NCBI RefSeq assembly: GCF_964355755.1
Contig: NC_092679.1
Coordinates: 12,445,432-12,509,431, forward strand
Length of the DNA: 64,000 nt
DNA from: Antedon mediterranea
Lineage: Eukaryota > Animalia > Echinodermata
Direction: 5' to 3'
Shown one piece after another: positions 1 through 64,000 of this stretch; positions within the stretch are counted from its first letter, which is position 1; the number at the start of each line of letters is the position of its first letter. A model generated the notes under the pieces. That model was not told the origin of the DNA. It saw nothing but the letters and a program-made list of their open reading frames with translations, and did not search any database. Both the position numbers and the translations under genes were made by a program.

Positions 1-1043
1 TCTTATTGTTGGTTTCAGCCTAACGAGCGAGCCCGTAACAAATTGGGGGGGGGGGGGGTGTCATCCGAGAACAAAGTACGGAATTGTAGTTGTAGATCAA
101 ACTGATGGTAATTTTAGTTACTTATTCTAAGCTGGTTTTAGGTTTAGAGTCGTTTTATAACGAACGAGGTTTGGCGGTCGTCAAGCCAGTACACTGTGTT
201 GTTGTTTTAGGCTTGTGTAGGCTTGCCTGTGATAGTATTAGTAGAAGTCGGTTTGGCTTTGATTTTAGGGGTCTAGGCCTAGGCCTAGTTATTGAGACCA
301 CGGTGCACGGTAGGTTTAATACTGTGTGGGCTTGGCAGGTATTTAATTACGGGTGCCTTAATTATCGTCATACTGGTTATTTTAACCTGTGTTTTTGTTT
401 GTTTGTTTCGAATAGAAACTAGGCCTAGGCCTATGTCAGAAAGTGATTTTGACGAGGAATTTTTGGATAGCATGTCCATTGAGGTGGTAGCTCAGCTATC
501 AGAGGAGCGTTTGCGACTAGCATCTATAAATGATTCCATGAATAAATATGACTTGATAAATGTGATTGGAAATCATGTTGGTTTAATTACTCATGAATCC
601 GTAAAAACTGCGGGGAATGAGGTCGAGTTGGCTAGAATTGAGTTGGAGCATGAAAAATTGATTTTTGAAAAAAGAAAAATAGAGATGCAAACTCAAAGAG
701 AAATGGAAAAAGAAAAACATGAATTTGAGTTAAGGAAATTAGAATTAGCTAACCAAATGGGTCACACCACACGGGTTTCTACACCTAATGATTCAGAGAT
801 TACTCAGAATATTAAATGGGTTCCCAAGTTTAATGAGGACGAGGTAGAGACATATTTTTTAGCTTTTGAGAAAATTGCTAATAGATTAAAGTGGCCTGCT
901 AAACACTGGACTGTGTTGTTACAAACTGCTCTTGTGGGTAAAGCCCAAGAGGTATTTTCTGCATTGGCTGATGATCAATGTGAAAGCTATGATGCGGTTA
1001 AAACTGCTGTTTTGTCAGCTTATGAGTTAGTTCCAGAGGCGTA
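1..1043 (+). mobile_element. Gypsy/Ty3 (Gmr1-like) LTR retrotransposon, 5' part: LTR end, putative PBS, truncated gag
   Basis: LTR-like end ...GTAACA at 40 is followed by AATTGGGGG...TCATCCGAGA, resembling a tRNA-Pro PBS (TGGGGGCTCGTCC). A gag ORF lies downstream. The rest of the element is absent after the Polinton insertion. Confidence 0.7.
433..1043 (+). pseudogene. Gypsy gag N-terminal half (coiled coil plus capsid-like region), truncated by Polinton insertion
   Basis: The protein has an E/K-rich coiled coil, then VPKFNEDEVETYFLAFEKIA..LKWP..HW..LLQTALVGKAQEVFSAL....CESYDAVKTAVLSAYELVPEA, typical of Gmr1-type gag. The expected next codon (Tyr, TAy) is cut after TA. Confidence 0.85.
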
Positions 1044-1089
1044 AGTAGTAGATAAGGTACTTCAGCCCAATGTTGACCTTGGTGTATTT

Positions 1090-1290
1090 TTATAATTAAT
1101 TAATTAGATTAATTTCCTGTTATTGTAATAATTAAATTATTCTTAATCTTAATTAATGAAGGTCATTCTTTCCTGGTTTCGTAATAATTAAAGTATTCTT
1201 AATTAATGAAGGTCGTTCTTTTCCTGGGTTCTTAATAATTAAATTATTCTTAATTAATGAAGGTCTTCTATAGGTATAATAAATTATTTT
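1090..1290. repeat. Subterminal ~55-bp tandem repeats within the Polinton left end
   Basis: There are 3-4 copies of TAATAATTAAATTATTCTTAATTAATGAAGGTC.TTCTTTCCTGG. Confidence 0.75.
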
Positions 1291-1620
1291 TCTGGCGCGT
1301 ATTTTTGATTTGTCCTTTCTCCCATCTCTCCATTTTTTCCCTTTGTTGTTGTTTAATTAAGGTGTTTCCTGGGTCCATGTTTTCCGTTTGGTCGAAGGCT
1401 AAATCTAATGGTCACTGTTGTGGGAAGGTCTTCCTAATTATTTAAGGGGTTGTTTGACCAATCTTAATAGCGGACACATTTCCTAAAGGAAGTTCTAAGT
1501 ACCTTTGTTTGTTTGTTTTTTAATTTAATTAGTGTCATGGAATGGTATAAAAACAACGCAAGTGTGGGTAATTCTTTATTCGCTTACTGAACCAAGACTT
1601 ATTACTGATTTTTTTTTACA

Positions 1621-4600
1621 ATGGCTCATTATGCATCATCATCATCATCTTCCGATTCTAACGATAGCTTGTTTATCGAATGCCAGAGAGCAGTTGAAGC
1701 TATCGTTAGTTTATCGCGGAATAATGTCGAAAATATCGATACCAACAATGTTGTCCCCGATATTGGACTACTAGAAGATTTCGTATTTAATGACCAGGAC
1801 CTTGATTTGGATGTTAGCCAGAGTGTTTCTGAAGCCGATAGCCTCTCACTTTCGGATATTTGCAATAATGCTATTGAGATAGTGCAGGAGCTATCGGCTA
1901 ATTTACGTATTGATCACGTAGAAGTAAGTGTTTGTTTATTTTATTTTTTACGTAATATTTATTTTACCGTGTATAATTCTTAAAAGTAGATTGTGTGTAA
2001 CCGAACGTGTGTTTACAGCGTTTTACGGTTTCTTTGCGTTTCTTTCTAATTTATTTATTTTTTTTTAATATTTTTTTTTTTACCGTGTATATCTCTCGTT
2101 TACGGTTTATATACGTTTTCCTTTCTAATTTATCTATTTATTTTTTTCTGTATAGTACGGTGTTGGTGCTCACACCAAATGTTTGAGTTTGAGAGGAAAT
2201 GTCGAGATTAATGATTCAGTGGAGTCTTCGATTATTGAGGTACAGTAACTATCGTTTTTTTCTCTTTACTACTGTTGTTGTTGTTGTTGTTGTTGTTGTT
2301 GTACCACGTCTTTTATTTCTTTTTCTTTACTGTTTTTCTCTGTTTGTTTTCAGCCTGCACCCATACAATATGGAAGGGGCGTTAATAGAAAGAGGCTCAG
2401 AATCGAAGACGGAGAAAAAGAAGAATTTGCGATATTGATACTATTGAAGACGAGGACCTTAATCTTGATGAGGTAGAGTTGAATCACTTCTGTAGAATCG
2501 TTCAATTAGCTGATAGGTTTAACCAACGTTTTAACGCGTCTATTAGCGATTTTTTAGTTAATTTTTTAAATATTGATTTAAGTTTAGAAGTGATTCTGTC
2601 CACACTGTATCGAATTTTTGAGCATGTCGTCGATAATCTCTGCATTAACGTGCATGTCGACAAAAAAGATGCAATCAAAATTACCAAATTATTGTCATTT
2701 CAAATAACAATTTAAATTCTGTCAATTTTAGCGGCGATTATAGAAAGAAGCAGATATATCTTTATCATCATTCTAATCATTACGATCTCATAACCACAAT
2801 GACAGGTTTTCTAAAAATTGATTATTTTTGCGATAGATGTCATAAGGGGTATAATCACAAATACCAACACAATTGTCAATTTACGTGCGTGCTGTGTAAG
2901 CACAATGACTGCCCCTCTTCTAATTCTTTTGAAAATAGAGAGAGTAGAATAGAGTGTAAAGAATGTAATAGATTTTTTAAGGATAAGCAATGTTTCACCA
3001 ATCATAAAAAATCTCCTGATTCTAAAAAAGTTTCAGTATGTGACAAAATTAAAAATTGTTCAACTTATAATAGGATCGTTCAAAAAGATCACAATTGTCA
3101 AAACCGTTTTTGTAGAATTTGTGGGACTTTCGTTTCATACGATCATCAATGCTACATGGAACCGGTTGTAGCCCCTACTGTAAGCATACTGAAAAAAAGT
3201 TTAAGAATCAGGAGGCCCGTAACAGAGCTGTCACTAAATATTTCTTTTTTGATTTAGAATGCACGCAAGATACAGGCGAACACAAACCAAATTTATACGT
3301 TCTTCAAAAAACTTGTCTTAATTGTATCGACGGTGCTAATGATTCCGCCGATTGTGACGTGTGTGGGGATAAAACAGTGGTTTTTCATGGGGGGTCTGCA
3401 TGCGAAGATTTCTGCAATTACGTATTCAAAGATTACAAATTTAACGAAAATATTACGTGTATCGCTCACAACTTCCAGGGTTATGATAGCTACTTCGTGC
3501 TCAACTACCTGTACGAAAACTCCATTGTACCGGATGTAATTGCTCGCGGTGGTAAACTTATTTCGATTAGGACTAAAGAAACGAACATTCGATTCATCGA
3601 TTCCCTTTCATTTCTGCCCATGCCTCTATCAAAATTGCCCAAAACTTTTGGCATCTCCGAACTTAAAAAAGGTTACTTTCCTCATTATTTCAATTCTTTA
3701 GAAAATCAAAATTACGTAGGTCCTTAACCCGATTCTTCAAATTATTCCCCCGATAAAATGACTACTTCAGGTCGAGAATCTTTCTTTAAATGGTACAACC
3801 AGAAAATTGAAAGTAATCAAGTATTTGATCTTAAAAAAGAACTCGTCGAGTATTGTATCAGCGATGTAGATATTCTCAGAAAGTGTTGTCTTACTTTTAG
3901 ACATCTTTTTTTGAAAGTAACTATATCGCCGAAAAACCCTCTACTCGGCGGTGTTGACCCCTTTTCAAATAATTTAATGACAATTGCCTCAGCGTGTAAC
4001 CACGTATTTTCTAGAAATTTTTTAAAACCATCCACCATCGCTCTATTTCCATCATCAGGGTATCTAACAACCGTTAACCATTCTCACTCTAGCATGGAAT
4101 GGCTGTGCTACGAGTCGCATAAAAGGGGGGGGGTCTTTATCCATCATGCCAGAAATGGAGGGGAAAAAATGTTTGGACCTTACTCTGTCGACGGCGCATG
4201 TTTAGAAAACAAAATAATTTTCGAATTTATGGGGTGTTTTTTCCACGGGTGCCAAGATTGTTATAGACCCGATTCCATTAATCCCTTCAATAACGAGACC
4301 ATGTTGGAATGCTTTGTCAAGACAAGCAAGAAAACACGGTTTCTGAAGGAACAATTTCCAGATTTCGAATACGTCGAAATTTGGGGGCACGAATGGAAAC
4401 GGATCAAACAATCGTTGGCCCCAAACATTAAATCTATCGTCTCCAAAGTTCCTTTAATTAGGCAAACTTTGAATCCAAGAGACGCGTTTTTCGGTGGGAG
4501 GACTAATGCCAGTTGTTTGTTCTATAAGGTAAAACCGGGTGAAGAAATTAATTACATAGATTATACTTCCTTGTATCCTTATGTAAATAAATACGGTACC

Positions 4601-5777
4601 TACCCCGTAGGGCATCCTGAAATCAATGATCGCAACGACATGTCCACAGATATCAACGATTATTTCGGCTTGATAAAGTGTACAATCGAAGCGCCTAAAA
4701 AATTATTCCGTCCGGTCTTACCTTATAGATCAAACGGTAAATTAATGTTTGCTCTCTGTAGAACATGCGCCGATTCTCAACAACAAACCGCTTGCAATCA
4801 TTCCGGTACAGATAGAGAATTTACAGGTTCTTGGGCAACGATCGAAGTCGCTAAAGCCGTGGAAGTTGGGTACAAGATACGTAAAGTTCACGTAGTATGG
4901 CACTTTAAAAATAAAAGCGCGTACTCTGCAGATTCTCCCTCGTCCGGTCTATTTGCCTCTTACATTAACACCTTTTTAAAATTGAAACAAGAAGCTTCGG
5001 GTTGGCCTGAATGGTGTAAAACGCCCGAAGATAAACAAAAATACATTTCGGACTATCGAACCGTAGAAGGTATCGACTTGAATCATGACGACATTGCGTA
5101 CAATCCTGGGCTTCGATCTCTGGCCAAATTAATGCTAAATAGTTTTTGGGGTAAATTTGGCCAGCGTGAAAATCTCACGAGAATTAAATATACGCAAGAT
5201 CCTAACGAGGTTTACGATATTTTATCGAACCCTGGGATAACCGTTCATGACATAAATTTTGTTAATGATGATTTGGCGGAGGTAAAATACGAGGACGAGG
5301 AACAATTTGTTGCAGTTAACCGAAAGGTTAACGTTGTCATTGGCGCATTTACCTGTATTACGATACTGACAGCGTAATCTTCGTATCAAAACCCGGGGAT
5401 TGGGACCCTCCCCTGGGCGACTATTTGGGTCAGTTAACGAGGTCGATCCTAAAGATGGTAAATTCATCGAGTCCTTCGTTTCTGGGGGGCTTAAGAACTA
5501 CGCCTATAAATTGGATACGGGGAAGACCGTTTGTAAAGTTAAGGGTTTTACCCTTAACTTTACAAACGCTCAGAAAATTAATTTTGACACCGTCTCCAAT
5601 ATGGTAAGGGGTGTTGGTCCCGATACAATTAAGACGGTTGAGAAGAATCGCATAACGCGCAAGCCAAAAACACGCAAGATAGTCAACGAAACATCGCCTA
5701 AAGACTATCGAATCGTGTACGACAAAAGAATTATTATCGAAAATTATCGTACAGTTCCTTACGGGTATGTTTGGTGA
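1621..5777 (+). pseudogene. Polinton protein-primed family B DNA polymerase (pPolB), probably with two 5' introns; frameshifted, with internal deletions
   Basis: Motifs: Zn-finger Cys clusters (2799-3160); ExoI YFFFDLEC; ExoII AHNFQGYDSYF; KGYFPHYFN; ExoIII YCISDVDIL; VSR-like insert VDG..FEFMGCFFHGC; FFGGRTN; DYTSLYP; KLMLNSFWGKFGQ; YYDTDS at 5356-5373 in a shifted frame; KNYAY; KVKGFTL; YDKR..TVPYGY. Lesions: stop at 3725-3727, frameshifts near 2430, 3200 and 5440, deletions near 2660 and 5355. Putative 5' exons are 1621-1923, 2156-2239 and 2354 onward. Confidence 0.92.
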
Positions 5778-5989
5778 ATCACGGCAATAAATTTCTTTTT
5801 AAAAATGTAAACATACTTTGTTATAGATAATTATTTGTTACTCTTTATACATTCTTTACCGTACTCTCTCTTTTTTTATAGTTTGAACAAAATATATTTG
5901 TAGTTTTAATGTAAATATTTTTATACCTGTTTTAATATAAATAATTTTTATACCCGTTTTTTAAAGTCGAATTTTTGCGGGTTAAGTAA

Positions 5990-6730
5990 ATATATTTTTA
6001 AATATTTTTCCGCTTGATTCTTATGTCGATACCGTTTCTCTTTTTGTAGATTAAGTAAATATATTTCGTAATTTTAATTTAAATATTTTTCCACTTGAAT
6101 TCTTATGTCGATACCGTTTCTCTTTTTGTAGCTTATTAGTGAATATTGTTATAACTGTTTTAATGTTAATAAATTTTATACTTATAAAATCGATTTTTGT
6201 AGATTAAGCAATATTTTTGTAATTTTAATTTTAATATTTTTCCACTTGAATTCTTATGTCGATACTGTTTCTCCTTTTTGTAGATTAAGTAAATATATAT
6301 TTTCCACTTGAATTTCTTATGTCGATACCGTTTCTCTTTTTGTAGCTTATTAGTGAATATTGTTATAACTGTTTTAATGTTAATAAATTTTATACTTATA
6401 AAATCGATTTTTGTAGATTAAGCAATATTTTTGTAATTTTAATTTTAATATTTTTCCACTTGAATTCTTATGTCGATACTGTTTCTCCTTTTTGTAGATT
6501 AAGTAAATATATATTTTCCACTTGAATTTCTTATGTCGATACCGTTTCTCTTTTTGTAGCTTATTAGTGAATATTGTTATAACTGTTTTAATGTTAATAA
6601 ATTTTATACTTATAAAATCGATTTTTGTAGATTAAGCAATATTTTTGTAATTTTAATTTTAATATTTTTCCACTTGAATTCTTATGTCGATACCGTTTCT
6701 CATTTTGCAGATTAAGCAAATATATTTTTG
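5990..6730. repeat. AT-rich tandem array, 214-bp higher-order unit built from 151-bp and 63-bp subunits
   Basis: GCTTATTAGTGAATATT recurs at 6131, 6345 and 6559. The core TTCTTATGTCGATAC(C/T)GTTTCTC occurs 7 times. Confidence 0.9.
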
Positions 6731-6952
6731 TAAAGTTATTTTGTTTTATGCGAAATTTGAAATAAATGTAATCACTGTACTTGTTTATAATATATATACT
6801 TGTCTGTTTCTTAATGTTGACGTGGAAGATGACGATAACAACAACAACAACAAAAGACGTACGTAATGGTGACTGTAATTTTATTTTATCGTATCCAATA
6901 TAAATATTGTAATCTCTCCTCTTTCTTGTTTAAATTTTTTATTTATCCGACG

Positions 6953-7064
6953 TCACCAAACAATTCGTTCCAGCAAGGCCATATAAATGCCTACTAGCCA
7001 GTCGATCAAGTACCATGCTTTGTTAATTCCTAACTTCGTACTACATAGAACAAGTTCCTATAAA

Positions 7065-7095
<31 letters not shown>

Positions 7096-7518
7096 AGATA
7101 ATATAAAAACAATTAATTACCAAAAATGATAATAAATGAAAAAAAAAAGAAATTTACTTACCAAATCACTGTCGTTACGAAGTTCTAATGAGGAAAACTT
7201 TTCCTTCACAAATTCGCAGGAAACGTGTAAAACGTTTTCTAATTCTAAAACAGTATCACACTGCATGGCAACACTTGCGCATACTGAAATTCCTGTCACG
7301 AGTCTACGGACGTGTATGTTTTGATCAATCATCATTTGCTTCAACACACTATCCAACGTCTCCGAAGTAATTTCGTTACACAAGGCAATCAATCCATACT
7401 TTTTCTCCACCTCGTTACAAAGGCGAATAGTACTATGGAGGATTGGGGAGTCCCACACAACTTTCCCCGTTAATTTATATTCAATGTACGATAAAGTTAG
7501 TTTTTCCAAATCTGCCAT
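6953..7518 (-). CDS. Bcl-2-like protein carried by the Polinton (2 exons: 7518-7162, 7057-6953; 153 aa)
   Basis: MADLEKLTLSYIEYKL is BH4-like, STIRLCNEVEKKY is BH3-like, and VLKQMMIDQNIHVRRLVTGISVCASVA is BH1-like. A phase-0 GTAAGT...TTTTTATAG intron of 104 nt joins to ELVLCSTKLGINKAWYLIDWLVGIYMALLERIVW*, a hydrophobic tail. Confidence 0.65.
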
Positions 7519-7742
7519 TTCTCTCTCTATTAGTACACAGACGTTAATGACGTTGGAATTGATTTTTAGGATTTGATATACAATCATTTGTTAACGTAAT
7601 TATCTTTATTAATCTCCTATTGGTTTATATTCTCGTCTCCCATCCCTTTCATTTTTTCTATATTGGGATGATGTGGATAAGGAACCCTTCACCTCGTTAT
7701 AAAGTACCGATATACAAAGGCGATGAATCATTAAAACTGAAG

Positions 7743-8372
7743 ATGACGTGTGTACTGGTAACCCCCTTCACCGCCGTAATTAGTGGACCGACCTCATCGG
7801 GAAAATCATATTTCGTGAAGCAATTATTGGAAAGCCATTATTTCGATAAGCCGTTCGATGACATCACGTGGTGTTATGGGGAATACCAGCCCCTTTTCAC
7901 CGAACTGAGCGGATCTATTAACAACATTCAATTTATATAAGGGATAATTCGATAGAAACGATGGAACCGTCAAAAAACCATTTAGTAATCATTGATGATT
8001 TAATGACCGAGTGTAGTCGCGATAAAAGAGTGGTAAATATGTTTACAAAGGGATCGCATCATAGAAACATTTCGGTTAAATTCATTATGCAAAACTTTTT
8101 CTACGGTTCTAAAGAAATCCGTACCATCACTTTAAACGCTCACTATATAATACTGTTTAAAAACCCTCGGGATAAATCTCAAATAGCTAACCTATCCAAA
8201 CAAAATGTATCCCGGAAGGACGATTTCTACGGGAGGCTTTTGAAGACGCTACCCGTGTACCGTACGGCTTTCTTTTAATCGATCTAAAAGCAAATACTCC
8301 GGAGGAAATGTGAGAGTTAGAAGTAACATATTTTCAAAAAACAATCACTTTGTTTACGTACCGAGAATATAA
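7743..8372 (+). pseudogene. Polinton genome-packaging ATPase (FtsK/HerA, A32-like)
   Basis: Walker A ISGPTSSGKS, WCYGEYQ, Walker B LVIIDDLM, FTKGSHHRNISV, QNFF and LNAHYIILFKNPRD are present. There is a stop at 7938-7940 plus frameshifts. Confidence 0.92.
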
Positions 8373-8421
8373 AACGCGACCTGTACCGTTCCATTAAATC
8401 ATTTACCCGTTTACGAACACC

Positions 8422-8508
8422 ATGTCGAAACGTATCAAAAAGAACGCTGAAACTATTCTTTTCCTAGCCCACTGTTCACCGCCTCAAAGAAAACTAATCC
8501 TGGAAAAC
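8422..8508 (+). pseudogene. N-terminus of the small Polinton-type ORF that follows the ATPase
   Basis: MSKRIKKNAETILFLAHCSPPQRKLILEN, then broken by an insertion. Its position and basic character fit the small ORF commonly found after the ATPase. Confidence 0.5.
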
Positions 8509-8537
8509 TATAACTATATTTTAAAAGCTGTTATCTT

Positions 8538-9256
8538 GCGGCCGCCACTTAATAATTAGTACATGTCCCGTCACGTGACATGTACGTGCATTGGATCGGA
8601 GGCGATGTTGCATATGGAACGCCATCGCTGCCTCCGGCAGCAAACTTTAATTCTATTCGGCTCTTTTACCATTCGGCGCATTTCTATTCGGCCCATTTAC
8701 CATTACGTTCGGCTCTTTCAGCATTCGACTCTTTTTTATTCGGCCCATTTACCATACGTTCGGCTCTTTTTGATTTTTTTATACGGCGCAATTAAATTCT
8801 GACCTTTTACATGGGGTCAAATGGAAGAAATCAACGGCTGGAAATGAGTCTATGAAAAGTTTACAAAACATATAGATGCAGCATGTAGAGTGTTTGGTTG
8901 GTTGAATTAAATGAATTTGAAGGCTATTTCAATATGACTAATCATTTTATTGACATGATTAATGTGTTAGAGAACTTGCAATTGTCCCACCTTATTGACT
9001 ATTTTGAAAGAGAAAAGGTTTGATTTATGGCCTAGGCTAGCTAGACCTAGTCTAGTGTCTGTCTTTTAACAATAATAATTTACCCTTTCTCTCTCAAAAT
9101 TTGTTAAAAAATGAATTAATTTTAGGTTATTCAACACATCTTTAATCGTAAATATGGTAAATGGGCCGAATAGAAATGCGCCGAATGCTAAAAGAGCCGA
9201 TCGTAATGGTTGTAAAAGAGCCCAATAGAATTTAAAAGTAATTAAGTGGCGGCCGC
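8538..9256. mobile_element. Non-autonomous TIR-like insertion with internally repetitive inverted arms
   Basis: A perfect 16-bp inverted repeat GCGGCCGCCACTTAAT (8538-8553) / ATTAAGTGGCGGCCGC (9241-9256), plus inverted ATTCGGC-repeat blocks at ~8645-8770 and ~9150-9235. No clear TSD. Confidence 0.65.
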
Positions 9257-9506
9257 GAAGAATTGAAATTGAGTTGAAAATCTAATGTTGAAATCATAAA
9301 TTTTGATAAAAAACTCTTTATAATATCTTCCTAAGATAGAAATATGGAAAAATAGCGTCAATGCCAAAACTAATGTTATCAAATCTACGTTTCGCGGTAC
9401 ATCTGAGATAGATAAGGTAGGTAGGCCTATCCAAGGCGGAGATTTGTACCGAAGTTTTTGCATTGCGCTCGCCTATGTCAGAATTAACCATAATTTATAT
9501 TATAGA
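9257..9506 (-). repeat. Dispersed repeat with Helitron-like 5' end, copy 1
   Basis: It is highly similar in reverse complement to 61932-62175 and begins A|TCTATAATATAAA on the minus strand. Confidence 0.7.
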
Positions 9507-9654
9507 TTCTATATCGAAAGAAATACTACAAAGTATGCCCTCATCGTTGAAATCCAAAACAAAAACATTACTAGACCGGATAGACCGTTACCGGAAGATG
9601 GGCGTAATTGATTGGTCAAGATACGGCGAATTACTAATCGAAGGACAAGCGGTA

Positions 9655-9943
9655 AAGATAAAGATAAATTTATTGAATGAACGCTTTTGTATCAGCGGCA
9701 CACGTTTATAAGACGGTGCGTTCATTTACAAGGCAATGTAAAAACAAAAAGAAAAGTATCAAAAACATTTAAGTCTTAACTAAGAAGCGAATTATACAAG
9801 TAAAATTAAATTAGTAAAAACAAGGTAATCTTACATATCGAACAATACTTAACCTATATGATGGAGTTAATGTTATTATCTATTTATTATCAGTATTATT
9901 AATATTTTCAAGTTTTAAGCGAATATATTATCATTATTATCAC

Positions 9944-9992
<49 letters not shown>

Positions 9993-10194
9993 GCTAATTG
10001 ATTTATTATACTGTTATTATTAAAATAAATGCAACTTTTATATGAGTATTTGTTCTTATTATATTTAATATTAATAGTTATTTGTAATTTAATTAAATGT
10101 GATACAATTTTTATTATACTATTTAGTCTTATTTTTAGTACTGTATTATTTATTTATTTTATTTAGATTTAGGTTACATTATATAATTTTGAAG

Positions 10195-10232
<38 letters not shown>

Positions 10233-13081
10233 TATTGAGTTAGATAAATGGTAAAATAATGTTAGTAGATAATATGGTGGGCGGTAAATATTTATATATT
10301 ATATATTAAGTGTAGTCTTTCTATGTCTCCATGCAGCAGTTAAGTATTGTTTACAGTGATAGTCTACAATTTCACCGATTCTCTCAAATGGAAATTCTAA
10401 ATAAAGGTCATCAAGTAAAATATGATGTTGGTATTCGATTGTACCACTTCTAAAATTCTCCCAGAATGTATCATAACCACAATACAATAAATCCATTTTT
10501 AGTAAGTTAAAATGTGTTTCTCTTACATTTTTAAGGTTTGAACATTCAAGTAGAAAATGGTCTGTAGTTTCAATTAACTGATTGTTGCATAGCTTGCAAA
10601 AACCAGTCTCATTTTCTGACCATGTATTTTTTCTACCTTCTAAATCAAGAGAGTTAGACCTCGCTTTAAACTTTAAACTAATGGAATCAAAATTCACCAT
10701 ATCAAACATGTATGTCTCTGCTTTAGGTTCATGTTTATATTTCAAATATTCGGAGAGGGTTGACTTTGTTTTTGCACCTTCTAACCATTCCTTGATATTT
10801 TCTAGAGAGTTGGCATGTGTAAAACTCTTGAACCATTGACTTTCCGGATTTAAATTAAACTTATTTCCTAAATCAAATTTACATAATAAATCTTTGATAT
10901 GGTTAATCCACTTCCATTTCACCTTATCTTCTACATCCATTATAGATCTACATAGTAGTTTTTGCCACCTTTGGTCGTCCATATTTTTAATTCTGTTAAA
11001 ATAGGACATCCTAAATTTATTTTGGATGGTGTAGAGTGTCTCCCATCCTAGGTCACCAATCAATGCCGCTTTCGCGACGTTTCTTGGTGCCTTCAAAATA
11101 ATTCTAGCCATTTGGTATTGTAAATTTTCTAACTTATTTAGTGAACCTTTAGAGTTACATAACCATATTGCAGAGGCGTAATTAATTGTTGGTAATCCTA
11201 TCGTTCTCCATAAAAGATCACCATAGTATACCCTATTGAAATCATTCTGATTGTTTATAATAGAGGTAATATAGGCTATTATCCTATTTCCCTTTTTGAT
11301 TACTTCATTGATATTGTCAGAATCTGTATATGAACGTGATATTATTACACCAAGATATTTATACCTTTCTATTTCTGTGATATAATGATTACCAAGGCTC
11401 CATGTTCTATGTGGATTTACTCTTTGCCCTGTGACCAGCACATTTGATTTGTCAAAATTAAACTCTAATTTCCATGCTTGTGAATAATCACTTGCTACTT
11501 TAAGTAGTTTCACAAGTTCAGACTCATTGTCACCGATTAAAACCACGTCATCAGCAAAAAATAGTGCACCTATTTGTGTGCCATAGATTTGAACACCTAG
11601 TTTATGACTTTTGATTAGATTATTTAGTTCGTTAATGTAAATAGAAAAAAGAACTGGTGACAATGAACAGCCTTGTTTCACTCCTTCATTAATGCTAAAC
11701 TTATCAGATTCTATGTCATTGAACAAAACTTTGCATTTAACATCATCGTATATATTTCTTAGTAAGTTAAGGAGTTTACCACGGATACCAATTCTTTTGG
11801 CAGCCGTAATTAACCCTTGTCGCCAGACTGAATCAAAGGCTTTTTTAAAGTCCAAAAAGGCCAGAAATGTTTTTTTACCCTCAGCACGCCTTGTGGCGAT
11901 AATGCTTTTCAAGACAAAAATGTGGTCTTCACATCTTCTGTCTGTCCGAAAGCCCCCTTGGACTTCACCAAGGATGCCATTTTCTTCTAAAAATTGAGAA
12001 ATATTATATGCAATAATTCGATTAAAGATTTTTGAAACACATGAATTAAGTGTGATACCTCGATAATTATTGAGATCACGTCGATCTCCTTTTTTAAATA
12101 TTGGGATAATTATCCCTTCATTCCATTCATTTGGTATAGTTTCAGTTTGTATAATTCTGGTAAACAATTTTTGGAGTGATAATGTGATTAGATTACCTCC
12201 GTTTTTTAACATTTCGTTTGTTATAGAGTCAATACCTGGACTTTTGTTATTTTTTGCCTTTGATATAGCATAAGCGACATCATCAAATGAAATATTTATA
12301 TTATCTAAAATATGATCACAATGAATATTATTACTGTTACTATTATTATCGTGGGAAGAGTGGAGAATACCGTTACTGTTAGTTGTATTAAATTTTGCAA
12401 TATTGCCAAAGTGTAATTTTAGCGAATTTTTCATATCGTCGTGGTCTGAAGAATATCTTGAAGTTCCTGGTATTAGGATAGAATCAACATTTTGTTTCTG
12501 TCGTTTGCCTTTGAGTTCATTCCAAAATTCCTTAGATTGAGGCCCTCCTTTATCCATAATTTTTGAGCAATTTGATATTTTCTTTTGCATTATTTTGCGT
12601 TTAAAAAGTGATTTACAGAATTTCCGCTTCTCTTGGTATGTTTCCCATAGAGAATTACAATAATTGATATCAAACTCAATATTATGTTTATTCTTTGAAT
12701 ATAATCTATGTGCTCGACACGATTGTCTACGTTGATTTATAGCATATTTTGTTTCTTTATCAAACCATATCTTTTTGTTTGATCTCGTTTTCTTATAGCC
12801 TATTGTATTCTCTGCAACTAGCGTAACTTTGTTTTTCCACTCTACCCAAGCATCGTTCGCATCTAAACGACTAGGGTCCCAATCTTTAAAGTCGTAGTTA
12901 ATTGAACTACTAAAATCACTCCAATCTTTAGGGATATTCCAATGTTTTGTGTTAGTTTTTGTCACCTTACTGGTTTTACAAATATTATTCTCTATTAGTG
13001 TGATTACAAGCATGTTATGATCACTTCCATAATTATACAGTCCAAATTCATCAATAAACAATTCTTTTGTTACTTCATCGG
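9655..13081 (-). mobile_element. 5'-truncated non-LTR retrotransposon (RTE/RTEX-like)
   Basis: Long RT ORF, AT-rich 3' UTR, and AATAAA followed by a (TATCTT)n tail at the left junction. Confidence 0.9.
10299..13081 (-). CDS. LINE ORF2: end of APE endonuclease, reverse transcriptase, C-terminal CCHC finger
   Basis: GSDH, KSPGID, NYRGITL, QGGFR, FLDFKKAFDSV, GVKQGCSLSP, FADD, YKYLG and CKLC..ETTDHFLLEC occur in an uninterrupted ORF of ~930 aa. The first ~11 codons of the listed ORF come from Polinton sequence. Confidence 0.93.
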
Positions 13082-13582
13082 AAGGAAGTAATTTACTCGA
13101 TTTGACAAAAGACATAATTCAAGAAAAGAAAGGATTTGAACCTATAGACTGGAGAGAGTTTATAACGGTATTGGCGAAATTGAACACCCCAGAAAGTTTG
13201 ATTGGAAATCCTACGAGACGTCGTACCTTACAAAGAATTAAATCGAGCGGAACACCATCTCTCGCATTACCTAAACGAAAGAAGGAGGATGATTATGACT
13301 TCGACGATGATGATGATGATGATGAAAAACTTACCTTTCGAGCAACCGCTAGGAGGCGATCAACTAGACAGCCTAAACCTAAATGGTTAAATTTAAAAAA
13401 AAACATTAACCTTTATGTACTATAATGAGGAAAGGAATTGAATAAAAAAAGTAATAAACTCGAACTTGTTGTTGTTGTAGTCACTCGATAAATAAATTAC
13501 AAACGTACAAAAAACATATCCATTTTAAAAGCAATTTTTATTTACTACGCATTCAACAACATTTTAACAAATTGTACTTTAA

Positions 13583-16500
13583 TCAAATAACGGAGTCTGT
13601 GTGGACTGCAAGGAACAATGGACGTCTTCAGCATGTGATGTACTCTCTTGTCACAACGTTGACGGATGCTCTGGTAAGATCCTCAGAATCTTGTATTGTT
13701 AAACAGCACCCGGTTCTCGGTACTGTATCTAGGTCCTGGTTTCTCCAGTATCAAAACCTTCCCTGGTCCCACAAATCATACCAGATTGTCATTGCTGTAT
13801 CTCAATATACAACAATATTTGCCAAACATCGTAATACAGCATCTTTTCGTCAGTATCATACAAAATAACCTAACTCTTACTTACCTTACACAATTGTGTA
13901 CTTTTAATTGTTTGTCTGCTTTTCTAATCATAACAACATTAGACAGCAAAACATTTAGGCCGTTTTTCCTCAGCTAAAAAAAAGAAATTATCGGTTCACA
14001 ACGCAACAGTTTGTCTTCAGGTCAAGCTTAAAAATGATCACATTCATCTGATAATTATCCAATTTGAATGAGATAATTATCGGTTTATTTTCTCGAATGG
14101 AATCTGTTTAACACCGTTTGCACATGCAGTTTATCGGTTAATTATCGGTTCATTATTATTGGTTCATTTTTTTATTCGAAAACGGCCGTATATATAACAA
14201 CACAAAATAATAGTTACATTGTTACATTTTTAAATGTTCCTTAATTAACTGCCTATAATAAATATCTTTATTATAATAATTTATTAACAGGGAATGGTGT
14301 ATGTGTCAGTTTTGATGTTTGTATGTGTAATAGCGGATGGACTGGCGAATCTTGTGCTTTGCCAGATTGTTCCAAACTGAACGACTGCAGTAACCAGGGG
14401 GAATGTATTGGACCAAATGAGTGTAGTTGTTATGTGGGGTATCAGGGAAATAACTGCACCGAATTAATTGACTGTATCGAATTAAACAACTGCAGTGGGA
14501 ACGGAGTTTGTATTGAGGACAGCTCTTTGCGAGTAAGTTTAGCAATGGTTAGAGTCCAGAGTGCGGGATGCATGGGAAAGCGGAATGAAGTAATGTAGTC
14601 TCTTAATGATGTTAGCTCAACTCTGCACCCAACCTTCCTCTTTCCTTCAATCAAACTCTGAATCCCAGAGTAGACGTAAATATAATAAATATATAATAAA
14701 GTAATATAAAAAGAATCTAATCTTTGGTCGAGCCAACTAGAGAAAATTTTGATGCGTACAACTTGCGGTAACTTAAACATCACAAAGTTACAGTTGGTTA
14801 ACTCGTAGTAATTGGTTGATAGTCTGTACATTGAATGTACAGGTGTCCAGTGGAATTTAAATTGAAATATTGTTTCATGTTTTCGTTTTAAGGTGTTTTA
14901 GTGGATATTCAGGTGTGAATTGCTCTGTGTTTTCATGTGAACTGATCAATAATTGTTTTGGACATGGGATTTGTATTGAATTCAACCTTTGTCAATGTGA
15001 TATCAATTATACTGGCATTAATTGCTCTCTTCCTTCTTGTGAACATCTTGCTTTTTGTTCTGGTAAGTTGTTGTTTATGTGTACAGAAAGAATATGAGAT
15101 TTTGGGTTTTCAGAGCATTTTGAACAATAACTTATTTTAATTTAATATTTATTGAAGGTAATGGTGCATGTATATCGCATGACAAATGTAAGTGCTACTC
15201 TTCTTGGTCAGGTGACAAATGCGACATTGCATTTTGTAGTGATGACTGCAATGGACGTGGAGATTGTGTTGATGAAGAAACGTGTGAATGTTATATAGGT
15301 TATGAAGGTGATCGATGTCAAGAAGTTCAACAAGAAAATCTAAACCAACCTGTATTTGATGACGATGAGTTGAATGTTACGTTTTTTGAAAATCTTCCTA
15401 TTGGAACTTTTCTGTTAGCTGTGCATGCGCGGGATAACGATACTCGAAAGAACGGAATTGTGTCTTATCGATTACTTCAGTCGGAGTACTCAAACCTTTT
15501 CTTGATAGATCAACAAAATGGAAATTTACTTACTGCTTGGGATTTTGATTATGAAACTCAAATCTCGAATATCTCACTTACAATAATTGCTGAAGATAAT
15601 GGGTTCCCGCCGATGAGTGCATATGCTAATGTGAATCTAACGCTACTTGATCAAAATGATAACTGCCCTGTATTTCTAGATGATTATCCAGATATAACTA
15701 TTCCTGTAAACATCAGTAATGCAACTGTTATTAGTAACATTTCAGTCGTTGACGTGGATAGTGACGAAAATGGCTATGTTACGTTATCAATGAAGGTCGA
15801 AGGTGATGTGTCAAATTCTATTTTTACGTTATTGGACACTGGTGAAATATTGGTCACTGGTGATATTCAGTCAGGGCGATATGTAATCAAATTAGTTGCA
15901 TCAGACAATGCCCTTCAGCCGTGCAAAACTAGTCAAGAATTTGCTGTTTACGTTCCATTTGCTCCAAATTATTATTCAACGACACCGGTGTACACAACAG
16001 AAGATTCCAAAACAACTACCCTTGAAGATAATATTATCACAACACGTTATGTAACAACTGAAAAAAAGCGTGAAATTACAACATCACAAGGAATTACAGT
16101 TAAAGATGTTGTGACAACACGTGACTTAACAACTGAGCAACAGCATAAAATTAAAACTTTGAAAGGAACTACAGGTAAAGACGATCTCATAACACTTGAC
16201 GTAACTGAAAAGCAGCATAACATTATATCTACACAGGGACCTGCGCTTAATGACATCACAACCTCACACTCAACAACTGCTGATACTAGTCCTAGTAGGC
16301 CTACTTCACAAAGTCATCTAACCAAAATTCAGCAAGAGCATACTTCCAGAGACGTGACAACCGATACGACATCACCAAATCAAGACGCTAAATCAACCGC
16401 TGAAAACATTCGTTCGACACCAGATCTGACAGAGAAAATTAAAGGTAAGATTGTTCGAATTGTCGTACTGTACAGTATATTACATTTTATTAATAACAAC

Positions 16501-18112
16501 ATTTATTCAACATCAACAGACAGTCCTAAGAATAAAATATAAAACATAGACGGACCTTACAATTACAATAAATGACAATTTTGACAGGCGAGAAAAAAAA
16601 AATGAAATTCCTAAAAAAAAATAATAGCAATCTTATCCGCTTATAGGAGTTGCATGTGTTTCAAATCGGAGTTGGTCGGGTTATAAAGCAATATGAATAT
16701 GTTGTGTTTTTTTCAGGTGACTGCACAACTGATGCTGATTGCAACAATGGCGCCAACTGCTACATCGGTGTATGTGCTTGTGTTTGCCCGTATAGTGGCA
16801 CAACATGTGATCAAGGTATAATAATAAATTGCTTTTAAAGTCACTGATCCAAACTGATAAAAGCGCTTCATATTAGATTCGTATTTATAATAATGTAACA
16901 ACCGTTTCAAAGTTTATCAATATCACAATTATAATTTTCCTTATTAATATATAATATGCGATGACCAGCATCATAAATTATATATTTTTATGCTCATCCA
17001 TATTAAACCAAATTCTTAATTATCATATGCTACTAATCGTTTCAATATTCTAATATTATACATTAGTTGGACAGTGTTTTGAGACGTCTATACGGGTAAT
17101 TTACCTCCGATCCGTATTTGGTGATACTGAAGCCCAGTTTTCCTCTGAATTAGAAGATCCTTCTTCTGAGATGTTTAAAGATACATACACAATGGCTAAG
17201 GATGCTGTAAGTATCAGTGAGTCAAGGAATAGTGATTAAGGTAGATGCGTCCAAATCCATAGCCCGCTTTTTTCAAATTCATATCTCCTCCGGAGTTTTC
17301 CAGATTGTTACAATGTTTTTTTTCTTTTTCACAAAGATGGAAACTGTTGCTGCAAACTCTGATGTTGTAAAAGAGATCAAAATAATTAGATTTAGACAGG
17401 GAAGTTTATTTATGGATATGAGCTTAGTAGCTGTAGATGGACAATCTGAACAACAGATTAAGGACGAGTTCACATGGGCGCTTGTGGCTACAGATAATGG
17501 AAATATTAAGTTTGATCTTAAAACCATACAGGTTAAAGAAAGTATGTTTGAATTTGGTCTTTGTGTAATTTTCTTCTTTCTTTCTTGATGTATTACTCGA
17601 TTATTGCAGTTTTATTTTTGGCTTGGAATATTCTACTGTAGAGTGGAAGGGTTAGAGTGTTACATACATAATGTAAATTTGTTCGATGTTTCTTGTGTGT
17701 GTTACTGTAAAGTTTGCACAACAGGTTTTGGGTTTGTCGTACGGCCTTCTTCTTTATTTTATGATGGGAACAATAAAGATTGATATGCCTTTTTGGTTTA
17801 AGTGTCTATGTAAGAAGTAATAAGTTAACTCCTTTATCATAAATGTATTTTCATTATCGAAATACCATGTTTTTTTACACAGTAAGTAAAGAAGAAGAAG
17901 AATCAAATGTTTGGATTATTATCTTTATCGTGGCTTCCATTACATTTTTGGGTATTTTCATAATTTGCATAGCTGTTTGCACTATGCTCATTTTGAAAAT
18001 GCAAGCCAGAAAAAAGCAGTTGCAAGATATGGCCATATCAAGACAGGGTTTCATCTACAGAGGAGAATACAAAGTGGAAAGTGATTATCTAAGAAAGCAG
18101 TGTAAAAAATAG
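13583..18112 (+). CDS. Single-pass membrane protein: tenascin-type EGF repeats, 2 cadherin domains, Thr-rich stalk, EGF, SEA-like domain, TM (5'-incomplete, possibly a pseudogene)
   Basis: Approximate exons: 13583-13673, 14291-14532, 14893-15062, 15158-16444, 16717-16815, 17067-17206, 17337-17541, 17882-18112. Cadherin motifs are ENLPIGT, ARDND, FDYE and DQNDNCPVF. The SEA-like segment is IIRFRQGSL and the TM is WIIIFIVASITFLGIFIICIAVC. Confidence 0.75.
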
Positions 18113-19632
18113 TAAGGTTTTCATAGGATCTCAAAAGGATGTCACATGAGGTCATTCAACGAGTAGGCCTAATATTAGTTTAAGAAAATGTAAATACAAC
18201 TGTACTGTGTACTGTAGGCCTACCTACTGTTTTATTTTTCTGAGACATTGACTATTTTATACGATTTGACGTTACGTTACATATTAGTAAATAGTTAAAA
18301 TATGATCGTTAATTTACTTATTTACTTTGTATAGAGTAACACTAAACTGAAAAGAAGTTTGGAAAGGGTTGGTTCGAGTAACCTAGACTGTAAATACTGA
18401 TTAATATAATTAATACATCAATGTTGTACTACTGACCGGATTAAAAGCATGCGAAAGGTTTAACAGAGGCAGTTTATTTTATTTGCTGTGATTGATGTGG
18501 TTTTTTTCTTCTGCATTATTTATTCAGAAAAAAAAAGAAAATTAATTTATTTGTTAATATTTTACTTTAAATATGTTCTTTTATTGTTTTGCTTGGTTTA
18601 ATATAATTATCAGAAAGTACAAAGGAAGAAAGTTCACATTAGTGTTATTTGTTATGGTTCAATTGTTTTTGGGTGCGGTGTCTTGCTTCTATATGTATAC
18701 ACAGTTTTATTACGGTACCAGGAGGTAGCCCATAATGTGCGGCAAATTGTAAAATAATTGACTGATGTTTGCAACCTATATAATAAAAAAATGTTAAAAC
18801 AAATTATAGTTTGGAATATTTATTACTGGTTCAGCCTCTGAGAAGTTAAACCTCATTTTGGTTTTCATTTAGCCAGCCCGAATTAAATATTGGCAGTTTG
18901 ACAGTCTGATTGGTTTTCTTTGGAGAGACAGACGAGGGGAGAGAGGGGGAGTCTTAAATTCGCCGTTGGTGGCGATCTAGTCAGATCGTTGATTTAATGA
19001 TTTTTGCCAGTTAATAGTTTTGTGATATTTGGAAGCGATGGCGGTGAAGTTAAAATAATAACACTTGTGGCAAAATGTATGAAGTAATTTTCCAACCTAA
19101 ATAGCCTAGGCCTAATAGTAGATCATATATCATTTATATTGGCACTGTGCAGTGTATTAAGCCTAGGCTAGCTAGGCCTGGTTAGGCTAGCCTAGTAGGG
19201 CCTACCTAGGGCCTCTAGGGCTCCGGGCCTAGCTAGTAGGCTAGCCTAGGCTAGGCTAGCTAGGCCTAAGCCTATTTTAACCAGACCAGACTAGCCTAGG
19301 GCTAGAACTAGGCTAGGGCCTAACTAGAAGAGGCTAACTAGCTAGGGCCTAGGCCTATTCTTAGTTAGGCTAATAGTAATATATAGTAGAAGTAGTAATA
19401 TAGGCCTAGGCCTATTTATTATAATAATTATAATTATGAGGCTTGTTGGGTAGGAGGTAGGCCTAGACACCCGTTGTTGGGAAGATCCACAAATGCGAAT
19501 TTTAATTAGGCCCTACTAGCTAGACACTAGGGCCTAGGCTAGCTTTACTTTAGGCCTACATAATCCATGGTGTAATGAATATTACTAAATATCCTGCGAT
19601 CGACTATCGTTTTTTTGTTTTTTTTTCAGAAA

Positions 19633-22600
19633 ATGGCTAAGTTCAAGTTACTAGACAGTGATTCAGAGTTTGTCTTTCCTTCCCAAGCCAAACAAATATG
19701 TATTGGTGACATAACAAGTTTAACATCTTTACAAAACATGTATATTAAGGTTGTATATCATAGATTAAATAGCACAAGGATATTTATTGACGGTGACAAT
19801 GACATCAAACTATTTTTCCAACGCGCTATCTAAAGCAATGCTGCCAATCAAACAAACGCGTTCTTTGAATTCTGTGTATCAAATTTTCTCAAAAACACAT
19901 TTATTAATTTTAAAAATTACCTGAACAGTTTTTAAGTCAAAACTCACAAAATGCCCTAAATTAGTTTTTAAAATAGCATGTTCTATCTACATCTATCTAT
20001 TTGTTAGGGTTACATGTTTAAGGCAAAATCTTTATATCTTTATATTATACTAAACAATCTACGTCAATATTCAAGTCATTCAACAATAAGTGGCTGTTGC
20101 TAAGAAAATATCAAGGAGAAAGTGAGTCCAACGCGCATCGAATACACTTGTTATATTCAGGCAATTTTTTAAAGCCGGTTTTCTCGAAAAAAACTTATTG
20201 AAGTGCCTTAAGTTTGATTTTTAATAACCTTTCAACCAGTCGTCATATCAAAATAATTTTTTTTGCCTAGTTTCATAATTACTGTATGTATAAACTTGAC
20301 TTATACCTACCTCCTTTTGCTTGGTGGTGCCACATATGGCAGGGTTTTTTTTTTATCAATGGGACTATTCGAATCGGAATCGTGGTTCCTGATCTGGGAT
20401 TGGCTGGCCAGTTCCGATCACTAGCCATCCCACTTGTGCTCATTTTAAAAGTAGATGCCTTCCATATGTCAGCTTAACAGCATATACAGTACACCGATAA
20501 GAAGCCCTTATTTATTTTGTAGCACTGTGGGTGTCCGCACTATGTTGGTAAAAGAGATGGAATGTTTGATGTCAAACAGATGCATATCCTTGTGCTATTT
20601 TATCCATAGTTACTTCATTAAATAAATTATGTTTAGCAGATCCCAAATAAAATGAAACTAGTATACCCAGGCCCTCCAATGAGTTGGTTAACCAAGTGTT
20701 TTTGACACTTAACTGTCATACAGAAAGACGCTGTCCACGATAGTGACTGTGTGTGTACTACCACAATTGGTGCAAGTCTCGAAGCCTTGTCCGTATTGTG
20801 ACTATAGGGTATGTTTCCACTGTTGTAACTGCTTGGCCATTTAAATAATAGAAATAATGTATGTAGTAAGTTATTGATTGTTTACATTTGAAAATAGGCA
20901 GTTGTGGAAACAAAGTACAACCTCGTCATCATGCCTAATTATAAAAGGTTAAAAGCTATTCTGGAAGATTGTAAAAGTAAAGATAAGATTACTGTATTTT
21001 TGTTTGGCGAGTATGCAGCTCACTTTGAAAAGGTCAAGGTAAAGGTATGTACTGTATTTCAGAAATGTTTAATTGTAATAACCAAAAAGTTTACAGTATA
21101 TACAGTAAAGGCTAGAGAGTGAACTAAGTGACAGAAAAGTAGGGTAGGAACTCTTCAAATGGCCACCTGTACAGTATATAAAATTATTTTATTTAGTATA
21201 TAAAATAATCAGCTAAAATATTATAATGTAAATCAATGTTATAGTTAAGGCAGATTTATGTTGATTGTGAAAATAGTCAAACTGAAAAAGGAAACAAGTT
21301 ATTTATATGTTAATAGTATGTTATACTAGCTTTATTTATATGCTATGAATATAATTGCGTATTACATTTTTAAAACATGTTTTTATTAATATTTCATTTC
21401 CTGTTGCAGTGTGAAGTTGTTATCTTTAATGCAAAACTTGAGAAATCTACCACCTTCAAAACAGACAAGTTGCATGCCTTTCGCTTAAACATCAAGCCAA
21501 CTGACGTGCCATTGGCAGACATTCAGGTGTGTATCTTTTATTTAAATCTAGTCATAGATTCTTTTATCAAACCAATGGTAAATACGGAATTAAATGTTGT
21601 CAGTTTCATTGCTCGTTGCATGAACAGCTTCTCAGAAGAATGACAAGCTGTAATTAGACAAACTGACCTCTAGAGGGCCAATTTTGTCTAATTAAAGGGA
21701 CATATACGTATTGTGAGTTGGTTTGCGCCTTTGTCTCGGTTTATAGTTTTTTTGTCTTCTCTGTATCCAAATTGCCTCTTTTATTCGTCTACTGTAGGTG
21801 TCTGATTCTCTGTCAATAATTTATGACATGATTGGAATGGACTGCATGATCTGATTTTCTTTCTGATCCTTGGTTTTGACGAGTAAATTCTTTCTTTGTT
21901 GTGTTATATTTTCAGTTTATTTTTTGTGCATTTAAGAAATTTCTTACACAAATTGCATAGGTTAAACAAGTCATTTTAGAAAATGACTAAACTAAAAATA
22001 TTTTAATTTACTTTTAGGCAAGGCCTCCAAAACTGGTAAATCAGACTCAAAATGCTTCCACCAGTGCAGCAGTATCAAACACAACCAATACAAAATCACC
22101 TGTTAAGGTTAGTACAGTCAAGGCAATCTGAACAACAGGATGTTGAGCTTCGGAGATCAATGTGTTTATCTGTTGTTGCAACACAATCAGTTGCACGCCT
22201 AAATTTGGACTGATTTCAGATTGGATTCCTCAAATTTTTGGTTAACAGACACTGTACCGCGGAGAGTACTGTACCGCAGCCATTCATAAGATCAAAGGAC
22301 TGTTACAAGCTCCTATCTTGGTGAGACAAACTCAGCGTTGTTTTAGATTGAAAAAGCGGTAACAGCATTTCCTCAACATATACAGCATTGCTCCTCATGC
22401 GTTTCTTGAAAAAATGTTCCCTTTTTATTGTATCCCAAAGAAATGTTTTGTCAGACCAGCCTTAATATTGAAATTGTTTGTGACTTGGCATTTGTTCTTA
22501 TAGTGTAGATTCTTTAAAAATGGAACTTTAGTAGAACTTTATTATATTAAAACATAATTATTTCACTCCCACCAGTGTCTTAATAATACATAAAATGATG

Positions 22601-25600
22601 TACCACACTTTATGCCTGTTTACCTAGAGGTTTAATTTTACTTAGGATGTCTCCAGGCCAAAGGAGGGGTTCTACCTTATTTTTCACAGTTTATTTAAAA
22701 GGGGCAAACTTTCATCAAATGTCTACTTTATGAATTTTTAACAGGAATACATGTATACACCACTGGCTGACCTACAGCAAGGAATGATTGCAAATGTGTA
22801 TGGTGTTGTATCCTATTTCAAGCCACCATTTAGGGCTAGAGGAACAGGTAATGTCAGCATTTTCAATTTACTTAACATAGTGTGAAACTAACTTTACTGT
22901 ATTTTGGAGAAAACTTACAAATTAAGTTTGACATTTTTTTGCAAACACTTTAATTTGTACAGTATGTTTATTTCTGCACATTTCTAAAAGGTCTGGATTT
23001 TGTTCTCCATCCAGAGACCGTGATTTAATTTTCATCTCATGGTTTGAGACATCAAGTATCATTTCACTATAATTTATGCATAATTTTTTCATATTCAACT
23101 AATCTTGCACGATTTTTATCTCCACTTGTGGCATTTTATGTCCATATTTGCATAGGTAAATTCCGTAACTATGTACGTCACATATGTATTACAAAGCCTG
23201 TGATATGTTACATATGATTTGGCCAGTGTAATGTATGTAACATGATCAAATTACTGAAATCCATAACTTTAAAATCTTCATATTTATGTTTATTTATATG
23301 AAGGGCTCACTAACTGAACCTATCTTTGATTTATTTTCTAATGTTACCGATACTTTGATTACTTTTAGATTATTGTTTGTCAATGAGAGTAATTGACAAA
23401 TCACTTAGTAACGACGGCTTATCATGCACACTGTTTATGAGAGACAAAGAGTCCCTACCACATGTTCTTTCCATTGGTGATGTAGTACGTATGCATCGAT
23501 TAAAGGTATTTGTATATTTATTCAACATTTTTGCAGTAAAATTGTCAATCTTGGGCTCTAAATACATTTAACTCTATAAATAAATGTACTGTTAAAGTGA
23601 AGTTGTAGCTACTGTAGTTGTAGCTATGAGTCGGTTAAAACAGTGTATCTGTAATCCTTATCCTTTATGGCAAGTGTTCGAGGCTCTCTCGCTCTGGTTC
23701 TGGTGGTAGAATGATTTTTCTTGGCTAATAACATACAAAATATGTGTGTGCAAGAACATGCTAGTTTTTTTAGATTATATGGAGTTACCCAGTGTACAGC
23801 CACTGTCGGGAACAGGTTGTGCTGTAGTTGGCAGCGCCGACATGAGAGGAGAAGAAAAGGTGTAACATCAAAGTCCACAGCTTATAACTGATAAATAAAT
23901 AATAATAATAATAATAATAAGATTTTTATAGCGCACATACCATTCCAGAGTGCTCAAGGCGCATTAAAAAATAAAAAATAAATAAATCATACAAATTCCT
24001 GACAAATAAAATACAATTTCTTTGGAGGGTCCCCATCCGTTGTCGTTCTGTCGCGGTCCCGAACCCCTACCTAGGTGACCAAACAAAGGAGCAGGATACA
24101 CATTTGCCTTGCCACAGACGACCGGGTGCTCAGAGACAACAACCAAGACAGAGGCACCCCAAAGATAATGCTGGCCAGGAAAAGGTATACAAAACAATTC
24201 TAAGTCTAAACAACTTTAAGAAACCTCATGATTTCCATATGCCTTAATGAATAAATGTGTTTTTAATAATTTTTTAAAAGTATCAACAGTTTTGCAAAAT
24301 CTTATAGAGCTCGGTAGAGCATTCCACAGACGAGGAGCAGTAACGGAGAATGCTCTGTCACCCCATGAGTGGTGAGACTTAGGCTGATGTAGAAGCAGCG
24401 AGTCACTAGAGCGCAGATTACGTCCGGGAACATACAGCCTAAGCATGTCAGAAATATATTCAGGAGCCATGCCATTTATAGACTTAAAAACAAAGAGTAA
24501 TATTTTTAAAACAATGCGGTACCTAACAGGGAGCCAATGCAATATTTCCAAAGTATTTGATATGTGTCCCTATCTTGGTAATTTTTTAACAACTCGTGCC
24601 GCTGTATTTTGAATCAGTTGGAGCCTGTGGAGTTGTTTTTGTGGTAGCCCGTATAGCAAAGAGTTTCCCATATCTAGTCATGAAGTGACAAAAGCATGAA
24701 CAAGTTGTTTAGCTGCTGTCTCATTTATAAACTTACGAATCCTTCGAATGTTTCGCAAGTGAAAAGACGACACAGAAATAGTTTTTGAGATATGAGAAAT
24801 CATAGTCATACCCACATCCATTTCAACCCCAAGATTTCTAACCTGCCTAGCCGGGTCAATTTGGGTTTCACCAATGTGAATAAAGCTTGGTGGCAGTTTT
24901 TCCAACTGCTGTTTTGATCCAAAGAGAACAAATTCTGTTTTTTCATCATTTAATTTAAGAAAGTTGTTTTTCATCCAGACACGCAATTCATAGATACAAT
25001 GTTGGAGCAATTCCAAAGAAATGTCACTGTGTTTCATAGTAGTAGGTTTAAAAGAAATATAAATCTGAGTATCATCAGCATAAACATGATAGCACAGATC
25101 ATATTTACTTATGATATCCCGTATTGGGTGTAAATAAATAGTAAACCATTGCGGCCCAAGAACAGATCCTTGTGGTACCGAAAAGTTTAGAAAAGAAGCT
25201 TTTGAAATAGCATTACCAATACATACGTGTTGAGGTCGTTTTTCCAAATATGACCGACACCAATCAAGTGCATTTCCTTCAATACCAATATAAGTACTGA
25301 GTCTATTTAGCAACACAGAATGATCAACCGTATCAAATGCTGCACTTAAATCTAATAATACTAGAGCAGTTAGCTTTCCATCATCCATCCCACATAGGAT
25401 GTCATTATTTACACGAAGTAATGCCGTTTCAGTACTGTGATGCGCTTTGTAGGCAGATTGATACGGATCAAGTAGGCCATGTTTTTGTACATGCGACAAA
25501 ATCCGTTTAGAAACAACCTTCTCAATTATTTTTCCTAAAAAACTAAGATTCGAGATAGGTCTGTAGTTTTTCAGAATCTCGGGATCTAGACCTGTTTTTT

Positions 25601-28600
25601 TCAATGTGGGTCGAACATGGGTGACTTTTAGAGACTCTGGGAAAGAACCACTTTCAAGAGACTTATTAACAATATGTGTGATTAATGGAATAAATGCAGA
25701 AGTACATTTCTTAATCAGTGAAGTTGGTACCGGGTCAAGTGCACACGATTTAGAGGAAGAATTTTTGACAATTTTTAAAATTTCCTCATCACTTGCAGGT
25801 TCGAACTGAGAAAACCGTATAGACCTAGTTAAACCATAAGATATATTACATTTATCAGAAGCAGTTATAACTTCGCCAGTATTTTCATTTTCTAGTGAAT
25901 CACGAATTGATTTAATTTTATTTACAAAAAACACAGAGAATCTTTCAGCAAGAGCTTCATCGGAGACAGACGAAGGAAGGACCGATGACTTGGAGTGATG
26001 TAAAAGTTTATTTACTATATTGAAAAGTTTCTTTTGATCACCTGTGCAGTCACTAACCAGACTAGAGTAATACCGCGTCTTGGCCTTTTCAATCAGTCCA
26101 TTTACAACGCATCTTTGAACACAGTATTCCTGTCTATCCTTAGGAAGCTTTGATTTCATCCATTTACGTTCAAGTTGACGACGTACTTTCCTTTCAGATC
26201 GAATTTCATCGGTATACCACGGTTTAGCTTCCTTTTGCCTAATTGTTTTGTTCTGAACTGGCGCATGTAAATCAAGTACAGCTCTGAGATCAGAATAGCT
26301 TTCTACACTGTCTTCAAGAATTACACTTACATCGGTTATATTAGACACACAGGCTTTAATGTTATTTGTGAATTTCTCAATATCAACTGATCCCTGGCTT
26401 CTTATTTCAAATCCTACATGCTTTGATAACAAGCTCTATATAAGTATATATTATTATGAATTACACTTTGTATTTTAAAGATTCAGATGTACAAAGATGC
26501 GTTACAGGCTGTTAAGCATCCAGGGTTTGCCTCACTAGTGTTCTCAGGTGAAAAGGGAACTGGTTATAAACCTAGGTCATCCACTCCATTGTACACGATG
26601 ACAAAAGATGATGAAAAGAAGGTAAGATAAGGGTGCATGTAATGAAACATTTAGGGTTTAAAGACTTGATTGAATTTGGATGTACATGAGTGTTTCTATA
26701 GGCATGATTGGCCATGCCAATAGTAATTTTTTTTTTACTATTGGCACAGCTTGTTTTCTTTCTGCAAGGTTGGAAATAATGCGTGTATTTGATCATGCCA
26801 GAAGACAATTAGACAAAATTACATGCGGTTAACCATACCAATAGTATTTTTATTTGATTACAAAAAAAAATTATGACAGTTTGGATACAAGGCCATATAA
26901 CGCCATAGCTGTTAAGGCTAATAAAGCGGCCTCAACCTTAAATAATCACAAAGACAAACATGTACACAAGATTCTCTACACAAAGTCTTATAAGTCTTGT
27001 TCTGTCATGAGAAAAAAATTCTGGCACCTGACAGGAGTTCAACCCAGGACCCTGGGATTGGTAGCCGAGCATCTAAACCACTAAGCTACAGCTCTACTTA
27101 AAGATGTATTGTCCTCCAAAAACATGAAAAATAGAGATTAATTAAATCAGACTTTGAATATGTTATTTTGTAGTTTTAATAAAGTTAATCACTTCCATAG
27201 AAAAAAAAACTAAAAAAAAAAATGTTTTCACTTATAAAATGACAAAATAAATGGTTATATTCAACTAAAAATCCATTGGCTGGCAGCCAATTTGACCATT
27301 TTTTGCTTTAAATTACATTTTTTCAGGTAAATACATTTTTTTATCATCCAATTTTTGGTAAATGTGGATAACTATTATGTTACATTGAAATGGAATATTA
27401 AAAAAAAATGTTTTAAGAATTTTTTCAGGGGGACAATACATCTTTAATATAGTGCCTTACACAACCATATAATATTGTTTTAAGCAAATGGGAGTACTAG
27501 ATTTATGTATGTTTTCAATTATAAGCTTCTTCATCAGGGTCATGAATGTCCATGTTATTTATGTAACATTAATTGCAGATAACCTCTATTACATGAAATA
27601 TTAACTCAAAATTTACGACAAAAAAAATCAATTAAACCACATTTTTTTAATTGGTTGGCACCTAAAGCTGAAATTTAAAAAAATAAACTTGACCAAGTAC
27701 AGTTGACATCTTTGTAATTTTATCATTTCAGGTGGATGAGTTACGAAAATGGAAGAATGTAGGGGAAGAGGGGAGGTGTCTATCGTCCATAAAAGGCAGT
27801 GAATATCTTGATATCAGTGTTCAAATAGTGGCTAAAGTGGCAATACCAAGTATCAATTGCATTGCTCTGAAAGTGTGGGATGGTTCATTATTTAACAGGT
27901 GATTCTTCTTCTGAAATAACTGGCATCATGACGACAAAGTAGGCATTAATTTTCTTATTAGTGTAAATAATAATATTTACTTTGCACTGATGAAGGGCTA
28001 GTGTTGTCCGAAAGCTCTGCAAATGTTCTGGCTATTTTACTTTCATTTTGATTTAGCTTTTTGTTTATTTTATTTTGTAGTATCTTTATTGAGATTCAGC
28101 CAGCCACAGCATTGTAATTTTTTCAGTAATTTGACTTTGGATTTAATATTGTAATTGTATATTTTGATACGCAAGTTAATTACAAAGCTTGTATGTAACT
28201 TGTAAATTAAGATCATTCAAAATTTATATGTTGTAGTTCTCTTCGTTGGGTAGACACAGATGAACATGATTTCACATGGGATACTGATTTAGCAGAAAAG
28301 GCTAAAGGCTATGTTGTTGATGTTTGGGTGTATGATGACCATGTGGAGTCTGTATCAAATGTTAAGGTGAGTTCGCATGAAATATGAATTGTAGAAAGGT
28401 TAATGGTTATGTCACGTTTGGGTGTATGATGACCATGTGGAGACTGTATCAAATGTTAAGGTGAGTTCACATGAAATATGAATTGTAAAAAGGTTCAAAT
28501 TTTAAGGTGAGTTCACATAGAGACAGAATAGTAGAAAGGTTTGTCACTGTTTGAATATAGGATGTCCATTTGAAGTCTGTATCAAATCTTAAGGCAAGTT

Positions 28601-31600
28601 CACATGTAATATGACTTTAGTAAAAAATAAATTGTTGTTGATGTGAGTGAAATTGAATCTTTATTAGGCCAACTTCGCATTGATAAAGATTGACTAGAAC
28701 AAGCTAAAGGTTATTTTTTTTCAAGTTTAATCTGTATCCGAACCCTAGACACATGGTTTTTAACTATTTTTATTACGGTATTTTTCAGGTTGGCCAATTT
28801 ATAACTATCAAGAATCTACATGTTGTAAACTTTGAAACAAATGACACTTATGAGATTGTTGTGCATGGAGGTACTAAATTTGGGAGAGGTGTCATATCTA
28901 TTCCAGAAGATCACCCTGCTGTATCAAGGATGAAAAGGTAAAACACCAAGTAAGAATTAAGAAGAAATAACATTTTTAGAACTAGGTCTTCTTCTTCAGA
29001 GATCATACAGATCAGACTTAAAACCTGGAAAATCATGGTCATTTTTTCCGGCCAGGGGGGCCCATAGAAAATTTGGCTTTCTTTAAAAAGTCATGGAAAA
29101 ACTTTATTTATAAGATTTATTTAAAGTTCTTTTTATTAATCAGAATTTAAACTATAACTTTTTACCCTGTCATGAGAAAATTAAATTGTGTGAATCCTAA
29201 ATACAATCCTTCAAGTCTTGTCAAAGTTGAGTTGTGATATGTTGCGTTGTGTTTGAAATTATTAAAGTTCAGTCTATCGCAAATGAGTCTGAACTTTTTT
29301 GAAAATCGTGGAATTTTTTTACATTTTTGTCATAAACCATGCCGATGATTTTACAAAAATAATTACATTATCGATGAGGGAAGAAGAAAAAAATCTTTGC
29401 ACTATTATACAGGTGAAAATAAACTACTTTAGCAAAATTTTGAAGGCTTTTGTTTTTGCAATTTCATTTCTTTTATTATTTAGATTATTTAACACAGCCG
29501 AAGAGAGACGTCAAGAAAGTGGAATGAATGGCGACGGATTGAGTCTGAAGCAGAAAAGACAACGAGGCTTTGTAACCACTAGTAGTATGCAAGAACTAGA
29601 TCATGAAGCAGGCCAAAATGATGTATGCATGCAGGAATCAGCAACCAGTATGTATGTCTAATGCTCATATAGATTACAATAATAATATCCTGGATTTATA
29701 AAGTGCCTTATGTTTTGAAACCTCTAAGCACTGTACATATTATCCCGGTGATTTTTTATTCAAACATGTATAGAAACATAGTCCCATAATGCAGCGCAAA
29801 TTTGTGTCACCCATTTGTACACCTGGGTGGAGAGAGGCAAACCTAAGTATCTTGCCTAAGGCTACAAGCAATGCGACAAGCAGTGGATTCGATCTCACGA
29901 TCAGCAGTATGTCCAACACACTGCGCCACACGCCTTATACATAATGTGCCTCATGCCTTTTTAAAACCATTACTTGTAAAAACAATTAAAACCAACTTAA
30001 AATAGCCGAGTGATTAACCCTTCCACTCCTGAAATTCACTCAAGTGGATTATTCTGGGTTTGAAGTAAATCGTATAAAAAGACTAATATCTATCTTTTTT
30101 TTTATGATACTTTTTATGCTCAAAAATAAAACCACCTTTAAAACAAATATACCAAGTTCATCTTTCGTGTCATGTACAGGCGACTGAGTGCCATCTTGTC
30201 ACAAAGGCAGTTGCATGATACAATAAAATATAAGAAAGAAATATTTGTTGTACAGCAATTTTGATTTTAAAAGATATCAATATGTACATCAACAAACAAA
30301 TTAAAACACTTGTGCATGTGGAAGCGAACTACTTTAAGCATAGTCTTAATTTAAACAGTTGACAAACTTCATCTGCAAAAGTTAGGTAGTGCACATTTTT
30401 GCCAAATTAGTTTGCTGAAGTTTTTGCTTAGCCAATCAAATCACAGTGTTTGTAGCCATATAATGCTGCAGATGGAAAAATGAAAGCCTCCAGTAACAGT
30501 GAATGTTAGTGTTAAAGAACAAACAGTGCTTAACTCTGAGTTTGCCAATAACAGTTACAGTAAACGATCCTAGTGTGTGACAAGGCTTAGACGAGGCCAA
30601 TTAGTTTCTAGACATACATTTACCAATAAACATTTTATTTATTTGAAGAGTACACTGCATGTCTGAAAAAATTCAAGCATGTTTTTTATTTCTCCCAATT
30701 TTTATATTTCGAGTTAAAATAACTATAGCGAGGCATTTAATGAATAGGCAAACTGCAATGTGACATATTTCTATTCTCATCATCAGAAGAACAGAAAACA
30801 ACGCCTAGAGTACTTATATACCAATAGGACAGGTTGTATGTAATAGCATTTAGTTTTTATATTTCATTTTCGTGTAACAACATTTTTCTTTTAAAGTAAT
30901 TTCAGGTCACTATGAAATAAAAGTGAAGACAATCAAGGATGTATTAGAGAAGAAAATTCCCAATTTATCTAAGATCCGTGCAAAAGTGATTAATTTTGAA
31001 CCATCAGCAGTTAATGAATTTGTTCAATTAGTTTGTCCAAAGTGTAAACAAAGGTTAGTGTATGCTGATAACCATTGTGTTTTGTTTCTTTTTTGTGTTT
31101 TATGTTTCTATCGATACATCTATGTATTTTAAGCTACTATAAGGTCACAATGGGCAATGCAATTTCCATAAATTAATTATTATTGATAAATATTGAGGTA
31201 TCTTCAATAGAAAATAGAATAGTGTACAGACGAATTATTTTTTTTAAAAGAAAGAAATCACCTTTATTTTATTTCTGATTACTATTTTTGATATTAAAAT
31301 GCTAAATTATTATTTTTTTTAGCATTACCATGTAACAATGCTATTATGTATCTCAATCCTCTACAGTAAGAAAAGGCTTCATTGACTCAAAATGGCCACA
31401 TCCATTCAGCTCTATTCTATCCCACAATGTCTTTTACACATTCGGACAATACATTTTGTTGAAATTCTTGTGAAATAGGTTTTTTGGTAGTAGTAGTTGG
31501 GAATAAAAATGATTCTACTGCAGTTATTGCAGTATCTACATTTTTTACATCAATGCATTTGGTAGGAGTTTATCAGGCAGTGAATCAACATTGTATGCCC

Positions 31601-34600
31601 AGAAAAGCATGCTAAATAATCATTGTTAAAAAGAACAAACAATATGTAGTTACTGTAGTATCTGTAGTATAATAACTTTGATATGGTTAGTTCTGTCACT
31701 ATCAAATTTTATGTGATTACCATTTTCTGTCAAAAAGATTTTACAGAACAGAGTTCTATCTTCACTATCAAAGAGAGAACAAGTAAGCCCTGTCTACACT
31801 ATTAAACTATTGTAGTTTGACAAAAAAAGTATGATGTGCCCATATATCATCACTACCATATTGGACACATCACACTTTTTTTGTCATAACTTATTTGGTA
31901 GTGTAGACAGAGCTTTACATTTAATATTTTGAATTTTATTTATTTTACTTATCATGAGAATCAATTATAAACCTGAAAGTTTTGATTGTTAATGTTATAG
32001 AGCAAAACTTCCTACTGTTGAGAAAATTGAGCAAGGACAATTTAAAGAATGGCAAAAATCGATGTTGTTGATGTTGGCAGAGGGAAGGGTAGAAAACGAA
32101 GCAAGTACTTCTACACCCAAAAAGGCATCTGACCATCAGAATAAACAAATTAAATTTGAATGCCCAAAGTGTACAAGAGAAAAAGAAGCTGGTAAATACC
32201 AAAATCAAGTCGTAACAAAAATGAAGAGAATTAGATTAGATTAAATTTTGTCTGACAATTTTTGAAGGCCTTTGTTTTGAAGTGACGAATATTAAAATCA
32301 ATGGGATGAATGTTAATAGCTGTTTAAAATATGCTGTTTTACATTCTCTGCCAATAGTACAGGAAAACTATGAAATATGGTTGAAAAAATTGCAACAGAA
32401 TTTATTTCACCACAATGCATTTCTATAAGGTCCCTATATGAACATACTAAAAGTCTAGAAAAATCCAGGTAGGGGAAATAGGTTTTTTTAAACAAAATGG
32501 CCACCAATGGCGAAAATTCCTAAAAAAGGACAAAAAAACATAAATGATAGATCTAATTACCACTTTATAACAGTTTTTACAATGGTTTATATTTTTCTTT
32601 ACAATTTCGAAGATCTGACCTACAATAAACACATTATTTTAAGTGCTGTTGATTAGAAAATGGCCGAAAAACAAATGTTTAAGTATCTAGATATATCCCT
32701 ATAGTTATAATAATATATAAAACGCAGTCCTTCCTATGCTTAATACATAGGATTACGGTGTCTATTAATAAATCAGTTCATTTACATTTGTACTGTTATA
32801 ACAATACATTACAACATTGGTAGTGCCAGTGGGGGAGGGGTATAGGGATGGGAGATCAAATGAGAAGGGTGAGGGAGTCTGTCCGTCCCCCCATCCCCTC
32901 TCCACAATTGGCTATTTTTTATGTAGACAATATGATGATATTTCCTAATATAAAACAATACCCCATTGAGTGCTGTTTCAAGGATTTTCATTTTTAAAAG
33001 TGAGTAAAACTACCCTTTACCGGTATAATATTATCGGAACCTCTGGGTGCGCTCCCATTGATGGCCCAGCCAATTGATGCTGGCTGCGCTCTCCACCCCT
33101 CCCCCCCCCCCCCCTCATCGGGAAAATCCTTGCGCCACAATCTATTACCGTATTTATTCGGATAAACGCTACATTTAGAAAAACCGAATAAATGCCCCCC
33201 TCCCCCTCCATAGGACATCATTTTGAATAACCTACCCCACCGCACCCCCTCCCCCGCTCCCATCGGACATCATTTTGAATTTATTTCCTCGAATGTACCA
33301 CATGCATATTATACACAATATTGTATTTTAACACATCTGTATTTGTAATAGAATTCACTGAATGGTGTTGTATTTGTTCATATCTAAAGGGTGTATTTAT
33401 TTGATTATACACGTTTCCCACATTACACCCACAAAAATATACGCCTCTCCGAATAAACTCCTCACGACGATTACACGCCCCCACTACCCTCCTTAAAAAT
33501 CAACCACCAAGGGCATTTATTCAAATAAATGCGGTAATTTCACTTTCATCTTGTCAGTATCTAATCCTCCATCTATTGGTGGGGAATTGAGCATGTGCTG
33601 ATGCCGTGGCATTCTTAAAAAATAGTGGAGCAGCAGTCCAAACCATATTTTCTGCAACGGCAATTCATTTTACTACAACCTTATTTATAGGTACATCTAA
33701 TCAACTTTAATAGCTTCTCTGGTGCTGGTAGTCAATTTGTCATCAATACTTTCCATCCCTAGTCTGTGGGTTGAAGAGTATTTCCTATCCACTGCTATAC
33801 CTGGTAATAAAGACTCACGAAATGAAATTTTGCAGCAAGGGAATAGATTTGCTTTTTGCAACTTTCTCAAAGAAAAGAGGCTGTCTAAAGTCTCCATTGA
33901 CTTCCCTCCATAATATATAGGTACCAATGCCAAATTCCTGATGCAATGTTTTCTTTTTTTTTTGGAAACTGTTTGGTTTACAGAATTTGACATACAACTC
34001 CTACTGTGATGTGATGATTTTTAAGACCAACACCTTTTCCTAACCAAATTTACTTACGGCCCATAATTATAGCCATTAAACACAATAGTTTACTTTGCCT
34101 TCACATAACGTAACAAACATACATGGTACATAATAAGTGTCTTGAAATGTTGCTGTTTCGGGCCAAGAGGTTTGATGTAGCAAACAGTGGGCAGTGAGAT
34201 GAAGGTTTCTGAGTAGTCTAGCAGTGTGTATGGAGTCAATGGAGTAAAAGAGGGCTGCAGGAAAAGTATAAGATTTTTTTTTGACCAAATGAGGCATTGT
34301 GTATGACTGTCTCACATAGATGATGAAATAGTATATGTGAGGGAATGTGCACTGCTTCTTTATTGATGAATATGGTTGGTTTGACCCATGTGTTCTTTCC
34401 TCTTAAATATATATTCTGTCGCGGTTGCTTCATTCATTGATTTAATACTGTATGTTCTCGATGGGGGAGCACTGTGAATGCATGTAAAGTCTGTCCTTGG
34501 TGTGAAGCTCTGTAAAAATTAGTTTGCTTTTTATACATGGAATCCAGGGATATGATACTACATCCCATCTATTTGGTATAGGAAAAGGTCTTAAAAAGTC

Positions 34601-37600
34601 TTAACACCTGGGCAGTAGTATGCTTACAAACTCTGTAAAACCAAACGTCTCCAAAAAAAAAGAAACCATCGCATCAGAGGAATTGGCATTGGTAGCTATA
34701 CTGTATGGAGGAATACGTTCTGGGAGAAAGTAGCAAAAAGCAAAACAGCACTTGAAATAAAGTCTATTCCCCCTACAACAAATGCTGCAAAATGTCATTC
34801 CCTGTGTGTATATTACCATGGTACAGCAGTGGATAGAAAGTACTCTTCAACCCACAGACTGAGGGATGGAAAGTTACAAATGGCGTGATGTGTCCATTGA
34901 TGACAAATTTACCACCAGTACCACTGTTTGTGACGAATACCACGGCATCAGCACATGCTTAATTCCTACCTATAGACAGAGGATGATAACTGGACAATGA
35001 AAATGAATGGATTAATAGATTCTAAGATTGTATAATTCTATTGTTGTGACAGTACAAATGTAAAATGAACTGTTTTATTAGACACCGTAGTCCTGCATTA
35101 TAATGCATAAGACTACGTTGTCTATTATTATAACCGTGGTGATATCTTGATACTTAAATGTGTGTTTTTGTTGCTAAATAGCATTTTAATTAATATGTAT
35201 ATTGCAGTTTAAATGTTTGACACTAAGAAATATAAAAAGCATTATAAAAACTGCTATCAAGTGGTAATTAGATATAAAATATATGTTTTTTGTTCATTTT
35301 TAGACATTTTTCGCCATTGGCGGCCATTTTGTTTAAAAAAACCTATTTCCCCTACCTGGATTTTTCTAGACTTTTAGTATGTTCATATAGGGACCTTATA
35401 GAAATGCATTGTGGTGAAAAAAATTCTGTTGCAATTTTTTCAACCTTTTACTGATTCTGAGCATATCTTTCCTGTTCTACAAGTTAAAAACACACTTCTG
35501 TCGTTTCCAGATAAAGCAATAATACTATAAAACCTTGAAAAGAAGTACATGAACTTTTTTTTTGGGACTCTTAAATGGGCTTCTTTTTGAGATGTGCGTT
35601 TTTCCTAAATTACTTTTGAACTTCTTTCTTCTAAGTGATTGATGTAAATGTTACTAGTCCTACAATAAAAGGATTTTTTTTAGATATTTCCTGCAAATTT
35701 TACATATTTGTGATCAAAATACCATTTTAAACTGTAAAATAAATTGATGATATTAACTTGATCATACATTATATCTGCATCAGTTTTCTTGCATTAAATC
35801 AAACATAGTTGGGGAGATCGGACTTTCAGTGTTGCTGGACCTAGGCTCTGGAACCACCTACCCTTGAACATTAAACACACATCATTATTGAGTCAGTTTA
35901 AGTCACTACTCAAAACTCACCTTTTCTGATTTTTTTTTTTTTTTTTTTTTTTTTTTACAGCGCCATGAGCAATGAATGTTGGAATGGCGCTATATAAATC
36001 GAACGGTTGATTGATTGATTGAAATCACTTTGTTCCTTTGATATTCAAAGAAAAGAAACCTATACTATCTTAAAAAGAAGCCCAGTTTTTGCGAGGTTTT
36101 ACGGTATACATTATTTTCACTGGCAGTAAGGGTGCATACATAAAATGAGAAAGTCATTTTATCACATAATGTAGTAGCATAAGGCTGTAGGCCAGTTGCT
36201 AACAATAACAGCAATGAACAAGAATTTCCAATATACCAACACTAGATATGTTTTTACATTTCATTCAGGTCCATTAATGCACTACAGCTACAGCTTTAAA
36301 CTGATTTTTTATGATTGTACTGACAAGATAGAAGTTATTGTAAAAAATGAAGCAGCTGTAAGTATTTGCATGATATATTTATATGCCTACGCATCCTTGC
36401 CATTTTGATTGGTTGATATACTTAAGTGTAGGTGTTATATTGCAAGTATTTTATCAATGTTATGCCATGCTGTTGACCAAGTGACATGGGCATGACATTT
36501 TTGTATAGGCTTTAGTGCCTACAGTACTGTAGCCTTCGGAATTCAAAGGTGTGTTATAACACAATTAAAGAAAATTTTGTACATGTGTAGAATGAAAAGA
36601 ATATTTTTTTAGTGGAACTGGTCGACTTTACTCCACCTCGTTATATAGACCAGTTAAAAGGCTTAGTTTTAAGCATATTTTCCAATAGACGAATTTGAAA
36701 AAAAAATATCAGCTTTATATAGCTTACATTTTCCAAATCCCTTTCTACAGGGTGACTTCTTATCTAGTTCCTTGAGTTTTTTGCTTCAGTGAAAATTGTA
36801 TTTTTAACAGATCCTAATTTTCTGGCCATGCCTTTAGGCAGTTATATTCAAGAGAACGGAAGCATTAGGAAACTTTATCACACCAAAGCTTATAGTTTAC
36901 TATGGCTATAATAATAATTGGGTATTTTAAAACTAGGACTGTGCATGCACAAACCCCATAGCACGTCTATGTGATATATGCAGACAGTAGTCTGTAAGAC
37001 TTGTTCAATAAACAATAACTCTGGTAAATATTTTTGGCGAATGATGTGTAAAGATGAAGAATTGTTTGATTTAGGGAGTAGTTAGTCAGTGACTGGAAAA
37101 TTAGAATGTTTGATTACTGGAATGTTGGGGTATGTGAGTCACTACGGTGGGAGTAACGGTGGGAGTAACGCCTGGAATATGTACAGTAGTACAATAGTTT
37201 TGTTAATATTTTAAACAAGACTTTTTAGGCGACCTTACCTTGTCACTCAGTTCGCTCTCTAGCCTTTATATAAACTCCATTCCTTGCAAATGAGTTGTAT
37301 TTATACAAGGCACACTGGCTAACTTTCAATAAATTTGTGTTGTCTCTTAATTTTTTAGGCAGCCTTCTTAAACCTAGATACATCTGTAAGTGTAGAGAAC
37401 TTGATAAGGAAAAAAGAAATGTTGGAAACAATCATGACACACTTATGTCCAATGAAATTAAAAACTGCTAGTGAAGAGCATCTCAAGGGCATTATACAAG
37501 AAGATGAACGGCCATGGCTTGACTGTTGCATAAAAGGGAATTTGTTTAGAAGGAAGGAGAGTGGACAAATGCGCTATCAATTATGTGATACCTTACTTGT

Positions 37601-37619
37601 ATTGGATGATTTTAATTGA
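19633..37619 (+). CDS. POT1: Protection of telomeres 1, multi-exon, with an extra N-terminal OB fold
   Basis: Motifs: YTPLADL..G.IANVYGVVSYFKPPFRARGTDY, LP.V.SIGDVVRMHRLK, LKVWDG, VDVWVYDDH, VGQFITIKNLH, VHGGTKFGRG, CPKC x2, PWLDCCIK, YQLCDT. Approximate exons: 19633-19749, 20898-21044, 21410-21526, 22018-22107, 22745-22847, 23369-23505, 26481-26621, 27732-27898, 28237-28366, 28789-28938, 29483-29647, 30897-31053, 32081-32191, 36269-36357, 37359-37619. Confidence 0.92.
23627..23715 (+). mobile_element. Degenerate SINE head related to the 53235 SINE
   Basis: It shares CGGTTAA.ACAGTG ... GTTC.AGGCTC ... GGTTCTGGTGGTAGAA with 53235-53340. Confidence 0.55.
23893..26435 (-). mobile_element. L2/CR1-group LINE, 5'-truncated, in a POT1 intron
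   Basis: RT motifs NYRPISNL, QSAY..HSTETAL, LDLSAAFDTVDH, VPQGSVLGP and YADDTQIY are present. There is one premature stop at 24678-24680. The C-terminus reads LHWLPV...RAFSVTAPRLWNALP, followed by an (ATT)n tail. Confidence 0.92.
27020..27095 (-). repeat. tRNA-derived SINE head (not a functional tRNA)
   Basis: The minus strand reads GAGCTGTAGCTTAGTGGTTTAG...CTGGGTTGAACTCC, with box A/B-like motifs but poor stems. Confidence 0.5.
27102..27443. mobile_element. Kolobok-like MITE
   Basis: TIR AGATGTATTGTCC / GGACAATACATCT, flanked by TTAA on both sides. Confidence 0.8.
28322..28620 (+). repeat. Tandem duplications of a POT1 exon 3' end plus its splice donor
   Basis: GTTTGGGTGTATGATGACCATGTGGAG.CTGTATCAAATGTTAAG|GTGAGTTC is repeated at ~28416, with degenerate copies at ~28500 and ~28550. 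Confidence 0.85.
29677..29935 (-). mobile_element. tRNA-derived SINE
   Basis: Box B-like GAGATCGAATCC, central CTCTCCACCCAGGTGTACAAATGGG, and an L2-like tail with (ATT)n. Confidence 0.65.
31788..31912. mobile_element. MITE family (CTGTCTACAC...GTGTAGACAG); related copies at ~41216-41308, ~50880-50995 and ~56640-56735
   Basis: Terminal inverted repeat plus a shared internal TTTGACAAAAAAAGTGTGATGTGCCC motif. Confidence 0.75.
32355..35479. mobile_element. Academ-like DNA transposon derivative
   Basis: The ends are TAG...CTA with long (>240 bp) inverted arms and a 3-bp TSD CAA (32352-32354 / 35480-35482). An XPG-like remnant SLLFIHGIQGYDTTSHLFGIGK lies at ~34521-34588 (+), and a Cys-rich remnant GCSKMNCRCRKYGLDC at ~33630-33680 (-). 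Confidence 0.8.
33146..33536. mobile_element. TA-flanked Tc1/mariner-type MITE nested in the Academ-like element
   Basis: TACCGTATTTATTCGGATAAACGC ... GCATTTATTCAAATAAATGCGGTA inverted ends. Confidence 0.7.
35785..36022 (+). mobile_element. L2 LINE 3' end fragment
   Basis: It encodes HSWGDRTFSVAGPRLWNHLP..FKSLLKTHLF, followed by a GCGCC..GGCGC tail hairpin and (TTGA)n. Confidence 0.8.
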
Positions 37620-38262
37620 CATTGGGCCTCCATTTGGTATATTATACTACACAATTCTTTTTTTTAATAAAATAAAATTTTCACTTAATTAAATAAAATT
37701 GAATGTTTTGGCCATCTAAATTTTACAAATTAAAAAATGTTAATATTTTTCCTGATAGTTATTTATTTAATTTTTTATAATTAAATTTAAAAACAAAATC
37801 GTGCTGAACTAGACTCATAGACTAAACTCAGCAACTTTGACAATTTGGTAGCCCCTGGCGAAATCACACATTCAGTTTAATTAACGTCATTGGAATGTCC
37901 AGGAGGTTGTTTATGTAGTTGTTAGTTGCAGACCAGTGTGATAGTGTTATGATAATCGAGAAGAAACCTGCATCAGCGTTTATAAATTATATAGTTTACC
38001 AATTATATTAAATTCTGACCTTGTGTTGTTTCTGTACATATTCTTCCTTTTAATGAGTTCAAATATAGTTTAGTTTAATAGTATTAACCATAATTATTTT
38101 ATATTTAAGTCTAATTAAAAAAAAACATCAGAAGTATTTTTCTATGAAAATATTTTTTTAATTTTAATAATATTTTTCCTAATAGAGTATAGCAATCTTT
38201 TTAAATACAAACACAAATTGCGTTAATCTATAGCAGAATATTATTTTACAAGAAAGCTATTT

Positions 38263-38347
38263 ACCTTATTGTCACAATATCAAACTATTTTCTGTATAAA
38301 ATTATACGTTAAAAAACAGTCGTCATAAAACTATCAGATAAAAAGGT
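38263..38347 (-). promoter_or_regulatory. SECIS element (type II) in the SELENON 3' UTR
   Basis: The mRNA reads AUGA C GACUGUUUUUU AA C GUAUAAUUUUAUAC AGAAAAUAGUU UGAU (core 38326-38279). This gives an 11-bp helix II fully paired (with G-U pairs), an unpaired AA 12 nt after AUGA, an apical mini-stem and the GA/GA core. Confidence 0.85.
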
Positions 38348-38409
38348 TCCTTGTTACTTAATATTCAAACTATATGATAGTTTTTATGATATTTTTGTTA
38401 TTATTATAT

Positions 38410-38605
38410 ACAGATTTCCTCATCTTTATCGTTTCAAATTAATTAATTAAATTTCAGTATATCACCGGGCGGTTTAGAATTAAGGTTCTTTGCCTGATGT
38501 GTTTATATATAAACAAATCAGGCGAAGAACATTAATTCTAAACCGCCCGATGATATACTGAAATTTAATTAATTAATTTGAAACGATAAAGATGAGGAAA
38601 TCTGT
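38410..38605. repeat. 196-bp near-perfect palindrome (fold-back, MITE-like)
   Basis: ACAGATTTCCTCATCTTTATCGTTTCAAATT... pairs with ...AATTTGAAACGATAAAGATGAGGAAATCTGT, centred on TTTATATATAAA. Confidence 0.92.
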
Positions 38606-38989
38606 GAGAATGAGAAAAAGTATATATATATATATATATATTATTATTAATCATGATTTCTAACAAGCAAAACATAGTTCTGTTAAGAATGTTAATTAAC
38701 TAATGGCAGAGCAAAGCAATAACAAGTTAACTATTCTAACCTGACTAACTAGATGGAAGTACAGTAATAATTGTACAGTAACTTCAACCAAATAATTTGT
38801 AATAACAAAAAATAAGACTAAACTATTTGGATTGTTTTGGTCTGAAAGTTTAAAAGCGTTTTGCTTGAAAATGGTACTGTGTCATTCAAATATGCAGTTC
38901 CATGACTATTGCCGTATAACAACACGTTTAAACAAATTTACTTAAAACATTACTATAAAAGGTAAAAAAATAAAATATAAATAAGCCGT

Positions 38990-41900
38990 TTATGAACTCA
39001 TCCCAGCCTTGGCAAGACTCTCTCGCAAAAATTTATCGTAGGAACTGGTAAGTGGATCTGTAAAAATGCTGGAAAAAACAAAATTCAATGTTAAAATGAT
39101 GCAATGTATAGTTTATTCTAGTTTTTTAATAAGCAATAATATCTAGATATGACCATAAATATTTAATCACGACAACATTTTTTTTATCAAAAGAATTTAA
39201 ATAATAGCTACGAGAAAATCATTAAAAAAAAATCATTGTTTTTGTGAAACATTTTTTGGATCATAGTTGAAATCAAACAAGTCAAGTCAATTTAAGTCTC
39301 TGTTCTAATGAATACTAGTATATAATGTCAATGTATCAATATTTTTAATTTGTGCTTTAGTATGTACTAAACATTATTTTAAAAAGGAAGCATCACAACC
39401 ATTACTTGTACAGAATATACTCAGATGCTTAACTTTTAATACTATTTGAATTTAATTAAGTCTTAAGTAATTTCAGGAAAGAGTGAAATTACATTTCCCT
39501 AGTAATTTATAGAAATTAAGAATTAATTAAAAAGAAAAGGAATTATTAAGTAAGAAAAGGTCCCAATTGTTGATTTGTGTCAAAGTTTGAAAGAGTTATA
39601 TATGGTATCAACATGATTTGTAAAACTTGCTAGAATTCTTACTAACCTTAGAATATTTGATTCTGAATCATCACTGCTTTTGTCAAGTAAATCATTAGCA
39701 TTGATATGATTTACAACTGTACCATTTGGAAACTGAACCAAGATTTCTACTGGAAAACTACAAGAATTATAATTAAAGAAATCATGGTTAGTAACAACTG
39801 AAACTAGAAAATTCAGCAATTGACAAACCGTTATTAGATAAACTACATAGTAGGATTTTGTAAGTGGTCATATTCACCAATGGCATTGAATAAATGCAGT
39901 TGTTGTGCAGTAGACACAGCAGTGCTACAGGAAATCAAATCAGTTTGAATTCATGCAACAATGTAAAGGCAGACGCAAGAGATTAGTAGTCAAATCAGGG
40001 CCGTAGCCAGGATCTGTCAAGGGGGGGGTTCGCACACTAAGTATTTGGGTCCCCCCTGGGGTGGGGCCTGAGGCGAAGCAAATTTTGTTAAATGACACCC
40101 CTAGATGGCCGGAAAAGACACTCTCATGCAGCATGCTACCAATGAGCAAAACGATCGTACTTGGACTCGTGGACTATTTAAACGATAACATTTGTTGCCG
40201 TATGTTAGATGCGCGTGCTCTGAGCGGAACCGCCGATTGTTTGATCATTTACTCGATATTTTGTTTTGCGTTCAAGTTCAATGCGAACACACAAAATGCA
40301 ATTCTTATTATAGCTCTATCTATAATATTTATTTACAGCAATTTGTTGAGGAAATTAAATATGCCAATGTAAATAGGTGATATTGATACATTTGAGTATG
40401 TATCGGCTGGTGGTCTAGAAAAAAATAATCGGATGCCATAATGTGAACTACAGTACATGATACCATAGATATTATAGTGTAAAATATTAATATTCACTAT
40501 AATCCTCTGATACATTATACTTCATAGCCACACATAAATACTGATGTATGTCGGAAGGCTATATACTTTATGCATGCTGCCTGACTGCCAGTGATCTAAA
40601 CAATTGGTACGCAGTTGTCTGGCGGTGTCCTTTGTACGAATCGTTCATCCCCCAGCTCGCTGTGAGACGCGTCAATATCATGTTACATGCAGGGACCAAA
40701 CATTTATTTTTCAGGTTAAAATCGGCAATTCATTTGCAACTCTTTACAGACTATATCGCTCGAAGTACGCTCATACAGGGAAGAAGGTACTGTATGAGTT
40801 ATTCCGAACGAGTTTACAAATTTTTTAATTTACGAACAACTTTTTGTACTGTGGGGCACATATTTGGACGATTTTCGGAGATGAGGGTGAGGTATTGGGC
40901 ATGTCGGGGATGGGGGTTCGCAGTCGGTTAAGGGGGGTTCGCTGTAAAGGGGGGGTTCGCCCGAACCATAAAAACCCCCCCTGGCTACGGGCCTGCAAAT
41001 ATGTTAGGAGAACAAGGTTACGCAGGTGGGAAAAACACTTGTTGGACAGGCATTTTCGTATGTTGTATCACTGGTGGGAACAACCTTTAGTAAGATATTT
41101 CCCTTAAATACTCAAATATTTATAGGTTTCTATTCACTTTAATTTTAAGGGTAATTGTTTCACTAATAATCAATGGTGAATATGGTCACTGGACTTGGAC
41201 AGAATATCAAACAAAGCTCTGTCTACACCATAAAACTAGTTTGACAAAAAAAGTGTGAGGGCACATCACATTTTGCTGTTACATAAATTTTGATAGTGTA
41301 GACAGAGCCTGGACTCTGGAAATGTTGGGAAAGCACCAGAAACACCAAACTTTCAATTCAATTAATCAACATTTTGAGTTTTTTGTATGACTTTGAGATT
41401 GCTATATTTGAACAGGATTCATCTCATCGATGACCGTTAATAATGAATGATAGAAAGAAATAATATAAAGCTAATGGTTTAATTGTGCAAGTTACAGAAC
41501 CACTCGGGTGTATCCACCATCCATCACTGCTGTATGTAAATTATTGTATATGTACAACAGACTTGGCATACTTATTGTAAAGGTAAAGGCTCACTCAGCA
41601 TACACTGAACTATGTGCCTATCGTTTAGCAACGTGATGCTTAGAATTTGGCTGATAAATGCATATCTTTGGTAAGTAGTGTATTTTGGTTCCTAACAGTA
41701 CGTACTATTTTGTTGGTTAGTTAAATTACATAAATTTACAATTAAGGTTAACCAAATGTGAAAAATGTGTTAGCTGTTCCATTTATAATGATAAACTATC
41801 TATCTACCTGCTATCAAAACACCGGAAGCAGGTCTTTTTGGGTTGTTGATTTGTCCATAATTATTGTATTTTTTCAGGGGTTTCCCATAATTTAAGGCCA

Positions 41901-44900
41901 AATTATAATTTTCACAGTAATTAGTTTCATAGTACTAGAAAACACTGCCTTTATGTTTGGTAAATAAAGTTTAATGATATTTATTTTAATGATATTTCTC
42001 TTTTCCAAGATGAGACCTCTGCAATAACCTGGCAGATTTGTATTGCTGAAGTTGTCACTAAGAGATAAGAAGGTGAAAGTACTGCAGTGTTTCATGGTCC
42101 AATTGTAAGTACTGGTATAGTCGATATTTTATTTACTGTCTTAAGGTCAATAATACAGTATTTGGATTTTGGAATCTAATCAGTGCTGATGGTACACTAG
42201 TGTTTACCCAAAGTACTTACAATATATTTAATTGGAAATTTCTTCCGGGACAAGCATGGCAAAGCTTCTCCCTCGCTGGCGCTACACTTGAATTGAATGC
42301 TACTGTTATCAGTCAATATACTTACGTGTAAGCATCTAAAGAGAGTGATGCAAATTGACCAGCTGCCTGGTCAGCAGAGTTCTTCTGCAAATTCTTCAAT
42401 TCATCAACTAACGACCAAGAGCTAATGAAATTATCCTGAAGGAGTTGCAGTACGGGCGAACTCTCGAGAGCACTCTCTCGAAGAGTCCGCCCCGAACCTA
42501 TAAATAAAACAAATGATTTAACAATTATAGGAGCTTCAATTATTTTTCTTCCTACTTGGCTACAGCGGTGTACAGTTGCTATAGATTTACACAGCAAAAA
42601 CATTCTTATATGTTAAAAATGTGAATATTTCATTTTAAATAAGTTGTACAAGATTAAAAGTCAATATTTGTAACTATATTTCATACCTCAGCAGGATTGA
42701 TCATCTAATGCTCCCCACAAGAGCAGTGAATGCACAAGTTTTTTTTCACTTTCTGCTTTTCTAAATGCTTCTTCAAATGAAAAATAGGAAACCTAAACAG
42801 ATCAAATTTGTGTATTAACATCTTTTCTTGCAATAATCCAAGTTGTCTAAAGTCCAGTTGTACATTGTAAGGTGGTTTGTACATATCAAGTAAAGTGTAG
42901 TCTCCCCATACCGACCACTCTTGTACAGTTTTTTTGTGAATGCTGATTTGCATTTTTTCCTAGGCCAGCCAAGTTGGGCTTAGCGTTACATACTCATAAA
43001 GCTGTATTTTATCCTCCAACATCATGAAAAATGAAGAATTATTACTACTATTCTATAATACTACTGTATTTAGTAGTTTTAATCAAGTTATTCACTTCTA
43101 TAGGTAAAAAAGGGGACATTATATCTTTAACATTAAAAAAAGAACTGTACCTTTTTAAATGGATAAAGTTTAACCTCTAATGTTTTTAAAGCTTCTTCTT
43201 GTGTAACCTCCTCATCCCAAATGATGTTTTCTAATGGCTGTTTCTGACTAAGGTCAGGCTGATTCAAGATGTTTCCCTGCTCATCATAAAGTGTTATCTA
43301 AAATAGCAATCCGAGTTAACAGAAGAGGCAATTTACACAGAGGAACGCGGAACAGTAAGCAGAAAACTGCATGCTTGCCTCACGTAGAACCTGTATCTGT
43401 CCTAAGACGCTAAAAAAGAACATAGATTCAATTTTTTTTCTCGCTTACTGTTACCGCTTGTCTGTGTACAATATGTAGTTCATACAATCATACATGATGG
43501 CTTAATTTCCGAAATGCCCATGATGAGGTTTATCCAACGTTTTTACTCTTTCGTTTGTGTTTTAAAGTCTTTGTTCATTCTTAGTTTCATTGACATTAGG
43601 TCTCAATTTTTGTGTTGTTGGCAGTGTCTTTCTTGATCATGATATAATAGAGAGAAATTAAATGCAGTTTAACATCCCCTATTGAAATATATTGCTTAGA
43701 CGTCTGTGTCGGTCACAGGGACAATCATAAACCCTGATACTGTTCACTAATTTGAACAAAGATCGTGAACAATGTAGAATTTTAGGATAATATTTTGCTA
43801 CAAAAAATGGATCTAATTTCAAGATATGGCAGGTTTTGTCTGCAAATATTGCACTGACGTTTTGTACTCTTTATGTTTTTTTATTGGTATAAAATTTGTC
43901 ATTTAATACTATTAATGTTATGATTTACAATGTCTTATCTGATTATCATAGTCATTAAGAAAGTAAGCAAATATTGTATTAAATTTTTGTTTGAATTTCA
44001 GAAATGTAAATAATGTTGTACAGTGTATAGGGAAGTGAACCAAAATCGTAATACCTGCTCTGAAGCCATATCTGCATTTAGTTCCATCTGTGGCATAAAG
44101 CCAATGTCGACTTCCATGTTTTCAGTCTCACTTGGACCATTCAACCATTCCATATCTGCACAAAAGATATGTCACATGTTACAATTCTATATAGGAATTA
44201 GGTTAATGTTAGGGAAAAACAATATGTGTCATTGTATTTATGAACTTGCCCATGATACTACACAAATTGACATTTGCATAGATACACAAGAAGAATAAGC
44301 TTGTAAGAGTATATTTTCTTTGTTATATTTTTAGATTAACCTAGTTCAATACTCCACCAATCAATTCACTGTATACATATTATAAATATTTCCTCAATTG
44401 GTTGTACCTACTACAATATAAGGAAACAAATGTTTCTATATTTATCCCTAAAACATATATTGAAATATACAACACCTTGGCGACAACATATTACCCTTTG
44501 GTGACACACTTCAACGCAAGGATGTAAGCTTGCCGCAAGTAATTGGACCAATTACGACGCAATAGATCTTCCAAACTATCAATTGTGATTGGTTAACCCA
44601 ATTTGAGCCTATCATTAGGCACAATTAAATTTGAATCCTAATTAAAGACAAACTCAAGGACTTACAAAAACAAGTGACGGGTCAAGGAACTGTCACAATA
44701 CTTGCGTTGCTAATACATTGTTGCTTTACTCATACATTGTTGTGTTGTATATATACAGTCGACTCTCTCAAAACCAGACTTTTCCTAAGATCCAAACGGT
44801 CCCAAAATCGTTTTTACCATTAAAAACTCATTCCAAATACCAGACTTTTGGGAAAACCAGACATAATAGGCCAGTCCAAAGGTATCTGGTGTTGGGAGAG

Positions 44901-47582
44901 TTGACTGTATTTATGTTGCATCCCAATAGAAACTAAGCACAAAATAAACTTGCAATCGCAACAAAAAAAACACCTACCAACATTAAGGCTCTTATTTGTT
45001 GGCACATATAGATTAAATGATCTGACATGGGTTGCATCTTTTCGCATTATGATGTTGCCCGTAAATTGTGCTGGTGTAAACCAAAATGGATTGGATGGAG
45101 GCACGTTTAACTGAAACTCAGCATGTATTCTGAAAGAAATGTGAAAATAAAAACAATTTTATATAGCTGTACATAAATTTTTTTTTTTTATGAAATCAAG
45201 GTCTTTTCTAACTAAACTATCAACATGTCTCAAAAGTTTCAAAACAATGCAAAATGAATATTCTCATAATATATATATTGGGTTCATTTATTTGTTTAAA
45301 TATTTGTATATTAAAAACTAGACAATGGATTGGAATAACACTTTCTTTCACCTATCTAAATTTGGAAACAAATCTGATTTATTTCTTTTCAGTGCTGACC
45401 GCTTTATCATTCACATTTGTTTGCCAATCTTAGTATGTTTTGCTCGAAAGAAGAAAACAATTTTTTTATACAGGCCTAAGTGTGTGCAAGCTGGTGGCTG
45501 ACAAGAACTGTGTAATCTATTTCCCATCACAATATCTTTAAACAAGGTGTCAAAAGTGTATTTTCCAAACTGGGTTTACAATATTTAAACTACAGAGTTG
45601 AGTTGGCCACATTCTTGCATTGCAGAACCTGGGCTGATTTACTACACTACAGCTCACTACATTTTTCATTTCATTCACATTTATTTCAAACAGTTCAAGA
45701 AAAAAAACAAGCATACATTTACAATAAGTTAAATGGTAACAATCGATAGGATTCTGTCTCTTGCGGACGATCAAAACATATTGATCAAAACATCGAGAAA
45801 CTCAACAGTTCTTTTCAGAACTAACATACATGGTGTACCGCAAACTTTATATCAACAATCGATAGGAGCTTAAACTTACAGTATAATATTGCACAAAATC
45901 TTTAAAATCAGTACCGTAATACTGAAAGTGTTGTATAAAACAGAAAAAAGTAAAATGAAAGTAAATACCTAAAGACAACATCAACATAGAAAGCATTCTG
46001 GGCCCTGATAAGAGCCACGGCCCCTTGTGGTCCAAACCTTGAACGTACAAATGGCTTTTCATGGAACATTGACAGTAACTTGTAAACGATCACCTCTTTT
46101 CCTTTTACTTTTGGGGGATAGAAACGATTACTGGATATCTGCGTAGTTAACATGTTTAAGTTTGAAGAAATCACTGTGTATGCTTCTCCTACTGGCAAAA
46201 CTTGATCTGGTAGAAATGCTTTGAACTTTGACACTGGAAAGCCTTCTATTGGTTTTGCTGCAACCTTCCAGTTGTTTAAGCCGATTAATGAATCTGCATT
46301 CATCTTCAAAAATAAATTTAAAATGCCAGTGAATCACATTTAAATTGAATGAATTCAAACTTACATAATGTTGTTTTGAGGTGGAAAGAAGGGCCTCACA
46401 CGGCAGGATTTTTTCATTTCTTATGTTTTAATTTTATAGTATTGAGGAGACACTTCTATTAACACTTTTTGATGAAATGAACAGGAAGCAATAGGTATAT
46501 TTTAAAACTATGGCAAAGCCCTGTTGAGGAGACAAGTCTATTAAGGAAAAATTATTTGCTTCGTCCTGAACCTAATAGGATTTCTCTTTGTAGTGGGAAG
46601 ACCAGGAATAAATGAAATACGAACATAAACATTTTTTGACAAATGAATAAAATACATAATGAAAAATAAATATATTAATATAACATTGTCATTGTGTTTT
46701 CAATATTTAAAATTCATTGAAAATGTGTTAAAATATCAGATTATGTTTACAGATACAAATATAAATATATAGACTTACAGATAGTAAATCTTTACGTTTG
46801 GACATAGTTTCCTGAAGTAAAGGTTTAAAGAAAGATTGGACAGTGAGCACCTCTTCGTTTGGATCCACTTCCTCTTCTTCTAATAAAAACGGTTCATTTT
46901 CTTCCTGTAGAAATTACATAATTATATTGGTTATATTGGGGGTGCACGCTCACTCACTGACAGACAATCTATTAGATTCTATCAACTTGTTTAAATCCTT
47001 GATCCGCCTGTTCAGTGCTATATTTATATAGTCTTTTCTTGCTTCGCTGTCCAGATTGTTAAAGTATCGTTTAATCAATTTACTGTACAAGTTACTATTC
47101 AAGGTAAGGAAGTGACTATAGACACAGTCAACTGTATAAATACACGTCACTCAAAGTTGTGTGGGTTTATTTAGGCCTAGCCTAATAATAGATAGTAAAT
47201 GCGCTACTTGTCCTTAATATTAATAATTATTTAATATTAATTAGGCCTAGCCTAGGCCTAATAAGTTTTTTCTTACCATTTCAACAAGCCTGCCAATGAT
47301 GGGTTCAAACTCAAATATATCAATGTACCCATCTCCATCGCGATCAAACGATTTAAAAATTTGTAGAGCATTGTCACCAAAGTGTGTACTGAAAATTTCC
47401 TCCATCTCTTCCACCATTCGCCGGTGTCTTTCGCGTAGAAAAACCCCTACCGAAACTGCCACGATCACAACTAAACAGGCTACAATAAAACGACAACCTG
47501 GCCTACGCTTTTGGGAAACTTTTGTATCGTTTTTTCCCTTGTTCACTTTATCAGTGTCTACTTTATTCGTTGATTTGACCAT
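38990..47582 (-). CDS. SELENON: Selenoprotein N with in-frame UGA (Sec) at 42690-42688
   Basis: N-terminal TM, EF-hand [85 protein letters not shown]. Approximate exons: 47582-47277, 46904-46779, 46303-45969, 45129-44980, 44156-44054, 43297-43151, 42792-42687, 42497-42326, 39757-39647, 39068-38990. Confidence 0.95.
39996..40995. mobile_element. Non-autonomous hAT-like DNA transposon, 1000 bp, 5-bp TSD
   Basis: TIR CAGGGCCGTAGCCAGG / CCTGGCTACGGGCCTG, with TSD CAAAT at 39991-39995 and 40996-41000. Confidence 0.85.
42454..42492 (-). promoter_or_regulatory. Selenocysteine redefinition element (SRE) hairpin of SELENON
   Basis: GGGCGGACUCU U CGAGAG AGUG CUCUCG AGAGUUCGCCC forms a 17-bp stem that starts 6 nt after the UGA in the spliced mRNA, as described for vertebrate SELENON. 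Confidence 0.88.
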
Positions 47583-47896
47583 TTCACTGAAATGTTAGTT
47601 TCTTTACCGATAAAATACTACATTTTACAGTAGTTAAAAAGTAAGTTTCACTACCACCCCACTTCCTCTTCGCTCGCTCCGATTTTTGTTGATGTTTTTA
47701 CGGCGTGTAAAGGTCAAAGGTTAAGTTGAGTTCGCCCATCCAGAACGACGACTGACCTGGATAATTTTGTCAACAACTGGCCTAGCCTAGCCATCAACAC
47801 AACTAGGGGCCTACCTAGTCTTTGTTGTTGCCCAAGGACTAGACCTACTCACACTCTTCTAGCCTAGCTAGCTAGGCTTCCTTCCTTGCAAACAAG
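47583..47896. promoter_or_regulatory. Putative bidirectional promoter, SELENON/AP5M1
   Basis: The divergent start codons are only ~314 bp apart. The region is CpG-containing and has an ETS-like CACTTCC and the DR1-like AAGGTCAAAGGTTA. Confidence 0.65.
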
Positions 47897-50800
47897 ATGA
47901 GTATTCGTGCAGTTTGGGTTGTGCCCCTACCAGGGTTCAGTTCAGAAAAAGTTATATTTTCAAGGTACAAACAAACTAACTACTAGCCTAGTAGGCTACC
48001 CTACTTAACTACTACTACTACTAGGCGTAGGCCTAAAGTATACTAATCAGGCCTACTAGGCCTACATAACATTTTTATTTTAGAATAAATTCATTATTTT
48101 GTTAGAGAAAACAATTGAACTTCTAGCTAGAGCCTAGGCCTAAGTATAGTAATATTAATAATATATAATATAGGCCTAGGCCTAGTTGTTTTGTACTAAA
48201 TTTATGTTCATCCTCAAATTGAAGAAATTTGGATTATGTCTTCTACGAACCCACCGAAGCCACAGTGCTGCTCCTACCATATACACCATGCATAGCATGA
48301 ACATAATTGTGACAATTTGTGTATTAGTTCTTACCAGGCCCTCTTTTACTTTTAATGAAAATGTTGGATCCAAATAAAACACACACTCATGCTCTAGAAG
48401 ACATAAAGGTGACATACACTGACTTTCATAGCACGATCATTAGTTTGTTTTAGTTCTTACCAGGCCCTTTATTAGTAACATTGTCTTTTTAATTTCATTT
48501 AACTCAGAACTTTTACCACAGTTGAGCGTAGAGCTAAAGTTTTTGACGATGAAGACTATGTACATATTCCAAATGAGATAGAATTTTACAGTGCCTTGAT
48601 GGACCAGCTTGGGCTACGTCAGCCACAACAACAGGTTAGTTAGCTGTACATTGTTAACCAGTCATGTGGATACTGTTGTTTTATGTTGGCAGAGATCTCT
48701 GTGCTGACACTATAATTAAGAAACATGGTTCTGGTGGTAGTACAAGTCTTCTCAGATCATTCCACTACCAACTTGATTGTCTTACTTTCAAAACCCTAAA
48801 TCTTCTTGCTCCTCAAGAATTATGCCATCTCCTAACTAGCATTATTGCCAATGGGAGGATGACTCTCATCAAATCTTCACATTCCTAAACTCTCACACAT
48901 ACTGGACACTGTGGGAGAACAGTATAAAGGATAAAGTAATAAAATAAATACATTCCAGATAGTAAACAAAGCATTTGTGGCATTCATAACATCACATTTT
49001 TTGTTTTTGTTTTGTCTTTTCAAACCAAGCGAACCAATAGAATCCCATGTATGTTTTTTCCATCATTCAGTCAAACTTCAGCTTAAACTTTGTGTTCATT
49101 AATATTTTTTGTGACAGGTATTAGGCTAGGCCTACGTATCCAAGCTTGAAGATGAAGGATTTGCATTGTGTCAGACTATTTATAAAATCTGTATATTTAT
49201 TATTATTACAGATTCCAGAACTTACAATCAATACATCTGTTCTGCCATTATAACCATATCAGATTTTATAAAAATTTTATTTTTAGTAATCTGTAAACTG
49301 AAACTAAAATGAGTAATCTTTTTTAACTGTTTGTTTTTGACAGTTTGTTGAATCTAGAGACTCTTGTAGTAAAGAATTCCAAAAGCCTGTCTTTGAATTG
49401 AAAACCAAAAATGGCGCTCTTTGGCCTGTCATCGTCTTTGAACAGGTTTGTTGAAATATATTTTACACCCTTCCGCAAATGTTTGGACCATGGAAATTTA
49501 ATAAGCAACCTGTAACAGAAAGTAACTAAAGTCAACTCAAAGGAGCTCTTATTTTGACTTTTGAGGATTTGTATGGAACAGAAAAGAACCAGGGTGCTTG
49601 TGGTTTCCATACCTCATATGTGACATGATTCATAGTTGAAAGAGGAACCATTGTGGACAAGCTCTAATGTCAACATCAAAATGTAGTAATTAAGTAATAA
49701 GTATCATACTTTCTTTTTTTTTATTAGAATAGTTTACTGTTCTGTTGTTTGTCATTGGTAGAACAAGGCTGTAAATTACGACCACCACTCATTAACATGT
49801 AAGTATGCTGTTGAGTAAAGATGACATTTATTATGACTTTTAGTGAAAATATCAAATAAATAAATGGAATAGTAAACAAATTCAAGATAAAACAACAGAA
49901 GATTTGGCTATATAATCAACCAATCAAATGGCAAGGATACACCGTATTATAAATAGAATTGTTACTTTTTCAGCCCAGGATTATCTCAGGGATTTTCTTT
50001 ACTAGTAAACATGGCAGATTTTCTTGGCCCAGTGCCAAGAGATGCAGATAAAGTGAGTACTGTACACAATATAAAATGAGATGTTTTACCAAATTCAATT
50101 ATTCCAACTAAATTCAAACATTAACATACGTACATGGACTAAACAAATAAGACAATCATTTGGTCAAGGGATGACATAGAGACTTAAACAAGTCCTTCAC
50201 TGTAATCCCTGCTCTTATACACAAGTTTACGTCTTTAGTCCCATAGAATCAATGCAAGATCAAGACGTTCATTTAGTTAAACTCTTAAATTCCGGCCTAA
50301 GCCTAATGTACCTTACATTTATATGATCTTTTTGTTTTACAAAAGTCAAATAGACATTTACAACAGTAGGCCTACTGTACCAGTAAATTATTTCTATATA
50401 TCTTTTTTTTTTTTTTTATCACAAACCTTCCACTGCGAAACTGACACGATGGAAATAACGACATATACAATAATTGATTTGTTTCTGGTGTATAATCTGA
50501 TTTTGTTTACAAAAGAAAGAAAATGTGTCCGAATAATTATGTGCTTTTAGTTTTCAGCTCAAATTCAAGATCTGTTTGTATATATGACTCAAGCAGCACC
50601 ATTTGGTACACCTATAAACACTAACCCTGCCACAGTGAGAGCAGTACTACTAAGCAAACAGATACCACAAGTACCAAGCCAAAGCAGGGTATGTCTGTAT
50701 TTATGTATGATCAGTTTGAAGCCTAGCCTTCTTAAATTGGATACATATTATTTAGCACTTCATTACTTCAACACCTTGGCATGGTTGACCCTTACCGATA

Positions 50801-53800
50801 GTAACGTAAGCTATTGGCATCATCTTCATCCGTCGAATTCATTTTTTCCTATTAGCACGGTCAATCGTACATCTAAACCTCTGTCTACACTATTAAACTT
50901 TTTTTTAAATGTGATGTACCCATATATGGATATCATATCACTACCATATTTGGGTGCATCACACTTTTTTTTCAAACTAGTTTAATTGTGTATACGGAGC
51001 CTAATGCCTTGCTTTTTATTGGCAAGGTTGACTGTACTGCACCGTATTTATTCGGTTGTCGGTAATGGTAAAAAGAATTAGGCACACATTCAACCATGCC
51101 CATAGAAAACTTTACATTAGATGCCGGTCAACTGTGGTGATGGAAAATGAATTTAACGCAAAGGTAATACTATCTGATAATGATTTAAACCATCTTTAAT
51201 TATAGTCCTTAAATTTATAATGCTCTGCTTTTCATTCCATAGCAACCTGCATGGAAACCTGTTCTGTCAAAGGTGAAGCCACAGCTACAGTTCACAATAT
51301 CTGAACAGATCCGTGCTGTGCAGTATGATTCAAATAATGTAAAAGATGTATGGGATGTCTATGGTACAGTTACTTGTAAGGTCAGGTTAACAATATTTGT
51401 GGCAATGAACCTAAATACAGTAGCTAGATGTTTCAGTCTATTTTCATGCCTAGCTCACCTGGATAAGCGGCATTGGCCTATTCTTTCCGAGAAGAGAGCT
51501 ACAACTCAAATTTATAACACATTGAGGAAACACCCCTGTTAGATAATGATACATTTTATGAACCCTGCCCTCAAGTGGGAACATCCCAACACACCACCAT
51601 TATCATTTCTTATAGACTACCAACACCACTTTTGGTTTTTGTAATCTGGCTTGTATGTAAGAGGTGCATGGATTTGATACATATTGATACAACCTTTGTA
51701 AAGGTCCAGTGTACAGAATGCATATGTAAAGGGTCTTACACACCTGTTCTGGCATGGCTCCAGGTTCCAGTCTGGCACTGGTAAATAAAAGAAAAACATC
51801 AATTCACATGGCTGTGGGCCAAACGATAAGCGCTTAACAGCATGAAAATGTTCAATTTGATTTTCTGGTGCTGTACCAGAACAGATGTTAAAGACCCTTA
51901 AGTGATTGATTTGGAGATCAGTGTGAGATCCAGGATTTTAAAATATAGGGACACAAAGTTGTGAAATGAAGTGCAGAAATAAATTTTTATTTTTGGATTG
52001 TATTTGCTGAAATTAAGGTCGCAGCAAGAAATAAATATACATTTTTAACAACAAAAAAGTGTAGGCCAACTGATTTATATTATAATGATATTTATAGATA
52101 TGAAAAATATACAGACAAATTCTAACATGATAGAGTAGACCTGCTTAAAAACAGAAACAGAAAATTAAAGGTAGGGGTTGGATTAACTTGGGATTATACT
52201 CGGCTAATTTTGGTTTATGCAAATGACATTAATGAATGGAAATGTATGTTTCCACTGATGAATGAATAAAAAGTGTTTCTCCTCAGGCTGAGCTTGAAGG
52301 TATGATACCAGATGTAAGCATGGCATTATCAGTGCCTTCTGATGCTACTCCATTAGATCATCTGATTGTGAATCCATGTGTTCACCAGGCAGATGCACAA
52401 ATAGACGGAGGTAAGGGTGCAATCATTATATCTGGAGTTCAGGGGCTGATATAAAGTCCAATGGTAAAACAATAAATGCTTTTATTTGGCATTTAATATT
52501 GAAACTCTGTTCAAATGTATATATTGACTATAATACATGTTGTTGTGTGTGCATACAATTGAGAACTAGTGTTTTTCTGCCTACCACACTGAGAGTCGCT
52601 ATCCAATCAAATTTTAACCATACTATGAAAGCCTCAGTGGTCTAATGTTTGATACTCGCCCTGTAAGCAAGAGGTCGCAGGTTCGAATCCCGCCAGAGAC
52701 ATTTTTTCATGAAAAATATAGAATTTTCGCCGATAGCTATGATCGACGATTTGAAAATCATTTTCCGAATATGAGCACTGTTTCTATAATTTGACAGTGT
52801 AATGTTTGTATATCTGCATATGAAACACAAGATTCTGGGTTTAAAATCTTGACTGATTCTCACAGATTTTCTTATCTTAATTATTAATAATTTCCAGTAT
52901 TTCATTGTGTAGTTTCGGTTTCTCTATGCCTGTAAATTCACTATAGTTTATTTTGTTGCATACAGGTATTAAATTTAGTGGTAGACGAGGAAGCACAGCC
53001 CCCTTGATGAGAAAGATTAGATTTACCCCTCCTCTGGAAATGTTCACTCTATGTCACTACACCTCGTCTTCTATCCCTCAATTGCCTATTCAAGCATACT
53101 ATCAAATGAAAGGAGACCAGCAATCTGTTAAGATTCTAATACAACTCAAACTATGTAGTACAGTCAAGAACATGTTTGAGTATTGTGAAGTACAAATTCC
53201 ATTTTTTAATAGGTAGGTACAGTACCAGTTAGAATGAGTGAGTGAGTGGCCGAGCGGTTAAGACAGTGGAACCGTAATTACGTAGCCATAACATCGGCAG
53301 GGGTTCAAGGCTCACTCACTCCATGGTTCTGGTGGTAGAACGAGTCTTCTCGGATAAGGACTATAAACCGTAGGTCCAGTGTACACATCTAGCTCGTGTG
53401 CACTTTAAAGAACCTAGTACATCTTTCGAGACGAGTAGGGGGTTACCCCGGTGTAATAGTACATCACAGCCACTGATCACCAACTGGGCCCTCTGGGAGA
53501 CCAGTCTTTGACTGAAGAGGTTACCCAGTATAAATATAAATTTCAATCATGTTGATATTCTTGTACTAGTAAATGTATGACTTTGATTGATAATGTATTA
53601 AATAGCTATGCACAACTAGTTCCCAAGGGATATATATATTATTTGTCATCTATCGATTATAATATTATTTTAATTATGAAAATTTTGTCTCTCTGTTTTT
53701 AGCAATGACTTAAGTTTTCATGTCAACTGCTACCCTATGCCATCATTTTATGATATGTGCATGCGCAAGTCGACTGCCAAATTTGAGAACTTGTTTAGTG

Positions 53801-56269
53801 GCATTTTGCTGTTCATTAGTACATGAGTATGCATAACACTGCAAAGATTTACCAAAATCATGGCAGATAATGATTAGAAAAGTGCATTTCAGTTAAATTA
53901 TATTTACAAACAGGGAATTATCGATTTTATTGGTTATTTTAAAACAAGAGTTTAATGTTACATTTTATGGCATGGGTCTTATCACCTAGGACGCCAGCCT
54001 TCGTACAGAAAATTAAGGATCTAGGTTAGGCCTATGCTACACACTTAGCCTGGTCTGAGCCTGTGTTTTTCCACCAGCCCAACGCTGTTGAATAGCTCCA
54101 CGAACGATTGCTATTAGAGATTACAAGGTTAGATCCCAAGGTCATTACGTCATACATTCACTGGCATGTCAACGTAAATGTCCACTTAATATAAACATTC
54201 ATATATCTGTCAGTAGTAACAGTTGACTATGACCCGAGTCTCTAATAAGTACTTATTCAAAGCAAGATGTATTTAATAAATTACTATGTGTTTAGTATTG
54301 AAACTCCAGCATAGCTTTAAAACTGTCAACAACAAAATTCATATCTGTTCTTTCCTTTCTCAGGTGATAATGTAATGTTTTTTATTACAGAGGTTTAATT
54401 CAAAAGGTTGATGCAGTTCAAAGTATAGGAAGCATTATTACAAGTAGTGATAAAAGACGAATTGGCTGGAACATTGGACAGAAATTTCCATCACGATTAT
54501 TAGAAGTGTCTTTACAGGCCACGGTAGAATTTGGTGATGTGAGTGAAATTCAAGGCGCCAATGTTTTTGATGATCCATTCTGTGTTGATCTGAATTCATA
54601 TGCACAGGTAAGAAATAGTTATTACAACCGTAGCAGTGCGAATCGAATAAGAAGCTATTACCACATTACAAATACATACAGAAACCTTCTGGTTTCATAA
54701 AATGTAGATATATAAAAAAGATAATGCAATAGATTACGTAGTATGTGTGATATTTCGGAAAGACTAGTTGTTAATTGTTGCTGGGAGTAGCATTGCTAGA
54801 TGCTGTGTAGCGCCATCTATCAGGTTATGGTAATCAAAACTATTTGTACCACAGTATATGCACTAATTACAATTTGTTACTAGAGTACCATGTGATTTTT
54901 TTGTACGATGTATTCAGACTGTAGTCTTACCACCAGTGTAGTCATATGTGTGTTATTTTTACGTAGTGATCTATAATAATTTATATCATACACAATTTTG
55001 ATTTATTTTATAATATAGATATTCTTTAAAATTCTTGAGTATACTCATAGTCGATGTGACATTGACCAAAGGTCAGTACAAGTTCATCCCTCAGCAAAGG
55101 TCAAATTAAAGACAGGTAAATCATTGCTGTTTTTGACACAATATTCACATTTTACTGTAAGACCACTAAGTCCTTGGACCAAGTTTATTTTTTCTATAAA
55201 AAGATATATATTTCACATATTTATAAATTTACAGAGAGAAACTCTAAACAACCCAATGACTTTCTGGAAATTAATTAACATTTGTAAAAATAAGAAAAAT
55301 CCACCCAACCGAGATTTGAAGCCAGAATCTTCAACTTGATAAGATTAAAATATAACATTCTCAAGCTCTTTCCTAGAAAAACGAAATAGGATGGAACCAA
55401 CGAACTATTGTGTTATCAGTTCTGATTCCCTATTATGCTAAAAAAATATCTCTTTGAAACTATGGAACCTTTTGTAGTATATAAATATCAACAAACAATT
55501 GTCCGATGTTCCACAAAGTATGGGCCACTGCCCAAATTCCATCTTTGAAGGGCTACGGGACGGTTTGAGAAATTGAAAAAAAAAACCAATCTGCAAATAT
55601 GTTTTTCTATGAATTTTGGTCATTCGTATCCAACAGTTGAATTTTGCGGCAGTCACTACAACTGTAACGGTATAATGTATGCATATACATAATGATCAAT
55701 AGACATACATACAACAAAAAGAATTCAACAGTTATAATCAATTTGGGCGCCTACATGATGGGCCAAAAGCAATACATGTGTTACTAGTCACGATTGCGAT
55801 ACTGTATATTAATGTAAAAGTGGACTGACACAGTTGCATGATGTGGTGTGCATTGTATTAAGAAGAAACTCTTGCTGAATTTATTAATACACAGTTGTTA
55901 TTGGTGTCAATGATTAATTGACTAAGAAAATATTTCTCTGAAAAACTTGTTTTTTATTTCATCAAAATAAAAGTTAATCTTCGTAGGACCAACATTTTTA
56001 AGTATTCAGAATATTACTGACACATTTACTTTCATTCAAGGTACTCTTTGGAGTTGATAATATATTGTGTAATTTTATTTGTGTATGGTATTGAAACAAG
56101 CTTTCTGTCATTATTTTTTTAGATTTATTATATTCATGTAATCCAAATTATTGATTCATTGATTTATCTTTGTTTGGTTTCAGTACGTGAATTTTTCTCA
56201 TCTGATTACAAGGTTTGGAATTGTCATGGTGATGCTCAGTCAGCATTTATGCCAACCCAGTTGCCATAG
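47897..56269 (+). CDS. AP5M1: AP-5 complex subunit mu
   Basis: MSIRAVWV..FSR.F.TVERRAKVF, FVESRDSC, LWPV, QAAPFGTP, QPAWKP, WDVYGTVTCKAELEG, RFTPPLE.F.LCHY, FEYCEVQIPFFNRG, WNIGQKFP, DPFC, SSDYKVWN. Approximate exons: 47897-47964, 48508-48633, 49344-49445, 49728-49798, 49974-50052, 50551-50688, 51243-51380, 52287-52410, 52966-53212, 54392-54607, 55019-55115, 56185-56269. Confidence 0.92.
52628..52702 (+). repeat. tRNA-like SINE head
   Basis: AGTGGTCTAATG (box A-like) and GCAGGTTCGAATCCCGC (box B / T-arm); the acceptor stem is not intact. Confidence 0.55.
53235..53548 (+). mobile_element. tRNA-derived SINE with a Deu/Nin-like central domain
   Basis: The head is GTGGCCGAGCGGTTAAG...GGTTCAAGGC. 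The body CGGATAAGGACTATAAACCGTAGGTCC...TAAAGAACC...GAGTAGGGGGTTACCCCGGTGT resembles the Deu domain. Confidence 0.75.
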
Positions 56270-59200
56270 TAACTATATTGGAAAGAAGTTTAGCCAATCA
56301 GTGATCTAGAAATACAGTTGATTGCCATAATGATTTTCAATGATGTAATGATGAAATGTTGAATACAACTCATCAGTGAGATTGTGAGTAATAATCAAAA
56401 GTAGCTGGAGTTTACATGATAATGTGCATTCAGCCAATTCATTTGTCAAAACAATGATGATGTAATGAAGAATTATGTATGCTATAGATCAGTGAATAGG
56501 TCAGTCAGCATTCATGATATCACATACAATGATAATGCATATATATATATATATATGCAGCCATCTTTTGCATTATACGATCTGTGATAAAATGACCACT
56601 TGAAGATCTGCTGAATAATGTTAAGCTCTGCCAACACTAGTAACACTTTGTATGTCAAAAAATGTGATGTTATATGACTACCATATGTGGGCACATCACA
56701 CTTTTTTTGTCAAACTAGTTTGATAGTGTAGAGAAAACTTTAGGTCAAATAATGGTAATTCCAAACAAAGAAACAGAACACATATTGAATTTGTTATAAC
56801 TGAGTTACCTACATGTATAGCTTTGGTATTTCACATTATACATACGACCTAGCAGATCTCTTGCTTTTGTTACACAAGCCAATGGCAATTCAGGCTTGCC
56901 TGCTTTCAATGATTAACTCTTGGTAACTTTGCTGATGACACGGTTAAGCGCTGACGACAGAGCATCAAATTTCTGTCCTATCACCTTTCCATGGTACATT
57001 ATGCACCTACATGTTCAGAGAATCGAATCCAAATAGGGAGATTTTTATTCACCAATGATGCTGTTTTAATCTGTACAACTTTGCTGAAATTGACCAAATA
57101 GATATATGATACAGATAGATAGATAGATATATCATAAATTTTATTCTTTTTGCATTTTCACAAATTAATTTAAAGTTTGGGACAACTTGGAAATAAATCT
57201 TATCTAGGGTAATCCCAGATGTCACTAGACATGATTTTATAATTTTGTTGTAATATTTATTGAATTGAATCATTGTGGTATAAATAAAAACACATCATAT
57301 TTTCTTATATTGCAAGTTATCTACAAATTCGTGCCCAGTTTGTGTCAATATGTTAAGCTGAATTTCCGTCTAGAACCCAAAGACTAAACAACCTCATACA
57401 AACCAATTTCACGATTTATTATGGACACAATATGATAAGTAATTAACTACTGTAACTTAGGTAGTAAATAATATATTAATTCGTCCAATTTATTATGGAC
57501 ATAACCTGACTAGTTAAAGAATATTGACTATAACTTGTCAATGGTAAATTAACCTGTCCAATTTATTATGGACATAGAATAGTAGTTATAACCATGGAGG
57601 TATTATAACCATGTTATAACTTAGCAAATGAGAATTAGAACCAATAAGTGCAATCAAACCTGGATTGTTGCGCCTTATTTTCAGATTTATTGGTTCTAAA
57701 CAATACCATCTTTTACAAATCATTGAAAAAATGTTGGTCAACACTATATACAAAAAGTCAAATTAAAAAATCAAAACCAGAAACAGGAGGTCTCAGCTGT
57801 ATCTAAGACGAAGTGATGATGGAAATGTTAATATTGTTATATTATATATATATATTTATTTTATTTTATTAAATGTTGTAATTATATATATTATTCATAA
57901 AGATGACATTAAACTTGAAATAGGCCATTTTTTTTAGTTTTAATACAGTTCACTTTATGATATTGGTTTCACTTATAAAATTGGTTACTTGGTATTTTCT
58001 CTTCTAAGAATCTCGAACAATAGGCTTCCTGTTGACCATTTTCAACTTTATATTAAATGTCTTAATGTCTTAAAATAATAATATCCAACCGTCTTGGTAC
58101 TTTAATTGCGAATAGCCTAAACCTATTCTACTTTTATTTCTTCAAAAGTTTAGTAGTGCGCCACCATATAACCAGACTGTTCTATTTTAAAGTGTAATTA
58201 AATTATATTTTAAATAAATGGTAATAAATCAAAAGAGTCAAATTGACGAGTTTTATTCAGCAAAATTAAAATTAAGTGAATAATGAATAAAATTTAGAGT
58301 TTAATACATTTTTAATCTGATTATAAATGTAAACTCAATTAGAGATTTTTTGACATGCGCTCATAAAATAATGGAATCGGCCAGGAACTAAGTTTGTTTA
58401 TTTTCTGTGTTGAAACGATTAAGCAAGACCGGCTTTGAAAGTGAGATCCTGTCATAGGTAGGAACATGTTAACGTGAGAGCGCTTCTCATTTAAAAATCG
58501 GAATTTATAAATCTGTGCTTCTTTTTAATCGCAATTAAAGCAGGTATGTTAAACACTTTTTTGTTCTAATAGCTTAAAAAGTAATATGCATGGATAGGTA
58601 TGCAGACAGTGATGGTCGGCATTTTCAGGTCAGCCAGCCAGTCGTGTCCCAGGACAGCGGAAAATAAACACTCGACACTACGATAGCATGTGCACTGCAA
58701 TGTGTTTAACCAGCTTAGACTTAACTGCTTCAACATCACTGCATATGTGCTAATTTATATTCTCCAGTTGTGAGATTTCTGTAATTGTCAAAATATATGG
58801 TACTCGATCTAAATTACCTGCATAATATAAATACTAACTAAGCTTGCTTGAAGCAAAAACGAACTGAACGATGTTTTTAAAAATCATCTGCTGCATCCTC
58901 TTGCGAATATACATACATAGTATTGCTGTGCTTTGATAGTATTATTCGCCAAAAAGGAAATACATTATTACGGTAATGTATCAACGAAAGATGCGAAAAT
59001 GCTTAATAATTTTAATCAATTGTGATAGCGATATGCATCTAAAATGTTCTATTAGAGGGGTTTTATTATTATTTAACAACACACAGAGTTGAATTTATTC
59101 TTATCAATTACACACAAATTGATCCCAGAGCAATATCACATCATCATACGATCATTATCATCATCATCGTCATTATTCTTTCTGTAAAATCTAGCTACAA

Positions 59201-61931
59201 GGCAATGTAATAAATCATGGTAATAGTTTTTGTGGCAGTAAATGCCATGTATACAGAATTGCATTAGATTTGTGTAGACTTTATGTAGGATTTCCTACCT
59301 AGATTTCAATGTGCCGCAGGTAACACTAAAATCACTGGATCGCATGGCTAATGTAGAATTTATTTACAACAGCGGCGACGATGGGTCTTCCTCGATGAGA
59401 AGCCCTAGTTTATTACATAGGGGCATAATGTTATAAAATACTAAAGTAGTAAATACATGAAAGACATGAACTGTGCAACATACTATAGAAATTTTTTTAG
59501 GGTTTTTGAGAATGTTTCCCTTTCATCATTTTTCAGAAAATTCAAATATAGAAATATCATTTGTCAATTAGATATTAATAGATGAATGGTTGTGACATGA
59601 GCTCTATAATATTAATTAGCAAATTCAATCTTTTAAATTGATTGGTATGCCTTGGTAGCACATCCAATAATAATAGCTGTACCAGGTGTCTTGTAGGTCA
59701 ATGGTATTAATTAATTAGCGCATCTTATGTTTCTATACAATATACAATAAGTGTATCCATGCCGTTTGATTGCTTGATTTCTTCTTCACTTTCTGATCTG
59801 CCATGCAATATTTTCTTCCATTTCAACTATTGAGAAGGTACTATTGCACAGTTTTGCCTTTTTGTAAAAAATGGGAATTTTTGTACTGTATGTATTGACC
59901 ATCTTTAAAAAGGATATCCTTCAATATAAATTGATATTAAATTTAAAGGGGTATTTAAAATTATAGACCTAAATATTGCGCACCAGAAAAACCCACATGT
60001 AGAGTGCGCTTCTGTGGCCAAAGTTTGTTTACAATCATTTGACATAGGGCAGCTAATTAATGGAATACCGTAATAGTTTACAGTAGAACATAAGTGTATT
60101 AATTAGATTAATATTAAATGTTTTAAGTCTTCAAGAGGAGAATATTTTCATTTGGCTCTACATCAATACCTGAATAGAAAAGTCAATCTTTCAACTCGTG
60201 AAAATAATCTCCCCCATTCAACTTAGGGTGCGTTTATACATCACGCTATTACACACATATTCAAAGTGCCTAAGAGAAATGTGTTGTATAATACCGAAGA
60301 GATTCTGTGTAATGAGATTGTAATTGAGAAAAAGGCTACTTGCCTGAATCCTAAAAGTTTGTGGATTCCTGGTTGCTTGGCATGTTGGAAGTGTCATCAG
60401 GGTATTGTTTTGACCTCTCCTACAATAAAAGTGCTGTGAAAATGTTGACCAAATCTAGTAGATAACATTAACACTAATCAAATATTAGCATAATTTGGCA
60501 AAATTTATCATAGTTTTATCCTAATTTTAAAACATTTTTTTTTTAAATTTTAAACACCGATTTAAAAAATAAATAACTAAAGAAAAAATCTATAAAAAAA
60601 TAAATAAACAAACATGGAATTGCTAATGCATCTTTGTATGACAGTTGTATATTCTTCAGCAGTTTGGTTTAGTAAAATCAACAAATACACATTAACTCTC
60701 TGCCAAATATTTGAGATTCATGTCTACTTATAAAATTCTACAGTAGTGTATTTATCTTTACTAAAATATCTAAACACAGTTTAGATGTTACATGAACTCT
60801 TAGTAAGCAATTATCAGAATTGACATTAAATAAATTATGTATACACTGTGTAAAACATGATAGTATTATTTTATTACCACTAGTACTGATGGTCTCAATT
60901 TGCATTAATGATATTTTTGATTGAACGCTTACAAGACGTAGATAGCATGGATTCTATATGGCTTTCAGAGAGGTCCAGCTTCACAAATCCCAAGTTGATA
61001 ATTCTTGTCCAGCAAGACAGAAGCCCCTGCTTTTGCTTACGTGCAAGTGGCGCCTATAATCTCATATGTGAAATACAGTTATGTGATAAATGTTGAAAAT
61101 AAAACCAAGCCATTTCAATTGCAAATTATTTAGAAATGTGTGCATTAATTTTCAATCATTTATAAACCTTTAAACATCCATAATCATATGCAGTGTCAGT
61201 GTTGTGTGTTACTCCCATTTCGGCTTGTTTGAAATACACAACCTAATCAATATATTATTGACAAATTGTACGTAATTGGGGACACATCTAAAGTAGCGTC
61301 ATGCATATATTTTAATTGTTATTAATTTATACACCTTCATAATGAATGAATAATTATTTACAAAGCAACATGTTTTGACTGATAAATTGCAGGTTGGAAT
61401 AGTATACAGCATTTATGTTTTAATCAAATTTTTGTATTTTTAATGAATACTGAAATAAAGTAATACATAAGCATTCAGAATTTAAGCAAAATACGTAGTG
61501 AAATGCAACAGAGGCTGTGCAATTTAATATTTTAACCTATATTGAAGATACAGATATTAACTCAAGGTTTTAATAAGCTTTGTGACATCACCAATATATT
61601 AATTTTCCTACAATTCTATAGTAATTGTTTGCTGGTATACAGTTGTGTTATACATTAAAAAAATTAATTAGGAAAACAAACAAATATACAAAGCAAGTTG
61701 GCCAGCGCTTTGTAGGAAATCTAAATGTTATTAACTCATAAATAGATGGTTCACTCAAACAGACAAAAAATGTGTAAGACATGCAGGAATATAATTATGA
61801 CTATAAGTTTTAGTAGAGCAGTATTGGTCTTAGTTCATAGCGTAAATCGTAAGAACCGCAAGTATTTTTCCAGTATATACATTGAATTATTATTTGACTT
61901 GTTTAATCATCACCCTTTTTAGTAGGCTCTA

Positions 61932-63184
61932 TCTATATATAAATTATGGTTAATTCTGAAATAGGCGAGCACAATGCAAAAACTTCGGTACAAATCTCCG
62001 CCTTGGATACCTACCTTATCTATCCGAGATGTACCGCGAAACGTAGATTTGATAACATTAGTGTTTACGCCGACGCTATTGTTCCATATTTTTATCTTAG
62101 GAAGATATTATAAAGAGTTTTTTAACAACATTTATGATTTCAACATTAGATTTTCGTCTCAATTTCAATTCTTCCTGGTCAAAGTAATTTCCGGGTTTAA
62201 GATAAGTTCACCTTACAACAACCTGGTTTCAAATATTTTCTCTCTTTTAAACACAAGGGAGCAGTTAAAATAATAGATTTGACCCTAAAGGTGACTGGAA
62301 ACAGGCACTTTCCATCAATCAATACAGTGTCCCTTTGGAAGACGAAAAAAAAATCAGATAATAGGAGTGCAGCTTAAGTTGGCCATTAGTCATAGCCATT
62401 TCAGTTTTTTGTTTATTTTAAAACATACCATGCGTGTGTGAAGGTACAGTAGTTAAATTATACTGCAAATTAATAAAGATCAAATTAAATATACGTCATA
62501 AAGAATCAGAATATATTGTGGGGAATAGTATTATAAAATTACATAGGGAGATTTGATGATAAGACATTTTTCGAATGAAATCCCGATAGCTGAGTTTTAT
62601 TGAGGAAGCTTGCAGAAATAACTGTAGGCTATCTTCCTGTGTCCCGTTAGGACCGAGATGTCTGCCCATGTTGCAAGCCGTAATGTCTTCTTTCTTGGGC
62701 CCACTCTGTTACGGCAGTTTCAAAAGATGATTAAATTAAATAATGTATTAATAATTATTAGGATGGTATTCATTTGAATAAACGCCTCTCCAATAAAACA
62801 TCACTTTGAATAATACCCCCCCCCCCCCCCACATTTGTTATTCTTTTTTACCACTTTTCATATCTACTGTATTAGAGGATTTCATTTGATTATAAATGTT
62901 ACCATATTATTAAAACTAAAAAATTTAACATATATCCCTCGAATAAGCACCTCCCTCAAATGACCTCCGCCTCCCCAAAGGGCCCTACCAAACAATAAAA
63001 ACTATACTTTAAAATGTTATTAATCATCTAAAACACTGTGAAACAAAGTAGTTTAGTTTTACGAATGTCAAGCATGTTCAATAATGGTAACCGACAGAAA
63101 ACGTATAAGGAGAACATTATCATTCCGAGAACCATCGTCTACACTTCCTAGAGGGGGAGCGAGCGAAGCGAGCTCACCCTCTAG
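61932..63184 (+). mobile_element. Helitron-like non-autonomous element or remnants (5' end at 61932, 3' hairpin plus CTAG at 63184)
   Basis: The A|TCTATATATAAA start is shared with the 9257-9506 copy over ~245 bp. A GAGGGGGAGC...GCTCACCCTC hairpin ends in CTAG|T. Whether both ends belong to one element is unproven. Confidence 0.45.
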
Positions 63185-64000
63185 TAGTCTAAATGTTGAT
63201 AAATAAATGTATATTAATGAATTAGTCCCATAAATATGAATATTTACAATAAAGTCTAATGTAAAACAAAACCTTATGGACATCTGTACTATTAAGGGCA
63301 CATCCCTATTAAAAATGATATTTTTCATAACATATAAACAAGATCAATTATATTATTTTAACACTACAACTAAGCCCCATTAAGAAGAAACCTCTATTAA
63401 GGGGACACCTTTTTTGTTATCATGAATGTGTCTTAGGAGTTTCACTTTAGTGTGTTTTCAACAGTATGCATTTCTGATCTGACATGCCATTTCATACATT
63501 TCCCCATCCGTGGTAATCTCAGATTTTTCTTTTTACATTCTGTTGATAACATTTAAAATATCTGCTGTGTTTTATCTGTTACAATTTGTCATAAATGTAA
63601 AACATTACATAAAATCACAAAAAAATGAGGAAAATATAAATATTTCAACTATAACATCGATTATTATGTGCCATCTATCATTTTTCTATGTGTGGTAAGA
63701 AAATTAAATTTTCAAAGCACAGTGCTATAAAATATCATACGCTGAATATTTTGACGCCTGGATGTTTATGCAACAATTATAGAAAATGTCACTGTAGCAG
63801 TGTAATTTCCCAGGTGGCCATTTGTAGGTGGAAACAGAGGCTATCGAGGTGTAGATACACATTGACTAAGCTACACCATGTCAATACAAACAACTAAAGG
63901 CCTAACAGTTAGTTACTTGAAATAAATATGTTAAAAGAGAATTTTGTTTTCACAATGTTTTATAATATTACAACTCAAAGTAACCAATCACTATTGATAT

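Follow-up and report, generated by a model that had tools for sequence, protein, structure and literature searches.

A Bcl-2-like gene with a predicted intron at the BH2 boundary in a decayed Polinton of Antedon mediterranea

The locus described here lies in a stretch of 64,000 nucleotides of Antedon mediterranea DNA (contig NC_092679.1, positions 12,445,432 to 12,509,431 of the forward strand), which is called the window below. Near the left end of the window, reading of the open frames gave a two-exon Bcl-2-like gene on the minus strand (7518..6953) with a predicted product of 119 + 34 = 153 aa. The gene is antisense and located between the protein-primed PolB (pPolB) and the packaging-ATPase-like gene of a truncated, decayed Polinton. 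The following features were found in the element.

1044..1500, plus strand: probable left terminus with an AGTAGT end and 51-nt repeats (right boundary approximate)
1621..1923, plus strand: possible 5' pPolB exon, with a GTAAGT donor at 1924
2389..5777, plus strand: protein-primed PolB (PF03175, E 4.4e-13 and 4.7e-27), broken in at least six places
6083..6729, no strand: AT-rich tandem array of a 214-nt unit in 3 copies, in the gap where pPolB and the Bcl-2-like gene converge with their 3' ends
6953..7057, minus strand: exon 2 of the Bcl-2-like gene, 34 codons and a stop, encoding a short linker followed by a C-terminal helix of moderate hydrophobicity (40% GC)
7058..7161, minus strand: predicted intron of 104 nt, GT-AG, phase 0, T-rich (10% GC), at the Bcl-2 BH2 exon boundary
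7162..7518, minus strand: exon 1 of the same gene, with 119 codons from the ATG at 7518, covering predicted helices 1-6 and a divergent BH1 and ending at the BH2 position
7743..8372, plus strand: packaging-ATPase-like gene, divergent in orientation from the Bcl-2-like gene and broken in at least three places
8422..9710, plus strand: what is left of one or two more small ORFs, taken to belong to the Polinton, interrupted by an insertion with inverted ends (about 8540-9256) and by a dispersed repeat

The element runs from about 1044 and fades near 9.8 kb. (AGT)2, as seen at its left end, has been reported as the end motif of Mavericks (PMC8097293). No second terminus, the partner of the AGTAGT end at 1044, was found in the window, and matches to a target-site duplication pattern were at chance level (4 found against 2.4 expected). 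No integrase, protease or capsid was recognised among the 12 ORFs of at least 80 aa scanned in 1-25 kb, or by eye among ORFs of at least 110 aa in 25-64 kb. The sequence-only reading had placed the Bcl-2-like gene between pPolB and the ATPase, and this location was right: pPolB is recognised by PF03175 at E 4.7e-27, and the ATPase-like frame shows a visible Walker A, its two pieces giving matches below the cut-off (Adeno_IVa2, E 0.0019; Pox_A32, E 0.0084). The remnant ORFs at 8422..9710 gave no Pfam match, and we take them to be of Polinton origin by their resemblance. Sequencing reads cover this stretch at an element-like depth up to about 8500. As the element around it is dead, the copy in the window may itself be inactive.

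Several other features were observed in and around the element. A 203-aa ORF at 433-1044 ends exactly at the left terminus of the Polinton and has no Pfam match; we take it to resemble the start of a Gypsy-type gag. Since this gag-like ORF stops at the terminus, the Polinton was probably inserted into a retrotransposon. A non-coding insertion at 8540-9256, whose inverted ends are of the GCGGCCGCCACTTAAT type and which contains 15/52-nt repeats, interrupts the small ORF following the ATPase, and its read depth is far above that of the Polinton, as for an abundant MITE. A 250-nt dispersed repeat is present at 9257-9507 and, inverted and 91% alike, at 61931-62174. The remaining part of the window contains RVT_1 frames of non-LTR retrotransposons on the minus strand at 10299-13115 (an open frame of 938 aa) and 24678-26435, exons on the plus strand at 14323-18112 from a host gene for a membrane protein that has EGF repeats (EGF matches in Pfam; by eye, also a stretch resembling cadherin, a region rich in Thr and a segment that is probably transmembrane), and a near-perfect palindrome of 196 nt at 38410-38605 (96% complementary, no spacer).

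On the minus strand, the donor GTAAGT of the Bcl-2-like gene is located at 7161 and the acceptor TAG at 7058. The intron is in phase 0 because the lengths of both exons are divisible by three. The coordinates, donor, acceptor, phase and 153 codons given by the sequence-only reading, as well as the C-terminal residues that it quoted, are all present in the sequence. GTAAGT was found only once on the minus strand across 1044-9900, and among the 13 downstream AGs scanned, the pyrimidine tract was richest (0.70) before the first one. The GC content is 39% in exon 1, 10% in the intron and 40% in exon 2, and AATAAA appears about 10 nt past the stop, with copies at 6943 and 6885. These splice signals are better than chance expectation. 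The start at 7518 is favoured over a longer start at ATG 7587, because 1-2 nt indels at 7519 and 7562 in sister copies speak against the longer start and the crinoid proteins described below begin at the same place as the shorter one. pPolB seems to be spliced in its 5' part as well: in the 1621-2360 region, a 120-aa acidic ORF ends at a GTAAGT (1924), beyond which there are stretches rich in T and, near 2352, a TTTTCAG resembling an acceptor.

The homology of the gene was difficult to see from exon 1 alone. Its match to PF00452 was E 0.013 (16.4 bits, cut-off 31.4) with a query that excludes BH2 and the tail, nothing was obtained at E<=10 from a PDB sequence search, and none of five candidates was accepted in a word-index homologue search. 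An exhaustive search of 1.84 billion representatives gave only two matches at E<=0.001. The best match was XP_033096042.1 (P0003) of the crinoid Anneissia japonica, whose Bcl-2 domain scores 44.8 bits against the same cut-off of 31.4 and which carries NWGR and GGW, and the second was a 73-aa fragment (P0004). In RefSeq, XP_033096042.1 is an 'uncharacterized protein'; the model is a chimera of a Bcl-2 domain and pPolB fragments, and these pieces resemble the pPolB of the window (42% over 67 aa and 50% over 72 aa). Four further A. japonica models, annotated as 'bcl-2-related protein A1-like', belong to the same family, giving a set of five (XP_033096041.1, XP_033096042.1, XP_033096711.1, XP_033123993.1 and XP_033121109.1). 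One of these A1-like models, with the accession preceding that of P0003 and a contig equal to its own in length, is probably its neighbour.

Exon 1 and this set of crinoid proteins could be aligned across 105 columns, with 30% identity (hhalign 97.1%, E 5e-11). The best conserved part was YIEYK..WDSP in the N-terminal helix 1-2 region, which is common to the window protein and the A1-like models. When the family profile was compared with PDB sequences, Bcl-2 structures were matched, A1/Bfl-1 being the best at E 3.8e-9; this closeness is a best score, not orthology. The Atlas lead for another protein, P0005, was Bcl-2-like 15/BID (0.89). Because the crinoid relatives have BH motifs and one of them is fused to pPolB, the window gene is a divergent member of a Polinton-borne Bcl-2 family of at least two species. 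At least the fused A. japonica copy is Polinton cargo despite its annotation as a host gene. The members are different in several points, as the A. japonica models keep NW(G/S)R and GGW and have no hydrophobic tail, and the fused model implies a Bcl-2 gene upstream of pPolB on the same strand, unlike that of the window.

A search with the family profile returned only the two crinoid clusters among 1518 candidates. No related loci were found in viral contigs searched with exon 1, the family alignment, P0005 and pPolB, or in metagenome contigs searched with the family alignment. The pPolB query gave five metagenome contigs of 1.1-2.4 kb, which are too short for gene order.

It is reported that in pro-survival Bcl-2 genes, from sponge to mouse, the first coding exon ends at the BH2 Trp and the tail is encoded on the next exon, while the genes of Bax, Bak and Bok, which promote apoptosis, have 4-6 exons (PMC8998228). 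The last residue of exon 1 in the window gene corresponds to one past the GGW Trp of the crinoid proteins P0005 and P0008. The same boundary is ambiguous on P0003 in an ungapped placement, as its BH2 region was not placed without gaps, and the start of exon 2 is unlike the crinoid residues following GGW. Conditional on the predicted intron, the window gene has the pro-survival type of layout, with the boundary at the BH2 Trp and the tail on a separate exon. At random, an intron would be expected in phase 0 and within one codon of the BH2 site in about 0.7% of cases, a figure to be read with the fact that the site was noticed post hoc. The position at this conserved boundary therefore speaks for the intron, and it suggests that a gene of the pro-survival type was captured as DNA. 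This agreed with the earlier proposal of a captured gene, and it is likely, as we infer from the layout, that the gene was taken as DNA from a host pro-survival Bcl-2 gene with its intron included.

Two structural models, both of low confidence, were made of exon 1 without exon 2. Model 1, from the single sequence, had six helices and a pLDDT of 59.8. All 49 rows listed for it by Foldseek against the PDB were chains of the Bcl-2 family, at E 0.049-0.13 and with none at E<=0.001, and the top two rows in the viral library were an F1L homologue (E 0.063) and the E1B small T (E 0.070). In VIA, the first 23 of the 50 listed rows for model 1 were Bcl-2 folds with Z from 8.3 to 5.9 (best row: Z 8.3, rmsd 3.4, 100 aligned), against 5.8 for the best unrelated fold; such Z values are common for helical models, and the weight rests on the uniform identity of the rows. 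Model 2, built from an alignment of seven sequences, was poorer (pLDDT 56.7). Of its 45 listed Foldseek rows, 42 were Bcl-2 folds but weak (E>=0.41, prob <=0.35), and no Bcl-2 row was among the 50 listed by VIA. Atlas placed exon 1 nearest to phage-integrase SAM domains, but the features in common were few (87-107 of 256) and the result was uninformative. The fold match that had been proposed as a check was thus obtained with the first model but hardly with the second. The models favour a Bcl-2 fold for exon 1, and do not prove it by themselves. Together with the crinoid relatives, the fold search of model 1 upheld the Bcl-2-like identity assigned by the sequence-only reading.

We consider, with a probability of about 0.6, that this is a gene of a Polinton family which is spliced by the host and whose product restrains Bax/Bak-type killers on the membrane during replication of the element. 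A Polinton family would have captured a small host pro-survival Bcl-2 gene as DNA and retained its intron, and the host machinery would splice the two-exon transcript into the protein of 153 aa. The product would associate with a membrane, where it may bind the host killers of the Bax/Bak type and delay cell death while the element replicates. As BH1 Asn-Trp and BH2 GGW were lost and the BH1 Arg was kept, its action may be nearer to the motif-poor poxviral vBcl-2 proteins than to cellular Bcl-2.

The NWGR motif of BH1 is absent: where the crinoid proteins have INW(G/S)RI, the window protein has IHVRRL, so that the flanking Ile and the Arg are kept and Asn-Trp is lost. The BH1 was rightly called divergent, but a part of this divergence seems, from the sister copies, to be private to the window copy: at one BH1 codon, all listed contigs in four runs differ from the window and are nearer to the family motif. 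The stretch aligned with BH2 contains neither Trp nor Gly-Gly, in line with the earlier remark that no clear GGW is seen. The tail is hydrophobic only to a moderate degree, with a best 17-residue Kyte-Doolittle mean of 1.57, Asp, Glu and Arg inside and a hydrophobic moment of 0.2-0.4; one sister variant, read by hand, has an additional charged residue there. By these values the membrane tail of the sequence-only reading, a C-terminal hydrophobic helix on its own predicted exon, is a marginal membrane helix, and it may equally well be amphipathic and membrane-bound as be a true tail anchor.

The loss of both BH1 Asn-Trp and BH2 GGW, with helices 1-2 as the best conserved region, would also suit a spliced Bcl-2-fold cargo that has given up BH3 binding and acts on another host pathway, for example autophagy or signalling in innate immunity, in the manner of vaccinia A52, B14 and A49. 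Some viral proteins with the Bcl-2 fold are known to inhibit NF-kB rather than apoptosis (PMC2494871), and a further precedent is given in PMC4358236. A BH3-like L-x-x-x-G-D core was looked for in exon 1 and not found, and A52 was the top Foldseek row for model 2, weakly (E 0.41). However, the BH1 Arg is retained, the crinoid members keep their motifs, the sister copies are nearer to the canonical BH1 than the window copy, and a hydrophobic C-terminal helix on its own exon suits the membrane-targeted pro-survival proteins. Viral members of the family may be without BH motifs (PMC7022251), and since poxviral vBcl-2 proteins without recognisable BH motifs bind BH3 peptides (PMC11209288), the motif loss is compatible with BH3 binding. 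We therefore regard an action on another pathway as unlikely, though it is the strongest competitor of the anti-apoptotic reading.

Sister variants of the gene were obtained as contigs, spanning the whole element, from five sequencing runs of one organism in two studies. The gene-level comparison covered four of the five runs and skipped the repeat at 7054-7103; among its listed rows there was no joint across the intron, a result that bears neither way on splicing or expression. The seven listed indel rows fall at four places, all outside the exons, and several variants have open exons; these differ at up to about 8% of bases. Forty substitutions were listed (25 more were unlisted), 34 of the 40 in exon 1, where none makes a stop. 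Of these 34 differences, 16 were synonymous, where a share of 0.21-0.26 would be expected (p 0.0005-0.008), a value calculated over sites that come from different variants, were filtered by support and are not independent. In a single variant 10 of 26 were synonymous, a weak signal (omega about 0.39, p 0.03-0.12). The results provide moderate evidence that the Bcl-2-like gene is under purifying selection.

It had been stated that this is the only uninterrupted gene of the element, with the caveat that its shortness could make this a matter of chance. The statement is true of the visible frames, but the caveat also holds. At least nine breaks (six and three) were counted by eye in about 4.0 kb of pPolB and ATPase, and a gene of 462 nt would escape all breaks at this rate with a probability of about 0.35, so that the intact frame alone says little. 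This leaves room for a captured passenger or decaying relic of no use to the element, with a frame open by chance and motifs lost by drift, and it may be noted that 16 of the 26 listed changes in the single variant are non-synonymous. Against this, there is the synonymous excess over the 34 listed sites, no listed exon indel or stop is found in variants as different as these, the splice and polyadenylation signals are intact, and the family persists in the Polintons of a second species. A useless passenger is thus rather improbable, more so than a cargo acting on another pathway. The least probable proposal, and to us a quite implausible one, is that there is no intron, the product coming from the unspliced frame, which runs 14 codons beyond 7162 and ends, T-rich and hydrophobic, at 7117, with exon 2 as a chance frame. 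The unspliced frame is indeed open to 7117, and no homology to exon 2 is seen in the crinoid models. Against this, sister insertions of 1, 2 and 3 nt at 7138, inside the predicted intron, fall within the extension, and the GC content steps down and up again. The donor matches the consensus perfectly and is unique, an in-phase frame of 34 codons opens again after the first AG and is followed by AATAAA, and the boundary lies at the conserved intron site of the family.

Starrett et al. observed Bcl2 and IAP homologues in adintoviruses (2021, PMC8502044), and three 'Bcl2' labels are found in the Beta-PolB panel of Suppl. Fig. S2 of that report. Bcl-2 cargo in Polintons/adintoviruses is consequently a kind already published, as the sequence-only reading had suspected. 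In both cases a Bcl-2-like accessory gene accompanies pPolB and a packaging ATPase, in the window an ATPase-like gene, inside a Polinton of an animal; the window gene is downstream of and antisense to pPolB, and the accessible text of PMC8502044 makes no mention of introns or function. In the literature covered, which for PMC8502044 comprises text passages and the Suppl. Fig. S2 labels, no intron-bearing Bcl-2 gene in a Polinton and no link of the crinoid 'A1-like' models to Polintons were found. A BCL2 domain is mentioned for planarian LTR retrotransposons (PMC6431247), and the accessible part of PMC11131425 does not mention Bcl.

Among cellular genes, Bcl-2, Bcl-xL, A1/Bfl-1 and Mcl-1 resemble the predicted layout of the window gene in their two coding exons split at BH2 with the tail on the second (PMC8998228). 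The window gene differs from these pro-survival genes in having neither BH1 Asn-Trp nor BH2 GGW, in its weaker tail and in its location in a mobile element. As a short cargo with eroded BH motifs and a probable Bcl-2 fold, it resembles poxvirus F1L, DPV022 and M11L and adenovirus E1B-19K. The genes of these motif-poor viral proteins are not known to contain introns. The motif-poor viral Bcl-2 proteins have been functionally tested (PMC11209288), whereas the window gene is known from its sequence, and no sequence relation between them was shown.

A wider proposal can be made tentatively, and we hold it to be possible, but somewhat doubtful. An animal Polinton lineage may have taken a host pro-survival Bcl-2 gene as DNA with its BH2 intron and carried it between species. 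In the branch of the window gene, purifying selection may have gone along with the loss of both BH1 Asn-Trp and BH2 GGW, so that the protein came to resemble, by convergence, the poxviral vBcl-2 proteins that have no motifs; several crinoid genes annotated as host 'Bcl-2A1-like' would then be Polinton cargo. If true, one mobile family would contain viral Bcl-2 proteins in steps from the canonical to the motif-less form.

The finding also has a meaning for the biology of the Polintons themselves. A retained BH2 intron would mark the route of capture as DNA and not a retro-copy, and it contrasts with the genes of intact vertebrate Mavericks, which are reported to be intronless (PMC8097293). For annotation, it gives a warning that some 'Bcl-2A1-like' genes of invertebrates are mobile cargo. 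A selected anti-death gene would be easier to explain for a virus-like replicator than for a plain transposon, and it would therefore add to the case for an infectious or lytic phase of animal Polintons.
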